Shown here: piece after piece, positions 1 to 64,000 of the stretch
Layout of the letters: each line of letters opens with the position of its first letter
Position numbering within the stretch: position 1 is the first letter of the stretch
IMG/VR virus record: IMGVR_UViG_3300024262_006558
Span: 62,001-126,000 of that record
Reading direction: 5' to 3' (one strand)
Length of the DNA stretch: 64,000 nt
The notes under the pieces: model-generated
The model's input: the letters and a program-made list of their open reading frames with translations, nothing else
What the model was told of the DNA's origin: nothing
Databases searched by the model: none
Translations under genes and position numbers: made by a program

Positions 1-1602
1 AGTATGAATCTTACTTGCAAACACATTATTTAAATTTGTCCCTCCTGAATATATATTACTAACATCCAATGATTCCCCAAAAAACACTGCCTCTGTTGTG
101 TTTCCAGAAAAAACATCAGAATAAGTTGTTCCTGTTATATATAAATCTGTAAAATTTTGAGTTTCTAAACTTCCAGAGTCTCCCTTTAGTCCTCTAGGGC
201 CTTGTATTTTAACAATATTAAGAGAGGATCCATTGGCTTGTAATTGAAGTGTCCCACCTCCCTGTCCTCTTCTAAATCCTATTCTTAATTTATACCCTTC
301 TTTTAAATCTAAAGAAACAAAAAATGATCCTGTTGCACCAAACCCTGTTTGCCTGATATACATCTCAGATAACGTACCGTCTACTTCTTGCCATGTGGAT
401 CCTGTGTTTATTTCTAGTCTACATTCTGCCTGAGTTCTACTAGTACTACCAGTTCCTTTTATAGACACTCTACCAAGAACAAGATATGTAAAATCTGAAT
501 TTATAGTAACTTCATCACTGTCTACTATTACATCATGAGAAAAGTTTAAATCTGTTTTCCTTTCTTCATTTAGAGGTACTGTTGCGACCCAGGCTGTAGA
601 TGTTGTCGTTGTTCCCCCGACTCCATCATAAGCATCAAAATAAGAAGTTGATAAACCTGATAGCGACTCATCTATTATAGAGTCTATTATATCTTCTAAA
701 TATGTTCCGCCAGAATATATAGTAGTAGCCGATAATATATTAAATAATGAATCTCCACTAACTGAGATGTTATCAAATGAACCTCCACTTATATTTACCG
801 TTGGATTATTGTCCGTCCCCCCAGTAAATGTATTTAACCCATCTTGAACTCTTGTTATGTCACTTGTGCCCCCAGTTGGTATCAAAGATATAATTACATC
901 CTCTAAATCTGTTCCGCCTGAATATATAGTCCCACCAGATAATGTCGGAGCATAAACTCCTCCAATAAACGTAGCGCCAGATAAATTAGCTTTAGAATCT
1001 AGGATGCCCTGGAGATTGTTTATATCACTTATATTATGCGTGTGAATCTTGCTTGCAAACACATCACTTAAATCCGTGCTTCCAGAATATATAGTAGTAG
1101 CCGATAACGCATTAAATAAAGAACTTCCACTAATTGAAATGTTATCAAATGACCCCCCGCTTATATTCACAGTAGGATTTAAAATAGTACCTCCAGTAAA
1201 TGTATTTAATCCATCTTGTATTTTTGATGAATTTTGTGCTGTAGATGCCGTTATTACACTTTCTAAATCAGTTCCACCTGACAATATCACACCAAAAGAT
1301 GCTGTAGACGCTGTTACATTCCCAACTATTGTTACATCTGAATTTATAACACCATTATATGCTGCTATATAATTAATTCCTACCGTATTAACATTTATAA
1401 TTAAATCCCCGTCTGATGATAAAATAATATCACCAGAATCAACACTACTTTGAAGATCCAATGAAGCCCTTACTTCATCAATAGTAAAATTGCCATCAGG
1501 AGAAATTAACTCGGTAGAAGTGCCTGCTGAAAAAATAGTTCCATTAGGCTCTATTAAATCACTTATTAATTGAGTTGTTATAGCGCTTAATATAATCCCC
1601 AT
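1..1602 (-). CDS. Fibre-like G/S/T-rich repeat protein, truncated at window edge
   Basis: ATG at 1602 overlaps the TAA of the upstream gene. Reads MGIILSAITTQLISDLIEPNG... and contains the shared module ITRVQDGLNTFTGGTDNNPTVNISGG. Not in the ORF track because it runs off the window. Confidence 0.75.
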   Translation of the reverse strand, partial: MGIILSAITTQLISDLIEPNGTIFSAGTSTELISPDGNFTIDEVRASLDLQSSVDSGDIILSSDGDLIINVNTVGINYIAAYNGVINSDVTIVGNVTASTASFGVILSGGTDLESVITASTAQNSSKIQDGLNTFTGGTILNPTVNISGGSFDNISISGSSLFNALSATTIYSGSTDLSDVFASKIHTHNISDINNLQGILDSKANLSGATFIGGVYAPTLSGGTIYSGGTDLEDVIISLIPTGGTSDITRVQDGLNTFTGGTDNNPTVNISGGSFDNISVSGDSLFNILSATTIYSGGTYLEDIIDSIIDESLSGLSTSYFDAYDGVGGTTTTSTAWVATVPLNEERKTDLNFSHDVIVDSDEVTINSDFTYLVLGRVSIKGTGSTSRTQAECRLEINTGSTWQEVDGTLSEMYIRQTGFGATGSFFVSLDLKEGYKLRIGFRRGQGGGTLQLQANGSSLNIVKIQGPRGLKGDSGSLETQNFTDLYITGTTYSDVFSGNTTEAVFFGESLDVSNIYSGGTNLNNVFASKIHT

Positions 1603-4493
1603 TATATACTTAGTTTTGTTATTGTTATATTACTATCATTAGCAATTGTTGTTAATGAACCACTTCCAGCATGAATAGATATTTGAACTTTTATCTTATC
1701 TCCTGAGTTAAATCTTTGTTTTATAGTTTTTGAAATGCTGCATTCGCCATTTGCTGTGCTTCTATGATATCCATAAGAAGCGCTTCTAAATATTTCATTA
1801 TATCCACCGCCAGAGTCTAACACAATTCTATTTTTTGAATTCTTTCTACCTCCTGAATTAATATCTATAGATAATCCATATGTTACCTCATAGAAACCAT
1901 CAGTTAATAGAGAAACTTCAGTGCCAGAATGAGAATAATTACTTCCAACTATTATTTCTGAATCCCAATTAACATCAGAATACACCCCTGTAGTAATAGT
2001 TGTCCCTGATTGGTATATGTCTAAATTCCAATCTTCTTTTATTATTTGATCATAACTTACTCCGCCAGTAATGGTAATATTATTTAAATCATTTCTGCTT
2101 AGCGTAAATGTTCCCCCTGACGAAACCGTACCTCCTGTAACAAAGGTGTCTGAAGAATTTATAATATCCTCAAGATTAGTCCCTCCAGAATATATAGTAC
2201 CCCCACTTATCGTAGGAGCATAGACTACACCAGTAAATGTTGCTCCAGATAAACTTGCTTTTGTATCAAGGCTTCCCTGTAGATTGTTTATATCATTTAT
2301 TTCATGAGTATGTCCAGTTACTGAAAATAACTCATATAAATTAGTGGATCCTGAATTTATAGTGTCAGCACTTAATGTGTTAAGATTTGTTGATCCAGTT
2401 ACAATTAAACTATCAAATGTTCCACCGCTAATATTGACTGTTGGATTATTTGCAGTGCCTCCAGTAAATGTGTTGATACCATTCCCAATACGGGTTATAT
2501 CACTTGTGTCCCCGCTTAAAATTAAAGAAATTATTATATCTTCAAGATCCGTTGAACCAGAATACAAAGTTCCACCACTTAGGGTAGGAGCGTAAACCCC
2601 ACCAATGAATGTTGCTCCAGATAAATTTGCTTTTGAATCAAGACTTCCCTGTAGATTGTTTATGTCACCTATTTCATGAGTATGTCCAGTTACCGAGAAT
2701 ATCTCATATAGATTAGTGGAGCCAGATATTATAGTACTAGCACTTAATGTGTTAAATGAGGATGATCCACTTACTGAAATGCTATCAAATGTTCCACCGC
2801 TAATATTAATTATTGGATTTAACTCAGTTCCTCCAGTATATGTATTTAAACCATTTTGGACACGAGTGACATCTAACAATTCAGTTTCGGATGCAATTGA
2901 TCTAATTATATCATCAAGTTCAGTAGAACCAGAATATATAGTGCCACCGCTTAATGTTGGAGCATATACTCCCCCAGTAAATGTTGCCCCAGAAAGATTA
3001 GCCTTTGAATCAAGGCTTCCCTGCAGATTGTTTATGTCACCTATTTCATGAGTATGTCCAGTTACTGAGAATATCTCATATAAATTTGTAGACCCTGAAC
3101 TTATATTGCTAGCACTTAATGCATTAAGATTTGTTAGCCCAGTTACAATTAAACTATCAAATGTTCCTCCAGTGATGTTAATTGTTGGATTATTATCTGT
3201 ACCTCCCGTAAAAGTATTTATTCCATTACCAACGCGAGTTACATCACTCGTATCCCCGCTTAATATTAAAGAAATGATTACATCTTCAAGATTTGTTGAT
3301 CCTGAAAACAAAGTCCCTCCACTTAGTGTATTTGCGCTAAATGAGTTAGACGAGCTTGTTCCTGATACATAAAGATTATCTAAGCTAGCGCCAGTAATAT
3401 TAACTGTTGGATTTAAATCAGTTCCTCCCGTAAAAGTATTTATTCCATTACCAACGCGGGTTACATCACTAGTATCACCGCTTAATATCAAAGAAATGAT
3501 TACATCTTCAAGATTGGTTCCTCCAGAATATATGGTGCCACCGCTTATTGTTGGAGCATATACTCCCCCAGTAAATGTTGCTCCAGAAAGATTAGCTTTT
3601 GAATCAAGACTGCCTTGTAAATTAAGTATATCGCTTATTTCATGAGTATGTATCTTGCTTGCAAACACATCATTAAGATTGGTGTTTCCAGAATAAATAC
3701 TACTTCCTGAAAGTGATGTCGCTGCAAATCCTACATTTGAATTCCAGTCTCCATTGAAAATTGTGGATATGCTTGATGAACTACCATCAGTCTGTCCAGA
3801 CAATACTGTTATCCCTCCGCCTACAGCGCTAAGATGTGTACCACCATAATTAAGATCAATGTTATTGTCTTTAGATTGAACTACTTCTGTGTTTAATGTC
3901 GTAGCTGTGCCAAGCACTTCTAAATCTCCAGTAATCGAAACATTTCCTGTGATAGTCCCGCCTGTTTTGTCATACTTAGAAACATTTAGATCATTAATAA
4001 AAAACCCTAAATCAGTACTTCCAGAATAAAATGTGGTAGCACTCAGCGTGTTAAACGCAGCTTCTCCACTAACTATTATATTATCAAAAGTTCCCCCAGT
4101 AACATTAACTGTTGGATTATTATCTGTGCCTCCCGTAAAAGTATTTATTCCATTACCAACGCGAGTTACATCACTAGTATCACCGCTTAATATCAAAGAA
4201 ATGATTACATCTTCAAGATTGGTTCCTCCAGAATATATGGTAGACGCGCTTAGCGTATCAAATAAAGATGCTCCACTTACTGATATATTATCAAAAGTTC
4301 CTCCAGTAATATTTACTGTAGGGAATAATTTAGTGCCTCCAGTAAATGTATTTAAACCATTTTGTACTGAAGTAGCATTTTGATTTAATATAAATCCAAG
4401 CTCAGTAGACCCTGAATAGTAAGTTGACGCACTAAAAGATTGCCTCACTATAGAGCTTCTATCAATATCTAACCCTCCCTTTACTTTTGCCAT
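1602..4493 (-). CDS. Putative tail fibre/virion appendage protein with many internal repeats (963 aa)
   Basis: Repeated TIYSGSTNL...DVTRVGNGINTFTGGTDNNPTVN and HTHEIxDINNLQGSLDSKAN (HxH fibre repeat) modules. The C-terminal domain is beta-rich. Confidence 0.75.
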   Translation of the reverse strand: MAKVKGGLDIDRSSIVRQSFSASTYYSGSTELGFILNQNATSVQNGLNTFTGGTKLFPTVNITGGTFDNISVSGASLFDTLSASTIYSGGTNLEDVIISLILSGDTSDVTRVGNGINTFTGGTDNNPTVNVTGGTFDNIIVSGEAAFNTLSATTFYSGSTDLGFFINDLNVSKYDKTGGTITGNVSITGDLEVLGTATTLNTEVVQSKDNNIDLNYGGTHLSAVGGGITVLSGQTDGSSSSISTIFNGDWNSNVGFAATSLSGSSIYSGNTNLNDVFASKIHTHEISDILNLQGSLDSKANLSGATFTGGVYAPTISGGTIYSGGTNLEDVIISLILSGDTSDVTRVGNGINTFTGGTDLNPTVNITGASLDNLYVSGTSSSNSFSANTLSGGTLFSGSTNLEDVIISLILSGDTSDVTRVGNGINTFTGGTDNNPTINITGGTFDSLIVTGLTNLNALSASNISSGSTNLYEIFSVTGHTHEIGDINNLQGSLDSKANLSGATFTGGVYAPTLSGGTIYSGSTELDDIIRSIASETELLDVTRVQNGLNTYTGGTELNPIINISGGTFDSISVSGSSSFNTLSASTIISGSTNLYEIFSVTGHTHEIGDINNLQGSLDSKANLSGATFIGGVYAPTLSGGTLYSGSTDLEDIIISLILSGDTSDITRIGNGINTFTGGTANNPTVNISGGTFDSLIVTGSTNLNTLSADTINSGSTNLYELFSVTGHTHEINDINNLQGSLDTKASLSGATFTGVVYAPTISGGTIYSGGTNLEDIINSSDTFVTGGTVSSGGTFTLSRNDLNNITITGGVSYDQIIKEDWNLDIYQSGTTITTGVYSDVNWDSEIIVGSNYSHSGTEVSLLTDGFYEVTYGLSIDINSGGRKNSKNRIVLDSGGGYNEIFRSASYGYHRSTANGECSISKTIKQRFNSGDKIKVQISIHAGSGSLTTIANDSNITITKLSI

Positions 4494-4549
4494 TACTAGT
4501 GTTTTTTATAAATATCAAAAACTTATTAAAATAAGCTTTTTATTATGCT

Positions 4550-6868
4550 TTAAATGTCAACCGTTGTAATAACAGCCATGCATATTTTAATGCCATTTAT
4601 ACCGACCCCGCTACCTGATTGATTTTCAAACTCAATACCTATTAGATCTCCAGATGATATAGATCCAGAAATATCTAAATTAGCACTTTGAAAGGCGTTG
4701 CCAGTCAAATCATTATTAACCCCTATACCTGATGTATCACTAAGCACTATGTTAGCTGTTTCTAGCAATGTTCTAGATGAATATAAATGTTTGTATATAT
4801 TAATCCTTAAAGTTGGACTGAGGCCAACAGAAGCATTGTCAACAGATGCGTTTGCAATAGTAATAGATATGTTTTTTAGATTTGAATCCTTTGGTATTAT
4901 AAAAGGGTTGATGCTTCCTCCACTAAAAACGTTTACGCTACTGGTTGTTGTTATGCCAGAATCATTAGTGAATTTATAAAAAGGGGCGGTAGCTCCCGTT
5001 ATCTCATTGAGATATTCAAACTGATATTCTCTTTCTTTTTTAGTTAAAGAGTTAATTATAGTTTCAAGATCAGTTCCTCCAGATAAAAAGAGAGATGAGT
5101 CTATGGAATTAATTCCACTTAAATCATTTGAATCGTTTAAAAGTACATTGGAGCCTTTTATCACTTTCCCGCTTGTTCCATTAAATCTAGATAATGAATT
5201 ATTTATAGAAGATGCTGGAGCAATAACATCACCAAACGACCCTCCAGATACAATTACATTAGAAGAACCGCATTTCTGAACTATCGTTCTGATTGTACAA
5301 CCGCTATCACCCACAAATACTCTAATAGATTCATTATTTAACCTTTCAATATCTCCAGGTATAATATCTCTATTATTTGTTAGATCATATGCAGTTATAT
5401 CAACATCTAAACTTCCTAAATTATGCTTAAAGTCTGCATAGTAAAAAGATGTGTCTGCTGAAAACGGAAACCAAGTACTAAGAGTGGTTGCTGTGCATCC
5501 AGTTATTTCTGGTATAGCATCTTTTATAATGTCGTATAGATCAGTGGTCCCAGAGTAGAAAGTAGCAGCTGTTATAGTTGTAGCGCTCAAAGCGTTGAAC
5601 ACGCTTTGACCTGAAGCGTTAATGCTATTAACTATTGGATCATCAATTAATCCAACTATTGGCTTATTAGCCGTGCCTCCAGTATAAATATTGTTTCCAG
5701 GCTGAACTCTTGTCAATTCACCGCTCGTAACAGTTGAACCGCATTTCTGAACCAGTGTTCTAATGGTACACCCGCTATCGCTTATGTAAAGCCTTACATC
5801 ATCAACGCTTATTCTTTGTATGTCATCTAAAAAAATGTCTTTTTTAGTAAAAAAGTCATAAGCAGTAACATCAACATCGTAAGTATCTAGATTGTGATTA
5901 AAATCTGCATAGTACAAAGTGGGGTCTCCTGAAAATGGCAGCCAGGAACTTATTGTAGTAGAAGCACATCCTGAAATTTCAAAGTTAATTAAATTACTTA
6001 TTATCTCTTCAAGATTTGTTCCTCCAGAATAAAAAGTGGTAGCCGATATTGTAATAGCGCTCAATGTGTTAAACACAGAGTCTCCGCTTACATATATATT
6101 ATCAAAAGTTCCACCAGTAATATTAACTGTTGGAAAATTATCAGTGCCTCCAGTAAATGTGTTTACACCACTTTGTACACGAGTTATGTCTCCAGTTGCA
6201 CCGCTGCCAACCAGGGATATGATTACATTTTCAAGATTTGTTCCTCCAGAATATATAGTGGTTGCGCTTAAAATATTAAGACTAGTTGCCCCGCTTACAT
6301 TTAACGTATCAAAAGTTCCTCCAGTAATGTTAACTGTTGGGTAATTATCTGTGCCTCCAGTAAATGTGTTTATACCACCTTGAACGCGAGTGATATCTCC
6401 AGTAGCCCCGCTTCCAGCTAGTGATATTATTATATCCTCAAGATTAGTGTTTCCAGAATAAATTGTAGTAGCTGACAGTTCATTAAATGAAGAGTCCCCA
6501 CTAACTGTTATATTGTCAATTGATAAACCTGTTACATTTACCTCTGGGTAATTATCAGTTCCTCCAGTAAATGTGTTTATACCACCTTGAACGCGAGTGA
6601 TATCTCCACTCCCCCCTCCTCCACTTCCAAAAATATCATATAAATCAGTAGAGCCAGAATATATAGTTCCAGCAGAAATTGTAACCGCGCTAACACCAGC
6701 ATTAAACGTAGTTAACCCTGTAACGGTCCCGCCAGATAAAGGTAGGAAGTTTTTAGAAAAATAATCATTACAATAATTTATAGATTCGAAATTATCATTT
6801 AACTTTATTCGAAGTCTATGCTCATTGTTAATGTCCGTGTTAAATATTTCTTGAAGATTACAAGGCAT
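4550..6868 (-). CDS. Putative fibre/appendage protein (772 aa)
   Basis: Same DITRVQxGxNTFTGGT module, plus a duplicated HNLxxxDVDVTAYD domain. Confidence 0.7.
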   Translation of the reverse strand: MPCNLQEIFNTDINNEHRLRIKLNDNFESINYCNDYFSKNFLPLSGGTVTGLTTFNAGVSAVTISAGTIYSGSTDLYDIFGSGGGGSGDITRVQGGINTFTGGTDNYPEVNVTGLSIDNITVSGDSSFNELSATTIYSGNTNLEDIIISLAGSGATGDITRVQGGINTFTGGTDNYPTVNITGGTFDTLNVSGATSLNILSATTIYSGGTNLENVIISLVGSGATGDITRVQSGVNTFTGGTDNFPTVNITGGTFDNIYVSGDSVFNTLSAITISATTFYSGGTNLEEIISNLINFEISGCASTTISSWLPFSGDPTLYYADFNHNLDTYDVDVTAYDFFTKKDIFLDDIQRISVDDVRLYISDSGCTIRTLVQKCGSTVTSGELTRVQPGNNIYTGGTANKPIVGLIDDPIVNSINASGQSVFNALSATTITAATFYSGTTDLYDIIKDAIPEITGCTATTLSTWFPFSADTSFYYADFKHNLGSLDVDITAYDLTNNRDIIPGDIERLNNESIRVFVGDSGCTIRTIVQKCGSSNVIVSGGSFGDVIAPASSINNSLSRFNGTSGKVIKGSNVLLNDSNDLSGINSIDSSLFLSGGTDLETIINSLTKKEREYQFEYLNEITGATAPFYKFTNDSGITTTSSVNVFSGGSINPFIIPKDSNLKNISITIANASVDNASVGLSPTLRINIYKHLYSSRTLLETANIVLSDTSGIGVNNDLTGNAFQSANLDISGSISSGDLIGIEFENQSGSGVGINGIKICMAVITTVDI

Positions 6869-6930
6869 TTATAAATTTTTTTTTATATAAATAGCTGTCA
6901 TTTTAAAGCAAGACAGCTGTATATAAAAAA

Positions 6931-7359
6931 CTACCTTATATAAGATTTGGTGCCAAACACTCTCACCATAGCATATCTTATAATATTATCAGTTAAACTC
7001 CACAATGTCCTATCATTTAAAACATTGCTCCACATTAACTGCTCTTTATCGGCAAGTTTTTTAGCTACTTTAACTCCAGAAATGCTTCTTACATAGTCAA
7101 ACTCATACATCCAATCATGTATCATTGCAGCAAACAAAAATGGGCCATAAGCTGGGAAAATCCCCCTTAATAATCTAGGTGAAGAGCTGCCATTAAAATT
7201 AAAGCCTTTATCTATAGTTATTATACTTCCGCAAGAAAGTTGTATGTCTATTTCTTTGTTTACAATAAAATACTTTTCATCATCAACAAACTTATTAGAA
7301 ATAACTCCTATATATTTATTAAGATCTAATTCTTTAACATTAACTAAAGTAACTAGCAT
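6931..7359 (-). CDS. DUF1353-like protein
   Basis: GFxFxGxSxPR...AAMIHDWMY...ADK motif pattern. Confidence 0.7.
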   Translation of the reverse strand: MLVTLVNVKELDLNKYIGVISNKFVDDEKYFIVNKEIDIQLSCGSIITIDKGFNFNGSSSPRLLRGIFPAYGPFLFAAMIHDWMYEFDYVRSISGVKVAKKLADKEQLMWSNVLNDRTLWSLTDNIIRYAMVRVFGTKSYIR

Positions 7360-7688
7360 TATAATTGTATTTCTACAATCCCAGTAGCACCAGAGCTATA
7401 TCCTAATTTTTCTAAAACCCAATACTTCAAGTATTCGTTAACACCCTCTGGGTCTAAAGCTAAATATCCTGCCTGATCTAAAACTAGATTATAATTGTTA
7501 GGAAATTCATTTATTCTTCTAATTTTTGACATCCCATTATCATAGTCAGTCTCAGATCTGTATATACTTAAATTGTAGTCAACGTTATATCCTTTTTCTG
7601 GAAATATTGTTGAAAATTTTACTAATGATCCAGATGCTACAACTCCACCATCTGGTGTGTTTAATTCTTCGTTTATTTTAAGTGCCAT
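7359..7688 (-). CDS. Hypothetical protein (possible fibre chaperone)
   Basis: 109-aa ORF directly after an adhesin-like gene. Function inferred from position only. Confidence 0.6.
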   Translation of the reverse strand: MALKINEELNTPDGGVVASGSLVKFSTIFPEKGYNVDYNLSIYRSETDYDNGMSKIRRINEFPNNYNLVLDQAGYLALDPEGVNEYLKYWVLEKLGYSSGATGIVEIQL

Positions 7689-7730
7689 TTTTGTATTATT
7701 TATTTTAAATATTATTCTTAAATATTATTT

Positions 7731-10268
7731 TTAATGGAAATCAACCCACGTACTTCCATCATACCCTCTAAATTTGCTAGTAGTAGAATTAAAAACTATC
7801 ATTCCAGCCGTTGCTGTCAACGCTCCCTCCTCGGTAGTATCTACAACATTAGTTTTAAAAACTCTTGTTGTAGATTTCAAATCTAAACCAACAGAGGAGG
7901 TTGTCGCAGTAAGCCCGTGTATTACTAAAGCGCCAGTTCCATTTATGTATTGATCTTCAGTTTTAGCAAACAACACTCTAGGCACGTCTTCAGCCCATCC
8001 AAGAGCAAAAGAATCACTTAGTAAATTATCTACTGAATCCCCCATTGTAATAGAACGAGCCCCTAAAGCCTGATTGTAATTAACATTATTACCAATACTT
8101 ATAGTGTTTATTCCAGATGTTCCAGTAGTACCTCCTCCAGCTCTATATCCAATACAAACTTGAGCCTGAGCTCTAGCTGCAGATTGCGTACCTATAGACA
8201 CAGCATTTGTGCTATCCACTGTAGCATCTCCAATAGCTATAGACCCATTACCACTCGCAAAAGAACTACTTCCAATAGCGATAGACCCGCTACCATCACT
8301 TCTAGATGTGCTACCAATAGCTAAAGCTGTACTGCCAGAAGAGCTTGCTCCTGGACCTATTGTGACTGAGTTTGCTCCGATTGTTGCAGCGTTATAATTA
8401 GTCGCGCTTCCTATGGTTATAGAAGAGGCACCAAACGTTGTCACATTACCACCACCCGCTCTATATCCTAAAGAAATTGCTCCATTAGCATCGCTTTCAG
8501 ATTGATTTCCGATAGCTACAGCATTTGCGTCTTTAGCTTCAGACTGAGTCCCTATTGCTACAGAGTTGGATCCTATGTTTACAGATCCATCGTTTGATTG
8601 ATATCCTATAGAAACCGAAGAATTCCCTTTTGTCCCTGTCGTATTTCCAGCGTTATACCCAACAGCTATAGCTCCAAGAACTTCGCTTGTAGCTACATTT
8701 CCTATAGACAAAGAATATTGACCTGATGCTACTGAGCTCCTCCCTAGTGATATAGAATATAAACCGCTAGAATCCACATTATGACCTACAGCTACAGAGG
8801 ATGTAGTTGTTGCTTGCGATAAGTAACCTATACATACTGATTCACCTCCCGATGACGTAGTTGTACTGCCGACTGCTACTGAATTATTACCTATATCTGT
8901 AGTGCCTTGATTTGAGTTATACCCCATTGACACCGTCACTGAACCTTTGGTTCCAGTGGTGTTTCCAGCGTTTTTACCAATGGTTACAACTCCTAAATTC
9001 TCAGCTTTAGCTGACCTACCTATAGCTATAGATTCAAGACCTGAAGCTATAGAATTGTATCCTACAGAAACTGAATCATTTCCATCTGACTGAGAAAAGC
9101 CTCCAACTGATATACCTCTTTCCCCCTTAGCATTTGAAGCTCCTCCAATAGACACAGATGTTACACCTGTAGCTTCAGCCAAATACCCTAAGGAAACAGA
9201 GTAGTTAGAACGAGTCTTAGATTGATATCCTATTGCAACAGAATCTAAACCTATATCATTAGATCCATTATTAGATAAATGCCCAATGCTTATTGCATAA
9301 TTATTTTTTGCACCGCTAGTGTTTCCAGCATTATACCCAATCGACACGCACCCTGAAGCAGATTTAGAAAGCCTACCTATAGAAATGCTATCGGTTTCTG
9401 TAGATGAAGCTTCCGAGCCTATAGCAATGGAATAGTCACCAATTGCATCCGACTGATACCCTACAGCAGTAGGTCTAACTCCAGAAGCGTTAGCGCTCTC
9501 ACCTACAGATACAGCTGAAGAACTACTTCCAGAAGCCAAATAACCTAAACTAAAAGAGCCATCATTTTTTAAAGTTAATAAATCATTCGACCCAGTTTTG
9601 AAATCCAAATCATAACCATTAAGCTCTAGTGAGGTGTCTTGAATTATGCTACCTCCAAACCCAAAAGTGTTTGCGCTATATTCAGTTATAGCATTTACAA
9701 AACTATTAGAAGATCCACCCCCGCCTAATAGTAAAGATAAATCCGTACTACCTGAATAAAACGTGGTTGCACTTATCGTAGATGCGCTAAACGAGTTAGC
9801 TGAATTACTTCCGCTTACGTATAAATTATCTAAACTTGCTCCAGTGATATTTACCGTTGGTAAATTTTCCGTCCCGCCAGTGAATGTGTTTACACCATTA
9901 CCAATTCGAGTAATATCCACAGCTCCATTTCCAAACAACAAAGACAAATCCGTACTTCCTGAATATATTGTTGCAGCGCTTATTGTAATAGCGCTAAACG
10001 AGTTAACCTGACTATCTCCACTTACCGTAATATTATCAACAGTTAAGCCAGTAATGTTTACCGTTGGTATATTATCCGTTCCTCCAGTAAATGAATTTAC
10101 ACCATTACCAACGCGAGTAACATCTATAGACCCGCTTCCAAACAATAAAGACAAATCCGTACTTCCAGAATATATAGTGTCACCCGAAATAGATGGATTC
10201 GAATTTACACTGCTTAAAAAATTATTTTCATCTAATCCCCTTCTAGGAAAACCACTCTTACTTCCCAT
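7731..10268 (-). CDS. Adhesin/fibre protein with YadA-head-like (Hep/Hag) repeats
   Basis: Dozens of 14-aa S(V/I)AIGxxSxA repeats. The N-terminal part carries the shared fibre module. Confidence 0.8.
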   Translation of the reverse strand: MGSKSGFPRRGLDENNFLSSVNSNPSISGDTIYSGSTDLSLLFGSGSIDVTRVGNGVNSFTGGTDNIPTVNITGLTVDNITVSGDSQVNSFSAITISAATIYSGSTDLSLLFGNGAVDITRIGNGVNTFTGGTENLPTVNITGASLDNLYVSGSNSANSFSASTISATTFYSGSTDLSLLLGGGGSSNSFVNAITEYSANTFGFGGSIIQDTSLELNGYDLDFKTGSNDLLTLKNDGSFSLGYLASGSSSSAVSVGESANASGVRPTAVGYQSDAIGDYSIAIGSEASSTETDSISIGRLSKSASGCVSIGYNAGNTSGAKNNYAISIGHLSNNGSNDIGLDSVAIGYQSKTRSNYSVSLGYLAEATGVTSVSIGGASNAKGERGISVGGFSQSDGNDSVSVGYNSIASGLESIAIGRSAKAENLGVVTIGKNAGNTTGTKGSVTVSMGYNSNQGTTDIGNNSVAVGSTTTSSGGESVCIGYLSQATTTSSVAVGHNVDSSGLYSISLGRSSVASGQYSLSIGNVATSEVLGAIAVGYNAGNTTGTKGNSSVSIGYQSNDGSVNIGSNSVAIGTQSEAKDANAVAIGNQSESDANGAISLGYRAGGGNVTTFGASSITIGSATNYNAATIGANSVTIGPGASSSGSTALAIGSTSRSDGSGSIAIGSSSFASGNGSIAIGDATVDSTNAVSIGTQSAARAQAQVCIGYRAGGGTTGTSGINTISIGNNVNYNQALGARSITMGDSVDNLLSDSFALGWAEDVPRVLFAKTEDQYINGTGALVIHGLTATTSSVGLDLKSTTRVFKTNVVDTTEEGALTATAGMIVFNSTTSKFRGYDGSTWVDFH

Positions 10269-10279
10269 AATTAACTTTA

Positions 10280-10801
10280 TTAATAAATAGCATCAAATAT
10301 ACCTCTTGAATCCATCTCTAAAACTTTATTTCTAATCGCGTCTGGTAATGTTGCGTTTTTTTCAATCATTACTAAATTAAAGAAATAATCAAACTCACCT
10401 ATCTCCGTCTCCATTCCTTCATTTAATAAAAAATCATTACCTATTTTGAACGTGTGTCTCTTCTCAATAGGTAAACCCGATTCATCTATATATGTTATCA
10501 ACATAGAAGCGTACATAGTTCTAGTGGAAAAATCCATGGGCATTGAGAGAATTGTTACCTTCCTTTCATTGTCAGTTTCTTCAAAAACATAATTTGAAAT
10601 TATTACATCAAATATTGATTCTTCTTCTAAATCAAAATCGAAAACAATGGAGCTATAATCAATATTCTTTCTTCTAAAAAAGTGTATAGCCTCATCCAGT
10701 TCACCAACAAAAGCTTTTTCTTTTGTTCTAGTTATAGACGTTTCTTCATGCTCTATACATGAAAGAACTTCTGTGTCGTTGTATAATATTCTATACTCCA
10801 T
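10280..10801 (-). CDS. Hypothetical protein
   Basis: 173-aa ORF in operon context. Confidence 0.65.
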   Translation of the reverse strand: MEYRILYNDTEVLSCIEHEETSITRTKEKAFVGELDEAIHFFRRKNIDYSSIVFDFDLEEESIFDVIISNYVFEETDNERKVTILSMPMDFSTRTMYASMLITYIDESGLPIEKRHTFKIGNDFLLNEGMETEIGEFDYFFNLVMIEKNATLPDAIRNKVLEMDSRGIFDAIY

Positions 10802-10816
10802 AATTATTTATTATTT

Positions 10817-13498
10817 TTAAATTCCACCACCATCAATTATTACCCAAGATGAATTGCTTATTAAGTTTGCTCTAGCTGTATCTGCCGCCCCACCTAGAGT
10901 GTATGTAGAAGAGCCAAAATCAGCAGTGACACTAGATTGAACCGCTCCACCTTCCCATGCTATTAATAGAGCATCATAATCAGCTGTTGATATATTAGTG
11001 CCATTTAAGAAACCTGTCATATCGGTAACGCCTGAAATGTCCCATTCATCAAAATTAACACTAGTTAATGAAGTGCAATCTTTAAATGTATCCACTAACG
11101 TTGTATCTAAAATTAAATCTGGAATATCTGTTGCTGTTACTTCTAAGTTAGCGCATCCATTAAGATTAAGAGTGTATGGCTTATTAGTACCCCATTGTTT
11201 CACTTTTTTAATTTTCAACTTATCCCCCGTATCATCAAAATGAAAATGTGGTATATCTGTATTGTTTAACGACATCATTCTTATTTCATATGTACCAGCA
11301 GTACTATATTCGTGACTTAAATCAGGTGTTGTATTATGTCGCTCCGCTTCATCATCTCCCCAAAACACCTTAAAATTATTAGCACCTGCTCCTATATCTT
11401 GTGTAGGTAAAGTAAACGTTTCGTTACCACTTGTCGTTTCTACTTCAATGATAAACTCATTCCATATTTCAGATTCAGTTGTAACAGACCATCCAGCATT
11501 AGTCAAAGTTGTCACGGCAGATAACCCATCATAACCACCACTAGTGCCATCGGGTGCTGAATTGTTTGATATATTCAAACTTCCGCTTCCATAACTATGT
11601 GTAGTTTCCATACTAGCAATATCCACTAATATTTTATTTACTTGTGCTGTTGTAAAATAATTAGTAGTTAATTGTATATCTGTTCCTAAACAGTTTAATG
11701 CTGAAAAAGCATTTATATCTAAATCTGTAGTTAATCCATATAAATTTGTTAACCACAAATTTGTCCCTCTTGACCCTCTTGCTAAATAACCACCTGTTCT
11801 AAAAGGGATTTCTTTTACTCTATGAAAATGTTGCAATCTTAAATCTCTGTGATTTATAAATCCCGACATATCACATACTGTTCCATCATATTGATTTGTA
11901 AGAGCAAGGAAAGACGATGGTGGCGTAACATCACTACCACTAGGAGGAAATATAATATTAACGTCAGTGATGCTTAAATTTGATATATCTCTACAATCCA
12001 TCCAAGCTGAAGCAATCATGTCTTCTCTTGATAAATCAAGAGTACCTGTTAAGTTAGGCACAAATCTACAATTAAACTGAGTAATTCTACCAAACGTATT
12101 TGATGGAGTAAACATGTTAACGGTTGCTAAATTAACATTATTGCTTATAGTAAAGCTACCACCCAAAAAAATAGAGGTAGATAAATCTAATTCTGTGATA
12201 GTGCCATTATTTGTCAAATTTAATCCTCTAATTCTAGTCCCATCAAAATCGTATGATGAAACATTTAGATTTCCAAGTGATAATGATACACCATCAGTTC
12301 TTTGGTATGCTGAAAAATCTAAACTACCAGTGATACCACCGTTATTTGTTAAGTTCAATGTTGAAATATTACTTTCTTGCCCATTATCTACTGTAAAAGA
12401 TGTTAATCCAATATCATCTAATTGTAAATTGGCATCAACAAATGTAACACCTGTCAAATCCAATACTCCAATATTAGCACTAGAATTACTACCTATGTCT
12501 AACTCTGTATATGTTGTTGTTGCGTTTGGCGGCAAAGTTATAGATGTTAAATTTCCTGTTCCTTGCCCTTGAACTCGGAGTATCCCATTAAAATTTTTAA
12601 AACCAGATAAGTCTAAAGTGTTTATTGTATTGTTATATAATCTTACTTGTGTGATTTCATTAGTTATATTACTATTAAATGTTAATGTACTAATTTCACA
12701 ATGATTTAAAAAAATATTACCACCTAAATTATGCATTGCTGATAAATCAAATACTTTATCAGCAGTATTATCAACACCAGTACCTTCTGTAAAATCTATT
12801 TTAGTTATTATAGGAGCATCCAATTCTACGAATGTTGGAAATGTTATACCACTATGCACTGTTCTATCTATTGTTATAGAACCACCCAATCTTGACCATG
12901 TTGATAAATCTAATACCGCATCAGCATTGGTATTGTTATCTCTTAGATTTAATATCGTCACTGGTCTAGTCACATTTATTGGTAGAATTGGGTCATTAAC
13001 ACCAAATATGTTAGAAAAATTTATTATACCACCAAACATACCATTTACATTCAATGGTGTTAAATCCAACCTACCATCTATTGAATTTTCACCGCCATAT
13101 GTTACTATTCCATCTAAATCATTAATTTGTGCTAACGGTACTACAATCTCTGGTAATGTTATATTATCAGCACTCAAAAAAACAGAGCCTAATTGAATGT
13201 ACTCTAGATATTTATATTCGGATAAATCTAAAACACCAATAGTGTTGGTATCAGGAACAGTATATGTATTACCTCTTTTTTGTTGTATTATTAAAGTTTC
13301 TAGTTTGTTTGTAAATCCAATATCATCATCACTCTGCTTAACGCCATAATCAATAAAATATGTGTTATTACTATATGAGCCATCTGCGTATTTTATTAAA
13401 CCGAAATTACCACTACCATAACCAGATTCTTCATAATTTGGTCTAGGTATGACTAATCTTTTATACTTCGCTGATGCTAAAATTCCTCCAAATCCCAT
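10817..13498 (-). CDS. Leucine-rich-repeat protein with C-terminal PKD-like and BspA/DUF285-like region
   Basis: Repeated LDLS/LxLxNN motifs, VFWGD..HEYSTAGTYEI, and KQWG...FKDCTSL...WDISGVTDMTGF. Confidence 0.7.
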   Translation of the reverse strand: MGFGGILASAKYKRLVIPRPNYEESGYGSGNFGLIKYADGSYSNNTYFIDYGVKQSDDDIGFTNKLETLIIQQKRGNTYTVPDTNTIGVLDLSEYKYLEYIQLGSVFLSADNITLPEIVVPLAQINDLDGIVTYGGENSIDGRLDLTPLNVNGMFGGIINFSNIFGVNDPILPINVTRPVTILNLRDNNTNADAVLDLSTWSRLGGSITIDRTVHSGITFPTFVELDAPIITKIDFTEGTGVDNTADKVFDLSAMHNLGGNIFLNHCEISTLTFNSNITNEITQVRLYNNTINTLDLSGFKNFNGILRVQGQGTGNLTSITLPPNATTTYTELDIGSNSSANIGVLDLTGVTFVDANLQLDDIGLTSFTVDNGQESNISTLNLTNNGGITGSLDFSAYQRTDGVSLSLGNLNVSSYDFDGTRIRGLNLTNNGTITELDLSTSIFLGGSFTISNNVNLATVNMFTPSNTFGRITQFNCRFVPNLTGTLDLSREDMIASAWMDCRDISNLSITDVNIIFPPSGSDVTPPSSFLALTNQYDGTVCDMSGFINHRDLRLQHFHRVKEIPFRTGGYLARGSRGTNLWLTNLYGLTTDLDINAFSALNCLGTDIQLTTNYFTTAQVNKILVDIASMETTHSYGSGSLNISNNSAPDGTSGGYDGLSAVTTLTNAGWSVTTESEIWNEFIIEVETTSGNETFTLPTQDIGAGANNFKVFWGDDEAERHNTTPDLSHEYSTAGTYEIRMMSLNNTDIPHFHFDDTGDKLKIKKVKQWGTNKPYTLNLNGCANLEVTATDIPDLILDTTLVDTFKDCTSLTSVNFDEWDISGVTDMTGFLNGTNISTADYDALLIAWEGGAVQSSVTADFGSSTYTLGGAADTARANLISNSSWVIIDGGGI

Positions 13499-13515
13499 TT
13501 AATTAAATCTATTTT

Positions 13516-15882
13516 TTAGTTATAACCTATACCTGTATCAATACTAATATCAACACCATCATATTGGATGAATACTTTATTCGTATCATTCGCTATTGTG
13601 CTTAACGCTAATGGTGATTTAATACCATTATTGGCAACAATTGCAGTATTTGCAATGGTAACTTCGTGTCCACCTGTCCCATCTTGTTTAATGTTGGCTT
13701 GATATTCTCCACCATTTACATGGTTAGAAATTGTGATTGTGGTATCCGCTGTTATTGTTATGGTAATCTTTGGCTCCACCGAAACATCCCATGCATAAGT
13801 TACTCCAGTGTTTCCAACTGCTGTAAAGGCGGTTGGGCCGCCTCCAGACAAGTCTCTAATAATTGTTTCTACATCCGTAGATCCAGAATAAAATGTAGTT
13901 GCGCTTAATGATGTGAAAGATGACTCTCCACTAACCGTTATATTATCAACAGTTAACCCAGTTACGTTTATCGTTGGTAAATTTTCCGTCCCGCCAGTGA
14001 ATGTATTTACACCACTTTGAACTCTTGTGATATCAGCATTGTCACCAGTAGTATCTAAATCAACATACTCTTCAGGATTAAAGAACATCCTACCATCATA
14101 ATACCAACCAACCTGCTGAAGGAATCCACTAGAATACTGGTTGTCAGTTAACCCTCCAAGAACAGTTTGAGAAAGATAAATAGCTGTAGCGCTTGAGTAG
14201 CCCAAATCTATATCTAAAGTTGACCCAACCGTGCCTATATTGATAGTATTAGCGTCTACAACAGAGCTTACATAGTTTGTAACAAAGCTATCATTAATAT
14301 CAGCGCTAGAGTTAGCTATAGATTTTGTCCAAACGGATCCGCTTATACTCACCATATCACCTACTGATAATCCGTGACTAGCTTGAGTATAACTCAGGGA
14401 TTCTGTAGCAAATATATCAAGTAAATTCGTGCTTCCTGAATAAAAAGAGGTTGCTGAAACCGATCCTTGAGCATTAAAATTGATCCCATAAACAGTGTCC
14501 TCCGTTTCCCCAGTAATGCTTTGCCCCCCTAAAATAACAGATCTAAAAGCCGCTGGTGTTAACATGTTGCTTTGGCCGCCTAATATTGCAGACTCGCTAG
14601 ATATTACAGTTGATCCCGAAGAGTGAATAAATGATCTTGGTCCAATAGCTGAAGATTTAGACCCTCCCGCGTGAGTATTATTTCCTAGCGCTGTAGTATA
14701 CTCCCCTTCTGAATGAGAATTGGGCCCAGAAGCAGTAGTTGAATAACCTTCAGCATGAGACGCTATACCTATAGCTTTATTGCTTAGACCTTCAGAAAAG
14801 GAAGCGTTACCTGACGCTGTTGTGCCAGAACCTATCGCGAAAGAAAAGTCGCCAGTAGATAAATTGTTCCCACTTACAGAGAGTATAGCCCCGTTTATTG
14901 GATTTCCACTAAGTGGGGATGATGTTATATTCTCTTTTATTAAACCTATTGATGGTATGTTATTATCGTCAGTTGACCAGGTTACATTAGGTTCATCAGA
15001 TGCTCTATCAAAAAACTTTAAACCTCTACCTGTATAGCTTTCTCTTATCGTGGTTCCTGAGTTAGAGACTCCATCAGGGTAAATGTAAAACCCTTGATAT
15101 GTTGTGCTTGAAGAATATGTTTTTCTGTGTATTATTCCAATTCTTGTTGCAGAAACACCTGTAACTTCACCTCTAAGAGCAATTTCAGATCTAGTGATAG
15201 AAGAATAGTGGTCTGGATATCCTGCATTAGCTCTAAATGAAATTTTCCCTGGACCTGTTTCATATGGGACCCCAAAATAATCACCTTTTCTATTTGACCC
15301 TTGACTCGTATCAAAACTAGAAGAGTCGCCTACTTTTGTTGGGAATGAATTAAAATATAATCCAGCATTTGTTTTTCCAACCGCATCAGATGATGATGTT
15401 GTAAAATCAATATAACCTCCAAACCCAGTAGTTCCAGACCCGATGTTATTAAAAAACATTCCATCATTAGTCTTAAACCCTCCTTGTTTTAATCTAGATG
15501 ATGAAGTACCTAGTGAAAGAATATTCGTGTCTCCACCATTTAAATTTCTACTAGATGTTAATGTGCCATCGCTGTTATATATATTTGTCTCCCCTCCAAA
15601 CAAATCAGACAGATCAGTCCCCCCAGAATATATAGTGGTTGCTGAAATTGAACCTGTTATATCCAGATCTCCTACAACTGTTCCCCCACTTAAATTTAGA
15701 TAAGATTTAGCTCCAATTTCAAAAATGTTACTTCCGTCATAGGAAAACAACTTTTGATCAGCCGTGTTCAAAGCAAGCTCGCCTTGCTTAATAAGATTAG
15801 ACTCGCTACCAGTAGTTCCAGATGGAACTCTACTAGGAATCGCGGTTTTCTTTACTATTAACCGTACGCTTCTATCTGACAT
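13516..15882 (-). CDS. Putative tail fibre with SHAEG repeats
   Basis: N-terminal GELALNTADQKLF fibre-attachment-like motif, SHAEG/SHSEG repeats and the shared module. ATG at 15882 preferred over the upstream TTG. Confidence 0.7.
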   Translation of the reverse strand: MSDRSVRLIVKKTAIPSRVPSGTTGSESNLIKQGELALNTADQKLFSYDGSNIFEIGAKSYLNLSGGTVVGDLDITGSISATTIYSGGTDLSDLFGGETNIYNSDGTLTSSRNLNGGDTNILSLGTSSSRLKQGGFKTNDGMFFNNIGSGTTGFGGYIDFTTSSSDAVGKTNAGLYFNSFPTKVGDSSSFDTSQGSNRKGDYFGVPYETGPGKISFRANAGYPDHYSSITRSEIALRGEVTGVSATRIGIIHRKTYSSSTTYQGFYIYPDGVSNSGTTIRESYTGRGLKFFDRASDEPNVTWSTDDNNIPSIGLIKENITSSPLSGNPINGAILSVSGNNLSTGDFSFAIGSGTTASGNASFSEGLSNKAIGIASHAEGYSTTASGPNSHSEGEYTTALGNNTHAGGSKSSAIGPRSFIHSSGSTVISSESAILGGQSNMLTPAAFRSVILGGQSITGETEDTVYGINFNAQGSVSATSFYSGSTNLLDIFATESLSYTQASHGLSVGDMVSISGSVWTKSIANSSADINDSFVTNYVSSVVDANTINIGTVGSTLDIDLGYSSATAIYLSQTVLGGLTDNQYSSGFLQQVGWYYDGRMFFNPEEYVDLDTTGDNADITRVQSGVNTFTGGTENLPTINVTGLTVDNITVSGESSFTSLSATTFYSGSTDVETIIRDLSGGGPTAFTAVGNTGVTYAWDVSVEPKITITITADTTITISNHVNGGEYQANIKQDGTGGHEVTIANTAIVANNGIKSPLALSTIANDTNKVFIQYDGVDISIDTGIGYN

Positions 15883-15960
15883 AACAACGAAATTATATAA
15901 CTTCAATTACCGCCCTTAAAGAGCGGTGAACTATAGAGTTCATAATATAAATAACAAAAA

Positions 15961-15991
15961 AAAAAGCCCTTTCTATATAGAAAGGGCTTTT
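15961..15991. terminator. Intrinsic (bidirectional) terminator
   Basis: aaaaagccctttct-atat-agaaagggctttt. Confidence 0.8.
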
Positions 15992-16010
15992 GGTTTCAAT
16001 TATTTTTTAG

Positions 16011-18254
16011 TTAGAAGGTTCCCCCATCTAAAACATCAAGCTCAGCTAAAAGCCTAACCCCGTTAGGTGACGAAATCGTCCCTGTCTCTCTTATTCTTAC
16101 ATCTTCCAAGTTCGTGGTAAACGCTCTATTGGAAATTCCAGTAGACGCCCCTCTTATGTCAAAGAATACATCTGTACCAGGAGTTCCTGAACCGTCTTGT
16201 ATTGACCAACCTGAACCTAAAGATGTAGATTCTGTAGAAGCTGTAGGGTTAAAATTTAATTCAATTTTATTGTCCTCAATATAAAGCTCTGAAGTAAATC
16301 CTGAAATAGCATCTCCAATTAAAAGAATATTACCATATACTGTTGCTGTTGTATCCGCTGTTGTAGCTGGATTACCAATAACAATGCTTGGAGTTTTCAA
16401 CTCGTTGTTAACAGCGTCATAAGTAAATCCTGCCTCACCTGTTAAAACTCCATCAGTCCCAGCATAAGCAACTTGCTGATCTGTAAAACCGCCAGTCTCA
16501 GTTAAAAAAATTGATGATAAATCCGTAGATCCAGAATAAAACGTGGTAGCCGAAACTGAACCTTGAGCATTGAAGTTGATTCCGTAAACCGTATCAGATT
16601 CAGTCCCTGTAATATTCTGGCCACCTAAAACAACCGATCTAGCCGCAGATGAGGTTAACTCATTATTATTACCGCCTAGTATCGCAGATTCAGCGCCTCC
16701 AGCAATTGAGCTTCTACCGTGAACAAAAGAATACTGAGTGTCCGCTGTGGTACCATATCCTCCAGCGTGAGACTGATCTCCCAAAGCTTGAGTGCTATAC
16801 CCTTCAGCATGTGACGCCACCCCTGACGCTGTAGTGTAACCTCCTTCAGCATGAGAGCTTTGACCATTTGCTGTTGTATTAAATCCTTCAGCATGAGAAG
16901 ATGCCCCTAACGCTTTAGAGTATTGACCTTCAGCATGAGCTTGGCTTCCCGCTGTAGTAGATAAACCTTCAGCGTGACCAAATGATCCAGTAACTAATGT
17001 ATATTGACCTTCAGCGTGAGATGCTAGTGTGGTTGCAGATGTCTTAAAACCTTGAGCGTTTGCAAATGAACTTGTTGCCTCAGTTCTATATCCAGTCGCT
17101 GTAGACCCTTGTCCTGATGCTATAGAATAAAATCCTGCCGCATGAGACTGATCTCCAGAAGCTATTGTGTGAAATCCTTCAGAGTGAGAACCGCTTCCTG
17201 ATGCTGTGGTATTTTCACCTTCAGCGTGAGACTGATCCCCTGAGGCTAACGTGTATTGACCTTCAGCGTGAGATGAAAATGTTGTAGCTGATGTTTTAAA
17301 TCCTTGAGCGTTCGAATAACTACCAGAGGCAACATTCTGTTTACCTCCATTGACTATTGAATAGGACCCTGATGAAATATTACTACCGCTAATAGTGCTT
17401 ATTGCTCCATTAATAGAGTTCCCGCTAAAAGGTGAGTTTATATCAGCAGCAGTTAAGAATAAATCTTCTAAATTAGTAGAACCAGAATAAATACTTCCAC
17501 CACTTAAATTTACAGCATAAACCCCATTTAATACCGTATCATTAGTTACGGTTAAATTATCTAAAGTTCCCCCAGATATATTTACAGTTGGACTATTATC
17601 TGTTCCTCCAGTATAGGTATTTAAACCATTTCCAACACGAGTTACATCTAATAATTCAGTCTCACTTGCAATAGTTCTTATTACTGAGTCAAGATCAGTA
17701 GAGCCAGAATAAATAGTTACACCACTTAAATTTGTTACATCAGCATTAGTTATTGTTGCTGTAGTAATAGTAGAAACTCCAGATACAGATAAATTATTTA
17801 CTGATGGACTATCTACTAAACTAACAATAGGAAGCGCAATAGTCCCCCCCGTTGCGATGTTTGATCCTGGTTGTACTTTTGTGGGATCTAAAGAATCCGC
17901 TATATTAGTTATATTAGCAAGAACAAATCCGTCAGTTGTTCCAGATAGAAACTTACCAGTAAGACCAGAGCCATTAACCCCTTCATATGTTGATATTGTG
18001 CCAGTGTCTCCAGATATGACGAATTTAGAATTTATCGATAATCTATTTGAGATAGATGAATTGAATAGTCTAGAACCCACTTCAAAGACACCGCTTTCAC
18101 TTGATGTTTCAAAAGATCCTCCAGTTACACCAGAGTACTTTAGTATACCATCGTATGCATTTACAAAACCTTCCCCAAAAAGTGCGTCTCCTGGTAACCC
18201 TCCGCCTGTAGTTAATTTTTTTCTTGTTAATATTGTTGCGCTTCTATTAGCCAT
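16011..18254 (-). CDS. Putative tail fibre/adhesin with long SHAEG beta-roll repeat
   Basis: Many tandem 14-aa ASGxxSHAEGxxTx repeats. C-terminal LDGGTF. Confidence 0.75.
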   Translation of the reverse strand: MANRSATILTRKKLTTGGGLPGDALFGEGFVNAYDGILKYSGVTGGSFETSSESGVFEVGSRLFNSSISNRLSINSKFVISGDTGTISTYEGVNGSGLTGKFLSGTTDGFVLANITNIADSLDPTKVQPGSNIATGGTIALPIVSLVDSPSVNNLSVSGVSTITTATITNADVTNLSGVTIYSGSTDLDSVIRTIASETELLDVTRVGNGLNTYTGGTDNSPTVNISGGTLDNLTVTNDTVLNGVYAVNLSGGSIYSGSTNLEDLFLTAADINSPFSGNSINGAISTISGSNISSGSYSIVNGGKQNVASGSYSNAQGFKTSATTFSSHAEGQYTLASGDQSHAEGENTTASGSGSHSEGFHTIASGDQSHAAGFYSIASGQGSTATGYRTEATSSFANAQGFKTSATTLASHAEGQYTLVTGSFGHAEGLSTTAGSQAHAEGQYSKALGASSHAEGFNTTANGQSSHAEGGYTTASGVASHAEGYSTQALGDQSHAGGYGTTADTQYSFVHGRSSIAGGAESAILGGNNNELTSSAARSVVLGGQNITGTESDTVYGINFNAQGSVSATTFYSGSTDLSSIFLTETGGFTDQQVAYAGTDGVLTGEAGFTYDAVNNELKTPSIVIGNPATTADTTATVYGNILLIGDAISGFTSELYIEDNKIELNFNPTASTESTSLGSGWSIQDGSGTPGTDVFFDIRGASTGISNRAFTTNLEDVRIRETGTISSPNGVRLLAELDVLDGGTF

Positions 18255-18290
18255 TTTTTCTATTTATTTGATTATAAATACTATTTTTTA

Positions 18291-18818
18291 TTAATAAAGA
18301 CCTCCGTCTAACGTGTCTCCAGATAGAAAAATATTATGCTCCGTCATTTCCCTTGTGCCTAATAATATTTTAGTGCTTGCTGTAAAATTGGTAGCTATAC
18401 CATTTTTAGTGTGCAAGTTCCTAAATCTCTTAAAGGCATTACCTATATCCACCGTATCATCTGCTATAGGATCAATACTATAACTAGCGTTTATCGTGCT
18501 TGAAGTTATAGTTGTTGATAATAAGGATGATGCCGTTGTAGATCCTGTAAAATTATAAGGACCTCCAGTGCCTCCAGATAATGCTAGGTATAAACCTAGA
18601 TCACTAGAAGTGCCTATAGATTCCCATGTAGGAACCGTCTTGTCCTTTAAAATATATAACTGCTTTTCAGTTTCAACAAAAACTTGAAGGCCATTAAATT
18701 CTCTACCTGAGCCAATTAAACTGTCTCTGGATGTAATACCAGTAGCGACATACCTATCTCCATCGATAGGGTCAGCTCCTGCTATTCTTACTCCAAAAGG
18801 TAAATTAAAAAATGCCAT
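18291..18818 (-). CDS. Virion appendage protein sharing its N-terminal domain with the next gene
   Basis: MAFFNLPFGVRIAGADPIDGDRY is identical to the N-terminus of 18833..20821. Confidence 0.7.
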   Translation of the reverse strand: MAFFNLPFGVRIAGADPIDGDRYVATGITSRDSLIGSGREFNGLQVFVETEKQLYILKDKTVPTWESIGTSSDLGLYLALSGGTGGPYNFTGSTTASSLLSTTITSSTINASYSIDPIADDTVDIGNAFKRFRNLHTKNGIATNFTASTKILLGTREMTEHNIFLSGDTLDGGLY

Positions 18819-18832
18819 TAAATTATATTATC

Positions 18833-20821
18833 TTAATTAATTGTTACGCTATAGTTAGCAGTAGATGGATACCCACCCCCTCCAATTGTTGTTGTATAAA
18901 CATCATATGAAACAGGGTTGCCTCCAGCATCATCAACATTAAATGTTGTAACTGAAAAAGATCCAGTCACATCAGCATTACTACTTTCCACATAAAGGAC
19001 TGTTGCCGTCTTCCCTGCAGGAACCGCAAAGAACACTAAAGGCTCACTTGCCGCAATTGTAATAGTAAACGAACCATTATTACTTCCATTTAAGAAAACT
19101 CTATCTGTACCAGTTCTTACCTCACTTGAGTTTGCTGGCAATATTCCAGTATCATAAAAGCCATAATACCTACCTGTTATAGTATTTGAGTTATCCGATA
19201 CGTTTCCAGCAACCCTACTACCATCTAAAGAAGTGTCTACACCACCTTTTGAATCGTAATAAAGTCCTGTTCCAATATCATGATTTACTAAAACGTTCCA
19301 AACATTAGACCCAAAGGCAACTTGTGAAGTTGTGAAACCTGTATCACTTGTTGTGATTGAAGTTGGGTTCGTTGAAGTGTCTACAACTGAAGTTGTTGAT
19401 ATACCTGGTCCAGTAAATGTAAATTTATTAGCAAGACCTACTAAATCTGGTCCAGAACTTCCATCACCATTCTCAATGTCACCCTGATTAAAAGTAGCAG
19501 TTAAAGTAGGGTCTAAAGTAGTACCCACCTCAACTGTAGACAATGAAGGTGTAAAAGATAAAATTACAGACTTAGCTACAGATATTGTAGAGAATACTGT
19601 AGGGAATAAGTAATTATCTATAAAATCTGAAAAAGTTTGCCCAGTAACATCACCAACAGTCAGGCCTCCTGGTATTGTCCAACCAGGTGAAGTAGTTGCT
19701 GGAGGTATAGATGAAGTGTATGTATCTTGATAGTTTATCCCTTTAAACAGCTCACTCATATTAGTGCCACCAGAATAGATGGTTGTAGCACTTAATATAT
19801 TAAGTTCAGTTGTTCCAGTGACTTCTAAATCATAAAAAGTACCACCAGTAATATTTACTGTTGGATTTAAGTCGGTACCTCCAGTATAAGTGTTTATACC
19901 ATCCTGTACACGAGTAACATCTAATTGCTCCGTTTCTGAAGCAATATTTCTAATTATAGTGTCAAGATCTGTAGATCCAGAATAAATAGTATCTCCAGAA
20001 ATGTTAGTAGCATAAAACCCTACATTTGAGTGCCAGTCTCCAGCATCATCAGAAAGTATGCTCGATGAACTGCCGTCAGTCTGTCCAGAAATTAATGTAA
20101 TACCTCCACCTACAGCGCTTATATGACTTCCGCTATAATTAAGATCAATGTTATTATCCTTAGTTTGAACAACTTCAGTGTTTAAAGTCGTGGCCGTACC
20201 TAATACTTCTAAATTTCCAGTGATGGAAACATTACCACTTATAGTTCCGCCAGATTTATCATATTTAGAAGAAACATCTAAATTACTTATAATATCTCCT
20301 AAATCTGTACTTCCTGAATAAAATGTAGTTGCGCTAATTGCTCCCTGAGCAAAAGCGTTTGGCATATAAACAGTATCTTCAGAAGTTCCAGTAATTCCAG
20401 TCCCTCCTAAAATTGTAGAGCCAGTAGCTGAATTAATCAGTAAACCTCCCTGCCCTCCTATTATAGAAGAGTAATTTCCATTTACTGTCCCACCTGTTCC
20501 TCCAGCTATAAAAGAGAAATCTCCAGAAGCAGTATTATCTCCCTCTACAGTGGAAATTGATCCGTTTACCGTATTAGCTGAGAAAGGGGATGTTGCCCCA
20601 GTCAAAGCTGAAGACCCTACTACATCCCAAGTACCTAGAGCCTTGTCTACTAATATGTATAATGTTTTATCAGATTCAACGAAAACTTGAAGTCCGTCAA
20701 ATTCTCTACCTGAACCAACTAAACTATCTCTTGTAGCTAAATCTACAGCTATATATCTATCTCCATCGATAGGGTCAGCTCCTGCTATTCTTACTCCAAA
20801 AGGTAAATTAAAAAACGCCAT
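18833..20821 (-). CDS. Mosaic virion appendage protein (662 aa)
   Basis: N-terminus shared with 18291..18818, middle with 1602..4493, C-terminus with 20851..21927. Confidence 0.7.
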   Translation of the reverse strand: MAFFNLPFGVRIAGADPIDGDRYIAVDLATRDSLVGSGREFDGLQVFVESDKTLYILVDKALGTWDVVGSSALTGATSPFSANTVNGSISTVEGDNTASGDFSFIAGGTGGTVNGNYSSIIGGQGGLLINSATGSTILGGTGITGTSEDTVYMPNAFAQGAISATTFYSGSTDLGDIISNLDVSSKYDKSGGTISGNVSITGNLEVLGTATTLNTEVVQTKDNNIDLNYSGSHISAVGGGITLISGQTDGSSSSILSDDAGDWHSNVGFYATNISGDTIYSGSTDLDTIIRNIASETEQLDVTRVQDGINTYTGGTDLNPTVNITGGTFYDLEVTGTTELNILSATTIYSGGTNMSELFKGINYQDTYTSSIPPATTSPGWTIPGGLTVGDVTGQTFSDFIDNYLFPTVFSTISVAKSVILSFTPSLSTVEVGTTLDPTLTATFNQGDIENGDGSSGPDLVGLANKFTFTGPGISTTSVVDTSTNPTSITTSDTGFTTSQVAFGSNVWNVLVNHDIGTGLYYDSKGGVDTSLDGSRVAGNVSDNSNTITGRYYGFYDTGILPANSSEVRTGTDRVFLNGSNNGSFTITIAASEPLVFFAVPAGKTATVLYVESSNADVTGSFSVTTFNVDDAGGNPVSYDVYTTTIGGGGYPSTANYSVTIN

Positions 20822-20850
20822 TTTATTTTTTTTATTTAAATTATTATTTA

Positions 20851-21927
20851 CTAAACTATTGTTACATTATAAGTTGCGTTAGACGGGTATCCCCCCCCTC
20901 CAATTGTTGTTGTATAAATATCATATGATACAGGATTGCCTCCAGCATCATCAACATTAAATGTTGTAACTGAAAAAGATCCAGTCACATCAGCATTACT
21001 ACTTTCCACATAAAGAACTGTTGCTGATTTACCCGCTGGAACTGCAAAAAACGCTAAAGGTTCATTTGCAGATATAGATATATTAAAACTACCAGCATTA
21101 CTTCCACTTAAAAAACTTTTACTAGACCCAACTCTTACTTCATTTGAATTTGTTGGTAATATCCCAGTATTATAAAAAGCATAATACCTTCCCGTTATAG
21201 TGTTTGAGTTGTCTGAAACATTTCCAGCAACTCTATTTCCATCTAAATTGCTGGCAATATTACCTTTTGAATCAAAATAAACACCCGTACCTATACTATG
21301 TATTATGTTTACACTCCAAATATTAGAACCAAATACAGCTTTAGATATTTCATAACCTGGGTTTGATGTATTTATATTTATAGGAGAAGACATTGAACTT
21401 ATCACAACAGAAGTCGCGATCCCTGGACCAGTAAAGGTGTAGGTATTTGGTAAACCCACTAAACTTGGCCCAGCAGATCCGTTCCCGTTCTGAATTTGCC
21501 CTTGATTAAATGATGCTGTTAAAGTTTCATTTAATGAAGTTCCAACCTCTACCGTATTTAATGTAGGAGTAGCTATTAGTTGTCCTGATTTATTTGAAGA
21601 TATACTTGCGTCCGTAGTAGGGAACACATAGTTATCTATAAAGTTTGAAAATGTTTGCCCTCTTATATCCTCTACAGTAGTTCCGACTGGAACATTGATT
21701 CCTGGAGAAGTGGTTCCGCTAAATAAATTGGTTTCATATATTGTAGCAGCAGTTAGGGTTGACGCTGTTGTTAAGAATATATTAGATATATCAGTATCTC
21801 CAGAGTAAATGGTGCCACCAGATAAAGTGCTGCCACTAATTCCATTAGTAAAGTTTGTCAAACCAGTTACGGTTCCACCTGACAAATCTAAAAAATTACC
21901 CGAAGGAAATATGTATCTACCAGCCAT
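20851..21927 (-). CDS. Virion appendage protein, paralogous to the C-terminal half of 18833..20821
   Basis: Near-identical ATVLYVESSNADVTGSFSVTTFNVDDAGGNPVSYD...GGGGYPS. Confidence 0.7.
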   Translation of the reverse strand: MAGRYIFPSGNFLDLSGGTVTGLTNFTNGISGSTLSGGTIYSGDTDISNIFLTTASTLTAATIYETNLFSGTTSPGINVPVGTTVEDIRGQTFSNFIDNYVFPTTDASISSNKSGQLIATPTLNTVEVGTSLNETLTASFNQGQIQNGNGSAGPSLVGLPNTYTFTGPGIATSVVISSMSSPININTSNPGYEISKAVFGSNIWSVNIIHSIGTGVYFDSKGNIASNLDGNRVAGNVSDNSNTITGRYYAFYNTGILPTNSNEVRVGSSKSFLSGSNAGSFNISISANEPLAFFAVPAGKSATVLYVESSNADVTGSFSVTTFNVDDAGGNPVSYDIYTTTIGGGGYPSNATYNVTIV

Positions 21928-22057
21928 TAAAAACTTTTCTTTATAAATAGCACAAAAATATATAGCACGCGCTATTTCCCTATTTAATTAATGGTTTTTT
22001 TAATATTTAATCATATATAATAATAAAAGAAAAAACATGTGTAAAAAATTTTTTTGC

Positions 22058-22065
22058 TATTTATA
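22058..22065 (+). promoter_or_regulatory. TATTTATA putative late-promoter motif (representative copy)
   Basis: Recurs on the coding strand a few to about 60 nt upstream of about 20 mostly structural genes (see findings). Confidence 0.65.
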
Positions 22066-22095
22066 ATAAACAAACACAACTTAAACTGATACGAC

Positions 22096-22584
22096 ATGGC
22101 AGATATGTTTAGACCAGTTCCAATTGAACAGGAACCTAAAAGAAAAAATAGGTTTGCTCTTGAATTTCCTACCGAGCTTGGTATTGATCAATTCATAGTG
22201 CAAACTTCTGGGAAACCAAAGTTAAATATTAACCCAGTGGAAATACCATATATGAATACTAGTACTTGGGTTGCTGGTAGATCTGTATGGCAATCGATTG
22301 ATGTAACATTCATCGATGTTATCGGACCCTCTACTACTCAAAAGCTTATGGAATGGATTAGACTTCATTTCGAATCAGCTACTGGTCGTATGGGATATGC
22401 TGTTGGTTACAAAAAGAACTTAGTATTAAAAGCGCTTGATCCGACTGGTATAGAGGTGGAAAAATGGACTCTTATCGGCTCAATGATTACTAATATCGAT
22501 TTTGGTGGATTTGACTACGGCGATGATGGACTTGCTGACATCACAATAAGTGTTCAAATGGACAGATGTTTATTAGCAGCTTAA
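22096..22584 (+). CDS. Tail tube protein (T4 gp19-like)
   Basis: PKRKNRF...EIPYMN...AGR..WQ.I.VTF...LDPTG..VEKWTL...D.G.FDY pattern, 162 aa. Confidence 0.85.
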   Translation: MADMFRPVPIEQEPKRKNRFALEFPTELGIDQFIVQTSGKPKLNINPVEIPYMNTSTWVAGRSVWQSIDVTFIDVIGPSTTQKLMEWIRLHFESATGRMGYAVGYKKNLVLKALDPTGIEVEKWTLIGSMITNIDFGGFDYGDDGLADITISVQMDRCLLAA

Positions 22585-22603
22585 TTCTCTAAAAGAATAC
22601 TTT

Positions 22604-22652
22604 AAAAGGATTTGTCTAACCTACGTCAGGTTTTAGGCAAATCCTTTTTTTT
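22604..22652 (+). terminator. Intrinsic terminator after tail tube gene
   Basis: aaggatttgtctaa...ttaggcaaatcc followed by a T-run. Confidence 0.75.
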
Positions 22653-22659
22653 AACACTC

Positions 22660-23022
22660 ATGGCAAATATAAGACTATATAGAAAATTTGTATGTATTAG
22701 CGCTCCTACCAGCGCTACAACAGCTTATGAATTTATCACCCCTTTCGGACTAACCGCAAACACTACAACTGCAGCAAGTAGTGGTGGAACGTTTATTGAA
22801 TCTGGACTGAGTCCGATTCAAGAATCTAAAGGAATTTACTATGTAGATCTAAATCCCAATTTATATGCTGGAGATGTTACTTATGAATTGATATGGAATG
22901 TGATATACCTTGCTGGGGTTCCAGTTAAAAGGTTGCAAACCAGATTTAGAATAGCCCCAAATATAGTTGGGGGAAATTTGGCTATAGAGGTTATGAATTA
23001 CCCATTAGAGATTGGTATATAA
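22660..23022 (+). CDS. Hypothetical structural protein
   Basis: ATG at 22660 after a terminator (MANIRLYRK...). Beta-rich, with GIYYVD. Confidence 0.6.
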   Translation: MANIRLYRKFVCISAPTSATTAYEFITPFGLTANTTTAASSGGTFIESGLSPIQESKGIYYVDLNPNLYAGDVTYELIWNVIYLAGVPVKRLQTRFRIAPNIVGGNLAIEVMNYPLEIGI

Positions 23023-23048
23023 AATAATATGATTGATATTGAGATTGG

Positions 23049-23411
23049 TTAAGAATTGTTGAGATCATCATTAATTTCAATATCTATACCTCCCACCTGC
23101 GGAATAGTAAGTTTCCCTCCTCCCGTGTATGATAATTCAAACTCCCCTTTATAATTTCCTGAAACGTTAGTATCTCCAAGTTTCCAATTATACTGAATCA
23201 CCCCTCCTGAAACGCAAGTTATCTGAGCTTCTTGATTAAGTATTTTTGCTATGTCGCAAGAAGTGTCAACCATCGTAAAAGTAACTCCAGTTACCCCGCT
23301 TAAGCTATAGTATTGCTTTTGCAAAAGCCTACCTCTATCAATTACATTTACCATCAATGATGGCATTGTGTCATTTCTTTTTATTGCGAATGTAGTTTTA
23401 CTTAATGGCAT
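23049..23411 (-). CDS. BppU-like baseplate/fibre-attachment domain protein
   Basis: IKRNDT.PSL...VTFTM...GVIQYNW..GDT...G.Y.GEF pattern. Confidence 0.6.
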   Translation of the reverse strand: MPLSKTTFAIKRNDTMPSLMVNVIDRGRLLQKQYYSLSGVTGVTFTMVDTSCDIAKILNQEAQITCVSGGVIQYNWKLGDTNVSGNYKGEFELSYTGGGKLTIPQVGGIDIEINDDLNNS

Positions 23412-23533
23412 CAGGAAACTCTATTTTATTATAAATAGATCAGAAAAATTAATGATTACCCTTTTTATTATCCTTAATTTCATTTAAAACTCTACTATAT
23501 TCTTCCCCCACTTTCATTTATAACATAATAACA

Positions 23534-23737
23534 TTATTTGTTTCTAATATACTTTTTTTTATTTATAGATTCTCTATCTCTTTTCTTAGATGTTAAGTGC
23601 CATCTATTACATAGATCGCATAAATATGACCTAATTGGCTTAACTCCTCTATTCTTAGCTCTCTTTATCCTTTTTAAATCCTTATTAGCAGACCCTTGAG
23701 ACACGTATCTAATTTTATCACACGATTCATCATTCAT
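23534..23737 (-). CDS. Small basic protein with Zn-finger-like YxCxxCxxWHLT motif
   Basis: C-x-K...SYLCDLCNRWHLTSK. Confidence 0.65.
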   Translation of the reverse strand: MNDESCDKIRYVSQGSANKDLKRIKRAKNRGVKPIRSYLCDLCNRWHLTSKKRDRESINKKKYIRNK

Positions 23738-24142
23738 CTAAAATACCTCCAGTTCTGGAACCCATCTCTTAGGAATCCTTTTAAATTTAACTTCTATTCT
23801 ATCTGGTCCGCTTCCAGAATAAATTTCCCATTTTCTATGTTTAGGATCAGGTTTTCTATCATTATACCTAAAAGGGTTTGCCGCGTTCATTTGAACCTTG
23901 TCTTTCCAGAATTTCCAAATGTCTCTATGCTTACCTCGATGCCAAAGAGATAGGTTAACAAAATATTTTTCCTTGAAAGTCTGCTCTATATATTTTTCAA
24001 CTTCTCTCAGATATCCTTTAACTAGAAAATTTCCCTTACTTGAATATACGTATGCTAAAGTGTATGCCCCGCCCCACATGCCAGTTTCTCCGCTAGCAGG
24101 AACTTCAATAACGCTTCTCCATCTTGTTTTTTGTTTACTCAT
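23738..24142 (-). CDS. Hypothetical protein
   Basis: 134-aa ORF. Confidence 0.65.
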   Translation of the reverse strand: MSKQKTRWRSVIEVPASGETGMWGGAYTLAYVYSSKGNFLVKGYLREVEKYIEQTFKEKYFVNLSLWHRGKHRDIWKFWKDKVQMNAANPFRYNDRKPDPKHRKWEIYSGSGPDRIEVKFKRIPKRWVPELEVF

Positions 24143-24397
24143 AAGAAAATTTTTAAAGAGGAAGGTATATTGAAATTTCCTTCTATTGGGTAGATTGAGC
24201 GTTTATAGTTCTACTCCTTTGTGAATCAGATAATGAACATAAGCCCAACCTGCAAAGCGAGAATACCACGGGAAATTTACCAAGGGCGTATTAAGCTTTC
24301 TGTATAGCCGCCACGTTTCACCTTCCTCTAATTATTTAATAAGTTAATGTCTTATATAGTACAACGAAGAAAGTTATAGAATTGTTGCGTGAAGCAA

Positions 24398-24508
24398 CTA
24401 ATTATTTTTACCCTCTTCTTGCTTTCGAACTTCATATCCACATTCTCTACTGCATGCAGGAGAAGTTTCTTTAGGTAGTGGATTGCCACAAATTGTACAT
24501 GTTCCCAT
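24398..24508 (-). CDS. 36-aa zinc-ribbon-like peptide
   Basis: Hand translation MGTCTICGNPLPKETSPACSRECGYEVRKQEEGKNN. Preceded by the TATTTAT motif. Confidence 0.5.
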   Translation of the reverse strand: MGTCTICGNPLPKETSPACSRECGYEVRKQEEGKNN

Positions 24509-24564
24509 GTTAATAAATAGACAAAAAAAGATTTGTAATGATCCCTTTTTAAATATTAATTACG

Positions 24565-24624
24565 ATAACAGAAAATAAAAGATAACTCTTCGAGTCGCTT
24601 AACGCTTATCTTTATTTTCGTGTT
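24565..24624 (-). repeat. Terminal hairpin site of array A, inverted copy of 60263..60322
   Basis: The reverse complement matches 60263..60322 at 59/60 nt. Confidence 0.95.
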
Positions 24625-24688
24625 GTATGCCATTAAAACGGTACGCTCGTACCTCGCCATACAACATGGTATATAAAACATACACTCA

Positions 24689-24847
24689 CTACCACTTTTC
24701 TTCTTTAAGAATTATAGGGTCAAAGGCGTAACCTAAATACGCCTTATACAGTTCAGGTCTTATCCAACCCCTATGTTTAGTTTTTAACCAAATTCCTTTT
24801 TTTATACGCCTTATTATGCGTATTTCATTCCATATACTTGTTATCAT
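24689..24847 (-). CDS. 52-aa basic, Trp-rich peptide encoded inside a hairpin loop
   Basis: Hand translation MITSIWNEIRIIRRIKKGIWLKTKHRGWIRPELYKAYLGYAFDPIILKEEKW. Flanked by arms gtatataaaacata / tacgtttcatatac. Confidence 0.6.
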   Translation of the reverse strand: MITSIWNEIRIIRRIKKGIWLKTKHRGWIRPELYKAYLGYAFDPIILKEEKW

Positions 24848-24890
24848 AATCCGTTCGTTTTACGTTTCATATACTTACCGTTGTAACACA

Positions 24891-25181
24891 TTAGCCAACT
24901 CTCGCTAAGTGCTTTCTAAAATCTTCGTTTTCCTTTTCCATAAATTCAGTAGCCTTTTGCATACATTCAATTAGGTTGTGGTTCTTGGTTTCTATTATTT
25001 CAGCAACTCCTTTCCATTGTCTTACTTCAGATGGGCTACCTTTGTCGCTTACATTTATGAAATAACCATCTTCATAGTCATACATAAAACAGATATTTCT
25101 TTCTTTTGCCAACGCTTCAAAACGTGTTACAACATTTTGTATAGTGCATGGCTTAATTTCGTTTTCTTTATTAGTGTTCAT
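24891..25181 (-). CDS. Cassette hypothetical protein (starts in loop, reads through the site)
   Basis: CTIQNVVTR is encoded by the hairpin arm and GTT. Confidence 0.65.
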   Translation of the reverse strand: MNTNKENEIKPCTIQNVVTRFEALAKERNICFMYDYEDGYFINVSDKGSPSEVRQWKGVAEIIETKNHNLIECMQKATEFMEKENEDFRKHLARVG

Positions 25182-25263
25182 CCTTATTTAAGTTTTTGGT
25201 CATTTATTTAATTAGCGGTTTCAAATCGCCACGACACCATACAAGATGCCGTTGTGTGTAATA

Positions 25264-25473
25264 CTAGCAACTACCATATCTGAAACTCCCAAATCCTTCA
25301 CCTTCGTATTCAGAATCAATAAAGAACCCTAATTTATCAAGTTCCTCAATATCATCCTTGCTCACTAATTCAGGGTCAATAGCTACATAAAAGTAGTCGT
25401 GTTCACAATGGCTTGGGTTTCTTGGGTTGCCATATTTTAAAAGTATTTGTAATGCTTTAATTAAATCTTCCAT
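25264..25473 (-). CDS. Cassette hypothetical protein
   Basis: MEDLIKALQILLKYGN...HCEHD. ATG at 25473. Confidence 0.7.
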   Translation of the reverse strand: MEDLIKALQILLKYGNPRNPSHCEHDYFYVAIDPELVSKDDIEELDKLGFFIDSEYEGEGFGSFRYGSC

Positions 25474-25612
25474 CTTTCTATTTAGTTTGTGGCTTAAATT
25501 CCGTACTACACACAACAATGTATATAGTTTATAAGCCTAATTAATATTATTTTTCAATTTGTAAATTTGTGCTATGGCTTACAAAACCATATACTCAACG
25601 TTATGCTTAACA

Positions 25613-25864
25613 CTATTGCATTAATTCTAACATAGCGTCTATACCATGTATTTGTTTAGTTGCTTTGAGTGTATCGTCTTCTTTGCTCTCTATATTTAAA
25701 GAGTAGCTTTTGCCATAACAAACTACTTTATCACTATGTATGTGGCAAAATCCAGCACTTATAGGTTCAAGGTGTTTAAAAGTCGAGTGTTCTATTGTTG
25801 TCGGGAAAATTATAATTTCGTCATATTCTCCTAATCTTACGTATTTCTGTTTTGTATCGTACAT
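25613..25864 (-). CDS. Cassette hypothetical protein
   Basis: KYV...IIIFP..IEHS...PISAGFC....CYGKSYSLNI pattern, typical of small phage proteins. Confidence 0.7.
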   Translation of the reverse strand: MYDTKQKYVRLGEYDEIIIFPTTIEHSTFKHLEPISAGFCHIHSDKVVCYGKSYSLNIESKEDDTLKATKQIHGIDAMLELMQ

Positions 25865-25960
25865 TTTCAATTTTAGTTTAGTGGTTTAACAATCCGTGAT
25901 AAGCATAACACAACCTATAAAGCCAAAAAAAAGGCTTATAGCTTTGTGCATTAGGCACAA

Positions 25961-26185
25961 TTAAGAAACGAACTCATTAAATTCATCTTCCTTAATTTCT
26001 CGTGCTTTACTATTCGTTACACCACCATACTTTTTAGATACCTTTAAAACCGCATCATCTTCATTTAATGCAAATGTGTAAGCACTCGAAGGTGTACAGT
26101 AAGGTCTTGATACCCTATAAAATTTAACTGTGCCTAACATTGTGTATAGCACATTGCTTTCGGTGTTTTTTGATACTGTATTCAT
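25961..26185 (-). CDS. Cassette hypothetical protein (reads through site)
   Basis: VLYTMLGTV is encoded by the arm and GTT. Confidence 0.6.
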   Translation of the reverse strand: MNTVSKNTESNVLYTMLGTVKFYRVSRPYCTPSSAYTFALNEDDAVLKVSKKYGGVTNSKAREIKEDEFNEFVS

Positions 26186-26257
26186 AGTTTTAAGTTTTTT
26201 ATTTTCAATTTAAGTTAGTGAGGCAACGCGCCATACACTCGTTCGTTATAGTGCATA

Positions 26258-26440
26258 TTATTGCTTTACTTCTTTACCACAATCAAAACACTCGTATTCT
26301 GTTTCGCTTATTGGTTTTTGCATACTTGGCTGCACACAATCGCAATAAAACGTACCCTTCGGCACAATAACATTATCTATATTTAATAGCTTGTTTTCTG
26401 CTTCCTTTTTACCTTCGTTGTACATTTGAAAATCATTCAT
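26258..26440 (-). CDS. Cassette Cys-rich small protein (reads through site)
   Basis: LNIDNVIVP crosses the site. Contains CxC...CxxC. Confidence 0.6.
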   Translation of the reverse strand: MNDFQMYNEGKKEAENKLLNIDNVIVPKGTFYCDCVQPSMQKPISETEYECFDCGKEVKQ

Positions 26441-26500
26441 AATTCATATTTTTAAGTTATTAATCGCTACTAAAACATAGACCTTACATTATATTTAATG

Positions 26501-26698
26501 CTACTTATGTAGTTCTAAACAACGGTATCTAAAATTATATTCATCGTACCAAAAACTTCTACAATTCCACATATTTATAGCATCCCCATAAACATTATTA
26601 TCAAACTTTAACCCTCTTTCTTCTGCTTGTTTGCAACTGTCTATCACTTTAAATCTGTGATAAAAGCATACAGTCATAAATCTTAATATTTTTTTCAT
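26501..26698 (-). CDS. Cassette hypothetical protein
   Basis: 65 aa, with NVYGDAIN..NCRS.W. Confidence 0.65.
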   Translation of the reverse strand: MKKILRFMTVCFYHRFKVIDSCKQAEERGLKFDNNVYGDAINMWNCRSFWYDEYNFRYRCLELHK

Positions 26699-26792
26699 TT
26701 TATCTATTTTGTTTTTAGTTAATTAACCGCACTAAAATATAACACGGTATAAAATGGCATTAAAACGCCATCTATACAACCGTTATATGCAA

Positions 26793-27101
26793 TTATAGTT
26801 TTAGTATTTGTTTAATGTCTGAATAACTAAACGTGCTACTTTTGAATTGATTCTTATCATTAGGGTTATACTTACCTATTTTATGACAATCTCTTTGTAT
26901 ATGATACAATAAATCACCAGTAGCGTACAGACTGCCATCTTTATTTATGCTGTAAACTACCCCTTCTTTTACCGTGTACAAATCTCTTCTTGCAACATAA
27001 TCTCTACCACAATAACACAAAGATATTTCCGCAAACAACCCACCTTCAAGCTCTCCACTTATTCTTAAATTTTCGGATAGTTCTTTTTCTATTAAATCCA
27101 T
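26793..27101 (-). CDS. Cassette hypothetical protein
   Basis: 102-aa ORF bounded by complementary ends. Confidence 0.65.
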   Translation of the reverse strand: MDLIEKELSENLRISGELEGGLFAEISLCYCGRDYVARRDLYTVKEGVVYSINKDGSLYATGDLLYHIQRDCHKIGKYNPNDKNQFKSSTFSYSDIKQILKL

Positions 27102-27256
27102 TCTATTAAGTTTATCGGTTAATAATCAACTGCATACAGCATATAGTAAACGGCAATACAAAACTTCTACTTTAACATTATGAGCAACATTTTAACCATT
27201 TCTTTATTTGTGGTTATTTATCCGTAAAATAAAACATTTTATAGCTGTACTCATTA

Positions 27257-27895
27257 TCACCCTATTAGCTTAGTGTTTTGTTGAATTAACAATTGAGCAC
27301 CTTCTGAATCTAGATCAAAAAACAAAGACATTTTTTTAACTAGTTCTTGCATGCCCTTTTTGATGTTTTCAAAGAACTCAAGATTATCTTTAGTGTATTC
27401 AATAAACGTCATCCCATCCAATACGGTCCAGTGAATATTATTTACTGAAGAGACTTTATGATCCTCATCTACTGGAAAATACTCATTAGACTTCCCATTA
27501 AATACCTCCATGAAAATTTTATAATCAATTCCAATAGCGCAATCTGGAGCAGTAAAAGCATCGAACCCTTTTATCTTGCGCGACACGCCTTCAATCGTAC
27601 CTGAATAACTACCTTCACTTACACTATTCATCGTTAGAGAAGTTGTTGCTTTGCATCTGTAAGCTATTACAAGGCGTTCACTTTTTTTAAATTCATGATA
27701 CTTTGGTATGGCTTTATATATAGCTTCTGTCAGCTCAGCTTCTGTGTTGTAGCCAGCATTACTAACTCCCGTCAAATTAAAGAACTCCTCATCTATCCCT
27801 CTAATTTCAAAACCATATTTTTGAGTATAAAACAAAGGGTAGGACACTGGATGTTCTGTGCCAATTCTAAATTCTTTTTTACCAACTTTAGCCAT
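27257..27895 (-). CDS. Hypothetical protein upstream of array A
   Basis: 212-aa ORF. No tyrosine-recombinase motifs recognised. Confidence 0.7.
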   Translation of the reverse strand: MAKVGKKEFRIGTEHPVSYPLFYTQKYGFEIRGIDEEFFNLTGVSNAGYNTEAELTEAIYKAIPKYHEFKKSERLVIAYRCKATTSLTMNSVSEGSYSGTIEGVSRKIKGFDAFTAPDCAIGIDYKIFMEVFNGKSNEYFPVDEDHKVSSVNNIHWTVLDGMTFIEYTKDNLEFFENIKKGMQELVKKMSLFFDLDSEGAQLLIQQNTKLIG

Positions 27896-28020
27896 AACAT
27901 ATTTCTTTTGTATGATTTAATAACGAATTAATTTTAAATTTGTTGCCTATGAATCCGTTATAATATTATTACTTAATCGGAAATTTTCCGATTATCATAT
28001 CTCATATTTACATTTTTAGC

Positions 28021-28053
28021 AAAAAAAAAGAGACCCTTTTGAGGTCTCTTTTT
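28021..28053 (-). terminator. Intrinsic terminator after sheath gene
   Basis: A-run, agagacc...ggtctct, T-run. Confidence 0.8.
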
Positions 28054-28076
28054 ATATATTTGATTATTAATCTCTG

Positions 28077-30458
28077 TTAAAAATCTTCGAACGAAGCGCC
28101 AGTTGGTAAAACTTGAAAGGTCAAGTCGATGAATTCAACTGATGGAGTTGGTTGTAATTGAATCTTACCTACCAATGTGTTTCTATCAATTGTATCTGTA
28201 GAGTTCAAAGTGTCATCCATTACCACATTAAAAGCATTTAAACCTCTTTGGTTTTGGATATTCAATAATATTGGCTCCACTTTCGCTAAGAATTGATCTC
28301 TTAACGTCTGATCGTTTTGTTCGAAAAGCAATGTTAAAGATGCTGCAGCTACTAATCTTCTTACTTGAAGTAATAATCTTCTTACGTTGATTCTATCAAG
28401 TGAAGAACTTTGTCTCTGTAGTGTCTTCTGACCAAAGATAACGATACCTTGTTGAACGAAAGATGCAATTGGATTGACTCTTCCTTGGTAAAGCGTATCT
28501 CTGTTTCCAGCGTTCATTTTCACATCAACTTTGTTTACAAAGTCTCCTAACAAACCTCTGTTGATACCTGCTGGCGCGAACCATGGGTTAGCAACATTAT
28601 CTGTAAGCGCGATTGCTTGAACAGCTCCCATTGTAGGTGCTTGGTAAGTATAAACACTATTGTTAGCGTCTATAATTTGAATCCAAGGCCAATAAGTAGC
28701 AGCATAACTAGAATCAATTCCTGTTGAATCTAATATAGACACAATCTCTTCTGGAGTTCCCTTAACTTCACCAGAGGTAAGTCTTGGAGCATCCATTATG
28801 TATAAGCTATCAGCTCTATCTTCAACCATTTCAAGCGCAGAATTAATTAACTCAAAGTTATTTGAGAAATCTATACCTGGCGTTGCGAATAGGTTGATGT
28901 CAACCTCTTCTGGATTAGAAAATGTTCCAATACCTGCTTTAAATGAATTTGAGTTATCTATTTTAGATGCTGCAAATTCTTCATATTGCTCTTCATAAGA
29001 ATACAATTTATCCCATCCATCAAAACCGCCTGCTGGCACTAATGTGAATTTCAATTTATTTCTATCAATTCTAGTTCCTGCAGCATTAGTATAAGCTGAC
29101 ATTGAAATTTTATCTCCAGTAGTAAATCCTGTTGGCGCAGCGCTTTCCATATGGAAACCGTTAACAGTTGTCATTCCGCTAGAAACCCCTCCTTGATAAG
29201 AGAAAAAATCTTTCTCAAGAGTCTTGATAGAATTCTGGAAAGAAATCTCATTTTGAGTTTGAGAAGTGTATCCAAGCTCAGTAAGACCTAAATAAGATCT
29301 AAAGATTGAATCTCCTGACAAATATGTAGTTTTATAAAATAAATCTGGAGCAGTTGTTCCAGAAACTCCATTATTTCTAATGCTATATCCTCTAAAACCA
29401 CCTGGTACAGTGTTAGATGGTATATTTTGAGCCATCTCTACAGTTATGTAAGAAGATCTCCTTGGGTAATCCTCATCAGTTGTACCAATTACTCTTGCAA
29501 TGTAACCGTTTGAAGTTTCATCTAACGAAAGATTAGAGAATCTTTCAAGAGCTGTTTGGCTAGCTGTTTTGTCTGTATCATTAAAGCTTCTTACTAGAAG
29601 ATCGAATGTATAGTTGTTAATGTCAATGTTTTGAATTGATATCTTGATTTCTTCATTTGCAGAATCACCATCAGAAATTGTTCTAACCTTGAAAAGGTTT
29701 CTAACTTCATTTCCTATAACTCTAGAAACAACCCATGGAGTAACTGCGTCAGAATAACTGTCAGCATAATCTGTATAAGAAGCATCATTTGCGTATACTA
29801 AAGTAGGACTCAAATCTGACAACTCACCTCTTGCAAAAGATTCTCTCACATAATGAGGAAAAATACTTTCAACATAAAGATCAATTTCCCCTGTTATAAC
29901 ATCTGGACTTTCACCTAACGCTCTAACAATGTAATCATCTCTAGTTTCATCTAAAGATACTGTCATTCCGCTTCCAGTAATCCCTGTCATAGGACCTGTA
30001 GTTGCGCTTAATACGAATGAACTAAGAGGTGTACTACCTGTAGTTAACCCCCCTATAGTCACGTCACTTTCCTCATTGAATGAGAACTCTCCGCTAATTT
30101 GATTTGCTTTACTTCTAAGAACTGCTAATACTGATCCAGCATTAGTTGATCCTGTTCCAGCAACGATTAACCACGCTCCTGAGTTAGTAAAACCATTTTG
30201 TCCCAAAATTCTTGTGACCGTTAACTCATTGGACTGTGCCAAGAATGCGTTCGCAACATAAGGGAGTGAAAATTTAGGGTTTGTGCTTCCAAATCTTGCA
30301 AGGTACTCATCGGTACTTGCAATTTTTACTGGTTCGAAAGCAGGCCCTTTTAACGTTTTACCAACAAGACCCAATCTTGTGATACCAACTCTTGATGCAA
30401 AGATGGTAAAATCTTGTTCTCTAGTAAAAACACCTGGTGATAAGAATACTGTAGCCAT
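28077..30458 (-). CDS. Tail sheath protein (T4 gp18-like)
   Basis: SPGVFTREQD N-terminus; YAATYWPW, PWFAPAG.NRG, NPI, GQKTLQ...DRINVRRL C-terminus. Confidence 0.95.
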   Translation of the reverse strand: MATVFLSPGVFTREQDFTIFASRVGITRLGLVGKTLKGPAFEPVKIASTDEYLARFGSTNPKFSLPYVANAFLAQSNELTVTRILGQNGFTNSGAWLIVAGTGSTNAGSVLAVLRSKANQISGEFSFNEESDVTIGGLTTGSTPLSSFVLSATTGPMTGITGSGMTVSLDETRDDYIVRALGESPDVITGEIDLYVESIFPHYVRESFARGELSDLSPTLVYANDASYTDYADSYSDAVTPWVVSRVIGNEVRNLFKVRTISDGDSANEEIKISIQNIDINNYTFDLLVRSFNDTDKTASQTALERFSNLSLDETSNGYIARVIGTTDEDYPRRSSYITVEMAQNIPSNTVPGGFRGYSIRNNGVSGTTAPDLFYKTTYLSGDSIFRSYLGLTELGYTSQTQNEISFQNSIKTLEKDFFSYQGGVSSGMTTVNGFHMESAAPTGFTTGDKISMSAYTNAAGTRIDRNKLKFTLVPAGGFDGWDKLYSYEEQYEEFAASKIDNSNSFKAGIGTFSNPEEVDINLFATPGIDFSNNFELINSALEMVEDRADSLYIMDAPRLTSGEVKGTPEEIVSILDSTGIDSSYAATYWPWIQIIDANNSVYTYQAPTMGAVQAIALTDNVANPWFAPAGINRGLLGDFVNKVDVKMNAGNRDTLYQGRVNPIASFVQQGIVIFGQKTLQRQSSSLDRINVRRLLLQVRRLVAAASLTLLFEQNDQTLRDQFLAKVEPILLNIQNQRGLNAFNVVMDDTLNSTDTIDRNTLVGKIQLQPTPSVEFIDLTFQVLPTGASFEDF

Positions 30459-30481
30459 TTAACTTCTATTTTTAGTCTTTT

Positions 30482-30835
30482 TTACTCGGTTTTTTTTGTT
30501 TTTTTACTTTTTGCAGAAGAAGCTTCCTTAATGATTTCCGAATCTTTCTCATCAATCACTCCGTCCTTGTTTACATCTGCAATATATTCTTCAGTTTGTT
30601 CTTTAGCCTTTTCCACTTCAGAAATCACTTTCTTTGGTGCTTCAGGGGCTGGAGCTGCTATTGAAGCTTCTACTAGGTGTCCATGTTTAAATAGAAATTT
30701 GTTAACCACTTGATCAACACTATTCAAAGTTGGAATATCAACCGTTTCACCAGCTAATATCTTGTATACAACCGATCTAACTCCATCTTTGAAGTGTAAT
30801 GTGGCATATCCTTGTTTTGTGTTCCTAACTATCAT
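30482..30835 (-). CDS. Hypothetical protein with an EF-hand/dockerin-like loop
   Basis: ADVNKDGVIDEKD. Confidence 0.6.
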   Translation of the reverse strand: MIVRNTKQGYATLHFKDGVRSVVYKILAGETVDIPTLNSVDQVVNKFLFKHGHLVEASIAAPAPEAPKKVISEVEKAKEQTEEYIADVNKDGVIDEKDSEIIKEASSAKSKKTKKTE

Positions 30836-30902
30836 TCTACACGCTATTTTTAGATAAATAGATAAAAATTTTCAAACTTATGCTTATTTACCTGAATACT
30901 AA

Positions 30903-31622
30903 TTAATCTTTTTTCTCGCAAATATTGATTGCTATTTTAGTAATCGTACTTACTTTCTCAAAGTCAGAAGGGTCTATTAATTTTCCGTGTACCTCTAAAG
31001 GTATTCTCACCGTATAAATAGACTCTTGAGTCAAATCATCAATATTATTTTCAGTGCTTGGATCTCCAGACATATATGCTGGAACATCGTATCCATTTAT
31101 TTTCATATATCCTTGAAAATCTGAAAAACCATCTCTTATAATCATCTCATAAAACTCATTTACATCTTCCATGTAATGAGTTTCAAAAATTAATTCATAA
31201 CCAGTATTAACATAAGTTGGTTGTGGAATTTTATAAATATCATACCCTTTTAAAGTTCCGTCAAAAACAGGAACTTTAACAAATGAAAATTTTCTCTTTC
31301 TTGGTATTGTTGACTTAAGTGGGGATAAGCCTTTTTTCACATTCGTCCTATGGATAGTAACAAACGGTCTAGCTATTTCCTCCCCTCTTTCTTCATTATT
31401 AAAAGCCCAGTTTTGTTTTCTTTCCGCCCAAAGTTCTTTGTTTCCCCAAAGAACTGGTACGGGTATTTGCTTATCCGTTTGATCTGTAACAGAAAAATTT
31501 AACTCTTTTATGTAATCAAAAACTCCTAGATCTAAATCCTCTAAAGCAAGCTTCTGAGGCAAAAAATTGCTGTTTTCAAAATTCTTATCCAGTAAATCTT
31601 GTTGGTTTTTTATAGTACCCAT
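30903..31622 (-). CDS. Putative tail terminator/completion protein (gp15-like)
   Basis: Size, position between sheath and neck genes, and IPVPV...PFVTI.R...IPQP.Y...YEL pattern. Confidence 0.55.
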   Translation of the reverse strand: MGTIKNQQDLLDKNFENSNFLPQKLALEDLDLGVFDYIKELNFSVTDQTDKQIPVPVLWGNKELWAERKQNWAFNNEERGEEIARPFVTIHRTNVKKGLSPLKSTIPRKRKFSFVKVPVFDGTLKGYDIYKIPQPTYVNTGYELIFETHYMEDVNEFYEMIIRDGFSDFQGYMKINGYDVPAYMSGDPSTENNIDDLTQESIYTVRIPLEVHGKLIDPSDFEKVSTITKIAINICEKKD

Positions 31623-31699
31623 AGAGATGTTTATTAATAAATAGCTAACAAATATTTGATTTTTCGCTTTTTACGAGATATATTTGTTTTGTTGTAACC

Positions 31700-31995
31700 C
31701 TTAAAAGGGTGTGAAAGGATATTAAATACTTGAACATTAAACTACGTTCCCCAATGAGATACACGGGTAATTGTTACGAATGCATCCCCATAATACTAGG
31801 GGGTAAATGCTAAGTCTATTATCTTTGTTCTGAGGTGTTATTGAGATAATGGAGCCTAAATCAATGGGGAACTCGTCTTCACAGGAAGTTATCTCGGTTA
31901 ACATGCAATAAGCGCCCCCTATAGATTCCCTTTTTAAAGAGGGGGACTTTAGGGGGTGTTTCTTGCAGATGACCAATCTGCAAAAGAATCTATCT
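31700..31995. ncRNA. Candidate structured non-coding RNA
   Basis: Nested stems gttccccaatga(31747)/tcaatggggaac(31861), gcgccccct/agggggtgt and ttgcagat/atctgcaa. GC-richer than flanks. TAnnTTTG at 31679. Confidence 0.45.
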
Positions 31996-32017
31996 TCTAG
32001 GAATTTATTCTTGAGCC

Positions 32018-32494
32018 TCAGTTAATAAAAGACTCTACTGACTCAATAAAAAATTCTATCTCAAACTGAAGGTTAGAAAAAGTGTTATCATATGATGAAA
32101 CGGGAGATTTAACTGATTCGGGACATACGCCTCGAAGAGCGTATTCACGAATTACATTACCTTCTTCAGAAATCTTCCTAATTACTCCAGATTTTCTAAA
32201 GTTATTGTAATTAACGTCACTTCCAGCGCCAATCCAATTTTTTATTTGATTAAGTGTTCTTTCATCCGCCCTTCTTAATGTTAATTTTAAACTAGCAATT
32301 GTTCTTCCAATTAATCTATTTGTAGCAATTACATGATCCACTAAAAGCTCCTCTTGACCCACAGTTATAATCCCTTCACAAATAAAATTATTGATATTAT
32401 CAAAATCAACCTCAAATAAACCATTTTCATAAAGGCTCGTTATTGGAGAATATTCCTTAATGATGTTATAAGCAATATAGAATTGTTTTCTCAT
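32018..32494 (-). CDS. Divergent tail-tube-like protein
   Basis: LxLTL...W....R....I....EGNVIREYAL.G..P..V resembles the gp19 fold. Confidence 0.45.
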   Translation of the reverse strand: MRKQFYIAYNIIKEYSPITSLYENGLFEVDFDNINNFICEGIITVGQEELLVDHVIATNRLIGRTIASLKLTLRRADERTLNQIKNWIGAGSDVNYNNFRKSGVIRKISEEGNVIREYALRGVCPESVKSPVSSYDNTFSNLQFEIEFFIESVESFIN

Positions 32495-32531
32495 AATGGA
32501 ATTTATTGATTTAAAATGTTAATGTAAACAA

Positions 32532-33098
32532 TTATCTTGCTCTAAAAACATCCCCATCTACCTCTTTCGCTTTTATCGTAAGAGAGAATCTTCTATCTCC
32601 AGCGTAAGAGTGTTGATTAGATATTTGAGCAAATCCATCGTCATATATTTCATAGAATTGACCTTTATGAGCAATGAAATCCCCAGGGTGAAGGTCTACT
32701 GTAATATCGCCACCATCTTTTTTAACCAATCCTTTTTCTTCAAGGTGAGAAATGTGAACAGCAGCAGTAAGGTTCCCAAATGCTTTTTTGTAAGGACCAA
32801 CTCCATTTCTTTTAGATGGATCATTAACTTCTACATTAATTCTACCAAATACTTCAATTTCTTCTTTCCAGTTTTTCTTTTTAGCTTCACCATACAATTT
32901 ATGAGCCCTAGTTTTTTTCATATCCACTCTATAGAGAATAAACGCTTCTTTGAGAATGTCTATAGTTAATTCTTTACCAACTTGATCAAAAAATCTAGCT
33001 TCAGCTTCACCAAAGAAAAGATCAATACCTGTCTTTTTTGTAAGGTTTTCGTTTGCCTCATTGGGTCTTTGTCCAAATTCTCCTAATCCGTCTTTCAT
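32532..33098 (-). CDS. Neck/head-closure protein (gp14-like)
   Basis: LYRVD..KT..HKLYGE...PGDFI pattern; adjacent to the gp13-like gene. Confidence 0.6.
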   Translation of the reverse strand: MKDGLGEFGQRPNEANENLTKKTGIDLFFGEAEARFFDQVGKELTIDILKEAFILYRVDMKKTRAHKLYGEAKKKNWKEEIEVFGRINVEVNDPSKRNGVGPYKKAFGNLTAAVHISHLEEKGLVKKDGGDITVDLHPGDFIAHKGQFYEIYDDGFAQISNQHSYAGDRRFSLTIKAKEVDGDVFRAR

Positions 33099-33104
33099 AA
33101 TTTA

Positions 33105-34283
33105 TTAACCCCAGAATATACCTAAAGGAATTGATTGTAAAGATTTGTTAACTGCTTCTTGCATAGCAGCTCTGTCTTCTAATATTTTCTTTAAAGAAAG
33201 TTTATCTAAAGTCTCTTTAAGTTGATCTAGTAACCTGTCTTGATCAGCTCTACCATTAGTAATAAGGTCAGCGCTATTCATTGTAACAGTTCCATCAGGT
33301 ATAGGTAATTCTCCACTAAATTTACCTCTAATACCAATCCCTAACAACTCTTTAGATAAAGCTTCAGCATAAGCCTTTACCCAGTTTTTACCAACATCAT
33401 TTAAATCATCAAATGCAATATTATATAAAGGCGCATCAGCTGGTCCAGAAACAAGTCCATTACCCGTTTTTCCAGTATCTCCTAATCCTTGAGGATTAGC
33501 AGTATTACCACTAAAAAGTGCATTACCATCAGTACCTACTCTATCAAAGTATCTATAAAATAAAGTACCAGGAGTACCAGCGCCCATTGTATAAACATTT
33601 GATTCTCCAGAGCCTTGAGTTCTTGTAGGAATAGGATATAATCTTAAAACTCTAGTTCCGCCAGATCCAGCATGTATTGTGTAAGAAAATTCTGAACCTC
33701 GAACTTTATTTCTCAACTCCATCGCCTGAGCTGTAAGAATTGTATCAAAAACTGGAACAACAGAATATAATGAGTTTCCAGCGAAACTTGCTCCAAACTC
33801 ATAAAAATCTATACCATTATTACTAAAAGGGCTTAAACCATAAAGATTAATAAAACTAGGCGTGTACCACATAATTTCTTCAACCTCCCTGTTAGCTGGT
33901 ATAGAATAATTCTGAGTACCTGCAGTTAATGATAAACCATCAGTTTTTAACTCTCGCGTAGTATTAACACCTCCACCAATCATTTCTGAAGGATGTTTAG
34001 CCATAGATTTCTCCATGTACAAGCTATTTGCTACATACTTAAGAGTAACGTCTTCATTATTTGGAAGCCCTAGCATTTCTGCCATCCTATTCTCTAAAGC
34101 CCAATTGTTAATGTTACTAGAATACATTTCGATAGCTTGGCATATACACTCTTCTATTTGCTCATCTACTAACTCTACAGTAAGTACAGGAGCGCCAATT
34201 TTTCTACGAATCCTCCTGAAAAGCGCCTGTTGAGCGCTTTCAGTCATTCCAGTTAAACATTTTTCTACTACACAGATGCTCAT
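33105..34283 (-). CDS. Neck protein (T4 gp13-like)
   Basis: RRKIGAPVLTVELVDEQIEECI; WVKAYA.ALSKELLG.IRGKF..LP.PDG.VTMN; C-terminal PLGIFWG. Confidence 0.85.
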   Translation of the reverse strand: MSICVVEKCLTGMTESAQQALFRRIRRKIGAPVLTVELVDEQIEECICQAIEMYSSNINNWALENRMAEMLGLPNNEDVTLKYVANSLYMEKSMAKHPSEMIGGGVNTTRELKTDGLSLTAGTQNYSIPANREVEEIMWYTPSFINLYGLSPFSNNGIDFYEFGASFAGNSLYSVVPVFDTILTAQAMELRNKVRGSEFSYTIHAGSGGTRVLRLYPIPTRTQGSGESNVYTMGAGTPGTLFYRYFDRVGTDGNALFSGNTANPQGLGDTGKTGNGLVSGPADAPLYNIAFDDLNDVGKNWVKAYAEALSKELLGIGIRGKFSGELPIPDGTVTMNSADLITNGRADQDRLLDQLKETLDKLSLKKILEDRAAMQEAVNKSLQSIPLGIFWG

Positions 34284-34292
34284 AATTATTTA

Positions 34293-34589
34293 TTAGTTAG
34301 GGAATACAACAGTGTTTGGATTAAAGCCTGGCTTGTCACCTTTTGTTCTAAAACCTACAAATGTACCTGAGGAAACCGAATAGCTTCCAACCATTATTTT
34401 TACACTTTGACCAGTAGTCATTGGGAATATTGCCGTTCCACCGCCTATAGCCGAAAGCTCAATTGACCCTGATGCAGTACAATAAACTTCGTGAACGGTT
34501 GTAGCTAATACTCCATCATAACCTGCTGCAGCTAAATCTTGAGTTCCAGAAAGGTTTAGAAATGAATAATTTGTATTATGAAATGCCAT
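34293..34589 (-). CDS. Hypothetical small structural protein
   Basis: 98 aa, preceded by the late-type motif. Confidence 0.6.
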   Translation of the reverse strand: MAFHNTNYSFLNLSGTQDLAAAGYDGVLATTVHEVYCTASGSIELSAIGGGTAIFPMTTGQSVKIMVGSYSVSSGTFVGFRTKGDKPGFNPNTVVFPN

Positions 34590-34703
34590 GATTAAATACT
34601 TTTTATTTATAAATAGCTTTGAAAATTCTTCCTTAAGCTGTTTGGATATGATTATTCAAATCTATACATTTACTAAAATACATACATATTAACAAAATAA
34701 ATT

Positions 34704-34958
34704 ATGTCCGAAAAGAAAATAACGTTAACTAAATGTATTGAATGCCCACATCATTCAGTAATAGGAGATCCTGATCCTAACGATTCTTTTTGCTACGATG
34801 ACGAAGCCATAGTTTGTACTAAAACAGAAAAAGATGAGTCAGAAATTAATTTTAATTCTTCATATGCTGTAGATTGGCAGAAGTTTAGAGCTGCAGATTC
34901 TGGCTGTAGACCATATCAAATTAAAAACGTTAAAATACCTGACTGGTGCCCTTTATAA
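34704..34958 (+). CDS. Cys-rich hypothetical protein
   Basis: CxxCPHH...C...C...IPDWCPL. Confidence 0.65.
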   Translation: MSEKKITLTKCIECPHHSVIGDPDPNDSFCYDDEAIVCTKTEKDESEINFNSSYAVDWQKFRAADSGCRPYQIKNVKIPDWCPL

Positions 34959-34959
34959 T

Positions 34960-35667
34960 ATGAAATTTAAACTTCCAGAAGAGCACTTCTTCCTTACAGA
35001 GGAAGAAAGTGATCTGATATCTCAAAAAGTCATCAATCTTAAATCTAAATGGATTAGTAGAGAAGGGTTTTATACATTAGGAGCAGCCTCTTATTTAGAT
35101 AGTAGAGATATTGATGTCTATAAAAAATTATCAGACAATTCAAACGTGATTTTACGTAAAGAATTTGAATCTGTTTATGATAAGATAAAATCATTCTTCG
35201 AATTAAAATTAGGGAAGCCAGTCAAATTCGACCTCGCGTGGCCTGGATTTCACATATTCGAATTTAATAAACAATTTTCTGAGATGAAAAATACTCAATA
35301 CATAGCAAGTATACATGTAGATAAACCTTACTCAAATCATGATTGGGGTTTTGAGGTCAATGAAGAAGAGACGTTCTCATTTACTATACCAGTTAGAATC
35401 CCTAAAAATGGAGCAGGATTAAACTGTTTTAATACCGAAACTGGTCGTAATTATATAGAATTCTACAACTCACCTAATGAGTTACAAGAGCAATTGTTAG
35501 CTTCTAAAAATAGAATTGATTATATTAATGGCAATTTATATTACCATGAGTTCGGTTTACTACATCAGATTTCTAATGATTCACCATTGACACATGGAGA
35601 TATGCGTATAACCATTCAAGGGCACGGGGTTCTTTGTCATAATGAATATTACAATATATTCTTTTAA
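34960..35667 (+). CDS. Putative 2OG-Fe(II) oxygenase-fold protein
   Basis: PGFHIF, HVD (HxD), FSFT, LHQI, RITIQGH. Confidence 0.6.
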   Translation: MKFKLPEEHFFLTEEESDLISQKVINLKSKWISREGFYTLGAASYLDSRDIDVYKKLSDNSNVILRKEFESVYDKIKSFFELKLGKPVKFDLAWPGFHIFEFNKQFSEMKNTQYIASIHVDKPYSNHDWGFEVNEEETFSFTIPVRIPKNGAGLNCFNTETGRNYIEFYNSPNELQEQLLASKNRIDYINGNLYYHEFGLLHQISNDSPLTHGDMRITIQGHGVLCHNEYYNIFF

Positions 35668-35669
35668 AG

Positions 35670-35694
35670 GCAACAAAAAACAAGAATTTACGTT
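35670..35694 (+). promoter_or_regulatory. GCAAC-N16-CGTT putative ECF-sigma-type promoter (representative copy)
   Basis: Also present on the minus strand at 27922-27946 and 24363-24388. Confidence 0.5.
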
Positions 35695-35714
35695 AATAAA
35701 ACAAATACAGACTT

Positions 35715-36275
35715 ATGAACGCATTAGAAAGGCTAAAAAAACATTTTTTCATAAAACTATATACTTTTTCAGAGTATAGAGATTATATAGATGATGAGCA
35801 TGATGAAACAATGGATTTCATTGAAGAGTCTTACGGTATAAATGGTTTAGTATTGATTGCTTGGAGAGGTGAGTATATGGTTGATTCTCATATAACAGAA
35901 ATATATCCCTCACTAGAAGATTTGGGTATACTTGAAGAATGTGAAGGTTTCATGGTGTCTTCTGGAATACCTGAAAAAGACATGCTTGAAAGTAAGTTAA
36001 ATGCTATGGGGTTTAAAACGAATATGGAAGACATGGAACCACTATCAGATCAGCTATTCTATAAATTAATAGACGAGATAGATGAAATGGACGAGAGTGA
36101 AAGAGGGGGCATGGCTCAAGGCTATACTACTATTTCAGATCTAATGGCAGGTAAAACTAAAGAAGAAATTGACATAGAGAGATATACTCGGTTTTTAAAT
36201 AAAGCTGTAGAGGAAGAGGATTATATATTAGCTGCAGAGTTTAGAGATAAACTAAAAGAGGTCACGGGTGAATGA
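35715..36275 (+). CDS. Acidic protein with C-terminal UVR (UvrB/UvrC) motif
   Basis: LNKAVEEEDYILAAEFRDKLK. Confidence 0.65.
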   Translation: MNALERLKKHFFIKLYTFSEYRDYIDDEHDETMDFIEESYGINGLVLIAWRGEYMVDSHITEIYPSLEDLGILEECEGFMVSSGIPEKDMLESKLNAMGFKTNMEDMEPLSDQLFYKLIDEIDEMDESERGGMAQGYTTISDLMAGKTKEEIDIERYTRFLNKAVEEEDYILAAEFRDKLKEVTGE

Positions 36276-36886
36276 TTGACTGGATTTACTGTTTAGACCT
36301 TTTTGGTACTGGCATTTTCGCTATATCTGGAGTATTGATGGCGATTAGAAAAAAGTTTGACCTGGTCGGAACTTTAGTTATTGGTTTCGCAACCGCAGTC
36401 GGTGGCGGAACCATAAGAGATTTATTAATAGGAGTAAGTCCAGTTGGCTGGCTAAATGATAGAAATTATTTTATTGCAATAATATTTGGATACATCATAA
36501 CTTATGCATTTAAAAACAATATTATACAATTTAAACGTAGCATGTTCATATTTGATACTATAGGTATTGGAGTATTTACTATACTTGGGATAGAAACTAC
36601 TATGTCACATAATCTTAATATAGAAATTTGTTTAATAATGGGGGTTATTTCCGCTTGTTTTGGAGGTGTTATAAGAGACGTTCTCACAAATGAGGTGCCA
36701 TTGATATTTAGAAGAGAGATTTACGCATCAGCATGCTTGGTAGGAGGAATAACATACCTTTTATCATCAAAACTAAGCTCGTATAGCGATCTAAATGTAA
36801 TAACTTCTATTTTAGTTGTAATATGCATAAGATATCTTTCAGTAAAATATAAGTGGACACTAAACACGACATTCAAAAAGAAATAA
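36272..36886 (+). CDS. TRIC/UPF0126 (YadS-like) membrane protein
   Basis: FAISG, TAVGGGTIRDLL, FDTIG.GVF, ACFGGVIRDVL..EVPL; about 7 TM segments. Confidence 0.9.
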   Translation: MIDWIYCLDLFGTGIFAISGVLMAIRKKFDLVGTLVIGFATAVGGGTIRDLLIGVSPVGWLNDRNYFIAIIFGYIITYAFKNNIIQFKRSMFIFDTIGIGVFTILGIETTMSHNLNIEICLIMGVISACFGGVIRDVLTNEVPLIFRREIYASACLVGGITYLLSSKLSSYSDLNVITSILVVICIRYLSVKYKWTLNTTFKKK

Positions 36887-36896
36887 ATTTACCTAC

Positions 36897-37586
36897 ATGA
36901 AAACAAATGTAACATTAAAAAGCTCTGATAGAGATCTTTTTGGAATAAAGATAAGGCAACAAACAAAAACTGAAATGCTTTCAGTTACAGATCTTCAAAA
37001 ATCATACGAAAAAGCTAGATGGTCTTATGGTTGGTCTGAAAGAACTTATCATACCGTAATGCAATCTAAAGATTTTCAAGAAAGATTGTTTTTTATATTA
37101 AAAGAGCAGGATTTCATAAACTTAGGAATTCCTCAGTTTATGGAAATGATAAAAAAAGAGTCGATTGCAAAGGTTTTGAAAGGTTTAGGGGTGTGGAAAA
37201 CAACTGGTAGAGGAGAAAATAGGATGACAGTTTGCAATCCTTATATTTGGGTTCTTTTAGCGTTGGAGCTAAACCCTATGATTTATGCTAAGGTTATAAT
37301 ATGGCTTACTGACTCCTTAGTGTTTGATAGAATTGAGGCTGGCACAGAATTCTTACCTATGAACTCAGCTATTAAATCTATTATCGAAAAACCTAATTAC
37401 CCAGAATACTCCAGGACAATTAATAGAAAAGTTTTTGGAACTCATCAGAGAGGTATTAGGGATTTATCATCATCTAAACAATTGAGGAAAATATCAGATA
37501 TAGAGAAATTTGTCACAAATTGCATTAATATGAAAATTGTAACAAATGAAGCTCAGTTGTTTACTGTAATTAATGGGTATAAATAA
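36897..37586 (+). CDS. KilA-N-like DNA-binding protein
   Basis: IRQ.TK..MLSVTDL...TTGRG....T.CNPYIWV..A.ELNP. Confidence 0.65.
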   Translation: MKTNVTLKSSDRDLFGIKIRQQTKTEMLSVTDLQKSYEKARWSYGWSERTYHTVMQSKDFQERLFFILKEQDFINLGIPQFMEMIKKESIAKVLKGLGVWKTTGRGENRMTVCNPYIWVLLALELNPMIYAKVIIWLTDSLVFDRIEAGTEFLPMNSAIKSIIEKPNYPEYSRTINRKVFGTHQRGIRDLSSSKQLRKISDIEKFVTNCINMKIVTNEAQLFTVINGYK

Positions 37587-37615
37587 AAAAGCCCCGACCA
37601 AAAGGTCAGGGCTTT
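37585..37615 (-). terminator. Terminator after major capsid gene
   Basis: aaaaaagccccgacc-aaaa-ggtcagggcttt. Confidence 0.75.
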
Positions 37616-37638
37616 AATGTAGTTATATTATCTACTGA

Positions 37639-39297
37639 TTATGCTGCACCGTAAGTGTTAACATTATCGATAATTACAACTCCGTAGAAACGGTTATTAA
37701 CCATTTTCTTAGCGTATCTAGTCATGATACCTTTTCTTGGAGTGAAATCATTTGGATCGTAGATAGTTTGAGTCAATTGTAAAGGAATGTATGGAGCGTA
37801 GATATATCCAGCTTCAAGGAACGTAGACCCTTTGTGACCAACTAATACAATTTGAGAAGGTAAATAAGGATCTTTAAATACAGAGTATCTGTTTCCTAAG
37901 TTACCAATTTTTTCAACACCTAAGTTGTACTTCTCCATATCAGGAGCTGCAGATCCAGCAACGTGGAAGTAATCCAAGTCATCAAATATTGCACCCGCCT
38001 CAGCAGAACATACAATCCAGTTAGCACCACCTCTTAAAGTAGCCTTGTGAATTTGAGCTGAAAGTTCATTTACTCTAGTAATAAGAGTTTGGTTCCAGTC
38101 TTTTTGCGTTCCGAAGAAGTTAGCATTGTTAGAAAGACCATTGTAATCCCATCTTGCTCTGAATGGAGCTTGGTTGATTAAGTCAATGATGATTTCTCTA
38201 TCAACCTCTGCAGCAATGTGCTCAGAAAGAAGAGCTGTTAACTCAGCTTCTGCATCGATAGAGTGGTATGCTTCAAGATCTTGCGCTAATTCTGGAGTCC
38301 AGTGAGCTCTAAGTTTTCTTGTGATAGTTGTTACAGTTACAGAAGAGAATCTGATTGTAAGTTCAGCCATTTCAGACTTACCTTCAAGGTCGTTAAACAC
38401 TTCGTAAGCAGGAGTTATAGCAATATTGAATGCCGCACCAGAATTACCAGCTCCGTCATTTATATTTGCAGAACTAAAGCTTGAAGAATCAACTCCAGCA
38501 GGTCTCAAGTCAAGAATAACATCAGCGAACTGAGAGCTAAACATATCTTGAGTATAATCTTGGATTTGGTGGTAATAAGGTACACCTTGACCAGCTGCTA
38601 CAACTAATAAGTTCTGAGAACCTGAAGAGTAGTAGATGTCAGTTCCAGCAGAGAATCTTAAAGTAGCAGAAGACTGTTGCTTAGAGATATCAAAACCTTG
38701 ACCTAAATCGAAAGTAGTAGATAAAATACCATTTGTCCATCCAGAAGCGTTAAGCGCTGCTGCAGTACCAACTACAGTTTCTCCTGTCCCGAAAGAAAGA
38801 TCAAAACCCTTGTTGTTATAAAATCTTTCATATGCAGATGTGCTTGCAAATGTAGGACCAGGCTTTTCAGTAGCAGTGTTTGCAGGTGCAACTCTCTGTA
38901 CTCTAGCCAATTCTTGTTGTCTAGTTAATTGATTTTTTTGAGTGTTATCAGCACCATTCCAAGATACTCTCGCATCAAGATAAAATAACAATCCAGAAGG
39001 AAGTGCTAAAGGTTGTACAGAAACTAACTCGTTAGCTAATAATCTTGAGAATACTCTTCTCACGATTGGAAAAGCTACAGTATCAAAACGACCTGCAGAT
39101 GTATCAAGAGTAACCTCTTGTAACATGTGAGATGCTTGATTTTCTAGAAGTTGAGCGATGTTCGCTTTCTCCATTCCTTGAAGTCCTTTTAAAAGACCAG
39201 AGTTATCCCAAGAAGCCACGATAGACTTTCTTTGCTCTGCAAGGCTTTTAATGTTGGTTAAACCAACTTTGCCGCTTGTTAATAATTCGCTTGCCAT
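37639..39297 (-). CDS. Major capsid protein (T4 gp23-like)
   Basis: VQPL..PSGL.F, TRKLRA.WT.ELAQDL.A.H.IDAEAEL..LLSE.I..E.DREII, YAPYIPL, FTP..GIMTRY. Confidence 0.97.
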   Translation of the reverse strand: MASELLTSGKVGLTNIKSLAEQRKSIVASWDNSGLLKGLQGMEKANIAQLLENQASHMLQEVTLDTSAGRFDTVAFPIVRRVFSRLLANELVSVQPLALPSGLLFYLDARVSWNGADNTQKNQLTRQQELARVQRVAPANTATEKPGPTFASTSAYERFYNNKGFDLSFGTGETVVGTAAALNASGWTNGILSTTFDLGQGFDISKQQSSATLRFSAGTDIYYSSGSQNLLVVAAGQGVPYYHQIQDYTQDMFSSQFADVILDLRPAGVDSSSFSSANINDGAGNSGAAFNIAITPAYEVFNDLEGKSEMAELTIRFSSVTVTTITRKLRAHWTPELAQDLEAYHSIDAEAELTALLSEHIAAEVDREIIIDLINQAPFRARWDYNGLSNNANFFGTQKDWNQTLITRVNELSAQIHKATLRGGANWIVCSAEAGAIFDDLDYFHVAGSAAPDMEKYNLGVEKIGNLGNRYSVFKDPYLPSQIVLVGHKGSTFLEAGYIYAPYIPLQLTQTIYDPNDFTPRKGIMTRYAKKMVNNRFYGVVIIDNVNTYGAA

Positions 39298-39361
39298 TTT
39301 TTAATAGTTTAATTTTAAATGCTTAATCTTAAATAGTCTGGAAAAACTGTTTTTCCAGTTT

Positions 39362-40828
39362 TTAACCATTTAGTGGTTTAATTCCCGCTAAATTTTGCCA
39401 TCTTCTTGACTCATCACTTTCGTAAAGAGTTTCAGTTTCTGACTTTTCAGTTGGTTGTCCAGCTTTGATACTTGAACTTCTCACTTTATCAAGTCCAGAT
39501 TTCTTAATAGAAATACTGTGCTCTTTGATGATCTTGTCATATACCTTCTTAGCTGCTTCTGCATTAGATGCTTCAGCAAATGCTTCGTTGATAGCGACTT
39601 TCTCACTGTTAGTTAAGCCTCCGTTCGTAAGAATCTTGTTAGCTAAAGCCAACTTTGCATTAAGAGTGTTCATTTCGTGAAACTGTGTTCTAAGTTCGAT
39701 GAATGAATTTTTATATTCCTCGATCTCAGTTTTTAAACTATCGTTTTCCTCGTTCAGCTCCTCTATGTTAGAGTCTTGTTGAGCCGTCAGTTCCGAGAAC
39801 TCTTTATGTTCTTTGTTTATTCTTTTACTTTGTGATTTTGGGTTGTTCTCCCCGCCAAATTTAGAGCTTTGACCTTTAGTAGATACAGAATGAGAAACTC
39901 CATGCATTTCTTCCATACCCTCTTCTCCTTCAACAGATTCGAAATCATCTTCATCAACAATTTCAATCGTTTCTTCTAATTGCTCATCTTCAGCAATGAA
40001 ATCACTTTCTTCAAAAGTGTTCATGCTAAACTCTTCTTCCATAGCTGGAGCTTCTTCCTCCGCTTCTGGTTCCATTGCAGTTTCGTCTCCAGCAGGCTCT
40101 TCACCTAAAGGGTCTTCCATCACTTCTTCCTCTCCACCCAATTCTTCTCCAGGCTCAGCTACTTCTTCGTCATCAACGATTTCAACTTCTCCTTCAGCAT
40201 CGCCTTCATCAGATGTTCCACCTTCTAGTTTAGATTCAATATCATCTAGTCTACTAAGAATAATATCAAACGGATTAGCCATTTCTGGTTCCCCCTCATC
40301 TTCTAATTCTTGGTCCTCTACAATTTCTTTAATCTCAAAAAGAGTTTCTTCAATCTCTTCAGGCTCTTCCTCATCTTCATCATCTTCATCAGATGTTTCA
40401 TCGTCAATTTCTTCAGCTTCAGCTTCTTCAGAATCGAATGTTTCAATTTCATCTTCGGCGTCACCACCTTCAATTTCTTCCTCATCTCCGATAGCTTCAA
40501 AACCTGATTCAATTTCTCCACCCATAATAGGCTCAATTTCAGACCCCATTTCAGCTCCCATATCGAAACCAGATTCAACTTCTGCTTCACTATCCCCAAC
40601 AGTAACTTTAGTGCCACCCTTTTCAATAGTTACTGTAGTATCAGTAACTTCAACATCAACACCATCCTTTTCGATAGAGATGTTTTCTTTCAATTGTTTG
40701 TCGAGAATTTTCTCTAGCTTGGAATCTACTTTTTTTGCCATATCTTCTTTAGCTTCTTTCATAGCGAATTCAGTTATTTGGTTGTATTCTGCAATAGCTT
40801 CCTTGATGATGTGTTTTTTGTCTGCCAT
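39362..40828 (-). CDS. Prohead core/scaffold protein
   Basis: Highly acidic with a C-terminal coiled coil; lies between protease and capsid genes. Confidence 0.75.
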   Translation of the reverse strand: MADKKHIIKEAIAEYNQITEFAMKEAKEDMAKKVDSKLEKILDKQLKENISIEKDGVDVEVTDTTVTIEKGGTKVTVGDSEAEVESGFDMGAEMGSEIEPIMGGEIESGFEAIGDEEEIEGGDAEDEIETFDSEEAEAEEIDDETSDEDDEDEEEPEEIEETLFEIKEIVEDQELEDEGEPEMANPFDIILSRLDDIESKLEGGTSDEGDAEGEVEIVDDEEVAEPGEELGGEEEVMEDPLGEEPAGDETAMEPEAEEEAPAMEEEFSMNTFEESDFIAEDEQLEETIEIVDEDDFESVEGEEGMEEMHGVSHSVSTKGQSSKFGGENNPKSQSKRINKEHKEFSELTAQQDSNIEELNEENDSLKTEIEEYKNSFIELRTQFHEMNTLNAKLALANKILTNGGLTNSEKVAINEAFAEASNAEAAKKVYDKIIKEHSISIKKSGLDKVRSSSIKAGQPTEKSETETLYESDESRRWQNLAGIKPLNG

Positions 40829-40890
40829 TTTTTGTCTTATTTTACAATAAATATTTTGAAAAAATCAAAAAACGAGTATTACCTCATTTT

Positions 40891-41562
40891 TTATATATTT
40901 TTCCAGAAATCGTCGTTTAACATATTATTTAACTTCTGGTGATATTCGTAGATACTTCCACTATCGTCCTTGGCTAATTTAAAAATCTTTTCGGCCTCTG
41001 GAGTAAGAGGGACCATTCCTCGCTTAGCATCCACCCCTTCCTTGAACATGTATGCTCCAGGTGTTGAAGGTGATGAAACAAAGTCAAATGCAATTAATTC
41101 AAAATCTTCTTGAACAACATCATTTCCACCTTTTGAAGTTACAGAACCCACCCCTCTTGATGAGATACCTAAAGTTCCTCCCATCTTTAAAAGTGATTTT
41201 AATTTTTTACCTGCATCATCTTCTGGATCAACTACTACTTTGCCATAAAGAGTCTTCTCTTGCCACCACATATCTGTTACCAAATGTGATACGTTAGCTA
41301 AACTAACTACAGCTGAATCTGGATGATCTAACTCTCCGTAAGCAACGCCTTTTTCTACACATTCCTGCATATAAGTTTCAGCTTGACGCTTAAGTATGTC
41401 GTATGGATAAATTCTACCGTTCCTATTTAGTGTGTCGGCTTTTTGTAAAATTCCAACTAAAGTAATAAGCCCGCCCTGCTCAATCGCTTCTTTAATAAGT
41501 TGCGGATCAGCTTTGAACTCGAAATATTCCGAGATGATGTATTTTTCCGATTTTGTGCTCAT
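40891..41562 (-). CDS. Prohead protease (T4 gp21-like)
   Basis: N.NGRIYP, GELDHP, VSH, GISSRGVGS, DFVSSPS. Start MSTKSEK follows the TATTTATA motif. Confidence 0.93.
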   Translation of the reverse strand: MSTKSEKYIISEYFEFKADPQLIKEAIEQGGLITLVGILQKADTLNRNGRIYPYDILKRQAETYMQECVEKGVAYGELDHPDSAVVSLANVSHLVTDMWWQEKTLYGKVVVDPEDDAGKKLKSLLKMGGTLGISSRGVGSVTSKGGNDVVQEDFELIAFDFVSSPSTPGAYMFKEGVDAKRGMVPLTPEAEKIFKLAKDDSGSIYEYHQKLNNMLNDDFWKNI

Positions 41563-41685
41563 GTCTATAAATATTGGTTTTTTTTCTAATTCACGTATTT
41601 TAGAATTAAAACAAAAAAATAAATCCATTTGCATGGATTTATATAGACAATTGCTAGGAACTGTTAAAAAATATGTGCTACAAAG

Positions 41686-42177
41686 TTATTTTTTCCGAGA
41701 CACATCAAAAATAGGGTTTTCATTCAAGTGAGGTGATTTGCATATTATTTGAGCTATTTTTAAAGCCTCATCATATAAAGTTGTATTCTTTTTATTACTT
41801 AAAGGGAAGAAAGATTTACCATCTAAATTAATAGTGTGCAATGTAACATCAATAGAAACAAAATTCTTTTTTCCATTGTAGTCAATGTTTTCAGGAATAT
41901 TTAATATGTATAAATTATCTTTAAATTTCGGAAAGAATTCATTATCTCTTAAAACAGGATCAAGGTCTTGAGTGTTTATTTCGCTCAATTGTTTATGTAA
42001 AGCCTTTCTTAGTTCTTTAGAAGAAATATCGTGTTTTTTGTTTTTGATCCAAAAAGATATCTCCACATATATTGTTTCTGGTTTGTCCCTATTTTCAGCT
42101 GTACCTATTTTAATACTAACTGACTGATTATCAAATTCTTCAGGCTTTAACTTTATTTCTCTAGCTTTTACTAACAT
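41686..42177 (-). CDS. Hypothetical protein
   Basis: 163-aa ORF. Confidence 0.65.
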   Translation of the reverse strand: MLVKAREIKLKPEEFDNQSVSIKIGTAENRDKPETIYVEISFWIKNKKHDISSKELRKALHKQLSEINTQDLDPVLRDNEFFPKFKDNLYILNIPENIDYNGKKNFVSIDVTLHTINLDGKSFFPLSNKKNTTLYDEALKIAQIICKSPHLNENPIFDVSRKK

Positions 42178-42223
42178 TGCTTATTTATTTATTTATAACT
42201 TAAACAAAAATTATAAATTAAGC

Positions 42224-42258
42224 AAAAAAAATGAGAGATGTTTTGCATCTCTCATTTT
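42224..42258 (-). terminator. Intrinsic terminator
   Basis: aaaatgagagatg-tttt-gcatctctcatttt. Confidence 0.75.
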
Positions 42259-42280
42259 AAGTATATATCTTTGCAAAATT

Positions 42281-43090
42281 TTATTTAGATAATATCTCTT
42301 TTAGTTCGAAGCAAGAAATAATAGCCTCATCTATTTGAGCGATATCCTGGGAATCAATCTTATCAAGTTTCTGTCTAAAGTTTCCTAGAGCAGCTACCTC
42401 TAATTCTTCAGAGCCACTTTCAATAAGTTTTTCTATAAGAGCTATGTTTTCTAATTTTAGATCTTCCAAATAATTTGTTTTATGATTACTTGGAGAAAGT
42501 AAGACTTTTAATAAAGATCTATCCCCCTCATTAAGATGCTCATATCTTTTATTAAAATTATTAACAGCTAAACTAGTTACGAATTTCCAAGATCCAATTT
42601 TAGGATTTTCTGTTGATTCATTAACCTGTTCAGGTTCAATAACTTCTTCAAGAGCAGGTCTCATGATATAATTTAAAACAACCTCATAAGCCTCTTGATC
42701 TTCAGTAGGGTTTATAGCATGACACCTAGACTCGATCAAAGTGTTTATAGAGTTAAAAAGTTCATCTTTACCTGAGGTGGAGCTTACATGGCTCTCACCT
42801 AAGAACTTAACCCTTACGTATTCATTAGTTTTTAGAATGTCTTTCCAATCCAATCCTTCAAACAATCTAAAGCTTTGATTTATGAATCTTTCAGCAAGAT
42901 GATCTTTAGTGAAAGGTTTTGCGTTTTCAAAAATCTTATATATTAGATATTGTTTTTTAAGAATTTCGTTATTCTGTATTTCTTCCGCAAACCCACTAAC
43001 GGTTTCCTTGTCTTCATTTAAGAATTGGTTAGCAGAATATCTAAGAACAGATTCTTTTATAGCGCCAAAGTTTAGAGATATTTCTTTCAT
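42281..43090 (-). CDS. Hypothetical head-module protein
   Basis: Helical 269-aa ORF with FN..Y..L motif and late-type promoter motif. Confidence 0.6.
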   Translation of the reverse strand: MKEISLNFGAIKESVLRYSANQFLNEDKETVSGFAEEIQNNEILKKQYLIYKIFENAKPFTKDHLAERFINQSFRLFEGLDWKDILKTNEYVRVKFLGESHVSSTSGKDELFNSINTLIESRCHAINPTEDQEAYEVVLNYIMRPALEEVIEPEQVNESTENPKIGSWKFVTSLAVNNFNKRYEHLNEGDRSLLKVLLSPSNHKTNYLEDLKLENIALIEKLIESGSEELEVAALGNFRQKLDKIDSQDIAQIDEAIISCFELKEILSK

Positions 43091-43127
43091 TACAATGTTT
43101 TCCTATAAATAGATGAAAAAAGAGAAA

Positions 43128-44408
43128 TTACGCTTTAATAATTTCCTTTTTATCAGTCATAATGCTTTTGTAGAAATCCACTCTTTCTTCAGTAACTTTC
43201 TTTATGTTGTATTTCTCGATAACAAACTGGTGAAGGTTATCAGCTAATTCCTCTCTGTAATCCTTGTCGAGAATAACTTTTTTAATAGCTTTATACCACT
43301 CTTTGTTATGCTTCTTTTTACATGGTATCAGTATACCGTTTTTACCATCTTCAATTAACTCTTTATAGATACCGAAATCCTGAGCAATAAGAGTCTTCCT
43401 TTTTATACCAGCTTCAATAATCTTTAATTCAGATTTAACTTCATTAAAAATATTGTGTTGATTAATTATTTGACCTTTAGGAGTTCTTATTTGATCTACA
43501 TCACAAATAGGAGCTAAACATACATCACAGTAGTCATAATGCTTCCCGTACTGAGTTAATGGCAAAGTCCATCTTCTTACATAATTTTGCTCGTTAGCGG
43601 TCTTATATGGATCTTTAACGATTCTATTTAAATAATCAGTGTAATCTGGATTGTCTCCATTTACCTTGTAATCTGAAGTAACTATTTCTTCAAACCTTTT
43701 CCAAACACTCTCATTTGGAGTTATCGGCCTAGTTTTCTGACGCCCATCTGGACTTACTTCCGTAATATTACCCCTAGTATCAAATCCGCAAAGCACCATT
43801 TGATATTTATCTTTAAGCTCAGCACTTGAGTGTAATATGCCCATAGAAGTTTCTAGCAATTTCAAATCAGCATGGTGAGAAGATCCTCCAATCCAAGCAA
43901 TTCTAACTTTGTCATTATCCTCAGATCTTTGATCGGTACCGCTCCACATTTTATGCTCTGGATATACAGAGTTTGGCAACACGGAAACATTAGGATTATA
44001 TTTCAATATTTCATTTCTAAATATACTAGTGGTAGTAGTAACGTGATCAACTAAAGGTAATAGCGATCTAATTTTATCACCTATCTTTTCTTGTTTTATT
44101 ATGTAATAGAGAGGGTGAGCTCCAAAAGGTTCCCAGTAATCATCAATATCCATAATCACAGTTAAACCCAAACTTTTAAGCATTTGAATTTGTTTTGGAG
44201 ATGTGTTTATATCCCCAAGTTGCCTATGAAAATGAACTATATCAAATTTTTTGAAATATTCTAAATCATTAAAGTCTGGAGTTGTATTTATCTCCACTTC
44301 TATCTCATCTTGATGGTTTCTGTTGATAGCCTGAGCTGGCCATATGTTACGAAAGTGACCAACACCCATTGTGTCAGAAGGAAGCATCAAAAGTTTTATC
44401 TTGCCCAT
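43128..44408 (-). CDS. Glycosyltransferase (GT-B/GT4-like)
   Basis: G.GHFR..WP, DIDDYW, V.VLPN, IAWIGGSSH..DL, FN..KSELK.IEAG. Confidence 0.85.
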   Translation of the reverse strand: MGKIKLLMLPSDTMGVGHFRNIWPAQAINRNHQDEIEVEINTTPDFNDLEYFKKFDIVHFHRQLGDINTSPKQIQMLKSLGLTVIMDIDDYWEPFGAHPLYYIIKQEKIGDKIRSLLPLVDHVTTTTSIFRNEILKYNPNVSVLPNSVYPEHKMWSGTDQRSEDNDKVRIAWIGGSSHHADLKLLETSMGILHSSAELKDKYQMVLCGFDTRGNITEVSPDGRQKTRPITPNESVWKRFEEIVTSDYKVNGDNPDYTDYLNRIVKDPYKTANEQNYVRRWTLPLTQYGKHYDYCDVCLAPICDVDQIRTPKGQIINQHNIFNEVKSELKIIEAGIKRKTLIAQDFGIYKELIEDGKNGILIPCKKKHNKEWYKAIKKVILDKDYREELADNLHQFVIEKYNIKKVTEERVDFYKSIMTDKKEIIKA

Positions 44409-44506
44409 AATTAGGTTTTTAGGAAAACTTAATCATACTTTCTTAGATTATAAAGCTTGGCAAGGAAAAAGTTTGTATATTTGTTTCTTATATATAAATA
44501 AATTAT

Positions 44507-44806
44507 ATGAAACAACTAAAAAGTGAGCCATTATATTTAATGGTGACAATGTTTGTTATTGCAATATTCTTGACTGGGTGCGCTGATTCAATTAATATTG
44601 ATTAATGCGCAATTGATGAACCTTATGGATTTTTCTCAGGATTATGGCATGGGTCTATCGTCATTTTCTCTTTCATAGGAAGTTTATTCTATGACGATAT
44701 AAGCATTTATGCTATGAATAATTCTGGCGGGATGTATGATTTTGGCTTTATGCTAGGCAGTGGATTGATTGGTTTTTCAGCAGTTAAAGGGACATCTAGA
44801 AGATAA
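44507..44806 (+). pseudogene. Small lipoprotein/membrane protein gene with an in-frame TAA
   Basis: MKQLK...IFLTGC (lipobox) ADSINID*CAIDEPYGFFSGLWHG...YDFGFMLG. Stop at 44603-44605. TAnnTTTG at 44476 and a terminator downstream. Confidence 0.7.
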
Positions 44807-44838
44807 AAAAAAGGATCTCGTTTGGAGATCCTTTTTTT
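44805..44838. terminator. Bidirectional terminator between convergent genes
   Basis: aaaaaaaggatctc...gagatccttttttt. Confidence 0.8.
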
Positions 44839-45145
44839 ATTTCATGTATTCATCAGTATTACTTTGGACTTTATCTATATGCCCAATTTCATATTGTTCT
44901 CCGAGTGGTAAATCTAATACGGAATTATCAAACTCTTCATCTATAGTCACAAACCTTCTTCGGTTTTGAGCATCTAATGATGTAGTTATTTGAGCCATTC
45001 CTATTACAAAATTTCCAGGCTCTATAATAACAGCTTTACTTGCGTTACTGTTTATTTTAACAACTACTTTAACTTTTTGAGAGCTTGGAGCCCCAGAGTT
45101 ACCAGTGTTGTTGATTACTTTCCAAAATTTAGGTTGTGCTTTCAT
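44837..45145 (-). CDS. Hypothetical protein
   Basis: 102-aa ORF. Confidence 0.65.
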   Translation of the reverse strand: MKAQPKFWKVINNTGNSGAPSSQKVKVVVKINSNASKAVIIEPGNFVIGMAQITTSLDAQNRRRFVTIDEEFDNSVLDLPLGEQYEIGHIDKVQSNTDEYMK

Positions 45146-45193
45146 AATGTCTTTTCTTTGAATTTAACACATTCTTTATCATATGTAAAGCGA

Positions 45194-46288
45194 TTATCGC
45201 TTTACATAGCATTTGTTAGAAGAAATTATATTTACAGGATAAAAGTAAGACACGCCTTCAAACTTTAATTCTTGTACTTCTTTACCTTTAGAGACTAATA
45301 AACTATCTACATTTTTAGGGTCAGACAATGACTCTACTAACCCTTTTGGAGCATCGACTTTTCTATAAGCCCTCTCATTCATAGCAAGTTCTACCATTTT
45401 AATCTCATTCTCCTCAGCTTCAGATATTTCAGTTTTTACACTATTTCTCCCCATAGCATCTTGCGCGTTATCTGCAATAATTAAATTCTCTTCTGTTTTT
45501 TTAGGAGACTCTTGCATAGGCATTTCTGGAGTTGGAGTTTCAGTTTCTGGAGCCTGCATTTGAAAGCTAGTATTTAACTGAGCTCTCAAAGCGTCTTCAA
45601 TATACTTCTTCATCATACCTTCTATATTAATGGAACTTAGATCCATAGTAATAGGTCCAGCTGAATTACTTCCAGTAACCTGCAAGTTAGCTGATCCGTC
45701 TGCGTATGGATTCTGCTTCTCTCCAGGGATTGAAATATTATTAATTCTCTTTTCCTCGAATTTAGAAGTTCCAGCTAACGGGTCAAAGGATATATCTCCA
45801 ATCTCTTCGAATTTAGCAACATATACTTTCGCTTTCCTTTTACCCTCCTCAATCCAGCATTGATGTATTGATCTCCTAATATCAGGATTATCAAAAGTTC
45901 TGAATTGTTTGTTTGAAAGATTTACCCCACCTTCACTTAACTCGTTCATATCAAATACTACAAATTGATCTGGCTCTATTTTATCTAGAAAAGAAGGCAT
46001 TTGAGGCGTGTATCCTTCCACGTTAGCTTCAGTTGAGAAATCAGTATTATTAGGATCTTCTCCCCCTCCAGGTAGAGAGTCAACTACCCCACCGTCCTCC
46101 ACATCCTCTTGTACAGCAGCGCTTTCTTCAGTGTCCACTTCCTCTTCTAAAACAGGAGTGTTAATTTTTTCAGATACTGTTTTTCGAACCTGATCAATGA
46201 ATTCTTCGTTGAAAACAGTGTTCATTCCCATTTCTTTTATTTGTGAGGCTATCTCAGTAGCTAGTTGTTCTTTGGATAGATTTTTCAT
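45194..46288 (-). CDS. Acidic hypothetical protein (possible head-internal protein)
   Basis: 364 aa, acidic, with late-type motif upstream. Confidence 0.6.
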   Translation of the reverse strand: MKNLSKEQLATEIASQIKEMGMNTVFNEEFIDQVRKTVSEKINTPVLEEEVDTEESAAVQEDVEDGGVVDSLPGGGEDPNNTDFSTEANVEGYTPQMPSFLDKIEPDQFVVFDMNELSEGGVNLSNKQFRTFDNPDIRRSIHQCWIEEGKRKAKVYVAKFEEIGDISFDPLAGTSKFEEKRINNISIPGEKQNPYADGSANLQVTGSNSAGPITMDLSSINIEGMMKKYIEDALRAQLNTSFQMQAPETETPTPEMPMQESPKKTEENLIIADNAQDAMGRNSVKTEISEAEENEIKMVELAMNERAYRKVDAPKGLVESLSDPKNVDSLLVSKGKEVQELKFEGVSYFYPVNIISSNKCYVKR

Positions 46289-46388
46289 CTTTAAGATCTT
46301 TTTTGATATAAATATCTAGATTTTTGTGATTTTTTTGTTTAGGTTATTTAAAAGGTATAAATGAAACCTATTTATTAACAAAAAACGT

Positions 46389-47138
46389 ATGGCTAAAGGT
46401 AAAAACCTATCGAGAGAACAAAAAGAAGAGTTTGATTTATATCAAATGTCTCAAGAGTTAAAGGAAAAAACTCATAAACGTATTAAGGAAATTAATTATA
46501 AACCTGGAATAAAAGCCAAGAATCCCTCCCAAGAAAAGCTTATACAGAAAATAAAAAATAACAATATAACGTTCGTCTCTGGACCAGCTGGTGTTGGTAA
46601 AACTTTAATCGCACTTAAAGCGGCTATGGATGCTATGAAAAATAATGAAAAAATCACTCGACTAATCTTTACAAAACCTATTGTGGAAGCTGATGAGTCT
46701 ATGGGGTTTCTTCCAGGAGATATGTCTGAAAAGATAGCTCCATACATGTCTTCATATTATTCAAACATGGAGAAATTAATAGGTTCATCCCCTACTCAAT
46801 GGATGATTACAAACAAAATAATACAAGAAGAACCGCTTAATTTCATGAGAGGTAACACGTATGATGATGCTATAATGATCTTAGATGAAGCTCAAAATAC
46901 TACAATTAAAGGGCTAAAATTATTCATATCAAGATTAGGAGAAAATTCTAAAATGATTGTTATGGGAGACGCTGATCAGACAGATCTCAAACTTAAAGGT
47001 AATGAAAAGTCTGGATTACAAGATGCTTTTGAAAGGTTTCAGGGATTACAAGGCGTTACCACTCACGAGTTCGAGGAGAAGGATATAGTTAGAAACAGCA
47101 TACTTATAGAGGTTATGAAAAGGTATAAAAACAAATAA
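46389..47138 (+). CDS. phoH: PhoH-family ATPase
   Basis: GPAGVGKT, GFLPG, MRG.T, ILDEAQN, SRLGENSK...GD..Q.DL, DIVR. Confidence 0.95.
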   Translation: MAKGKNLSREQKEEFDLYQMSQELKEKTHKRIKEINYKPGIKAKNPSQEKLIQKIKNNNITFVSGPAGVGKTLIALKAAMDAMKNNEKITRLIFTKPIVEADESMGFLPGDMSEKIAPYMSSYYSNMEKLIGSSPTQWMITNKIIQEEPLNFMRGNTYDDAIMILDEAQNTTIKGLKLFISRLGENSKMIVMGDADQTDLKLKGNEKSGLQDAFERFQGLQGVTTHEFEEKDIVRNSILIEVMKRYKNK

Positions 47139-47191
47139 CATACTTTTTACCTCTATTTATAATTACTTAAGTACAATTTAAATAATCGATT

Positions 47192-47389
47192 ATGGACAAT
47201 TTTTTAACAGACAATTTACTTGACCCTAATGGTTTAGACAAAAACGGAAAACCATTAAATAAAGTTCAAGAACAAAAAAAGATCAATGTAGCTCAGGATG
47301 GGTTAATGGAGAGAAAGACTCCTAGCACGCCTTTAACTGATGATGGAAGATCTTTATTAAAAGAAGAAAGTCACAAAGGCCTTCTTTAA
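47192..47389 (+). CDS. Small hypothetical protein
   Basis: 65 aa, with DGLMER...TDDGR.LLKE; promoter motif and terminator present. Confidence 0.6.
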   Translation: MDNFLTDNLLDPNGLDKNGKPLNKVQEQKKINVAQDGLMERKTPSTPLTDDGRSLLKEESHKGLL

Positions 47390-47407
47390 GAAAAACTCTT
47401 TTAAAAC

Positions 47408-47440
47408 AAAAAAGGATAGTCATTGACTATCCTTTTTTTT
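47408..47440. terminator. Bidirectional terminator between convergent genes
   Basis: aaaaaaggatagtca-t-tgactatcctttttt. Confidence 0.8.
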
Positions 47441-47459
47441 GTTACTTATTACTTTAAAT

Positions 47460-48563
47460 TTACATTCCAGCTAAACGTTGCATTCTAGCTCTAAATGATT
47501 CAGAAAGTAAAGACGCACCTTCATCTTTACCCTCATTTAATTTTTCTTTTACAGTATCTATTATTTCTTTAGACTCTTTAGATGTCATTTTAGAAGCTAC
47601 GCTTTCTTGAATCTTTTCAAGATCAACCTCTTCCTCCACATCCTCTTCCTCTATAACCTCTTCTCCAGAAACTTCTTCCATCTCATACATTCCCATGTCT
47701 TCGATTTCAAAAACTTCTTCAGAATCATCAATTGAAAAGGAATCATCTTCCATTTCATCTAACTCTTCTTTTAACCACTCTGGTAGCATTTCGCTCCCTG
47801 GCTCTTCAATAGATTCCGAGCTAAATTCCTCAATCTCACCATCAACTATTTCTTCATCTTCAGCAACCATGCTAGTGTCTCCACCTTGAGCAGCGTCATA
47901 TTTAGCTTTAAGAACACCAACGTGTTTAGATAGAGCTTTTTCACCATCTGGATCAGTAAATACTATTTCACCATTCTCCATTTTAGCTATTGGAAGATCA
48001 TATAGCTTTGCTATGTCGCCCTCCCATTGAATTGCGTTCTCAAGACCTTCGTTAATTTCAGCCTCTCCCAAACCGCTTACTTCAGCAACCTCTTGGTTAG
48101 AATCGATTGAATTTGCAATTTTATCAGCAGAACCACCGCCTTTAGCGATTAGATTTTGAATATAACTATCTAAGTCTCCTTTACCTTGAACATCTCCTGG
48201 TGCAGAAATTTCTTCCCCATCACCTTCCGAAACAGATTGTTCACCACCGCCTTTAGCGACTAAGTTTTGAATATACTTATCTAAGTCTCCATCACTCTTA
48301 ACTTGGTCTGGAGAAGAAATATCACCTTCACCTTCCTCAGTTAAATGCGTTCCTTTAACATCAAAAACAGGCTCCTTTTGGCCCGCGTGATAATCCTGGT
48401 TTTTATCCATTTCGGATCCAGCCATCACTTCATTTAATTGATTTAGTTCAGCTTGAAGCTTTGCCTTTTCTTCTTGAAGCGTTTTTTTCTTCGCGAAGTT
48501 AACAAGCTCTTTCTTTACCATTTCGTAAAGTGCGCCTTTAGTAATTTCGTTTTTGTTTGCCAT
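47460..48563 (-). CDS. Acidic hypothetical protein with RxxxLAG C-terminus
   Basis: Internal duplication GDLDxYIQNLxAKGGG; ends ESFRARMQRLAGM. Confidence 0.65.
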   Translation of the reverse strand: MANKNEITKGALYEMVKKELVNFAKKKTLQEEKAKLQAELNQLNEVMAGSEMDKNQDYHAGQKEPVFDVKGTHLTEEGEGDISSPDQVKSDGDLDKYIQNLVAKGGGEQSVSEGDGEEISAPGDVQGKGDLDSYIQNLIAKGGGSADKIANSIDSNQEVAEVSGLGEAEINEGLENAIQWEGDIAKLYDLPIAKMENGEIVFTDPDGEKALSKHVGVLKAKYDAAQGGDTSMVAEDEEIVDGEIEEFSSESIEEPGSEMLPEWLKEELDEMEDDSFSIDDSEEVFEIEDMGMYEMEEVSGEEVIEEEDVEEEVDLEKIQESVASKMTSKESKEIIDTVKEKLNEGKDEGASLLSESFRARMQRLAGM

Positions 48564-48611
48564 TGTAATGGTTTTTGAGTTCTTAAATTAGATACAAAAA
48601 TAAAAATTCGA

Positions 48612-49010
48612 TTATTTTTTAATCGATTCTTTAATAGCTTTTTGCTCTTTTTTCATATCCTCGATTTGTTTTTTAAGTTCAGAAACAGTATCTACAAGAT
48701 CTTCATTCACTTGCTCTGTAGCTTTTTCTTGAGCTATAGTTTCTTCGTGAGCCGCTTGTATCTCAGCTCCTAAGCTAGATAATCTACCAGCGTAGAATTC
48801 GTTCTCAAATCCAGTTTTAGTTTTAGCTGCAGTATCTCCAGGAGCCGCAAAGCCATGAGAGCTAACCATTCCTCTATGAGCTTCCTCAATAGTAGTCAAT
48901 TCCTTAGCTATTTCAACAGCCTTACCCCAAAGCTCTTCTTTCTTCTTATTAAGAATAGCAGTTTCGATAATTATTTTCTTAAGAGATTCTTTTGAAAGTC
49001 CTTTTGCCAT
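48612..49010 (-). CDS. Hypothetical coiled-coil protein
   Basis: 132 aa, with late-type motif upstream. Confidence 0.6.
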   Translation of the reverse strand: MAKGLSKESLKKIIIETAILNKKKEELWGKAVEIAKELTTIEEAHRGMVSSHGFAAPGDTAAKTKTGFENEFYAGRLSSLGAEIQAAHEETIAQEKATEQVNEDLVDTVSELKKQIEDMKKEQKAIKESIKK

Positions 49011-49229
49011 GATCGGTTATGTTTTTTTTAATAAATAGAACGAAAATTTATAAATTCCACGATTATAATTTGATTAAAAGGTGTAAAATGTTTAAATTTT
49101 AGTTACTGTCAATATTAAATAGTCTGGTTAATGGAAAATTCAATTAAAATTATCACACCTTTTTTATTTGGTTTTTACCACTATTTAATGGAGCGATTTG
49201 TTTAACAATAAAATAAAAGCTGTTGTGAT

Positions 49230-49874
49230 ATGAAAAAGCCAACTATAAACATATATTCAATAACAAGCTCTAATCAAAATTCATGTATATACATAGGAGT
49301 AACTTCTAGGAGTTTAAAAATTAGACTTTCTGAACATATTAGAAATAATACTGGAACATGTTTCAAACAATGGTTGGAGCAAGAAATTAGCCAAGGTCAT
49401 GAAATTTTTATTAACACACTAGATGTTGTATATAAAAAAGAGTCTAAATTTTGGGAAGGGTTTTGGATATGTAACTTTAAATCCTGGGGGTTTACAACCC
49501 TAAATTCAAATATTGGAGGAGGTGGCCCTCTTTATATGACTACACAACAAAAAGAGAAAATGAGTCTTTGTAAGAAGGGTGTGAAAAACCCTTTTTATAA
49601 TAAGAAGCACACAAAAATTTCTAAAGAAAAAATAAGCTGTAACAACTCCAGGTATTGGAAAGGTAGAAAATTAAGACCAGAAATGGTTAGAAAACTTTCT
49701 GAATCCAACTCTATACCAGTGGATCAATTTGATAAATTAGGGAACTTTATAAAGCATTGGAGCTCTATAACAGAGGCTTCAAACATATTGGGTATAGACT
49801 CAAGTTCAATCGTTAAAGTGTTAAAAAACAAAAGAAAAAAAGCAGGAAACTATGGATGGAAATATAAAAAATAG
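49230..49874 (+). CDS. GIY-YIG homing endonuclease with NUMOD3/NUMOD1 domains
   Basis: IYSI...IYIGVT...RL.EH, NPFYNKKHT..SKEKIS, SITEAS..LGI....I..V......AG.Y.WKY. Confidence 0.85.
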   Translation: MKKPTINIYSITSSNQNSCIYIGVTSRSLKIRLSEHIRNNTGTCFKQWLEQEISQGHEIFINTLDVVYKKESKFWEGFWICNFKSWGFTTLNSNIGGGGPLYMTTQQKEKMSLCKKGVKNPFYNKKHTKISKEKISCNNSRYWKGRKLRPEMVRKLSESNSIPVDQFDKLGNFIKHWSSITEASNILGIDSSSIVKVLKNKRKKAGNYGWKYKK

Positions 49875-50607
49875 ATTTGTTATTATCACCCCTTTCTATA
49901 ACCCAGGGGAGTTTTTAGATATTTGTGTTAGAAGCGTCATGACTCAAAAGTATGATGACTTTAAAGTTATTTTCATAGATGATGCGTCTACAGATGACTC
50001 ATGGGACAAGTTGCCACATGAAGATAGTAGAGCAGTTTGCATTCGTAATGAAGAAAATCTTACCGCGCTGGAAAATATCCATAACGCCACCATGAATCAT
50101 TGCGATCCAGATGATATTATTGTATTAGTTGATGGTGATGACTGGTTAAGTTCAAACAAAGTTTTAAATTACCTTAATGATTTTTACAATGAAAATGATT
50201 GCTGGATTTCTTACGGACAAGCCTCTTGGACTAACGGGATGAGAGGTATAGCTAGGCCTATGCCAAAAGAGGTATTTGAAAATATGAGAGAGCACTCTTT
50301 TTACATTTCTCATATAAGAACCTACAGAGCTGGACTGTATCAGAAGATTCAGGAACAAGATGAAAATTTTTCTTGCATGAAAGATAAAGATGGTAAATTC
50401 TATCGATGCACTTACGATGTAGCTATTATGTATCCTATTATGGAAATGGCTGGATATGACAAGACGAAGTATAACGATAAACCTTTGTACATATACAATA
50501 GAGATAATCCAATTTCTGATGATAGAGTTAGACAGGGCATGCAATGGCAAATACATCAAGAAATACTTAAAAAGACAGCCTTTAAAAAGATTGAAAGCTA
50601 TAAATAG
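49852..50607 (+). CDS. Glycosyltransferase family 2
   Basis: IITPFYN, IDDASTD, VDGDDW. Confidence 0.9.
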   Translation: MDGNIKNRFVIITPFYNPGEFLDICVRSVMTQKYDDFKVIFIDDASTDDSWDKLPHEDSRAVCIRNEENLTALENIHNATMNHCDPDDIIVLVDGDDWLSSNKVLNYLNDFYNENDCWISYGQASWTNGMRGIARPMPKEVFENMREHSFYISHIRTYRAGLYQKIQEQDENFSCMKDKDGKFYRCTYDVAIMYPIMEMAGYDKTKYNDKPLYIYNRDNPISDDRVRQGMQWQIHQEILKKTAFKKIESYK

Positions 50608-51056
50608 TGAAAAAGATATTCTACATATCTCAATGCCCGCTACCGCATCCTAACTTAGACCTTGAAAGTGAGGTAGGTGAATTCATTGAAAAATTTATTC
50701 ACCTACCTTTTATTCATCAAACAAATGCGTGGTATGAGAAAAGATTTAATGAAGCTATAGACGCTTTTAATTCCCAGAGAGATAGTATAGGCAACGATCT
50801 ATTTAATACTGGAGGTAAGATGAGATTAAAAAGGGATTCAATATTATGGATCAGGAAAATTGCTCATATAAAAATTAAAATCGACCTTCTTGAAGGTATG
50901 GAAATAAATAATTCAGAATCAACCCCTATATACAATCAAAAGTTTATAGAAAAAAAGATTCTAAAATTAGAAGGGGATTTAAAATTAAACACACTTTTCC
51001 CTTTTCACAATTACGCTAATAGGTTTGATATAGCAAATGGAGGAATGGTAGTATAA
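50607..51056 (+). CDS. Hypothetical protein
   Basis: 149-aa ORF in operon. Confidence 0.55.
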   Translation: MKKIFYISQCPLPHPNLDLESEVGEFIEKFIHLPFIHQTNAWYEKRFNEAIDAFNSQRDSIGNDLFNTGGKMRLKRDSILWIRKIAHIKIKIDLLEGMEINNSESTPIYNQKFIEKKILKLEGDLKLNTLFPFHNYANRFDIANGGMVV

Positions 51057-51058
51057 TT

Positions 51059-51970
51059 ATGGTAAATAACCCGAAAAATATGATAGATGAAATCAATGAT
51101 AACATCTTCGATTATGATTCTGTAAAAAAAGACAGTATAATAATCATTCAAAACCCTGATGAAATTTATGACATCAATGTTATAATTCCAGTGAAAGGTA
51201 GAAGGGAGTTTGCTCTACCTATGTACAACAGCTTTGTGGCAGCTAGGGAAAGTAGCGGTTTAAACATAACATATACAATAGTTGAATTTTCTGATATACC
51301 TGAGCATTCACAATTTTGTAAGAATAATAAAATAAATTATTTATGGATCCCCAGCAAGCCTGGAGACCTGTTTAATAAATGCCTAGCATTCAATATAGGG
51401 GTATTCTTTAGTAATAGAGCAAAGTATATTTTAATGCATGATATAGATTGTTTAATGCAATCTGATTTTTTTGTAAAACTAGAAGAGAATGTATCAGTTA
51501 AGAAATGTAAAGCAATACAATGCTTTACAGGGAGAAGGGTCCTATATTGTAATTCAGAATTGACTTCAAAAATTATAGATGGAAATTTCGACATTGACAA
51601 CCTAAGTATAGATATGCCAGAGGTTGATTACCCTAGGATGGGAGGTCAAATAATGATAGGAGCTCCAGGGGGATCCATCATGATTGATAGGGAATTGTTT
51701 TTTGAAGTTGGAGGTTATGATCCAGAATTATTTCAAGCCAATTCCCCAGAAGACGCATTCTTTTGGGAGAAAGTTAATACTATTTCTAAGATGGAAACAG
51801 CAAATGAGCCAGACATAGAAATATACCATATGTTTCACCCCCCTACATATTATAGCAATCCTAAACTGCAAGACATGCAAGCTATACATCAATACTTCCA
51901 AAGAATGGATACTGATAGTAAAAAAAAAGTGATTGACTATAAATCAGATTTAATAAAAAAATATAAATAA
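51059..51970 (+). CDS. GT-A glycosyltransferase (GT2/GT7C-like)
   Basis: VIIPVKGR, FNK..AFNIG, HDID, VGGYD.......ED..F, H.FHP. Confidence 0.8.
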   Translation: MVNNPKNMIDEINDNIFDYDSVKKDSIIIIQNPDEIYDINVIIPVKGRREFALPMYNSFVAARESSGLNITYTIVEFSDIPEHSQFCKNNKINYLWIPSKPGDLFNKCLAFNIGVFFSNRAKYILMHDIDCLMQSDFFVKLEENVSVKKCKAIQCFTGRRVLYCNSELTSKIIDGNFDIDNLSIDMPEVDYPRMGGQIMIGAPGGSIMIDRELFFEVGGYDPELFQANSPEDAFFWEKVNTISKMETANEPDIEIYHMFHPPTYYSNPKLQDMQAIHQYFQRMDTDSKKKVIDYKSDLIKKYK

Positions 51971-51971
51971 T

Positions 51972-53162
51972 ATGACACCCACCTGGAAAGATGTAATGAA
52001 ATTTGAATTGCCTGATAACCCTATTATTTTTGATATAGGAGGATTTAATGGAGACTGGACCCAAATAGCGTTAGATGAATATACTGCACCAACGATTTAT
52101 GTGTTTGAGCCTGTAAAGCAGTTTTATGAAAAAATCAAAAAAAGATACGCCGATAAAAAAAATGTTAAAGTATTTCATTTTGGATTATCTGACTCCACAA
52201 CATCTTTGGAAATTTCTGTATCTGGAGACGCCTCTTCTGTATTTAAGACAAATGGCGCCTCAGAAACTATACAGCTTAAAAGCATTGTTGAATTCATGAA
52301 GGAAGAGGGGGTTTACCATGTTGATCTTGCTAAGATCAACATAGAAGGGGAAGAATATAGACTCTTAGAGCACTTGGTAAAACTGCCTGAACTAAACATT
52401 TTTAACAATTTTTTAATACAATTTCATAAGTTTGTAGACAATTACGAAGAGAGAAGAAGGCTAATTCAAAAGGAGTTATCTAAATATTATGACATGCCTT
52501 TTAATTTTGAAATGATCTTTGAAGGATGGTCTAATAAAAAGGTTGAATTGATTAATTGTGTAGGAGATAGTCATGTTAGCAATTTTGCTAACACAGAAAA
52601 ATTGACTGATATGAAAGTGCCGTCTATCAATAATATGTTTAAAACTTATAGAGCTGGCCCGTACACTGCTTTTAATGTAAATCAAAAAAGCGATGTTAAA
52701 AACTATATAGAATCTATTAGCGATAAAGAGTCTTTACTTATTTGTTTTGGGGAAATAGACTGCAGAGCGCAAGTGAAAAAGGTAATGGAAAATACCAACA
52801 GGAAATATAGAGAAGTGATAGACGAAATTATAGATAACTATATAGATATAATTCAAAACTTTAAAGGTGACAATGTATATTTATGCTCAATAACCCCATG
52901 CATAGAGGATAAACCTCACTGGTACTACTATGAATCTCACCAGGAAGCCTTTGACTGCCCTAAAGGGACTAAGGAAGAAAGAAATTCATATAAAGAATAT
53001 TTTAATGAAAAATTAAAAAGTATATCTTCAAAAAAAGGATATAAATTCATTAGCATTTTTGACTATGTCAAAGATAGAAAAGATTTTTACCTAGATGATA
53101 TACATCTATCTCCAAAAAAAGTTAATTACTTAATAAGAAGGGAGGTACTAAAATTAGCATAA
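51972..53162 (+). CDS. FkbM-family methyltransferase fused to SGNH-hydrolase-like domain
   Basis: DIGGFNG, FEP, KINIEGEEY; then GDSH, FGEIDCR, DDIHL. Confidence 0.8.
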   Translation: MTPTWKDVMKFELPDNPIIFDIGGFNGDWTQIALDEYTAPTIYVFEPVKQFYEKIKKRYADKKNVKVFHFGLSDSTTSLEISVSGDASSVFKTNGASETIQLKSIVEFMKEEGVYHVDLAKINIEGEEYRLLEHLVKLPELNIFNNFLIQFHKFVDNYEERRRLIQKELSKYYDMPFNFEMIFEGWSNKKVELINCVGDSHVSNFANTEKLTDMKVPSINNMFKTYRAGPYTAFNVNQKSDVKNYIESISDKESLLICFGEIDCRAQVKKVMENTNRKYREVIDEIIDNYIDIIQNFKGDNVYLCSITPCIEDKPHWYYYESHQEAFDCPKGTKEERNSYKEYFNEKLKSISSKKGYKFISIFDYVKDRKDFYLDDIHLSPKKVNYLIRREVLKLA

Positions 53163-53959
53163 TGAAAGACATAATAGTAAAAAGTAATTGGGGCATGAAA
53201 GTTAATCTACAACATGAAAAACAAATATATCTTTTTGTTGATGATTTATCTGGAGCGAACACTCAAGTTGACGGTGTTAAGATTTTGTATTTATGTGAGC
53301 CAAATGAAATTTCAGGATTAGCTCAAAAAGCTATTTTAGAAAGCAGCAAATTTGATTACGTATTAACCCATGAATCAACAGTGTTAGACAGATGTAAAAA
53401 TGCTGTACTGTTTGAATTTGGAGGTTGTTGGATTCAAGGATATGAGTTCCCAGAAAAAGAGTTCTCAGTTTCAACAATCGTAGGTTTTAAGAAAATGGCT
53501 GAAGGTCATCTATTAAGACATAATTTATGGATTAGACAAGATGCTATAACTACTCCTAAAAAGTTCTTTATTAGCGGTAATGATCCTCACCACTTAAGGA
53601 TGCCAGCATTTGGAGAAAACCCAGTATTGGAAGGGGAAAAAACCCCATTGTTTGATAGCATGTTTCATATTGTTATTGAAAACTGTAAGAAAGACAATTG
53701 GTTTACAGAAAAGTTAATAGACACATTACAAACGAAGACATTACCTATTTACTGGGGATGCCCTAATATAGGTAACTGGTTCAATACTGACGGGATGATA
53801 ATAGTTAATAATGTTGACGATCTTATTGAGCAAGTAAATAAATTAACCCCAGAATTATATCAAGAAAAACTTTCTTTTATTGAAAGAAATTACGAAAAAT
53901 CCAAAGAGTTTATTAACTTAAGTGATAGGGTTGCAGATAAATTAAAAGAGATTTTATAA
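53162..53959 (+). CDS. GT10 (alpha-1,3-fucosyltransferase-like) protein
   Basis: FHIVIEN....WFTEKL.D......PIYWG.PNI. Confidence 0.75.
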   Translation: MKDIIVKSNWGMKVNLQHEKQIYLFVDDLSGANTQVDGVKILYLCEPNEISGLAQKAILESSKFDYVLTHESTVLDRCKNAVLFEFGGCWIQGYEFPEKEFSVSTIVGFKKMAEGHLLRHNLWIRQDAITTPKKFFISGNDPHHLRMPAFGENPVLEGEKTPLFDSMFHIVIENCKKDNWFTEKLIDTLQTKTLPIYWGCPNIGNWFNTDGMIIVNNVDDLIEQVNKLTPELYQEKLSFIERNYEKSKEFINLSDRVADKLKEIL

Positions 53960-54032
53960 TGAGGGTCATAGGAAACTATTTTTTCACCATTCTAGAAAAA
54001 GGGGAAGTTTGAAACTTTAAAATATATTGAAA

Positions 54033-54824
54033 ATGTATAAAAATATTGTCACATCTCAACTTGCTGGAGGCCTTGGCAACTATTTATTTCAAATAGCTGC
54101 AGCATACTCTTATGCTCTAAAGCATGGCAAAAAGCCAGTTTTTAACACTAATTTATCCATAAAAGTTCACAGGGGAATAGAATGTTATTTTGACAACATA
54201 CTTCGATCGATAGAGAAGAAAGATACGGTAGCAACTCAGACCACAATTGGTGAACAAGGATTTCAATTTACAGAATTGCCTTTTGTTGCAAATGGAGTAG
54301 CTTTAACTGGATATTTTCAATCTGAAAAATACTTTAAGGAATACGAAAAAGAGATTAAAGATCTCTTTTCCTGCCCTGATCACATAAAAGAATCTATAAA
54401 CAAAAGATTCCCTAGTATGGATAGTGTGGAATCATGTTCTATACATGTCCGCAGAGGTGACTATGTAAAACTGCAAGATATACACCCAGTTCAGAGCATG
54501 CCTTACTTTATGAAAGCTTTAAATAAGATGCCAAAAGATTGTAGCATATTTGTTTTTTCTGATGATATAGAGTGGTGTAAAAATTCTTTCCCAGATATGG
54601 GGGAAAGAATTCATTTCGTAGAAGGATATTCCGATGTAGAAGATTTGTATTTAATGTCAATGTGTGATCATAACATTATTTCAAATAGCACTTTTTCATG
54701 GTGGGCTGCCTGGTTAAATGATAATCCTAAAAAAATAGTAGTGGCTCCAAAGAAATGGTTTGGGCCAATGAACTCTCATTTAGATACAAAGGATATTTAT
54801 CCAGAAAAATGGGAGAAAATATAA
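54033..54824 (+). CDS. GT11 alpha-1,2-fucosyl/colitosyl-transferase
   Basis: GGLGNYLFQ, GYFQSEKYF, HVRRGDY, FSDDI.WC, NSTFSWW.AWL. Confidence 0.92.
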   Translation: MYKNIVTSQLAGGLGNYLFQIAAAYSYALKHGKKPVFNTNLSIKVHRGIECYFDNILRSIEKKDTVATQTTIGEQGFQFTELPFVANGVALTGYFQSEKYFKEYEKEIKDLFSCPDHIKESINKRFPSMDSVESCSIHVRRGDYVKLQDIHPVQSMPYFMKALNKMPKDCSIFVFSDDIEWCKNSFPDMGERIHFVEGYSDVEDLYLMSMCDHNIISNSTFSWWAAWLNDNPKKIVVAPKKWFGPMNSHLDTKDIYPEKWEKI

Positions 54825-54967
54825 TGATTTAGGTAGTGATATTAATCTGAATCACTTTTGAATTTTGAAGGACCTAAAATGAGGAAAATGTTAAACGATA
54901 AAGGTAGTAAATGATTATCTAGATAATCATTTAATAAATAGAATTAAACGTATTTATAAAAAAGATT

Positions 54968-55348
54968 GTGAAATTTATGAGAAAACTCTTCTACGTAAAT
55001 AATAGTGGATATAAAACGTCTCTTAATCAAACTCTCAGGCAAGCTGAAGAATCTGCCACAATTAATTACATAAGGGAGAAGTGCAGCGTTTTTATAGCTC
55101 AAATGATTGAATTAAATATAGAGTCGACATTTGGCCCAATGGAATTGCATAACTTTAATATAAGGTGTAGCAAATTTTTTAAGACTATTAATGTCCATGA
55201 TTTTGGTGTAGTATATGATGAGTCTATTTGGATGCCTCAAGACATACCAAGAAATATGTTAAGGGTAACAGTTCAATTAAGCAGTTATTTACATGCATAT
55301 GAGATGGACTTCTCTATATCTAATATTAAGAAAAAATACAATTTATGA
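54968..55348 (+). CDS. Hypothetical protein resembling the tail sheath C-terminal domain
   Basis: NQTLRQ...F.VVYDE......IPRNML...VQL parallels sheath GQKTLQR...FNVVMDD......IDRNTL...IQL. Confidence 0.45.
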   Translation: MKFMRKLFYVNNSGYKTSLNQTLRQAEESATINYIREKCSVFIAQMIELNIESTFGPMELHNFNIRCSKFFKTINVHDFGVVYDESIWMPQDIPRNMLRVTVQLSSYLHAYEMDFSISNIKKKYNL

Positions 55349-56277
55349 AAAGTAAAAGACCGACTAATACAATAATAGTAACTGGAGGCTCTGGGTTACT
55401 TGGAAAACATTTACGAGAAATATGGGATAATGATCACGTAATTTATATTTCATCTAAAGACTTTGATCTCACAAACGAGCAATCGGTTAGAACAATGTTT
55501 AAATTTTACCAACCAAAAGTTGTAGTTCATCTAGCGGCTCAAGTTGGAGGTATTATGGATAATTCTAAACATCCAGTTAAATACCTTAACAATAACATAA
55601 AGATGGATGCTAATGTGTTAAAGTGGGCTGAAGATTTCGGAGTCGAAAAAGTAATAGGCATGCTTAGTACATGTATATATCCTGATAATCTAAATGAAGA
55701 TCAATATCCTATGAAAGAGGAAGTGCTTCATGATGGACCTCCAGCTATAACAAATTTCTCATACGGATACGCCAAGCGATGCATGGCAGTTCAAATGGAG
55801 GCGTACAATAAAGAGTTTGGAACCAATTTTCAATGGATTGCTCCATGCAATCTTTATGGGGAGCATGATAATTTTGATCACGAACAAAAAGCTCACTTTA
55901 TTACAGCTTTAATCAAAAAGATTGATACTGCAGTAAAAAATGGAGATGATAATATTCAACTGTTCGGAACTGGGTCTCCATTGCGTCAATTTATGCATGC
56001 TGGAGATTTAGCTAAAATTATCATAGATTGTGTCGAAAATGATTATAATTTAAATATGAATGTTGCAGTCCCTTGGAATTACTCAATTAAGGATATGGCT
56101 GAAATAGCTCTTAAAGCTTGCGGGGCTGAGCATCTAAAGATAGAATTTGACCCATCTAAGCCAGATGGTCAATATAGAAAAGATGCATCAACTGAAAGGT
56201 TTAAAAAAACCTTCCCCGACTTTCAGTTTACCTCACTTGAAGAAGGTATAAAAAAGGTTTATCAAGCATTGCAATAA
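55345..56277 (+). CDS. fcl: GDP-L-fucose synthase / ColC-type epimerase-reductase
   Basis: TGGSGLLG, HLAA.VGGI, STCIYP, YGYAKR, PCNLYG, GTG.PLRQF, KPDG. Confidence 0.9.
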   Translation: MKSKRPTNTIIVTGGSGLLGKHLREIWDNDHVIYISSKDFDLTNEQSVRTMFKFYQPKVVVHLAAQVGGIMDNSKHPVKYLNNNIKMDANVLKWAEDFGVEKVIGMLSTCIYPDNLNEDQYPMKEEVLHDGPPAITNFSYGYAKRCMAVQMEAYNKEFGTNFQWIAPCNLYGEHDNFDHEQKAHFITALIKKIDTAVKNGDDNIQLFGTGSPLRQFMHAGDLAKIIIDCVENDYNLNMNVAVPWNYSIKDMAEIALKACGAEHLKIEFDPSKPDGQYRKDASTERFKKTFPDFQFTSLEEGIKKVYQALQ

Positions 56278-56389
56278 AGTTTAGATATTCATAAAGATGA
56301 TCCTGCTATAGTTTGACAGGTATTGCATTTTAAACTCAAAAATGATACCTTTACCTTTTGACTCTGAATAATAACTTTAATATATCTAT

Positions 56390-56701
56390 ATGAAGCTTAT
56401 AAATCTAAAACAAGTATCTGATCATAAAGTTAACAAATGGCTTGAGGATAATATAGCTGAACTAACCGCATACCAAAAAGAGCGCATTAGAAATGATGAG
56501 ATGGTAAGATGGGCTCCTTTTAAATTCTATGAACGTAGGAAGAAGGTTGACAGTATATGGATTAGGATATCTGCTTTGTTTATACCTTTAGCGTGGACCG
56601 TGCTAGTTATTGGGCTGCCTTTCGACTTTCTCATTACTGGAACTTGGGGATATAATAAGATAGACTGGTTTAGCAACTGGAGCAGCGCTTGTGGGTTTTA
56701 A
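56390..56701 (+). CDS. Hypothetical membrane protein at the head of array B
   Basis: 103 aa with a hydrophobic segment; the stop codon overlaps the first site. Confidence 0.65.
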   Translation: MKLINLKQVSDHKVNKWLEDNIAELTAYQKERIRNDEMVRWAPFKFYERRKKVDSIWIRISALFIPLAWTVLVIGLPFDFLITGTWGYNKIDWFSNWSSACGF

Positions 56702-56738
56702 TGTTAAGTATATGAGTAGGATTTTAAACGATTAAGTA

Positions 56739-56876
56739 ATGAGCAGTAAAAAGCACGATAAATTAAACAACGCAGAAGTTATAAAGGTGTTAGAAGAAAT
56801 AACAACGGAAGAGAAGTTAGCAATGTTTGGAATAACTAAACCAAGTACAGATGATAAAGATAAGCCGAAAAAGTAA
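56739..56876 (+). CDS. 45-aa peptide inside a hairpin loop
   Basis: MSSKKHDKLNNAEVIKVLEEITTEEKLAMFGITKPSTDDKDKPKK, between arms 56708-56729 and 56877-56898. Confidence 0.5.
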   Translation: MSSKKHDKLNNAEVIKVLEEITTEEKLAMFGITKPSTDDKDKPKK

Positions 56877-57051
56877 GTTTAAAATATTACGCATATACCT
56901 TGTTGTGAAGCGTTTTATGGGCGAGATGTTTACTTTTGAGTGCCACCATAAAAAATGCGATGGTAGGTGCTCTTACTTAGGTGATGATAGGCAGACAGGA
57001 GTTTGGATTAGCTTATATGAATGCAATAAGTGCGGAACTGAATGGATGTAA
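56851..57051 (+). CDS. Cassette Cys-rich protein (reads through site)
   Basis: ILRIYLVVKR is encoded by the arm and GTT; C-terminal CxxC. Confidence 0.55.
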   Translation: MIKISRKSKFKILRIYLVVKRFMGEMFTFECHHKKCDGRCSYLGDDRQTGVWISLYECNKCGTEWM

Positions 57052-57073
57052 TGCTTTACAATAATATATATAT

Positions 57074-57382
57074 ATGACATTTGAAGAAATAGAAACAAAC
57101 CCTGATCTTTCAAACAATTCAGAGCAGGAATATGTTAGACTTAAAAAAAGAAACGTAATGATCAGAAAGTCATTCTACCATAGCTACAATAAATCGGTCT
57201 GCGAGTATGATGTAAACGGTCATCCTACCAAATGCGAATGTGGATGCGAGGATTTCGATCAAGATATCATAGAAATGGTCGAAGGTCATATTCATGAATA
57301 TGACCTTACATGCTCAAATGAAGGCTGTAGAAAAATAGTTGGATACTGGTCTTATGGATCTTGGCAGTCTTTAGAATTGTAA
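57074..57382 (+). CDS. Hypothetical Zn-binding protein
   Basis: CECG...C...C...GYWSYG.W. Confidence 0.65.
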   Translation: MTFEEIETNPDLSNNSEQEYVRLKKRNVMIRKSFYHSYNKSVCEYDVNGHPTKCECGCEDFDQDIIEMVEGHIHEYDLTCSNEGCRKIVGYWSYGSWQSLEL

Positions 57383-57395
57383 TAAAACACATATA

Positions 57396-57635
57396 ATGAA
57401 AAAATTTATAGACATAGAATTGCCTAAAAATTTTATGAACGTATCTATTACCGATAACAACGAATTAGTAGCGGATAACAATAGTAGTTCGGAATGGGAT
57501 ACTTTAAAATTCCCATTGCCAAAAAGGGTGTGGGGAGTGTATAGCTATGAAGCTACCGTAGATAATCAAAACGCTAAATCTATTGCTAGACTAGTTGATT
57601 GTCGAGGTTGGATAAGAAGGTTCTTAGAGGTTTAA
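57396..57635 (+). CDS. Hypothetical protein
   Basis: 79-aa ORF. Confidence 0.6.
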   Translation: MKKFIDIELPKNFMNVSITDNNELVADNNSSSEWDTLKFPLPKRVWGVYSYEATVDNQNAKSIARLVDCRGWIRRFLEV

Positions 57636-57645
57636 TTATAGAATT

Positions 57646-57825
57646 ATGGATATAAAAGAAATAAAAAAAGAAGAGGTAAGTGAAATATATGACTTTTTAG
57701 AGGGGCTGCAAGATTACGGACACATTTACCACTACCCGCCCGAAAATCTTGACGAACCTTTCAAAAAGATAATGGAAGGAATTGAAGAGGTGCAGGGATT
57801 GATGAAAGATAGCTTTGGGATGTAA
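57646..57825 (+). CDS. 59-aa hypothetical protein
   Basis: Hand translation MDIKEIKKEEVSEIYDFLEG...KDSFGM. Confidence 0.55.
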   Translation: MDIKEIKKEEVSEIYDFLEGLQDYGHIYHYPPENLDEPFKKIMEGIEEVQGLMKDSFGM

Positions 57826-58183
57826 TCTTATTTACATGCTGTTAATAAAACTAGGGCAACGTTTAACGTTTTCTAGTAGATTATAATATGCACTCTACCA
57901 TGTGCCCGACATCGGCAACATGGTTTTATGTTGAATTAAATAGGGGTGGGATTAAATGAACGTCTGCACTAGTCGAGTTGAAAATATACTTGCAAGTTGG
58001 TACTAAAGCCAACTATCCTAGCCAACGGGCTTTGCGGTTCACCCTATTTAATGTAACGCTTTGTGTATGGTTAGTAAACCCTTGCACAGACTTTCAAAAT
58101 TAGTATAAACCTTGGTGGGTTTATTACCTACAATGTTAAATGTATGCTTTGCTAGAGATTACGGACAGATAACCACTAAAACA

Positions 58184-58489
58184 ATGGACTTAAAAAAGAG
58201 AATAGAAGAAATTACACAAAACGGAACGCTTGAAAGCGGTGAACAAATAACCTATGTAGATACCGATGACCTTTACTTGTTGCTGAATGAAGTAAACTCT
58301 AGTGAAGTCATACATCTTGTTAGCGATTGGAATGATTGGGTATATGGATCACCTACATCAATAATAGATGGGAGTCATATTGAAGTTATGTGGTCTGACA
58401 ACTCAGTCACTAAAGTTTTTTATGAATGGAGAAGTAAATCTATGGCACATAAGTTACCACCAATAAAGTGGAGGTATTCTAATAGCTAA
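58184..58489 (+). CDS. Cassette hypothetical protein (first 45 codons lie within the hairpin)
   Basis: MDLKKRIEE...SSEVIHLVSDW. GTT at 58319; the TAA overlaps the closing TAAC. Confidence 0.65.
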   Translation: MDLKKRIEEITQNGTLESGEQITYVDTDDLYLLLNEVNSSEVIHLVSDWNDWVYGSPTSIIDGSHIEVMWSDNSVTKVFYEWRSKSMAHKLPPIKWRYSNS

Positions 58490-58581
58490 CGGTTTGGCTA
58501 TGTGCTGAACGTAGAGCAACGGAGTTTTGCATATAGCTAGTGTTATATGCTTTTAATTATTAACAACTAAAGATTATAAAA

Positions 58582-58932
58582 ATGAGTGAAACAGTACATT
58601 ACAGAGGGATTGCTACTAAAATTGAGCAACCAAACGACAAGACATTAATTGATGTCGCAAAAAGTATTTTAACAGAACGTAACAAAGAAATAGCCGACTA
58701 TTATGACAATGTAATAGAGTGTTTGTGTGATAGCTATTATAGAGAATTTTTCTACCATTCAAAAACACAGACCCTTTACAAATTAGACAATAATGAATAC
58801 GAGCCTGATGAAGATATAATAAGAGCAGAACCGAAAGAAAACGGGACTATTGAATATGAGTTAAGATATTATAACGGTGGTGCTGGATTTGATGAATGTA
58901 TGGAAGAGGCTTTTGATAAGCTCGATGCTTAA
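58582..58932 (+). CDS. Cassette hypothetical protein
   Basis: MSETVHYRG...YYNGGAGFDE; bounded by gttatatgc/gcatataac. Confidence 0.75.
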   Translation: MSETVHYRGIATKIEQPNDKTLIDVAKSILTERNKEIADYYDNVIECLCDSYYREFFYHSKTQTLYKLDNNEYEPDEDIIRAEPKENGTIEYELRYYNGGAGFDECMEEAFDKLDA

Positions 58933-59036
58933 TTGCATATAACGGCATCCTGTATGATGTCGTGAAACGAAGTGGAATGCATTCATACACCGTGTTGTGT
59001 GTAGTGCGGATTATTAACTGATAACAAAATTAAAAG

Positions 59037-59216
59037 ATGAATGTATTTGATGAATTTTTAATGGAATCTGAAAAGGAACAATTAAAAGACAACCGACTGA
59101 AAGAACAGAAAGATAAAAAAGACTACTCGTATGAACACGATGGTAGAATAGAAACATGTGACGATTGTAGAACACCTATAAACTCACACGGACACTGCCC
59201 TAGATGCGATTACTAG
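59037..59216 (+). CDS. 59-aa cassette protein with CxxC...CxxC zinc finger
   Basis: Hand translation ends TCDDCRTPINSHGHCPRCDY. Confidence 0.65.
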   Translation: MNVFDEFLMESEKEQLKDNRLKEQKDKKDYSYEHDGRIETCDDCRTPINSHGHCPRCDY

Positions 59217-59267
59217 CATTACACACAACGGATGGTAATATGAATAGTGCGGATTAAAAACATAAAA

Positions 59268-59435
59268 ATGGCAAAGACACGAGAACAAAAAAGAATTGAA
59301 AGTGCGGATAAAGTTTGTAGAGAACTTAGATACCAAATAGTTAAATATGGATTGATAGGTGATTGGGACGCATTAAATAAGCACTTTAATTCTTGGATGA
59401 ATAACGCTAAGAAATCTAAATACGACAGACCCTAG
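59268..59435 (+). CDS. 55-aa protein inside a hairpin loop
   Basis: MAKTREQKR..., between arms gtaatatgaatagtgc and gcattatttatattac. Confidence 0.6.
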   Translation: MAKTREQKRIESADKVCRELRYQIVKYGLIGDWDALNKHFNSWMNNAKKSKYDRP

Positions 59436-59514
59436 CATTATTTATATTACGTGTTGTGCGCACGTTTTAATTGCGACACAACGCTAAGTATAACAAACGG
59501 AAAATTTACGACTT

Positions 59515-59673
59515 ATGAGATTTGAATTAATGCAATGGAAATGGTATAGGAAGTGGAAAGGTGGCTCTTATTACCTTATATGGAATTGGCTACCTATGAA
59601 CACTTTTTGGAGCGACAAACTTATTACAAGCTGTGGAGGCAGAGCCATTAAAGAGGAACACTACCCTAAGTAA
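59515..59673 (+). CDS. 52-aa Trp-rich peptide inside a hairpin loop
   Basis: MRFELMQWKWYRKWKGGSYYLIWNWLPMNTFWSDKLITSCGGRAIKEEHYPK. Confidence 0.6.
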   Translation: MRFELMQWKWYRKWKGGSYYLIWNWLPMNTFWSDKLITSCGGRAIKEEHYPK

Positions 59674-59791
59674 ATTTTATGTTTTGTTATACAATGTTGT
59701 ATGGCAAAGCGTACCGTTTTAATGGCATACAACGGTTGAGTATAAACGTAGTGTTTAACTGAACTTAATTTGAAACACAAAACTTAAAATT

Positions 59792-59992
59792 ATGATAAAA
59801 AGATTGATTGAAAAACTGAAAACATTACGTTTATACTTTGTTAGAAAACGTTGTTTTGAGGTGTATTTCACAGATACCAAAAGTGGAAAGGAAGGAAGAA
59901 TTAATTTATGGGTGAAAGATGTCGATGAAGTAGAACCTTACTTTGAAAAACACTTTCCACATTTGGAATTATATGATATAGGAGAATGTTGA
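59792..59992 (+). CDS. Cassette hypothetical protein (reads through site)
   Basis: TLRLYFVRKR is encoded by the arm and the GTT at 59840. Confidence 0.65.
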   Translation: MIKRLIEKLKTLRLYFVRKRCFEVYFTDTKSGKEGRINLWVKDVDEVEPYFEKHFPHLELYDIGEC

Positions 59993-60102
59993 TTACAATG
60001 TTTTCTAACGACCTGTGTAAAATTTCGTGTGAGGCACGAGCAATGAATTTTAAACCTTGTTAGCGTTTCGTTTTTGAGCGTTGGCATTTAAAAACTAAAA
60101 AG

Positions 60103-60264
60103 ATGAAAGTAAGTATTCAGTTCACAAAAGAAGAATTAAGATTATTAAAAAAGGCGTTATTTTTTGGAATAACACATAATGAAAACAACCAAGAAGCAAA
60201 TAAAATGAATGAATTAGATGCGAAAATGAATTTACTGTGTGCGTTGGCAGAAAATGAACGCTAA
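60103..60264 (+). CDS. 53-aa cassette protein
   Basis: MKVSIQFTKEELRLLKKALFFG...; the TAA overlaps the TAAC of the terminal site. Confidence 0.6.
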   Translation: MKVSIQFTKEELRLLKKALFFGITHNENNQEANKMNELDAKMNLLCALAENER

Positions 60265-60322
60265 CACGAAAATAAAGATAAGCGTTAAGCGACTCAAAGA
60301 GTTATCTTTTATTTTCTGTTAT
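60263..60322 (+). repeat. Terminal hairpin site of array B, inverted copy of 24565..24624
   Basis: aacacgaaaataaagataagcgttaagcgactcaaagagttatcttttattttctgttat. Confidence 0.95.
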
Positions 60323-60394
60323 AACGCGCTTTTAGCTACATAATTTTTATTGATTATATTCAAAAATTTGTTTATGTTTTGAATAAAATCATAA

Positions 60395-61594
60395 ATGACG
60401 GAAGTAAAGATACCCTTAGTAAAAGACACTATATCACATGAGGATATGGATGCTCTTGCGGATTGGATTAAAACCTACCCTCGCCTTACGAAAGGCCCAG
60501 AAACAAATGAATTTGAAAAAGAGTGGTCTGAATGGCTAGGTACAAAGTATTCCGTATTTTGTAACTCTGGATCTTCAGCAAACCTTCTTATGCTTTACGC
60601 TCTTATCGTAGCGAAAAGACTTAACAATAAAAAAATAGTGGTACCAGCATTAGCTTGGGCTACGGATCTTGCTCCAGTAATGCAATTGGGTCTTGAGCCA
60701 ATTATATGCGATTGTAATGGTCAAAATCTCGCTGTAGACCTAAATGATTTAGAACGTATTTTCCAGAAAGACAACCCTTCAGCCCTTATGCTGGTATCGG
60801 TTCTTGGTATCCCTCCAAATATGGATGAGATAATTGTTCTTTGTAAAAAGTATGGAGTTATCCTTTTAGAGGATGCTTGTGAATCACTAGGTTCTGAATA
60901 CAAAGGCAATAAACTCGGAACTTTCGGATCCATGTCAACATTCTCACTATATTTCGGACACCATCTTTCAACTATTGAAGGTGGTATGGTATGCACTGAT
61001 GATGAAGAGCTTTATGAAATATTGAAATCTATTCGTTCTCATGGTTGGGACAGAGATGCTTCAGAAGAGTATCGTAAAAAGTGGAGAGATAAATGGGATG
61101 TGGATGATTTTAACGGCCTTTACACTTTCTACCACCCTGGATTCAATTTAAGAGCTACAGATTTACAAGCATTTATAGGTAGAAGGCAAATTAAAAAAGC
61201 TGATGAAGTTTCTAAAATCAGAGCTGCTAATTTTCAGAAATATCAAGAATTGATATCCGATCATTCTGCATGGAAACCTGAACCGCCAGAAGGCGCTTTT
61301 GTTTCCAATTTTTGTTACCCTGTACTGCACGCAAAGAGAAAAGAGATAGTAACAGATCTAATCGCTAATGGCGTTGAAACTAGACCTATGATATGTGGAT
61401 CTATGAGTACTCAACCATTTTATGTGGACAAATACGGCAGAAAAGAATTATACACCGCAAAGCAAATAGATGATTACGGATTCTACGTGCCTAATAATGA
61501 TAAAATGACTGATGAGGACATTCAAACCGTATGCAACATAATCAATAAGCATACTGTAAACCCTGAAGTAGAACCGCAAGAAAACAATCAATAA
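60395..61594 (+). CDS. DegT/DnrJ-fold PLP enzyme, ColD-like GDP-4-keto-6-deoxymannose 3-dehydratase
   Basis: [29 protein letters not shown] (His at the usual Lys position), RSHGW. Confidence 0.8.
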
Positions 61595-61595
61595 A

Positions 61596-63608
61596 ATGAA
61601 AGAAGATAAAAAGAAAGCTCTCATTATAGGTATCACTGGAATGGATGGGTCTCACTTGTCTGAATTACTTTTAGATAAAGGATATGAAGTTCACGGGGTT
61701 ATTAGAAGACATTCTCATATAGGGGGAACTGGACGAATTGATCACATATTCGATGAATTGAAACTTCATTATGGAGACGTTACTGACGCTTTAAATATAT
61801 CTAGGTTAATTTCCGAAATACAACCCGATGAAATTTACAACCTATCAGCTCAGAGCCATGTAAAAGTTTCTTTTGAAGAACCTGGATATACAGCTCAAGT
61901 AGATGCAATTGGAACATTAAACGTAATGGAATCAGCTAGAATCCATTGTCCTAATGCGAAGATTTACCAAGCATCAACCTCTGAGATGTTTGGAGGTTTA
62001 GCTTACAATAGACCTGAAAATGGTTATACTGAAGAATCTCCATTTCACCCGCGATCACCTTATGGTGTCGCTAAGGTGTACGGTTTTTGGATAGTAAAAA
62101 ACTATAGAGAAGCATACAATATGCATGCTTCCAACGGTATATTATTCAATCATGAAGGTGAAAGACGTGGAGTAACTTTTGTTACTAGAAAAGTGACCAG
62201 AGCATTGGCGGCCATTAAGAAGGGTGAGCAAGATGTTTTGACTCTCGGTAACATGGATTCCTTAAGAGACTGGGGATATGCTAAAGAGTATTGTATAAAT
62301 TTAGATGTACCTATTTTGACAACTAGTGGATGGAAATTTTATGATGAAATTTCTGAAGGTGATCAAATAATTAATTTTAATTCTGAAGAAAATCACATAA
62401 CTACAGATACAGTTAAAAGCAAAATAGTAATTAAATCAAATGGTGAAAAAATTAAATTAACAGGCAGAGGAGTTTGTATAAACGTAACTCCAGATCATCG
62501 GATTTACTATCAGAAAAAAAGTAAAAAATCAAAAGGTGGATGGTCAAAATACAAAATTTGTACAGCTAAAGAATTTTATGATTTATTAAAAAATAAAGCG
62601 TACAGAACAAAGTATGACTATAGGCTGCCGCATTTTCAAGATTATGACAAAAAAGAAAATGAAAAATACTCAGATAACGAACTTTATTTAATAGGGGCTT
62701 TATTGGCGGAAGGTTGTCTATCTAATTCAAATCCTGGGAGAGGGTCTATAGTTTCCTTATCTCAATCTTTTATTAAAAATGAAAAAATTCACAAAAAATT
62801 ACAAAAAATAATAGATGATGAAAAACTTGAAGCTAGGTTATGCAATAAAAACAATGGTGTAACTGAATGGGTCTTTACAGCAGATAGTTCTAAAAAAATT
62901 ATTGAATATTTTGATGGATTTGATGTGCATGTGATGCCTAAAGATTTCTATAATTTAAGCAGTAGGCAATGTAAAATTGTATTTGACTCTTTAATGGATT
63001 GCGATGGATGTTGGGGATCATACACATACACTTCTAAACGTAATTTACTAGCATCTGATTTCCAAACTATAGCTCATCTTGCAGGATATAGAACTACGGG
63101 CGTAAAATTTGTAAATAACGTTTACATAACTAGTGTTATAACACGATCCAAAAAACATATGTATATACAAAATGTGGAATCATATAATGATAACAATGAT
63201 AAAGTTTGGTGTGTGAATAGCAATAATGGAACTATCATAACTAGAGATCAAAACTGCATTAATATAGTAGGTAATTGTGAAGGAATGTGGAGAATGTTGC
63301 AACAAGACACTCCTGATGACTATGTACTGGCAACTAACGAAACTCATACAGTAAGACAATTTGTAGAAGAAGCAGTTAGGTATTGCGGATGGGATATCGA
63401 GTGGAGAGGTGAGGGCGTAGATGAAAAAGGTTATGATAAGTCAACTGGTAAACTTCTCATCGAAATTAACCCTAAATATTATAGACCATCTGAAGTTGAT
63501 CTATTGTTAGGGGACGCTACCAAAGCAAAGGAGAAGATGGGTTGGGAACCTAAAACTAAATTTAAAGATCTAGTCAAATTAATGATGGAGCATGATCTGA
63601 AAGCTTAA
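61596..63608 (+). CDS. gmd: GDP-mannose 4,6-dehydratase interrupted by an intein
   Basis: GITG.DGS.L, AQSHV..SF, QASTSE, PRSPYG.AK, LFNHE..RRG.TFVTRK, RDWG.A; resumes after the insert with WRMLQQD.PDDYV. Confidence 0.95.
62292..63275 (+). mobile_element. Intein with LAGLIDADG homing endonuclease (328 aa)
   Basis: Starts [12 protein letters not shown]; block B VTPDH; LIGALLAEG and FDSLMDCDG; ends VWCV...NG....R.....IVGN followed by Cys+1. Confidence 0.92.
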
Positions 63609-63678
63609 ATGTGGAAAAATTTGTTTTTCTGTTTAAAAAACTATAAATTCGCAATTAGAAGAAGTAAATTAAATACCT

Positions 63679-64000
63679 ATGAAGTTCAAAGAGTTAACTG
63701 AAGAAGATATATCTAAAATCAAAAAGATATACTTTGACAAGGAGATGAAATATGGAAAGAGAATTCAGATCATATCAGATTTTTTTGGAAAAGAAGAGCG
63801 ACAAACAAGAAAATGGCTAGTTAAACTAGGTATTAAAGAAAAAAAGGATGTAGATGAGCCAGAAGACTTTAAAAAAGCGAAAGGTAAACAAACAGATACT
63901 TCCAAAAAGAGATTTATAGTAACTTGGGCACAGAACGCCACCTCTATTCATCACGAATTCTTTCACTTAATAGAACATTACGCAAAAGATATAGATGCTG
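63679..64000 (+). CDS. Hypothetical protein, truncated at window end
   Basis: MKFKELTEED...RFIVTWAQNAT; open to the edge. Confidence 0.65.
   Translation, partial: MKFKELTEEDISKIKKIYFDKEMKYGKRIQIISDFFGKEERQTRKWLVKLGIKEKKDVDEPEDFKKAKGKQTDTSKKRFIVTWAQNATSIHHEFFHLIEHYAKDIDA

What the first reader, a model, noticed from the sequence alone, without database searches (positions are those of the whole stretch)
56277..60395. Array B interrupts a sugar-nucleotide gene run, and no recombinase is adjacent to either array
Seen: fcl-like and colD-like/gmd genes, which act in one pathway, are separated by the 4-kb array. Array A lies between the tube and sheath genes. Neither flank shows tyrosine-recombinase (R..HxxR..Y) or HUH motifs that I could recognise. 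Inference: the arrays are secondary insertions serviced in trans by a phage enzyme encoded elsewhere or by a host enzyme (CALIN-like).
Basis: partly seen in the sequence, partly recalled or inferred. Interest (0 to 1): 0.6.

Follow-up and report, generated by a model that had tools for sequence, protein, structure and literature searches.

The report
Orphan integron-like cassette arrays in phage
A 388-kb phage carries several arrays of tiny genes separated by integron-type hairpin sites but has no recombinase of its own, while related giant phages and likely host bacteria encode a small Xer-like recombinase right beside the same kind of array, which points to a phage-borne gene-capture system.

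Summary
Window 56278-60394 is 4.1 kb of 13 small co-oriented ORFs, wedged between an fcl-like gene and a ColD-like/GMD pair. In 11 other viral contigs these genes lie 20-40 nt apart. The ORFs are separated by attC-like imperfect palindromes: R''..AAC, spacer, L'', loop, L', spacer, GTT..R'. The same site family forms array A beside the sheath gene and further arrays at 241-249 kb of the 388.6-kb record.

The units behave as cassettes. In 15 of 15 single-cassette cases the R'' at a cassette's 3' end complements the R' at its own 5' end, not its hairpin partner. Homology between copies breaks at AAC|. Array B equals array A's end plus two cassettes inserted exactly after AAC.

The record encodes no tyrosine, serine or HUH recombinase. 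However, a 266-276 aa Xer/IntI-like recombinase sits just downstream of co-oriented arrays in 29 of 54 viral loci, including complete jumbo phages, behind a conserved attI-like junction. Flavobacteriales genomes hold homologues beside arrays of the same sites, with ORFs on the opposite strand.

Verdict: orphan (CALIN-like) arrays of a phage integron-like system. Recombination itself is inferred, not shown.

The parts
55345..56277 (+). fcl-like NAD-dependent epimerase/reductase gene, the left flank of array B. Its last about 15 nt plus the following 12 nt resemble a degenerate R''-spacer-L'' half site (read by eye, an inference).
   Evidence: PF01370 8.5e-47. Its homologue directly abuts colD in 11 viral contigs.
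56278..60394 (+). Array B: 13 small co-oriented ORFs separated by attC-like sites or short-form junctions.

ORFs: 56390-56701, 56739-56876, 56917-57051, 57074-57382, 57396-57635, 57646-57825, 58112-58489, 58582-58932, 59037-59216, 59247-59435, 59515-59673, 59792-59992, 60103-60264.
   Evidence: No Pfam family matches. Three ORFs match PHROGs of unknown function.
56695..56908 (+). Split site B1. The left arm (degenerate R'' plus L'') and the right arm (L' plus R' GTTGTG) enclose a 147-nt insert that holds a 45-codon ORF.
   Evidence: Inverted repeat I1, 22 nt, 86% complementary.
58045..58125 (+). Weak, degenerate long-form site at the end of a 286-nt non-coding stretch (57826-58111).
   Evidence: R1 27 bits, E 8e-4.
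58478..58553 (+). Long-form site B6. R'' ends in AAC at 58488-58490 and R' begins with GTT at 58542. It is nearly identical to a site at genome 242237-242312, with a different R'' and upstream ORF.
   Evidence: R1 55.6 bits. 97% identity over 68 nt, starting at AAC. This block is 5-40 times deeper than the neighbouring cassettes in four metagenome runs.
58931..59005 (+). Long-form site B7. Its R'' complements the R' of B6, which lies at the 5' end of the same cassette. Its own R' complements the R'' at 59216-59229, at the 3' end of the next cassette.
   Evidence: R1 67 bits. Inverted repeat I15. Pair table.
59216..59262 (+). Short-form junction B8: R''..AAC, spacer and an L''-like box, followed directly by the conserved leader motif. 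No loop, L' or R' is present.
   Evidence: Read from the sequence. Direct repeat D10.
59440..59482 (+). B9: L' and R' followed by a short hairpin that ends in a new R''..AAC. This is an ORF-less mini-cassette.
   Evidence: Direct repeat D1.
59686..59760 (+). B10: an R'-loop-R'' hairpin (ORF-less mini-cassette) ending in AAC at 59731-59733, then a short-form junction. The same hairpin in array A is followed directly by the terminal site.
   Evidence: nhmmer 1.1e-6 to window 24621-24682. Joint 59730->60263 with 3 shared letters. 96% identity over 110 nt to LR756500.1, starting right after AAC.
59997..60070 (+). Long-form site B11, 98.6% identical over 73 nt to a site in Maribacter phage Panino that has different flanking ORFs.
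   Evidence: R1 68.1 bits..
60253..60330 (+). Terminal site: AAC, a 13-bp terminator-like hairpin with a T run, then GTTAT. It is present at the end of every array in the record (five copies in the self-comparison: arrays A and B and genome about 240259, 241325 and 249091).
   Evidence: 93-98% identical copies whose homology starts at AAC and stops after GTTAT.
60395..63608 (+). Right flank: the ColD-like aminotransferase (60395-61594) and GDP-mannose 4,6-dehydratase (61596-63608).
   Evidence: PF01041 8.4e-71 and PF16363 3.5e-128.
24556..27250 (-). Array A: 8-9 small ORFs with the same site family. Long-form sites lie at 26732-26794 and 25505-25612, and the terminal site at about 24556-24634.
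   Evidence: R1 47 and 32.6 bits. Sequence. Absent from relatives L031 and L058. Identical in L052.
28077..30458 (-). Tail sheath gene, flanking array A.
   Evidence: phrog_23 9.3e-69.
22096..22584 (+). Tail-tube-like gene on the other side of array A.
   Evidence: phrog_4542 4.2e-24.

Best explanation
Array B, like array A and the arrays at 241-249 kb of the record, is an orphan cassette array of an integron-like gene-capture system that circulates among phages of Bacteroidota.

The unit. Each unit is a cassette. It runs from just after an AAC to the next AAC. It holds an attC-like site (spacer, L'', variable loop, L', spacer, R'), a short conserved leader, one small ORF, and an R'' ending in AAC that usually overlaps the stop codon.

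The proposed mechanism (inferred). A circularised cassette would join its R'' to its own site. That gives a hairpin with a perfect R stem. A small Xer/IntI-like tyrosine recombinase would cut and join at AAC|. It would insert the cassette into another site or into an attI-like site next to its own gene.

This phage. It has the cassettes but neither the recombinase nor the attI-like site. Its arrays were therefore either laid down when an enzyme was supplied in trans by a co-infecting phage or the host, or inherited from an ancestor that had one. They now sit as insertions inside the fcl-colD gene run and beside the sheath gene.

Shown: the site architecture and its covariation, the cassette-wise complementarity, the break points at AAC, the insertion status of the arrays, and the co-distribution with the recombinase family.

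Inferred: the circular intermediate, which strand folds, the enzyme-site pairing, and any present-day activity.
For: 1. Site family. 85 sites were aligned. AAC and GTT are invariant. The L stem is 96% paired, and 6 of its 7 pairs show compensatory changes. 0 of 500 shuffles reach the observed covariation.

2. Cassette-wise complementarity. In 15 of 15 single-cassette intervals (560 bp or less) the downstream R'' matches the upstream R' at 7-8 of 9 positions. The R'' and R' of one hairpin match at 3.4 of 9, which is the level of random pairs (3.7).

3. Break points. 20 of 58 inter-array HSPs begin at AAC[GA] in both partners. About 0.7% would be expected by chance. ORF homology ends at AACG|.

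4. Empty versus filled. Array A has hairpin-AAC followed directly by the terminal site. Array B has 532 nt (two cassettes, ending in AAC) between the same two elements.

5. Site blocks 95-99% identical occur in the unrelated phages Panino and LR756500 beside different ORFs. In seawater runs they are far deeper than their neighbouring cassettes.

6. Insertion status is shown by relatives that lack the arrays.

7. Recombinase. Copies of 266-276 aa, with the Arg, His-x-x-Arg, His and Tyr motifs visible, lie next to arrays in L111 and L071 and are 71% identical to each other. 62 co-oriented sites lie almost all upstream of the gene in 29 of 54 loci.

8. attI-like junction. In 18 of 18 aligned loci a variable R''..TAAC is joined to a conserved TATTATATATA about 60 nt before the start codon.

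9. Three recombinase-bearing records are jumbo myophages 98-100% complete by CheckV's estimate. Each has one array, upstream of the gene.

10. Flavobacteriales. 26 of 151 genomes have sites. In G144, G013 and G049 the arrays abut a recombinase of about 270-290 aa (the G144 copy is 43% identical to the phage enzyme).
Against: - No recombination event was observed. A second sample holds array A at 99.97% identity with no rearrangement.
- The recombinase lacks the IntI-specific insertion that binds the extrahelical bases of a folded attC. The chemistry may therefore be Xer-like on double-stranded half sites rather than integron-like on hairpins.
- Many junctions are short forms without a hairpin.
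- Identical site blocks sit beside different downstream ORFs, and some break points fall 10-28 nt after R' or inside the loop. Homologous or illegitimate recombination therefore also shapes the arrays.
- Two ORFs sit inside hairpin loops (B1, and the B8/B9 pair). Simple integron logic does not predict this.
- Only 29 of 54 recombinase loci show sites, partly because many contigs are cut just upstream of the gene.
- The A5 alignment was fitted to the model, which favours the counted structure.
Confidence: 0.68

Rival explanations
1. PeSL-like regulatory cassettes. On this reading the repeats are composite terminator/promoter or RNA-processing stem-loops between small genes. Shuffling would be by the phage's homologous recombination between these about 70-100-nt repeats, as in the hyperplastic regions of T4-type phages. 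No site-specific enzyme would be needed.
For: - The arrays are co-oriented with the flanking operons.
- Each site is followed by a conserved leader and sits just upstream of a start codon.
- The terminal site is a terminator-like hairpin with a T run.
- The phage has no recombinase.
- Some homology break points lie inside or after the sites.
- G-U pairs are common in the L stem on the sense strand.
- PeSL precedent: PMC2839356, PMC4122927.
Against: - Break points concentrate on a 3-4-nt core (AAC), which is too short for homologous exchange.
- The outer stem pairs across the cassette rather than within the local hairpin. A terminator or processing hairpin does not predict this.
- A dedicated recombinase and a fixed junction sequence accompany the arrays in other phages and in bacteria.
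- No sigma-70-type or Bacteroidota-type promoter motif was recognised in the leader. This was by eye only and was not tested.
Confidence: 0.17
2. Xer-type modules on double-stranded simple sites, by analogy with the pdif modules of Acinetobacter plasmids. On this reading the functional site is the R''-spacer-L'' pair of inverted boxes: a 7-5/6-7 core-type site cut within the spacer. The long hairpin form is merely two such sites in inverted orientation.
For: - The enzyme is closest to XerA (4A8E, 142 bits) and lacks the IntI insertion.
- Short-form junctions holding only R''-spacer-L'' are frequent, especially in recombinase-bearing phages.
- The four boxes are related in sequence.
- The crossover maps beside the spacer.
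Against: - Strong covariation of L'' with L', and of a cassette's R'' with its own R', argues for selection on base pairing. That implies a folded form.
- Inverted simple sites would give inversion rather than excision.
Confidence: 0.12
3. Miniature transposable elements. On this reading each ORF is flanked by 9-14-bp terminal inverted repeats and mobilised by a transposase, of DDE or IS200/IS605 (PATE-like) type.
For: Each cassette has inverted repeats at its two ends (inverted repeat I15).
Against: - The repeats differ between cassettes but stay complementary. This is covariation, not a conserved transposase-binding sequence.
- No Y1/HUH transposase is found in the record.
- No target-site duplication is present beyond the shared AAC.
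- The enzyme that co-distributes with the arrays is a tyrosine recombinase.
Confidence: 0.03

Closest known systems
Integron attC sites and CALINs (clusters of attC sites lacking an integron-integrase), including the CALINs reported in virulent phages (Qi et al. 2023, PMC9892861; IntegronFinder 2.0, PMC9024848)
   Same: - The R''-L''-loop-L'-R' architecture, with AAC...GTT cores and an asymmetric unpaired spacer.
- Arrays of single-gene cassettes.
- Each cassette's two ends are complementary, so the hairpin that stands in the array is chimeric.
- The crossover maps to one core box.
- No integrase is nearby.
- Sites of the same model occur in arrays in Flavobacteriales genomes in the classical ORF-then-site polarity, with GTTRRRY / RYYYAAC boxes.
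   Different: - In phages the ORFs lie on the other strand relative to the site (48 of 50 segments against 0 of 13 in bacteria). The site therefore precedes the gene and carries a conserved leader.
- The phage boxes read RYRYAAC / GTTRYRY.
- Many junctions are short forms.
- Every array ends in a fixed terminator-like site.
- There are several arrays, with 13-14 long-form sites in one phage, against 2-4 sites per published phage CALIN.
- Whether the curated attC model recognises these sites was not testable here.
Integron integrase IntI (TIGR02249; VchIntIA, PDB 2A3V)
   Same: The array-associated enzyme is a tyrosine recombinase of the Xer/IntI branch (TIGR02249 145-158 bits). Its gene lies at the end of the array next to an attI-like junction. 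Read in the conventional site orientation, the gene is divergent from the array, as in classical integrons.
   Different: It is 266-276 aa. It scores below the family cut-off (265 bits). It aligns to IntI in two pieces that skip the IntI-specific insertion. It is closest to archaeal XerA. It is absent from the window's genome.
PeSLs (promoter-early stem-loops) of T4-type phages (PMC2839356, PMC4122927)
   Same: Short conserved stem-loop-containing repeats flank small ORFan genes in hypervariable regions of large myophages. They mark the points where genes are gained, lost and swapped.
   Different: PeSL exchange is by homologous recombination within the repeat. Here the break points fall on a 3-nt core, the cassette ends covary, and a site-specific recombinase co-distributes with the arrays.
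pdif modules / Xer-dependent mobile modules
   Same: A Xer-type enzyme is implicated. Modules are bounded by short inverted-box sites in alternating orientation, and no cognate enzyme need be encoded in the carrier.
   Different: The sites are not dif-like 11-6-11 sequences. The arrays are of single small genes. Covariation points to a hairpin structure.

Membership tests
integron attC site | Outer inverted core boxes R'' (..AAC) and R' (GTT..). | tested here: met
   AAC and GTT are invariant in 85 of 85 aligned sites.
integron attC site | Inner boxes L''/L' that pair, an unpaired central spacer, and a variable terminal loop. | tested here: met
   The L stem is 96.3% paired and 6 of 7 pairs show compensatory change. 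The spacers are about 5-6 nt against 3 nt. The matched sites span 63-145 nt, because the loop varies in length. The alignment was fitted to the model.
integron attC site | Consensus RYYYAAC / GTTRRRY. | tested here: inconclusive
   The phage boxes are mostly RYRYAAC / GTTRYRY. The bacterial sites found with the same model fit the classical consensus.
integron attC site | The cassette boundary lies inside one core box, so a cassette's two ends are complementary and the hairpins in the array are chimeric. | tested here: met
   15 of 15 single-cassette pairs. Break points at AAC|.
integron attC site | The ORF lies upstream of its attC on the top strand (the usual cassette polarity). | tested here: not met
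   In phage arrays 48 of 50 ORFs are on the model's strand, so the site precedes the gene. In bacterial arrays the count is 0 of 13.
integron attC site | Recognised by the curated attC covariance model (IntegronFinder/HattCI) and recombined by IntI. | not testable with these tools
   Rfam holds no attC model and gives no hit in the window.
complete integron | An IntI gene with the IntI-specific insertion, next to attI and the array. | tested here: not met
   No PF00589 match in the record. No attI-like motif in the record. The enzyme in related phages lacks the insertion.
CALIN | Two or more attC sites clustered, with no integron-integrase nearby. | tested here: met
   4-5 long-form sites within 4.1 kb in array B, and no recombinase in 388.6 kb. 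This holds only if the sites are accepted as attC-like.
PeSL | A composite early-promoter plus stem-loop repeat in a T4-type phage, with exchange by homologous recombination inside the repeat. | tested here: not met
   Break points fall on a 3-4-nt core. Promoter activity was not tested.
IS200/IS605-derived palindromic elements | Mobilised by a Y1 HUH transposase (TnpA), with subterminal hairpins at both ends. | tested here: not met
   No PF01797 match. There is one hairpin per unit.

The most novel reading that the evidence does not exclude
Jumbo and other phages of Bacteroidota run their own integron-like gene-capture system. Its parts would be a small Xer-type recombinase without the IntI insertion, a fixed attI-like junction, and attC-like cassettes whose genes face the opposite way from bacterial cassettes and carry their own leader. 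The site family is shared with integron-like arrays in Flavobacteriales hosts, and cassettes pass between unrelated phages. The window's phage would be a carrier of orphan arrays that depend on an enzyme supplied in trans.
Probability: 0.55. Interest if true: 0.9.

Novelty: new variant of a known kind. Interest (0 to 1): 0.74.

Why it matters
Integrons are regarded as bacterial devices, and complete integrons have been reported as nearly absent from Bacteroidetes (PMC9024848). The published phage cases are a few small CALINs and captured bacterial integrons (PMC9892861).

Here the same logic appears as a phage-native system:
- long arrays of ORFan genes in complete jumbo-phage genomes;
- a dedicated minimal recombinase;
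- an inverted gene polarity;
- near-identical sites in unrelated phages and in seawater metagenomes.

If this is real, it gives a concrete mechanism for how large phages acquire and swap the small accessory genes that fill their hypervariable regions. It also defines a recombinase that works without the IntI-specific domain. That would make directly testable how attC-type sites are recognised and how integrase and Xer chemistry are related. Finally, it offers a way to find phage accessory genes by their flanking sites.

For this window in particular, it explains why a 4-kb block of tiny genes splits a sugar-nucleotide pathway operon.

Tried and rejected
- Rfam at gathering thresholds and a tRNA scan of the window found nothing.
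- Tandem Repeats Finder does not see the arrays, because the units are not tandem copies.
- A crude regular-expression scan for AAC...GTT palindromes was unspecific, with 98 mostly chance hits. It was replaced by a covariance model.
The work was redone by coordinates.
- A 15-nt exact pattern in viral contigs returned mostly chance matches. Only 13 of the 80 fetched loci held model-confirmed sites.
- HUH/Y1 and serine recombinases are absent.
- There is no synteny between recombinase-bearing phages and this phage around the arrays, so no trace of a lost recombinase gene.
- The closest fcl relatives could not be found beyond a near-identical contig that ends inside array B. The uninterrupted junction was therefore shown in more distant sugar clusters.
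- The relatives' sheath-tube gaps hold ordinary larger genes, not arrays.
- Bacterial genomes fetched by recombinase peptide patterns had no sites. Sites were found only by scanning Flavobacteriales genomes with the model.
- The large protein searches, structure prediction and complex prediction were not used. The family scans and context sufficed.

Full report
**The observation.**
The window is bases 62001-126000 of a 388,594-bp virus record.

- The fcl-like epimerase (55345-56277), the ColD-like aminotransferase (60395-61594) and GDP-mannose 4,6-dehydratase (61596-63608) are confirmed by Pfam.
- Between fcl and colD lie 4,117 bases with 13 small ORFs, all on the + strand.
- None has a Pfam family. 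Three match PHROGs of unknown function.
- Array A (about 24556-27250, - strand) has the same build. It lies between the tail sheath (28077-30458) and a tail-tube-like gene (22096-22584).
- Further arrays lie outside the window at 241.4-243.8 and 247.7-249.2 kb of the record.

**The repeated site.**
Most ORFs are followed by an imperfect palindrome of 63-145 nt. Its parts, in order, are:

- an outer box ending in AAC, which often overlaps the stop codon (R'');
- a spacer of 5-6 nt;
- an inner box (L'');
- a variable loop;
- the complementary inner box (L');
- a spacer of about 3 nt;
- an outer box beginning with GTT (R');
- a conserved leader, and about 20 nt later the next start codon.

A covariance model built from 12 copies finds 13 sites at E<0.01 in the whole record. 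All are in the arrays. In the window nothing outside arrays A and B scores above 27 bits.

On 85 sites from this and other phages:

- AAC and GTT are invariant;
- the L stem is 96% paired;
- 6 of its 7 pairs show compensatory changes;
- no shuffle out of 500 reaches the observed covariation.

That alignment was fitted to the model, which favours the structure counted.

Three other junction types occur:

- Some junctions are short forms, with R'', the spacer and an L''-like box followed directly by the leader.
- Some are ORF-less mini-cassettes.
- Every array ends in a nearly identical terminator-like site bounded by AAC and GTTAT.

**The units behave as cassettes.** There are five lines of evidence.

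1. Complementary ends.
   - In all 15 cases where two long-form sites flank a single cassette, the R'' at the cassette's 3' end matches the R' at its own 5' end. The match is 7-8 of 9 positions outside the core.
   - The R'' and R' of one and the same hairpin match no better than random pairs (3.4 against 3.7 of 9).
   - The hairpins as they stand in the genome are therefore chimeric. A perfect outer stem would form only in a circularised cassette. This is the classical signature of integron cassettes.
2. Break points.
   - 20 of 58 local alignments between arrays begin at AAC[GA] in both partners. About 0.7% would do so by chance.
   - Homology of ORFs ends at AACG|.
3. Empty versus filled.
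   - Array A has a hairpin ending in AAC followed directly by the terminal site.
   - Array B has the same hairpin, then 532 nt (two cassettes, ending in AAC), then the same terminal site.
   - This shows up as joint 59730->60263 with three shared letters.
4. Shared site blocks.
   - Blocks 95-99% identical occur in Maribacter phage Panino and in a 462-kb uncultured phage, beside different genes.
   - In the source run and three marine runs these blocks are several-fold to 40-fold deeper than the cassettes next to them. Contigs break at them.
5. Relatives without arrays.
   - The closest diverged relatives have the sheath gene followed after 233 bp by the p120 homologue.
   - The sheath-tube gap varies from 0.2 to 5.2 kb in 25 relatives and holds no such sites.
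   - fcl abuts colD (20-40 nt) in 11 other viral contigs.

The arrays are therefore secondary insertions.

**The enzyme.**

In this record:

- It encodes no tyrosine recombinase, Y1/HUH transposase or serine recombinase.
- It has no remnant of the enzyme described below.
- It has no copy of that enzyme's junction motif.
- Closure of the genome is not shown, because there is no terminal repeat.

In other phages:

- Two other site-bearing contigs encode a 266-276-aa tyrosine recombinase within 1-2 kb of the array. The two copies are 71% identical to each other, and the catalytic Arg, His-x-x-Arg, His and Tyr motifs are visible.
- It belongs to the Xer/IntI branch but lies below both curated cut-offs. 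It aligns to IntI in two pieces that skip the IntI-specific insertion. It is closest to archaeal XerA among solved structures.
- 54 viral loci encode relatives. 29 of them hold 62 model hits, all on the recombinase strand and nearly all upstream of the gene. The control loci fetched with other proteins gave one hit.
- In 18 of 18 aligned loci a variable R''..TAAC is joined to a conserved TATTATATATA about 60 nt before the start codon. This is an attI-like junction, and its break is again at AAC|.
- Three such records are jumbo myophages of 310-465 kb, 98-100% complete by CheckV's estimate. One has direct terminal repeats. Each has a tail sheath gene and a single long array upstream of the recombinase.

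**Hosts.**

- The model finds sites in 26 of 151 Flavobacteriales genomes.
- In three of the five genomes checked, arrays of up to ten sites abut a recombinase of about 270-290 aa. The G144 copy is 43% identical to the phage enzyme, and all three likewise lack the insertion.
- There the boxes fit the classical GTTRRRY / RYYYAAC consensus, and cassette ends are again complementary.
- The genes lie on the opposite strand from the site model in 13 of 13 intervals. In phages they lie on the same strand in 48 of 50.
- Phage cassettes thus carry their gene in the reverse polarity. The site precedes the gene and supplies its leader.

**Interpretation.**
Array B is best read as an orphan, CALIN-like array of an integron-like system native to phages of Bacteroidota.

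- CALINs of 2-4 sites in virulent phages, including a Polaribacter phage, have been published and shown to be substrates of IntI1 (PMC9892861). The concept is therefore known.
- What I did not find in the literature searched is a phage-encoded minimal recombinase with its own junction site, the inverted cassette polarity, or the scale.
- Complete integrons are reported as nearly absent from Bacteroidetes (PMC9024848).

**Limits.**

- No recombination was observed.
- A second sample carries array A unchanged at 99.97% identity.
- The lack of the IntI insertion and the frequent short forms leave open a Xer-like mechanism on double-stranded half sites.
- Break points after R' and inside loops show that homologous or illegitimate exchange also acts, as in the PeSLs of T4-type phages (PMC2839356, PMC4122927).
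- The enzyme-site pairing rests on co-distribution only.

Noticed in passing
window 61596-63608: The GDP-mannose 4,6-dehydratase is 670 aa because of an in-frame insert of about 327 aa (residues about 234-560). In every other viral homologue compared, the two flanking parts are contiguous. Pfam gives only a weak intein-splicing hit (E 0.007-0.06, below the cut-off), so it is possibly an intein.
   Followed up: partly
window 49230-49874: A GIY-YIG / NUMOD homing-endonuclease-like gene lies directly upstream of the glycosyltransferase run, overlapping the start of the first glycosyltransferase gene.
   Followed up: no
L004 about 3350-11200 (genome 241.35-249.2 kb): A second repeat family of about 45 nt (GTACATA.., a C-run, ..CCGTATATATTGGTGA) stands before at least eight genes or arrays in this region. 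It is sometimes followed by a hairpin. It looks like a phage promoter motif.
   Followed up: no
window 57826-58111: A 286-nt non-coding stretch inside array B, not matched by Rfam. It ends in a degenerate site. Parts of it recur in seawater contigs.
   Followed up: partly
window 23411-28077 and loci L031-L058: The interval between the sheath gene and the p120/tube module is a hot spot in this phage family. It ranges from 0.2 to 5.2 kb in 25 relatives and is filled with ordinary larger genes in the relatives examined. The orientation of p120 varies.
   Followed up: partly
window 2164-3292, 6077-6608, 9733-10179: Tandem repeats of 372 and 207 nt (76-79% matches) lie inside very large - strand ORFs. 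They are probably repeated domains of fibre-like structural proteins.
   Followed up: no
L258 (G144:C14:68001-82000), L256, L257, L259: Flavobacteriales chromosomes carry arrays of up to ten attC-like sites next to a recombinase of about 270-290 aa that lacks the IntI insertion. Standard integron definitions, which require the IntI-specific domain, would call these CALINs.
   Followed up: partly
L005 2200-3400 (Maribacter phage Panino, PP540027.1 about 42.0-43.2 kb): A cultured 77-kb phage has a small array of the same cassettes between genes annotated as virion structural proteins. A tyrosine recombinase hit (50 bits) lies 29 kb away. Whether it belongs to the array-associated family was not checked.
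   Followed up: no
L052 and L245 (IMGVR_UViG_3300009149_000028): A 66-kb contig from another sample is 99.97% identical over 22.4 kb that include array A. It ends about 790 bp into array B. This is consistent with assemblies breaking at the repeated sites.
   Followed up: yes

Follow-up and report, generated by a model that had tools for sequence, protein, structure and literature searches.

Mobile gene cassettes separated by attC-like hairpins in a giant T4-like marine phage

Rows of tiny co-oriented genes separated by DNA hairpins in a giant T4-like marine phage raise the question of whether these genes belong to an integron-like system that moves them by site-specific recombination. The sequence analysed here, referred to as the window, is a 64-kb stretch that forms part of a 388.6-kb T4-like phage contig. 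From position 58055 to 60320 its + strand could be parsed without gaps into alternating AAC...GTT hairpin modules and GTT-x...x'-AAC cassettes (array B), and a second array was found on the - strand (array A, 26786-24567). The original prediction, that about 10 such hairpins separate the small genes and that the bases after each GTT pair with those before the next AAC rather than with the AAC of the same hairpin, was confirmed. All four of its example pairs (58542/58943, 58994/59229, 59840/60009 and 60059/60265) were present, and we counted about 10 AAC...GTT modules in array B, namely the nine modules listed below and a degenerate one at 59227-59237. Stop codons overlapped or abutted the AAC, for example TAAC at 58487-58490 and 60262-65 and TAG-CATTACACACAAC at 59214-29. 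However, the region 57063-57929 (three small ORFs and a spacer) has no recognisable sites, and several sites carry AAT or TAC/GTA in place of AAC/GTT. The features were as follows.

56700..56904, + strand: first module of array B, a long AAT-G...T-GTT hairpin with 22-nt arms (56708-56729 / 56877-56898, 86% complementary), whose loop holds a whole 45-aa ORF (56739-56876).
56902..57062, + strand: cassette with weakly complementary ends (GTTGTGAAGCG ... TGCTTTACAAT) and a Cys-rich small ORF; a 15-bp long-range helix appeared in the region-wide fold.
57930..58057, + strand: ORF-less 128-nt cassette, possibly a small RNA, with a 16-nt terminal complement GTTGAATTAAATAGGG / CCCTATTTAATGTAAC.
58055..58137, + strand: hairpin module (AAC-G...T-GTT), supported by folding and by a weak covariance-model hit at 58055-58116.
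58132..58321, + strand: long module (AAT-G-TTAAATGTATG ... CATACATCTT-GTT), read from the sequence, holding the start and N-terminal codons of ORF 58112/58184-58489; the GTT at 58319 lies inside the ORF and starts the next complementary pair.
58319..58490, + strand: cassette body with ends GTTAGCGATTGGAAT / ATTCTAATAGCTAAC (complementarity score 8.5); the stop codon TAA overlaps the AAC.
58488..58544, + strand: hairpin module (covariance model E=8e-9) whose 10-bp stem has two G.T pairs on the + strand; RNA fold -18.5 sense against -8.7 antisense; a 97% identical copy elsewhere in the genome (locus L034, 5317-5384) starts exactly at the AAC.
58542..58943, + strand: cassette with a 116-aa ORFan and ends GTTATATGC / GCATATAAC.
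58941..58996, + strand: hairpin module of the widespread GTATGrTGTCG...ATGCAyTCATACA family (covariance model E=6e-14).
58994..59229, + strand: cassette of the widespread family-1 scaffold (GTTGTGTGTAGTGCGGATTA...ATG...TAG-CATTACACACAAC) with a 59-aa Cys-rich ORF; the same flanks surround 91 different proteins in other contigs.
59235..59450, + strand: cassette with variant cores (GTA...TAC), whose 16-nt ends pair with 14 Watson-Crick and 2 G.T pairs (score 11), preceded by a degenerate junction AAC-GGATG (59227-59234).
59453..59482, + strand: ORF-less ("empty") GTT...AAC cassette hairpin (DNA fold z = -2.8).
59480..59698, + strand: long module with arms 59495-59509 / 59670-59684 and outer AAGTATAAC / GTTATACAA, whose loop holds a 52-aa ORF (59515-59673).
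59696..59733, + strand: ORF-less GTT...AAC cassette hairpin GTTGTATGGC...GCCATACAAC (DNA fold z = -3.8); a copy, with a 26-nt identical stretch, sits at the end of array A.
59731..59842, + strand: long module with an 18-bp stem (94% complementary arms), whose loop carries an A/T-rich leader, the ATG and 16 codons of ORF 59792-59992, which reads on into the next cassette; a 95.6-96.4% identical copy in uncultured phage LR756500 is bounded by AAC and GTTAG and is fused there to a different ORF body.
59840..60009, + strand: cassette with ends GTTAGAAAACGTTGT / ACAATGTTTTCTAAC (score 11).
60007..60061, + strand: hairpin module (covariance model E=6e-15), 98.6% identical over 73 nt, together with the following cassette 5' end, in Maribacter phage Panino.
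60059..60265, + strand: cassette with a 53-aa ORF and ends GTTAGCGTT... / ...AACGCTAAC; the same ends surround an unrelated 77-aa ORF in Panino.
60263..60320, + strand: terminal module (AAC-AC-13-bp A/T stem...T-GTT-AT; DNA fold z = -3.0) that closes every array of this genome and is a possible terminator and/or docking site; five copies were found in the source contig and one in another contig, each identity block starting at the AAC.
24567..26786, - strand: array A, with the same architecture on the other strand, comprising seven cassettes (5' G of each at 26743, 26476, 26138, 25909, 25516, 25133 and 24665), modules including 26786-26741, 25602-25514 and 25253-25131, and the terminal module 24624-24567.

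To determine whether the complementarity of cassette ends exceeded background, 17 curated cassettes from arrays A and B were scored. The mean anchored score was 7.0 for a cassette's own ends against 1.5 for all mismatched 5'/3' combinations; 12/17 against 3/272 reached a score of 6, and 0 of 20000 permutations reached the observed sum. In 11 of 11 adjacent cases the own 3' end outscored the AAC of the same hairpin. Folded as single-stranded DNA, 10 of 10 hairpin segments were more stable than the mean of their dinucleotide shuffles, with z from -1.0 to -3.8. A covariance model built from related modules produced hits only inside the two arrays of the window, always on the ORF-sense strand.

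The pairing was also strand asymmetric. All 10 transition mismatches in the cassette stems were G.T on the ORF-sense strand and none were A.C, and modules were more stable on the sense strand in 27/29 cases. One G.U pair was conserved in 20/24 modules, and 5 of 8 stem pairs showed compensatory changes. In 64 family-1 cassettes the covarying pair was G-C in 45, A-T in 15, G.T in 4 and A.C in 0. About 27 of 91 family-1 cassettes, however, have a 3' arm that departs from the canonical pattern; several of these are only single wobble-compatible changes, whereas the rest have an outer 3' arm that does not match their 5' arm.

Next, we considered whether the elements are exchanged between genomes. 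The same scaffold was found in more than 150 viral and metagenomic contigs, carrying 91 distinct cargo proteins in 71 families, including DNA methyltransferases. Two pairs of related phages differed by exactly one unit, consisting of a module plus its downstream cassette and bounded AAC|...AAC|. In the first pair, L068 and L070, the sequences are 100% identical over 609 + 1153 nt and differ by one 949-bp unit carrying an N6/N4 DNA methylase, with junctions ..CCTAAC|AAGG.. and ..CTATAAC|GGTT... In the second, Polaribacter phage P12002S carries one extra unit relative to P12002L, and the two modules at its edges differ in sequence, so homologous recombination between them is unlikely. Single units were 97-100% identical in otherwise unrelated contigs, and the right ends of shared blocks lay within 2 nt of an AAC in 15/19 cases against 29% expected. 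The module plus the cassette 5' end was inherited as one block whose left edge is at the AAC, although some left block ends lay at GTT or inside the module. A strain 99.98% identical showed no rearrangement.

The integron-like interpretation in the original prediction was therefore only partly supported. The units are discrete, exchangeable gene cassettes bounded by structure-defined attC-like sites, their ends pair with each other rather than within one hairpin, the arms covary, the cores mostly deviate from GTTRRRY (2 of 11 sites fit), and related genomes show precise gain or loss of units. In contrast to the predicted crossover at G|TT, breakpoints fell at the AAC| (5') side of the hairpin. 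The hairpin therefore travels with the downstream ORF, the opposite linkage to bacterial integron cassettes, and the strand under selection to fold is the ORF-sense strand. Much of the mosaicism also consists of ORF replacement inside conserved flanks, with block ends at the ATG and at the stop codon, which site-specific exchange alone does not explain. Nor is such a phage system undescribed: clusters of attC sites without an integrase were reported in virulent phages by Qi et al. 2023 (Front Microbiol, PMC9892861), including Polaribacter phage P12002L, whose published attC1 belongs to this module family.

A recombinase, IntI-like or other, was not found in the window or next to about 150 related arrays. 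Within the window this applies to the 49 ORFs scanned with Pfam; ten array ORFs were scanned only against PHROGs, and seven larger ORFs, mostly tail-fibre-like, were left out. No protein family recurred next to the arrays in more than 4 contigs, P12002L has no annotated integrase, and the 185-aa tyrosine-recombinase domain of Panino has no relative in the other loci. The proposed recombinase distinct from IntI therefore stays an inference, and the enzyme may come from the host.

We consider it somewhat more likely than not that the arrays are rows of small mobile gene cassettes that exchange by strand-specific, structure-directed site-specific recombination at attC-like sites. In this view one unit is [G-hairpin module-T-GTT-x-short A/T-rich leader-ORF-stop-x'-AAC]; on the ORF-sense strand the module would fold into a hairpin while GTT-x pairs with the unit's own x'-AAC, and in an excised circle x'-AAC, the module and GTT-x would form one long attC-like stem. 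Units would be cut and joined at or within the conserved AAC (AAC|G, possibly AA|C), so that the hairpin travels with the gene downstream of it and can supply that gene with its leader and sometimes with its start codon, and the terminal module may act as docking site and terminator. The architecture, the pairing, the strand bias, and the precise one-unit gain or loss and transfer at AAC rest directly on the data, whereas a single-stranded DNA intermediate, a circular form and the enzyme are inferred, the last being most likely a tyrosine recombinase acting in trans, of integron-integrase or Xer type and possibly host-encoded.

Published data on P12002L bear on this model in both directions. 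Our covariance model hit the published P12002L_attC1 at E=1e-8, and the terminal-type P12002L_attC2 was recombined by IntI1, whereas the module-type P12002L_attC1 gave no recombinants with IntI1 (PMC9892861). The primer table lists attC2 in the orientation opposite to the ORFs, from which we infer that the strand called bottom and found active in that study would be the ORF-sense strand. Against the model, the hairpins are weak as DNA (-7 to -11 kcal/mol) and rich in G.T, which suits RNA at least as well, and the extra unpaired bases sit on the same arm as the junction AAC, an arrangement apparently unlike that of canonical attC bottom strands.

Among the alternatives, one unlikely but surviving possibility is that the elements are PeSL-like mobile regulatory cassettes, in which the conserved intergenic elements (hairpin plus leader or promoter) are expression signals and genes are shuffled by ordinary phage homologous recombination between these conserved patches, as proposed for T4-type phages (PMC2839356, PMC4122927). 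Consistent with this, the phage is T4-like, conserved blocks run from the module to the ATG, the stop codon sits in the conserved 3' flank, small-scale mosaicism occurs inside the flanks (for example L053 against L062, two of the loci carrying the scaffold), and some block ends lie inside modules. However, both one-unit indels and most single-unit transfers have only (T)AAC in common at their junctions, which is too short for homologous recombination, and the modules flanking the P12002S insertion differ in sequence. Nor does this model predict the cassette-specific x/x' complementarity or the invariant AAC/GTT, and the elements occur in unrelated, non-T4 phages with different terminases.

Equally tentative is single-strand "peel and paste" transposition of the IS200/IS605 / REP-RAYT kind, in which a trans-acting HUH (Y1) nuclease would cut 3' of AAC on one strand, guided by pairing between the cleavage sites and the GTT-x next to the hairpin foot, and units would insert 3' of another AAC. 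This would explain the strand specificity, the absence of target duplication, cuts after AAC at both ends, tandem build-up (each unit ends in a new AAC target) and the pairing of the end with a sequence beside a hairpin. However, the resemblance is by analogy only, no Y1/HUH protein was seen in the window or among the ten most recurrent neighbouring protein families, and units carry one hairpin rather than two subterminal ones.

Somewhat less likely still, the structures may work only in RNA, with hairpins and long-range 5'/3' pairing punctuating a polycistronic transcript for processing, stability or translational insulation of each mini-gene and with the DNA-level mosaicism being incidental. 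The stems are rich in G.U on the sense strand, with one G.U pair conserved, and the sense/antisense gap is large with RNA parameters (-17.1 against -12.4 kcal/mol) and small with DNA parameters. In addition, the stop codon overlaps the 3' arm, the leader follows the 5' arm at a fixed 40-44 nt, and the terminal module looks like a terminator. This reading does not explain the invariant AAC/GTT triplets across sequence families, the exact one-unit indels at AAC or the 97-100% identical units in unrelated genomes, and no Rfam family matched, although an RNA role may well coexist with DNA mobility. Finally, a chance set of palindromes in A/T-rich intergenic DNA, or of ordinary terminators, is refuted by the permutation test, the family-1 covariation and the restriction of covariance-model hits to the arrays, and is countered by conservation in more than 150 contigs, even though GTT...AAC pairs with short complements are common background window-wide and individual DNA-fold z-scores are modest.

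The closest known system is the clusters of attC sites lacking an integrase (CALINs) in virulent phages (PMC9892861), of which P12002L carries the same element family. The published P12002L_attC1 is the gp36-gp35 intergenic module hit by our model, the P12002L methyltransferase genes are flanked by GTT-x...x'-AAC, there is no adjacent integrase, DNA methyltransferases are among the cargo, and one phage site was recombined by IntI1. That study found 17 such clusters in 10,705 genomes with standard attC models and called 2 sites in P12002L; in the sections we consulted it does not report the cassette-specific end pairing, the junctions at AAC, the linkage of the site to the downstream ORF, the sense-strand bias, the conserved leader scaffold or the breadth of distribution observed here. 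The system is seen in many aquatic phage and metagenome contigs, of which only isolated examples had been reported previously.

Bacterial integron cassettes and attC sites (PMC9892861), especially those of sedentary chromosomal integrons with near-identical attC repeats, share RYYYAAC...GTTRRRY-like inverted cores with invariant AAC/GTT, an imperfect hairpin with unequal spacers and a variable loop, co-oriented promoter-poor small ORFs, cassette ends that pair once circularised, strand-specific folding, unrelated ORFs sharing nearly identical sites, and ORF-less cassettes. In the phage elements, however, junctions lie at the AAC (R'') side so that the site goes with the downstream ORF, the sense strand is the stable one, end complementarity is 9-16 nt rather than about 7, GTTRRRY is met at only 2 of 11 sites, loops can hold leaders, start codons or whole ORFs, and no intI, attI or Pc was found. 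The elements are phage-borne and were almost absent from a scan of one genome for each of 185,579 species (4 hits, all on metagenome-assembled contigs).

PeSLs (promoter-early stem-loops) of T4-type phages (PMC2839356, PMC4122927) are likewise composite stem-loop plus expression-signal elements that flank small ORFans in plastic regions of T4-like genomes and are proposed to mediate modular shuffling and mini-circle formation. They are defined by a sigma-70-type promoter and a G/C-rich terminator stem and recombine through homology, whereas the defining features here are AAC/GTT cores, cassette-specific terminal complements and junctions without flanking homology, and the elements also occur in non-T4 phages. 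IS200/IS605-type single-strand transposons and their miniature or REP derivatives share strand-specific hairpins, cleavage next to a short conserved motif, no target duplication, and recognition of ends by pairing with a sequence beside the hairpin. In the phage arrays no HUH transposase was found within the scope given above, there is one hairpin per unit, and the cargo is a variable ORF in a conserved expression scaffold.

The window (contig positions 62001-126000) belongs to a 388,594-bp viral contig, IMGVR_UViG_3300024262_006558, whose Gp23-type capsid protein, gp21-type prohead protease, tail sheath and PhoH mark it as a T4-like jumbo phage. Inspection of the sequence showed what the original prediction had described, namely small co-oriented ORFs of 45-125 aa separated by hairpins of the form AAC-G-spacer-arm-loop-arm-shorter spacer-T-GTT, with the bases after each GTT complementary to those before the next AAC. 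The observation was confirmed. The features of the window that are relevant here are as follows.

56700-60320 (+), array B, lying inside the sugar-nucleotide and glycosyltransferase cluster, between an epimerase (55345-56277) and a DegT aminotransferase (60395-61594).
58055-60320 (+), the part of array B that parses without gaps into alternating modules (AAC...GTT) and cassettes (GTT-x...x'-AAC) that share the triplets.
58132-58321 and 59731-59842 (+), modules that hold a leader, an ATG and N-terminal codons in the loop; other modules are short hairpins.
56700-56904 and 59480-59698 (+), modules that hold a whole small ORF in the loop.
57063-57929, a stretch with no sites.
57930-58057 (+), a 128-nt ORF-less cassette with 16-nt complementary ends and internal hairpins, which could be a small RNA cargo but has no Rfam match; two other cassettes are ORF-less hairpins.
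26786-24567 (-), array A, with the same anatomy on the other strand.
49852-63608, a large sugar-nucleotide and glycosyltransferase cluster (GT2, GT10, GT11, FkbM methyltransferase, epimerase, DegT, Gmd), with array B inserted in its middle.
49230-49874 (+), a free-standing GIY-YIG/NUMOD homing endonuclease at the head of the glycosyltransferase cluster; a relative is fused to a longer protein in contig L079.
61596-63608 (+), a GDP-mannose 4,6-dehydratase (670 aa) that matches its Pfam family in two stretches separated by an insert of about 330 aa, which looks like an intein inside a phage sugar-pathway gene.
18639-19660 and 20642-21678, an internal duplication of about 1 kb at 73% identity between neighbouring large tail-fibre-like genes; further shorter repeats occur among the genes at 700-10100.

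Both arrays end in the same 58-nt terminal module, which occurs five times in the source contig, two of them in this window. A second intergenic repeat family of about 40 nt (AAGTACATA..TCCCC..CGTATATATTGGTGAATC) was observed outside the window, in stretches L033 and L034 of the same genome (e.g., L034 3972-4011 and 6402-6438), upstream of many small ORFs; it looks promoter-like and sometimes has a CCCCATCACC/GGTGATGGGG hairpin.

To determine if the pattern was more than chance, window-wide counts of GTT...AAC pairs were first compared with those of the other trinucleotide pairs, and a tiling or chaining score was calculated, but both were swamped by the A/T-rich background. A generic minimum-free-energy scan of every AAC...GTT interval and a fold of the whole array were likewise uninformative, and Rfam and tRNA scans of the window found nothing. 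The window-wide counts and the tiling or chaining score were replaced with curated sites, a permutation test and a covariance model. For 17 curated cassettes, the anchored complementarity of a cassette's own ends averaged 7.0, against 1.5 for all mismatched pairs; 12 of 17 reached a score of 6, against 3 of 272, and none of 20000 permutations reached the observed total. In 11 of 11 adjacent cases, the own 3' end beat the AAC of the same hairpin. All ten hairpin segments tested as DNA folded better than the mean of their shuffles (z of -1.0 to -3.8). The covariance model, built from related modules in other contigs, hit the window only inside the two arrays and only on the ORF-sense strand, with three strong hits and one weak hit in array B and three hits in array A.

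With respect to the inverted core boxes of integron attC sites (R'' RYYYAAC and R' GTTRRRY), the AAC was invariant and the GTT nearly invariant in 24 aligned modules, while only 2 of 11 array-B sites fit GTTRRRY (GTTGAAT and GTTAAAT) and some sites carried AAT or TAC/GTA. The modules did form an imperfect attC-like hairpin that is favoured on one strand, with an eight-pair consensus stem showing compensatory changes at 5 pairs, a G.U pair in 20 of 24 sequences, and a 5' spacer longer than the 3' spacer. When transition-type mismatches inside the cassette stems were scored symmetrically, all ten were G.T on the ORF-sense strand and none was A.C. The modules were more stable on the sense strand in 27 of 29 cases with RNA parameters (-17.1 against -12.4 kcal/mol) and in 25 of 29 with DNA parameters. 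Selection therefore acts on a single strand, the one that carries the ORFs, in both arrays even though they lie on opposite strands of the genome.

Next, we considered how widely the element is distributed. Short stretches of array B were 96-99% identical to Maribacter phage Panino and to an uncultured 462-kb phage, and both showed the same anatomy. Scanning for the 5' end of one cassette family, family 1 (T-GTTGTRTGTAGTRCGGA), gave 38 stretches in about 33 viral contigs and more than 120 metagenome contigs, the latter number being a lower bound. Across one genome for each of 185,579 bacterial and archaeal species, the same scan gave only four genuine hits, all on contigs of metagenome-assembled genomes, and a search of a phage database with the family-1 module plus flank found no isolate. 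The neighbouring genes include different terminase types, portals, DnaB and single-strand annealing proteins, so the carriers are unrelated phages. Within this one family, 91 distinct proteins in 71 families (25-238 aa, including N6/N4 DNA methylases) sit in the same scaffold. The distance from GTT to the start codon was 40-44 nt in 84 of 91, and the stop codon was TAG in 81 of 91, its G being the first base of the 3' arm. The arms covary, with position 13 pairing as G-C 45 times, A-T 15 times, G.T 4 times and A.C never; these counts are not phylogenetically independent, but the absence of A.C agrees with the strand bias. The cassette ORFs of the window itself had no Pfam family and only two PHROG families of unknown function, and protein-based retrieval with the 116-aa cassette ORF found only the source contig.

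Two natural experiments showed that the units are mobile and where the joints lie. Contigs L068 and L070, from different samples, were 100% identical over 609 and 1153 nt and differed by 949 bp that is exactly one unit, comprising the module, GTTATAGGTAGTGC, the leader, a 261-aa DNA methylase and TAG-TAGCATTACCTATAAC. The junctions read ..CCTAAC↓AAGG.. and ..CTATAAC↓GGTT.. where L070 has ..CCTAAC↓GGTT.. (the arrow marks the joint). The cultured Polaribacter phages P12002L and P12002S were 99% identical up to ..TTGCAGGTAAC↓, after which P12002S carries one extra unit (module a, GTTACCTGG.., a methyltransferase, ..TTGTTGCTAAC↓) before the module (module b) and cassette shared with P12002L. Modules a and b differ in sequence, so recombination between repeats does not explain the difference. 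After the next cassette (..CTTGCATACAAC↓) the two genomes diverge again.

In addition, single units were 97-100% identical in otherwise unrelated contigs (L034/L147, L098/L153, L100/L115, L108/L164 and others). Of 19 internal right ends of such blocks, 15 lay within 2 nt of the C of an AAC, against 29% for random positions. Left ends lay at the AAC in 7 of 20 and otherwise at the GTT, inside the module or further upstream, and one block ended between AA and C/T. The module and the following cassette 5' end are inherited together, and the upstream x' is independent of them. The unit of mobility is therefore the module plus the downstream cassette, joined at or in AAC. The canonical crossover at G↓TT, which the original prediction had proposed, was rejected for the observed indels. 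The same module-encoded 16-residue N-terminus (MIKRLIEKLKTLRLYF) was found at window 59792-59842 and at positions 3064-3114 of locus L002, fused in frame to two unrelated ORF bodies in two phages, and a hairpin module can therefore donate a start codon and a leader peptide.

Not all of the data fit a purely site-specific model. Many homology blocks stop at the ATG (right ends peak 3-6 nt after the A of ATG), and the conserved 3' flank starts at the stop codon; ORFs are therefore also replaced inside constant flanks. For example, window cassette 60059-60265 and a Panino cassette share both ends but hold unrelated ORFs. About 27 of 91 family-1 cassettes have a 3' arm that departs from the canonical pattern; several are only single wobble-compatible changes, and the others have outer 3' arms that do not match their 5' arm. 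A relative of array A in a second sample (L029/L036), 99.98% identical over 20.6 kb, had the same order with no indel, which is too close to be informative about mobility.

To find the enzyme that may be responsible, the window and related loci were searched for recombinases, and none was found. No Phage_integrase-family protein was present among the 49 window ORFs searched with Pfam, a set that leaves out ten array ORFs compared only with PHROGs, seven large ORFs and the roughly 300 kb of the source genome outside the window. Among 382 ORFs of at least 100 aa next to related arrays, no family recurred in more than 4 contigs, and the ten most recurrent families, searched with Pfam, held no recombinase. 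No HUH (Y1) transposase was seen in the window ORFs scanned or in those ten families, a search that did not extend to host genomes. None of the annotated genes of P12002L is a recombinase. Panino encodes a 185-aa protein (PANI_CDS0116; L087 31797-32354, minus strand) that matches the catalytic Phage_integrase (tyrosine recombinase) domain over residues 33-174 and is too short for a full-length integrase; it sits next to an exonuclease, in a phage annotated without lysogeny functions, and has no homologue in about 1 Mb of related loci. The only protein family shared by the three cassette-bearing phages is phrog_1745 (window 63679-64000 and L003 13285-14856; P12002L gp08; Panino CDS0060/61), a T5-A1-like 'DNA transfer protein' with a weak match to a metallo-phosphoesterase PHROG (phrog_221) and 39% identity between the jumbo phage and P12002L. 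It is split into two ORFs in Panino and is not flanked by cassette sites, and it is regarded as a weak lead only.

Phage-borne attC clusters have been reported previously. Qi et al. 2023 (PMC9892861) screened 10,705 phage genomes with IntegronFinder and HattCI and reported 17 clusters of attC sites without an integrase, including one with two methyltransferase genes in P12002L. Their primer table gives P12002L_attC1, called as attC by HattCI, as the gp36-gp35 intergenic module; our model hit this site at E=1e-8, and it has the AAC-GG...T-GTTAGGC form. Their attC2 is the terminal-type element after gp35. In their assay it was recombined into attI1 by IntI1 on its 'bottom' strand only, whereas attC1, of the module type, gave no recombinants. 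Since the primer table lists attC2 in the orientation opposite to the ORFs and the paper notes divergent site directions in this phage, we infer that its active strand is the ORF-sense strand, in line with the strand bias found here. The published sites attC1 and attC2 of a 132-kb Pseudoalteromonas phage, PH101, have the same TATAAC-G...T-GTTATA outline, suggesting that the architecture may extend beyond phages of Bacteroidota. A search for later work found nothing closer, and a literature search with sequence strings gave only chance primer matches.

The best-supported reading, which we consider somewhat more likely than not, is strand-specific, structure-directed site-specific recombination at attC-like sites, in which the joint is at the AAC, the site is carried upstream of its gene, and the enzyme is supplied in trans. 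The architecture, the pairing, the strand bias and the exact gain, loss and transfer of units were shown, while the single-stranded intermediate, the circle and the class of the enzyme are inferred. The integron-like interpretation of the original prediction was partly supported.

Of the alternatives, homologous exchange of the kind described for PeSLs of T4-type phages probably contributes to the ORF swaps, and some blocks do end inside conserved flanks, but it cannot make the AAC-only junctions: the unit junctions share only (T)AAC, and the modules flanking the P12002S insertion differ. HUH-type single-strand transposition has the same geometry but a different enzyme, for which no gene was seen in the ORFs and families scanned. 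An RNA-only role cannot explain the DNA junctions, although the G.U richness and the fixed leader suggest that an RNA function coexists.

It is also possible, though in our view less likely than not, that these elements represent a distinct class of single-strand-structure-directed cassette mobility, specific to phages of aquatic Bacteroidota (and perhaps other marine hosts), that would mirror integrons. In this view, the recombination site would sit upstream of its gene, carry that gene's expression signals, be cut at the AAC side on the sense strand, and be moved by an enzyme that is not a phage-linked IntI (a host Xer/IntI-type or a new enzyme). If so, it would be a major route by which unrelated lytic phages trade anti-defence and orphan genes.

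Lytic phages are known to be mosaic, but the mechanisms that move single accessory genes between unrelated phages are poorly defined. Here, one compact element occurs from a 49-kb Polaribacter phage and a 77-kb Maribacter phage to a 388-kb T4-like phage, and in more than 150 aquatic viral and metagenomic contigs. It packages at least 71 protein families, including anti-restriction methyltransferases, in a standard expression scaffold and is gained and lost at an exact three-base core. If the mechanism is integron-like with reversed polarity, it extends structure-specific recombination beyond bacterial integrons, and it would also give a handle on how cassettes are born, as the attachment of a conserved site to arbitrary ORFs is a long-standing puzzle for chromosomal integrons. 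Practically, the scaffold gives a sequence signature for mining phage accessory and counter-defence genes.

Compared with known systems, the linkage is opposite to that in bacterial integrons, where attC stays with the upstream ORF and the crossover is at G↓TT. The arrays are also not complete integrons, in that no adjacent intI, attI and Pc were found, the intI search covering the ORFs scanned. Compared with PeSLs, which have a conserved sigma-70-like early promoter joined to a terminator stem-loop, a conserved leader of 40-44 nt lies between GTT and ATG and TAAnTTGAAA-like motifs occur in long loops, without establishing a promoter, and the stems are A/T- and G.T-rich rather than G/C-rich. 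The polarity, cassette-end pairing, expression scaffold and exact unit mobility were not described in the published work that we read. The arrays do have the properties of a phage-borne CALIN (cluster of attC sites lacking an integrase), with two or more attC-like sites within a few kb, as defined by our own model and curated sites rather than by the curated attC model, co-oriented cassettes, no integrase found nearby, and homology to a published phage CALIN site. They are not a new kind of system, because phage attC clusters have been published, but a coherent, widespread and mechanistically deviant variant.

What the first reader, a model, noticed from the sequence alone, without database searches (positions are those of the whole stretch)
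58131..58490. ORFs that start in one unit's loop and read through the GTT: built-in translational fusion or domain shuffling
Seen: at least six ORFs begin inside a hairpin loop and are translated across the right arm and the GTT, giving a recurrent arm-encoded peptide. These are EVIHLVSD (58184), LRIYLVVKR (56851), LRLYFVRKR (59792), TIQNVVTR (25181), NIDNVIVP (26440) and, in another frame, LYTMLGTV (26185). In five of the six, GTT is the in-frame Val codon. Inference: recombination at G|TT would join an upstream start and N-terminus to a different downstream body, creating chimeric proteins or switching start-less cassettes on or off depending on their neighbour.
Basis: partly seen in the sequence, partly recalled or inferred. 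Interest (0 to 1): 0.85.

Follow-up and report, generated by a model that had tools for sequence, protein, structure and literature searches.

The report
Phage hairpin units that swap protein N-termini
In the small-gene regions of this T4-like marine phage, conserved hairpin units sit at gene borders, some enclose a gene's start, and relatives show that N-terminal pieces and protein bodies have been re-paired at the hairpin's right arm.

Summary
All six peptides are at the stated places and GTT is an in-frame Val in five. Five of the six ORFs start between a 7-nt left arm and its complement, which lies exactly 3 nt before GTT.

The unit is [T/C]AAC-N3-6-L''(7)...L'(7)-N3-GTTR. It occurs 12 times in 14 kb of small-ORF DNA, against about 0.17 expected.

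The focal ORF 58184-58489 shares only its last 59 codons (98.9% nt identity) with TARA contigs. There a different 22-residue N-terminus is fused, and homology starts at the first base of the right arm (58310). Three further swaps map to the same box.

The strict integron reading is not supported:
- Junctions also fall at ...AAC| and inside leaders.
- No recombinase was found in the window.
- The units fold better on the sense strand.

The units resemble T4-type PeSL boundary cassettes. They are also the same hairpin type as a site in the Polaribacter phage P12002L region where attC clusters were reported.

Verdict: a new variant of a known kind. Interest is moderate to high.

The parts
58140..58324 (+). 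Focal unit. L'' ATGTATG is at 58140-58146. The 162-nt loop holds the leader and ATG 58184. L' CATACAT is at 58309-58315, the spacer CTT follows, and R' GTTAGC is at 58319-58324.
   Evidence: perfect 7 of 7 arm pair with L' exactly 3 nt before GTT; the outer AAC box is missing (AATGTTAA instead)
58184..58489 (+). Focal ORF (101 aa). The N-module is 58184-58309 and the exchangeable body is 58310-58489. Its stop codon lies inside GCTAAC (58485-58490).
   Evidence: relatives P0002 and P0003 share only residues 43-101; the DNA homology boundary is at 58310
58487..58545 (+). Compact unit after the focal ORF: TAAC, spacer, a 10-bp stem with two G.T pairs, spacer AGT, GTTA. It is followed by a conserved leader up to ATG 58582.
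   Evidence: 86.7% identical to L029 2206-2307, where an extra 244-nt gene cassette precedes it
56708..56905 (+). Unit with L'' GTATATG (56708) and L' CATATAC (56892), GTT at 56902. The loop holds ORF 56739-56876, and ORF 56851-57051 reads through the right arm.
   Evidence: one A fewer in the run 56868-56872 gives a single 103-aa ORF
59740..59843 (+). Unit with a 19-bp long-range stem. L'' GTATAAA is at 59740 and L' TTTATAC at 59830, with GTT at 59840. It encloses ATG 59792 of ORF 59792-59992.
   Evidence: z = -3.19; 0 of 200 shuffles fold as well; conserved in L036
25131..25253 (-). Unit with AAC 25253, L'' TTGTATG 25244, L' TATACAA 25143 and GTT 25133-25131. It encloses ATG 25181 of ORF 24891-25181.
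   Evidence: (z = -3.25); about 93% identical to L042 up to GTT, then divergent
26136..26248 (-). Unit with TAAC 26248, L'' GTGTATG 26238, L' TATACAC 26148 and GTT 26138-26136. It encloses ATG 26185 of ORF 25961-26185. Here GTT is out of frame.
   Evidence: 16-bp stem with G.U pairs, z = -2.35
26258..26440 (-). ORF with NIDNVIVP (26383-26360). No left arm was detected. The body is homologous to Panino CDS0080 from this motif onward.
59696..59733 (+). Widely conserved hairpin with the loop motif CGTTTTAAT. Other copies are at 24665-24622 (-), a diverged one at 59453-59482 (+), and a related one at 26785-26743 (-).
   Evidence: the 19-mer is exact in 17 IMG/VR contigs; the conserved part ends at ...CAAC|; a site with the same loop motif is in P12002L
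59734..60265 (+). Two-gene segment of 532 nt bounded by AAC. It is absent from the otherwise identical arrangement in the minus-strand cluster (junction at 24624-24622).
   Evidence: the flanks are 100% and 98.3% identical and overlap by just the 3 nt AAC
60006..60062 (+). Compact unit CTAAC...GTTAGC. Positions 60014-60086 are 98.6% identical to an intergenic stretch of Maribacter phage Panino.
60262..60321 (+). 60-nt fully paired unit TAACA...TGTTA. Its twin is at 24624-24565 (-).
58940..59036 (+). Compact unit plus a conserved leader with exactly 52 nt from the ATAC box to the ATG. Equivalents lie at 26750 to ATG 26698 and at 25525 to ATG 25473 on the minus strand.

Best explanation
The units are conserved boundary hairpins of the hyperplastic small-gene regions of a T4-like phage. 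The host is probably in the Flavobacteriia; that is an inference.

Each unit has an outer inverted pair ((G)CTAAC, which often contains the upstream stop codon, and GTTAG/GTTGT). It also has an inner 7-nt or longer pair placed about 4 nt and 3 nt inside the outer pair. Most units are compact hairpins followed by a conserved roughly 40-nt leader and the next ATG. In a subset the two arms are 60-190 nt apart. The loop then carries the leader, the ATG and 12-50 codons, so the ORF is translated across the right arm and GTT.

Shown:
- The architecture is real and far above chance.
- The arm sequences differ between units but stay complementary.
- The sense strand folds better than the antisense strand.
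- N-terminal modules and bodies occur in different combinations in related phages, with breakpoints at the right-arm/GTT box.
- Whole cassettes come and go between two ...AAC boxes.

Inferred:
- The hairpins work mainly in the mRNA, as terminator, stabiliser or translation-start structures.
- Because they are short conserved islands between unrelated genes, they also serve as exchange points for phage recombination, as proposed for PeSLs.
- A common reading phase (GTT = Val; GTTAG is a stop in one other phase) keeps swapped modules compatible.
For: Architecture:
- Strict units occur 12 times against about 0.17 expected. Controls give 1 in 100 kb.
- The L''/L' pairs differ between units yet stay complementary: CTGTAAA/TTTACAG, TTGTAAT/ATTACAA, GTGTAAC/GTTACAC, GTATAAA/TTTATAC, ATGTATG/CATACAT.
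- Long-range stems fold with z = -2.3 to -3.25.

Strand:
- The sense strand folds 5.2 kcal/mol better than the antisense strand in 20 of 24 units (Wilcoxon p = 1.8e-4). Control coding segments give -0.35 +/- 3.9.
- 9 of the 15 single non-Watson-Crick positions are G.T on the sense strand, and none is A.C or C.A.

Swaps:
- Focal ORF against P0002/P0003.
- L042.
- One N-module on two bodies in L029.
- Panino CDS0080.
- P0017/P0018 have a nearly unchanged N-terminus on a roughly 30% identical body.

Cassette gains and losses bounded by AAC: 532 nt; 244 nt, flanked by GCTAACG.

The N-module is translated: 3 of 4 substitutions between L029 and L031 are synonymous.

Reading phase: GTT is in frame in 18 of 24 read-through long-loop units across all loci.

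T4-like context: gp23, gp21 protease, sheath, gp19 and PhoH.

Precedent: PeSLs are boundary stem-loop cassettes of T4-type hyperplastic regions with scattered crossover points and mini-circles (PMC2839356, PMC4122927).
Against: - No sigma-70-type promoter is associated with the units: 12 matches against 19 expected. The promoter half of a PeSL is therefore not demonstrated.
- Several junctions rest on only 3-7 nt of shared sequence (AAC; ATACA). That is short for ordinary homologous recombination and would suit a site- or structure-specific enzyme.
- The outer and inner boxes keep a sequence consensus, which pairing alone does not require. This hints at a protein that recognises them.
- No transcript, protein or recombination-intermediate data exist for this phage.
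- Some counted units and junctions are not independent because the loci are homologous.
Confidence: 0.55

Rival explanations
1. True integron-type system. The units are attC sites that fold as single-stranded DNA. A tyrosine recombinase, encoded by the phage elsewhere in the contig or by the host, exchanges cassettes at G|TT (or AA|C on the strand shown). Start-less bodies are then expressed from the start codon carried in the upstream attC loop.
For: - The layout matches attC: R''-spacer-L''...L'-spacer-R', with core GCTAAC/GTTAGC close to the RYYYAAC/GTTRRRY pattern as given in PMC9892861.
- A unit of the same type, with the CGTTTTAAT loop and R' GTTAGGC, lies between two methyltransferase genes of Polaribacter phage P12002L. 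That region is where Qi et al. reported an attC cluster. One of their P12002L sites was recombined by IntI1 (PMC9892861).
- Two clean indels have junctions confined to AAC or GCTAACG.
- One swap diverges right after GTT.
- Maribacter phage Panino encodes a 185-aa catalytic-domain-only tyrosine recombinase.
Against: - No recombinase was found among 39 window ORFs.
- Junctions occur at both ends of units and also inside them: the 5' edge of L', 17 nt past GTT, and in leaders.
- The L029/window indel keeps the downstream hairpin rather than the upstream one, the opposite of what excision at G|TT predicts.
- The coding strand folds better, whereas integrons use the bottom strand (PMC9892861).
- The spacers are about 4 and 3 nt. 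From my own recollection, which I did not check here, classical attC spacers are about 5 and 6 nt.
- The Panino recombinase has no close relative in IMG/VR.
Confidence: 0.2
2. Nothing special at the DNA level. The small proteins share a common linker peptide (L-x-[IL]-[HY]-[LF]-V-S/R). The swaps are ordinary rare illegitimate recombination events that selection kept because the linker separates two domains.
For: - The 59792 family is colinear in 15 homologues, and a distant huge-phage member (L038, record LR756504.1) has the N-terminus without any unit.
- GTT is in frame in most read-through units.
Against: - The same box occurs in non-coding spacers with the same geometry.
- The left arm lies upstream of the start codon and covaries with the coding right arm.
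- The stems fold significantly better than shuffled sequence, and better on the sense strand.
- Breakpoints at 98.9% against 0% identity coincide with the box edge.
Confidence: 0.1
3. Invertible switches. The inverted arms flank a segment carrying the leader, ATG and N-terminus. A recombinase flips the segment, turning the downstream body on or off.
For: Inverted repeats of 11-19 bp bracket exactly the start-bearing segment.
Against: - No locus in any collection showed a loop in the opposite orientation. All same-strand HSPs are colinear.
- No invertase was found in the window.
- Compact units with loops of 17-31 nt would be too short to invert; this last point is my inference.
Confidence: 0.05

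Closest known systems
PeSL (promoter-early stem-loop) cassettes of T4-type phages (Arbiol et al. 2010, PMC2839356; Comeau et al. 2014, PMC4122927)
   Same: - Short conserved stem-loop modules sit between small accessory ORFs in the hyperplastic regions of T4-like genomes.
- Indels and replacements of ORFs are flanked by them.
- Crossover points are scattered within the module.
- The module runs up to the start codon of the next gene.
   Different: - No sigma-70-type promoter could be recognised here.
- The stems have a two-box attC-like geometry with conserved AAC/GTT ends.
- The two arms can be split around the translation start, so exchange points lie inside ORFs and give N-terminal swaps.
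- The same units occur in unrelated phage types (the siphovirus-sized P12002L and the 77-kb Panino).
Integron attC sites and attC clusters without integrase (CALINs) reported in virulent phages, including Polaribacter phage P12002L (Qi et al. 2023, PMC9892861)
   Same: - R''/L''...L'/R' inverted-repeat layout with AAC...GTT ends.
- Arrays of short, co-oriented cassettes.
- Stop codons lie inside the left box.
- P12002L carries units of exactly this type, one of them between its methyltransferase genes.
   Different: - No integrase in the window.
- Junctions are not confined to G|TT.
- The sense strand, not the bottom strand, is the better folder.
- Loops contain leaders, start codons and N-terminal codons.
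- I could not run the attC model used by integron finders.
Fused integron cassettes (PMC4670013, abstract seen) and translation starting in attI1 (my own recollection, not checked here)
   Same: An ORF body can depend on translation signals that lie in the neighbouring recombination site or cassette.
   Different: Those are described as rare accidents or a single site. Here it is a recurrent arrangement with a shared reading phase across many units and several phages.
T-even internal-protein locus, where variable bodies are shuffled between related phages (Repoila et al. 1994, as cited in PMC4122927)
   Same: A T4-type phage locus in which small variable proteins are exchanged between relatives.
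   Different: I found no evidence that the N-modules here are capsid-targeting or cleaved sequences. They are diverse; only the junction box is shared.

Membership tests
Integron attC site | Outer inverted core RYYYAAC ... GTTRRRY | tested here: met
   (G)CTAAC / GTTAGC or [TC]AAC / GTTR flank the units. The match to the full 7-mer consensus is only partial.
Integron attC site | Second inverted pair (L''/L') separated from the core by short unpaired spacers | tested here: met
   7-nt L boxes with spacers of 3-6 nt and exactly 3 nt. There are 12 strict cases against 0.17 expected.
Integron attC site | The bottom strand (complement of the cassette ORF) is the better-folding, recombinogenic strand | tested here: not met
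   The sense strand is 5.2 kcal/mol more stable in 20 of 24 units under RNA parameters. DNA parameters were not run.
Integron attC site | Cassette boundaries lie only at G|TT of R' | tested here: not met
   Junctions also lie at ...AAC| of the left box, at the 5' edge of L', 17 nt past GTT, and in leaders.
Integron (complete) | An IntI-type tyrosine recombinase and an attI site next to the array | tested here: not met
   No recombinase domain in 39 window ORFs. The rest of the 388-494 kb contig could not be read.
Integron attC site | Recognition by the attC covariance model (IntegronFinder / HattCI) | not testable with these tools
   The model is not available here. Rfam gave no hit.
PeSL | Located between small ORFs in the hyperplastic regions of a T4-like genome | tested here: met
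   gp23, gp21 protease, sheath, gp19 and PhoH are in the window. The units lie in two small-ORF clusters.
PeSL | Stem-loop followed by an early sigma-70-like promoter, Shine-Dalgarno sequence and ATG | tested here: inconclusive
   A stem-loop, a conserved leader and an ATG are present, with an exact 52-nt spacing in three copies. There are no sigma-70 hexamers. The host promoter type is unknown.
PeSL | Indels and replacements between relatives are flanked by the elements | tested here: met
   A 532-nt and a 244-nt cassette indel, and four N-terminus/body swaps.
PeSL | Mini-circle intermediates | not testable with these tools
   This needs inverse PCR or read-level data.

The most novel reading that the evidence does not exclude
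A phage cassette system in which translation starts and N-terminal peptides are carried inside the loops of attC-like hairpins. Start-less protein bodies would be expressed as in-frame fusions with whichever unit lies upstream. A universal junction phase (GTT = Val) would keep all modules interchangeable. A dedicated site- or structure-specific enzyme would cut at the AAC/GTT boxes. This would amount to exon-shuffling-like combinatorial protein assembly in virulent phages of Flavobacteriia.
Probability: 0.25. Interest if true: 0.85.

Novelty: new variant of a known kind. Interest (0 to 1): 0.62.

Why it matters
Boundary hairpins are already thought to let T4-type phages trade whole accessory genes, and attC-like sites have been reported in virulent phages. 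Here the same kind of element straddles the start of translation. The exchange unit can therefore be part of a protein, an N-terminal module or a body, and not only a whole gene.

That would be a simple, general way for phages to make new small proteins. It also links two literatures (PeSLs and phage attC clusters) through one family of hairpins found in at least three unrelated marine phage types.

Two cultured phages, P12002L and Panino, carry the units. The mechanism is therefore directly testable.

Tried and rejected
- CRISPR-repeat or RNA anti-CRISPR idea for the GTTG...CAAC hairpin. A scan of 185,579 species genomes found no arrays. It returned 9 loci, about six of them chance 19-mers without a left arm. 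Rejected.
- Known RNA families and tRNAs: none.
- The hairpin in isolated phages by blastn: no match. The family link to P12002L emerged only from the structure-based scan.
- Sigma-70 promoter scan: no enrichment.
- A Bacteroidota-type -33/-7 promoter could not be recognised by eye.
- The homologue search for ORF 56851-57051 found nothing.
- The metagenome scan with the focal ORF returned only the same phage, on a 494-kb contig. Relatives of the focal N-module were therefore not found.
- Relatives of the Panino tyrosine recombinase in IMG/VR: none.
- AlphaFold2 of the focal protein gave a mean pLDDT of 43.6. It cannot say whether the junction is a domain border.
- My first permissive unit search (one mismatch, loose spacers) had too high a background to be useful for the window alone. 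I replaced it with the strict form.

Full report
**What the window is**

The window carries T4-type core genes:
- major capsid protein gp23 (37639-39297, minus strand)
- prohead protease gp21 (40891-41634, minus)
- tail sheath (28077-30458, minus)
- tail tube gp19 (22096-22584, plus)
- PhoH (46389-47138, plus)
- a GIY-YIG/NUMOD homing endonuclease (49230-49874, plus)
- two blocks of sugar-modifying enzymes

The window is identical to part of IMG/VR contig IMGVR_UViG_3300024262_006558 (388,594 bp) and to a 494-kb metagenome contig.

There are two clusters of small ORFs. One is on the plus strand at about 56.2-60.4 kb. The other is on the minus strand at about 24.3-27.2 kb.

**The observation**

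The DNA under them shares ATAYAC-N1-4-TGTTR. This motif is not enriched in the window as a whole. However, 10 of about 14 hits lie on the sense strand of the two clusters.

It has an outer inverted pair. The left member is (G)CTAAC and often contains the stop codon of the upstream gene. The right member is GTTAG or GTTGT. It also has an inner inverted pair of 7 nt or more, placed about 4 nt and exactly 3 nt inside the outer pair.

In its strict form the unit is [TC]AAC-N3-6-X7 ... revcomp(X7)-N3-GTTR. It occurs 12 times in 14 kb of cluster DNA:
- window plus cluster: 3
- window minus cluster: 1
- L029: 5
- L031: 2
- L036: 1

Shuffles give about 0.17. The 100 kb of control strands give 1.

The inner arms differ from unit to unit but stay complementary. 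That is covariation.

Most units are compact hairpins with loops of 17-31 nt. In others the arms are 60-190 nt apart. The loop then holds a conserved A-rich leader, an ATG and 12-50 codons.

- 56708/56892
- 58140/58309
- 59740/59830
- 25244/25143
- 26238/26148

NIDNVIVP shows no left arm. The long-range stems are predicted by free folding and beat shuffles, with z = -3.19, -3.25, -2.35, -2.27 and -2.86.

There are three caveats:
- The focal unit has only the 7-bp inner pair and lacks the AAC box.
- ORF 56851 is probably the downstream part of a gene split by one extra A in the run 56868-56872.
- The similarity between 56851 and 59792 is a 24-nt piece of the right arm (20 of 24), not a whole shared N-terminus.

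Yes, for the focal ORF. A search of 5.8 billion proteins found two relatives besides the window's own protein: P0002 and P0003, both 81 aa. They match only residues 43-101 of the focal protein, beginning at IHLVSD. They carry an unrelated 22-residue N-terminus.

At the DNA level, L029 1781-1962 equals window 58310-58491 at 98.9% identity, with nothing alignable upstream. Position 58310 is the first base of the right arm ATACAT, 10 nt before G|TT.

Further cases:
- **ORF 24891-25181 against IMG/VR contig L042.** The unit, leader and first 17 codons are about 93% identical in DNA. The sequences diverge immediately after GTT. Protein identity is 16 of 17 before the break and 7 of 28 after it.
- **One N-module on two bodies within L029.** The module is a leader plus MI[TE]KEEY...YE[EK]QL. 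It is joined to two unrelated bodies, and its DNA homology ends at GTTAGC|. This module is translated: 3 of 4 substitutions between L029 and L031 are synonymous.
- **ORF 26258-26440 against CDS0080 of the cultured Maribacter phage Panino.** The two align only from LNIDNVIVPKGT onward.
- **The 59792 family.** Its 15 homologues are mostly colinear across the box. Even so, P0017 and P0018 keep an almost unchanged N-terminus on a body only about 30% identical, and the DNA break lies 17 nt past GTT.

**Where exchange happens**

I listed all homology ends among the window clusters, L029, L031, L036, L042 and Panino. They cluster on unit landmarks but not on a single bond:
- at or within AAC of the left box
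- at the 5' edge of L'
- at GTT or GTTAGC
- at the end of L''
- inside leaders
- at start or stop codons

Two indels are especially clean.

The first is within the window. In the minus cluster the CGTTTTAAT hairpin and the 60-nt hairpin are adjacent. In the plus cluster the same two elements are separated by 532 nt carrying two ORFs. The flanks are 100% and 98.3% identical, and the two alignments overlap by only the 3 nt AAC.

The second is between window and L029. L029 has an extra 244-nt gene between two copies of GCTAACG. Excision at G|TT, as in integrons, would have kept the upstream hairpin. The window has the downstream one.

**Which strand folds**

The sense strand of 24 units is on average 5.2 kcal/mol more stable than the antisense strand (20 of 24; Wilcoxon p = 1.8e-4). 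Control coding segments show no bias. Nine of the 15 single non-Watson-Crick positions in the inner box are G.T on the sense strand, and none is A.C or C.A. This points to a structure that works in the mRNA or on the coding DNA strand. It is the opposite of the bottom-strand preference described for integron attC sites (PMC9892861).

In several units the right arm can pair in two ways. It can pair with the left arm. It can also pair with sequence just downstream, giving a small hairpin followed by a T-run. I noted this possibility but did not test it.

**Reading phase**

Across all loci, 24 long-loop units have an ORF that starts in the loop and reads on for at least 25 codons. GTT is a codon in 18 of them; the other two phases account for 2 and 4. 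GTTAG gives a TAG stop in one phase, so the fair expectation is nearer one half than one third. Some cases are also homologous to each other. Even so, the bias is what one expects if modules must stay compatible after exchange.

**Relation to what is known**

The closest described elements are the PeSLs of T4-type phages. They are composite stem-loop plus promoter cassettes between small ORFs of hyperplastic regions. They flank indels and replacements, their crossover points are scattered within the element, and they form mini-circles (PMC2839356, PMC4122927). The present units share the setting and the behaviour. I could not find a sigma-70-type promoter in them.

The second close relative is the integron attC site. 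Qi et al. (PMC9892861) reported attC clusters without an integrase in virulent phages, including Polaribacter phage P12002L. They showed that one of its sites is recombined by IntI1.

My structure scan of P12002L found units of exactly the present type. One lies between two of its methyltransferase genes: GCTAAC, then N6, a 7-nt arm, a loop containing CGTTTTAAT, the complementary arm, ATT and GTTAGGC. The scan also found ORFs that start in a loop and read through GTT in frame (gp42 and gp37). I could not confirm that this unit is the published site.

The same loop motif marks a hairpin that is exact over 19 nt in 17 IMG/VR contigs and present three to four times in the window. A 73-nt unit is 98.6% identical between the window and Maribacter phage Panino. 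One family of hairpins is therefore shared by unrelated phages, apparently those of marine Flavobacteriia.

**Conclusion**

The specific mechanism, an integron-like cut at G|TT, is not supported by the junction map, the strand bias or the gene content of the window. It is not excluded, because several junctions rest on only 3-7 nt of shared sequence and most of the genome was out of reach.

My best reading is PeSL-like boundary hairpins with attC-like geometry. They act in RNA and double as exchange points, and in the split form they make in-frame N-terminal swaps possible.

Noticed in passing
window 60014-60086; L033 3001-3072 (PP540027.1 42376-42447): A 73-nt intergenic hairpin unit is 98.6% identical between this T4-like phage and the otherwise unrelated 77-kb Maribacter phage Panino. 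In Panino it sits in a small-ORF cluster inside the head gene block.
   Followed up: partly
window 59696-59733 (+), 24665-24622 (-), 59453-59482 (+), 26785-26743 (-); L001-L018, L021, L025, L028, L045 30046-30008: A hairpin with the invariant loop motif CGTTTTAAT. The 19-mer CGTTTTAATGGCATACAAC is exact in 17 IMG/VR contigs. An optional inner hairpin shows compensatory changes. The function of the conserved loop is unknown.
   Followed up: partly
window 56865-56876: The run of five A at 56868-56872 separates ORF 56739-56876 from the frame of ORF 56851-57051. One A fewer gives a continuous 103-aa ORF. This could be an assembly error, a real frameshift or slippage.
   Followed up: partly
window 57826-58183: An unusually long non-coding stretch (358 nt) lies before the focal ORF. 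It holds a G-rich/C-rich closing pair (about 57943-58043) and another unit at 58054-58139. There is no tRNA or Rfam hit.
   Followed up: no
window 57282-57307, 54908-54933, 47408-47438, 45182-45208: Four perfect or near-perfect 26-31-nt palindromes were found by self-BLAST. The one at 57282-57307 is inside ORF 57074-57382.
   Followed up: no
window 1-22000 (minus strand): A series of large ORFs (up to 963 aa) is built from diverged repeats with 207-, 222- and 372-nt spacing. They are presumably fibre or baseplate proteins.
   Followed up: no
window 49230-49874: A free-standing GIY-YIG/NUMOD homing endonuclease gene lies at the start of the glycosyltransferase block.
   Followed up: no
window 25473 and 25518: The mechanical ORF list starts ORF 25264-25518 at a TTG inside the unit. 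The conserved 52-nt spacing from the ATAC box points to ATG 25473 as the real start.
   Followed up: partly
L035 31797-32354 (PP540027.1 71797-72354): Panino encodes a 185-aa protein consisting only of a tyrosine-recombinase catalytic domain. It has no close relative in IMG/VR.
   Followed up: partly
L038 (LR756504.1, 636-kb record): A distant homologue of ORF 59792-59992 sits in a 636-kb record without any flanking unit.
   Followed up: partly
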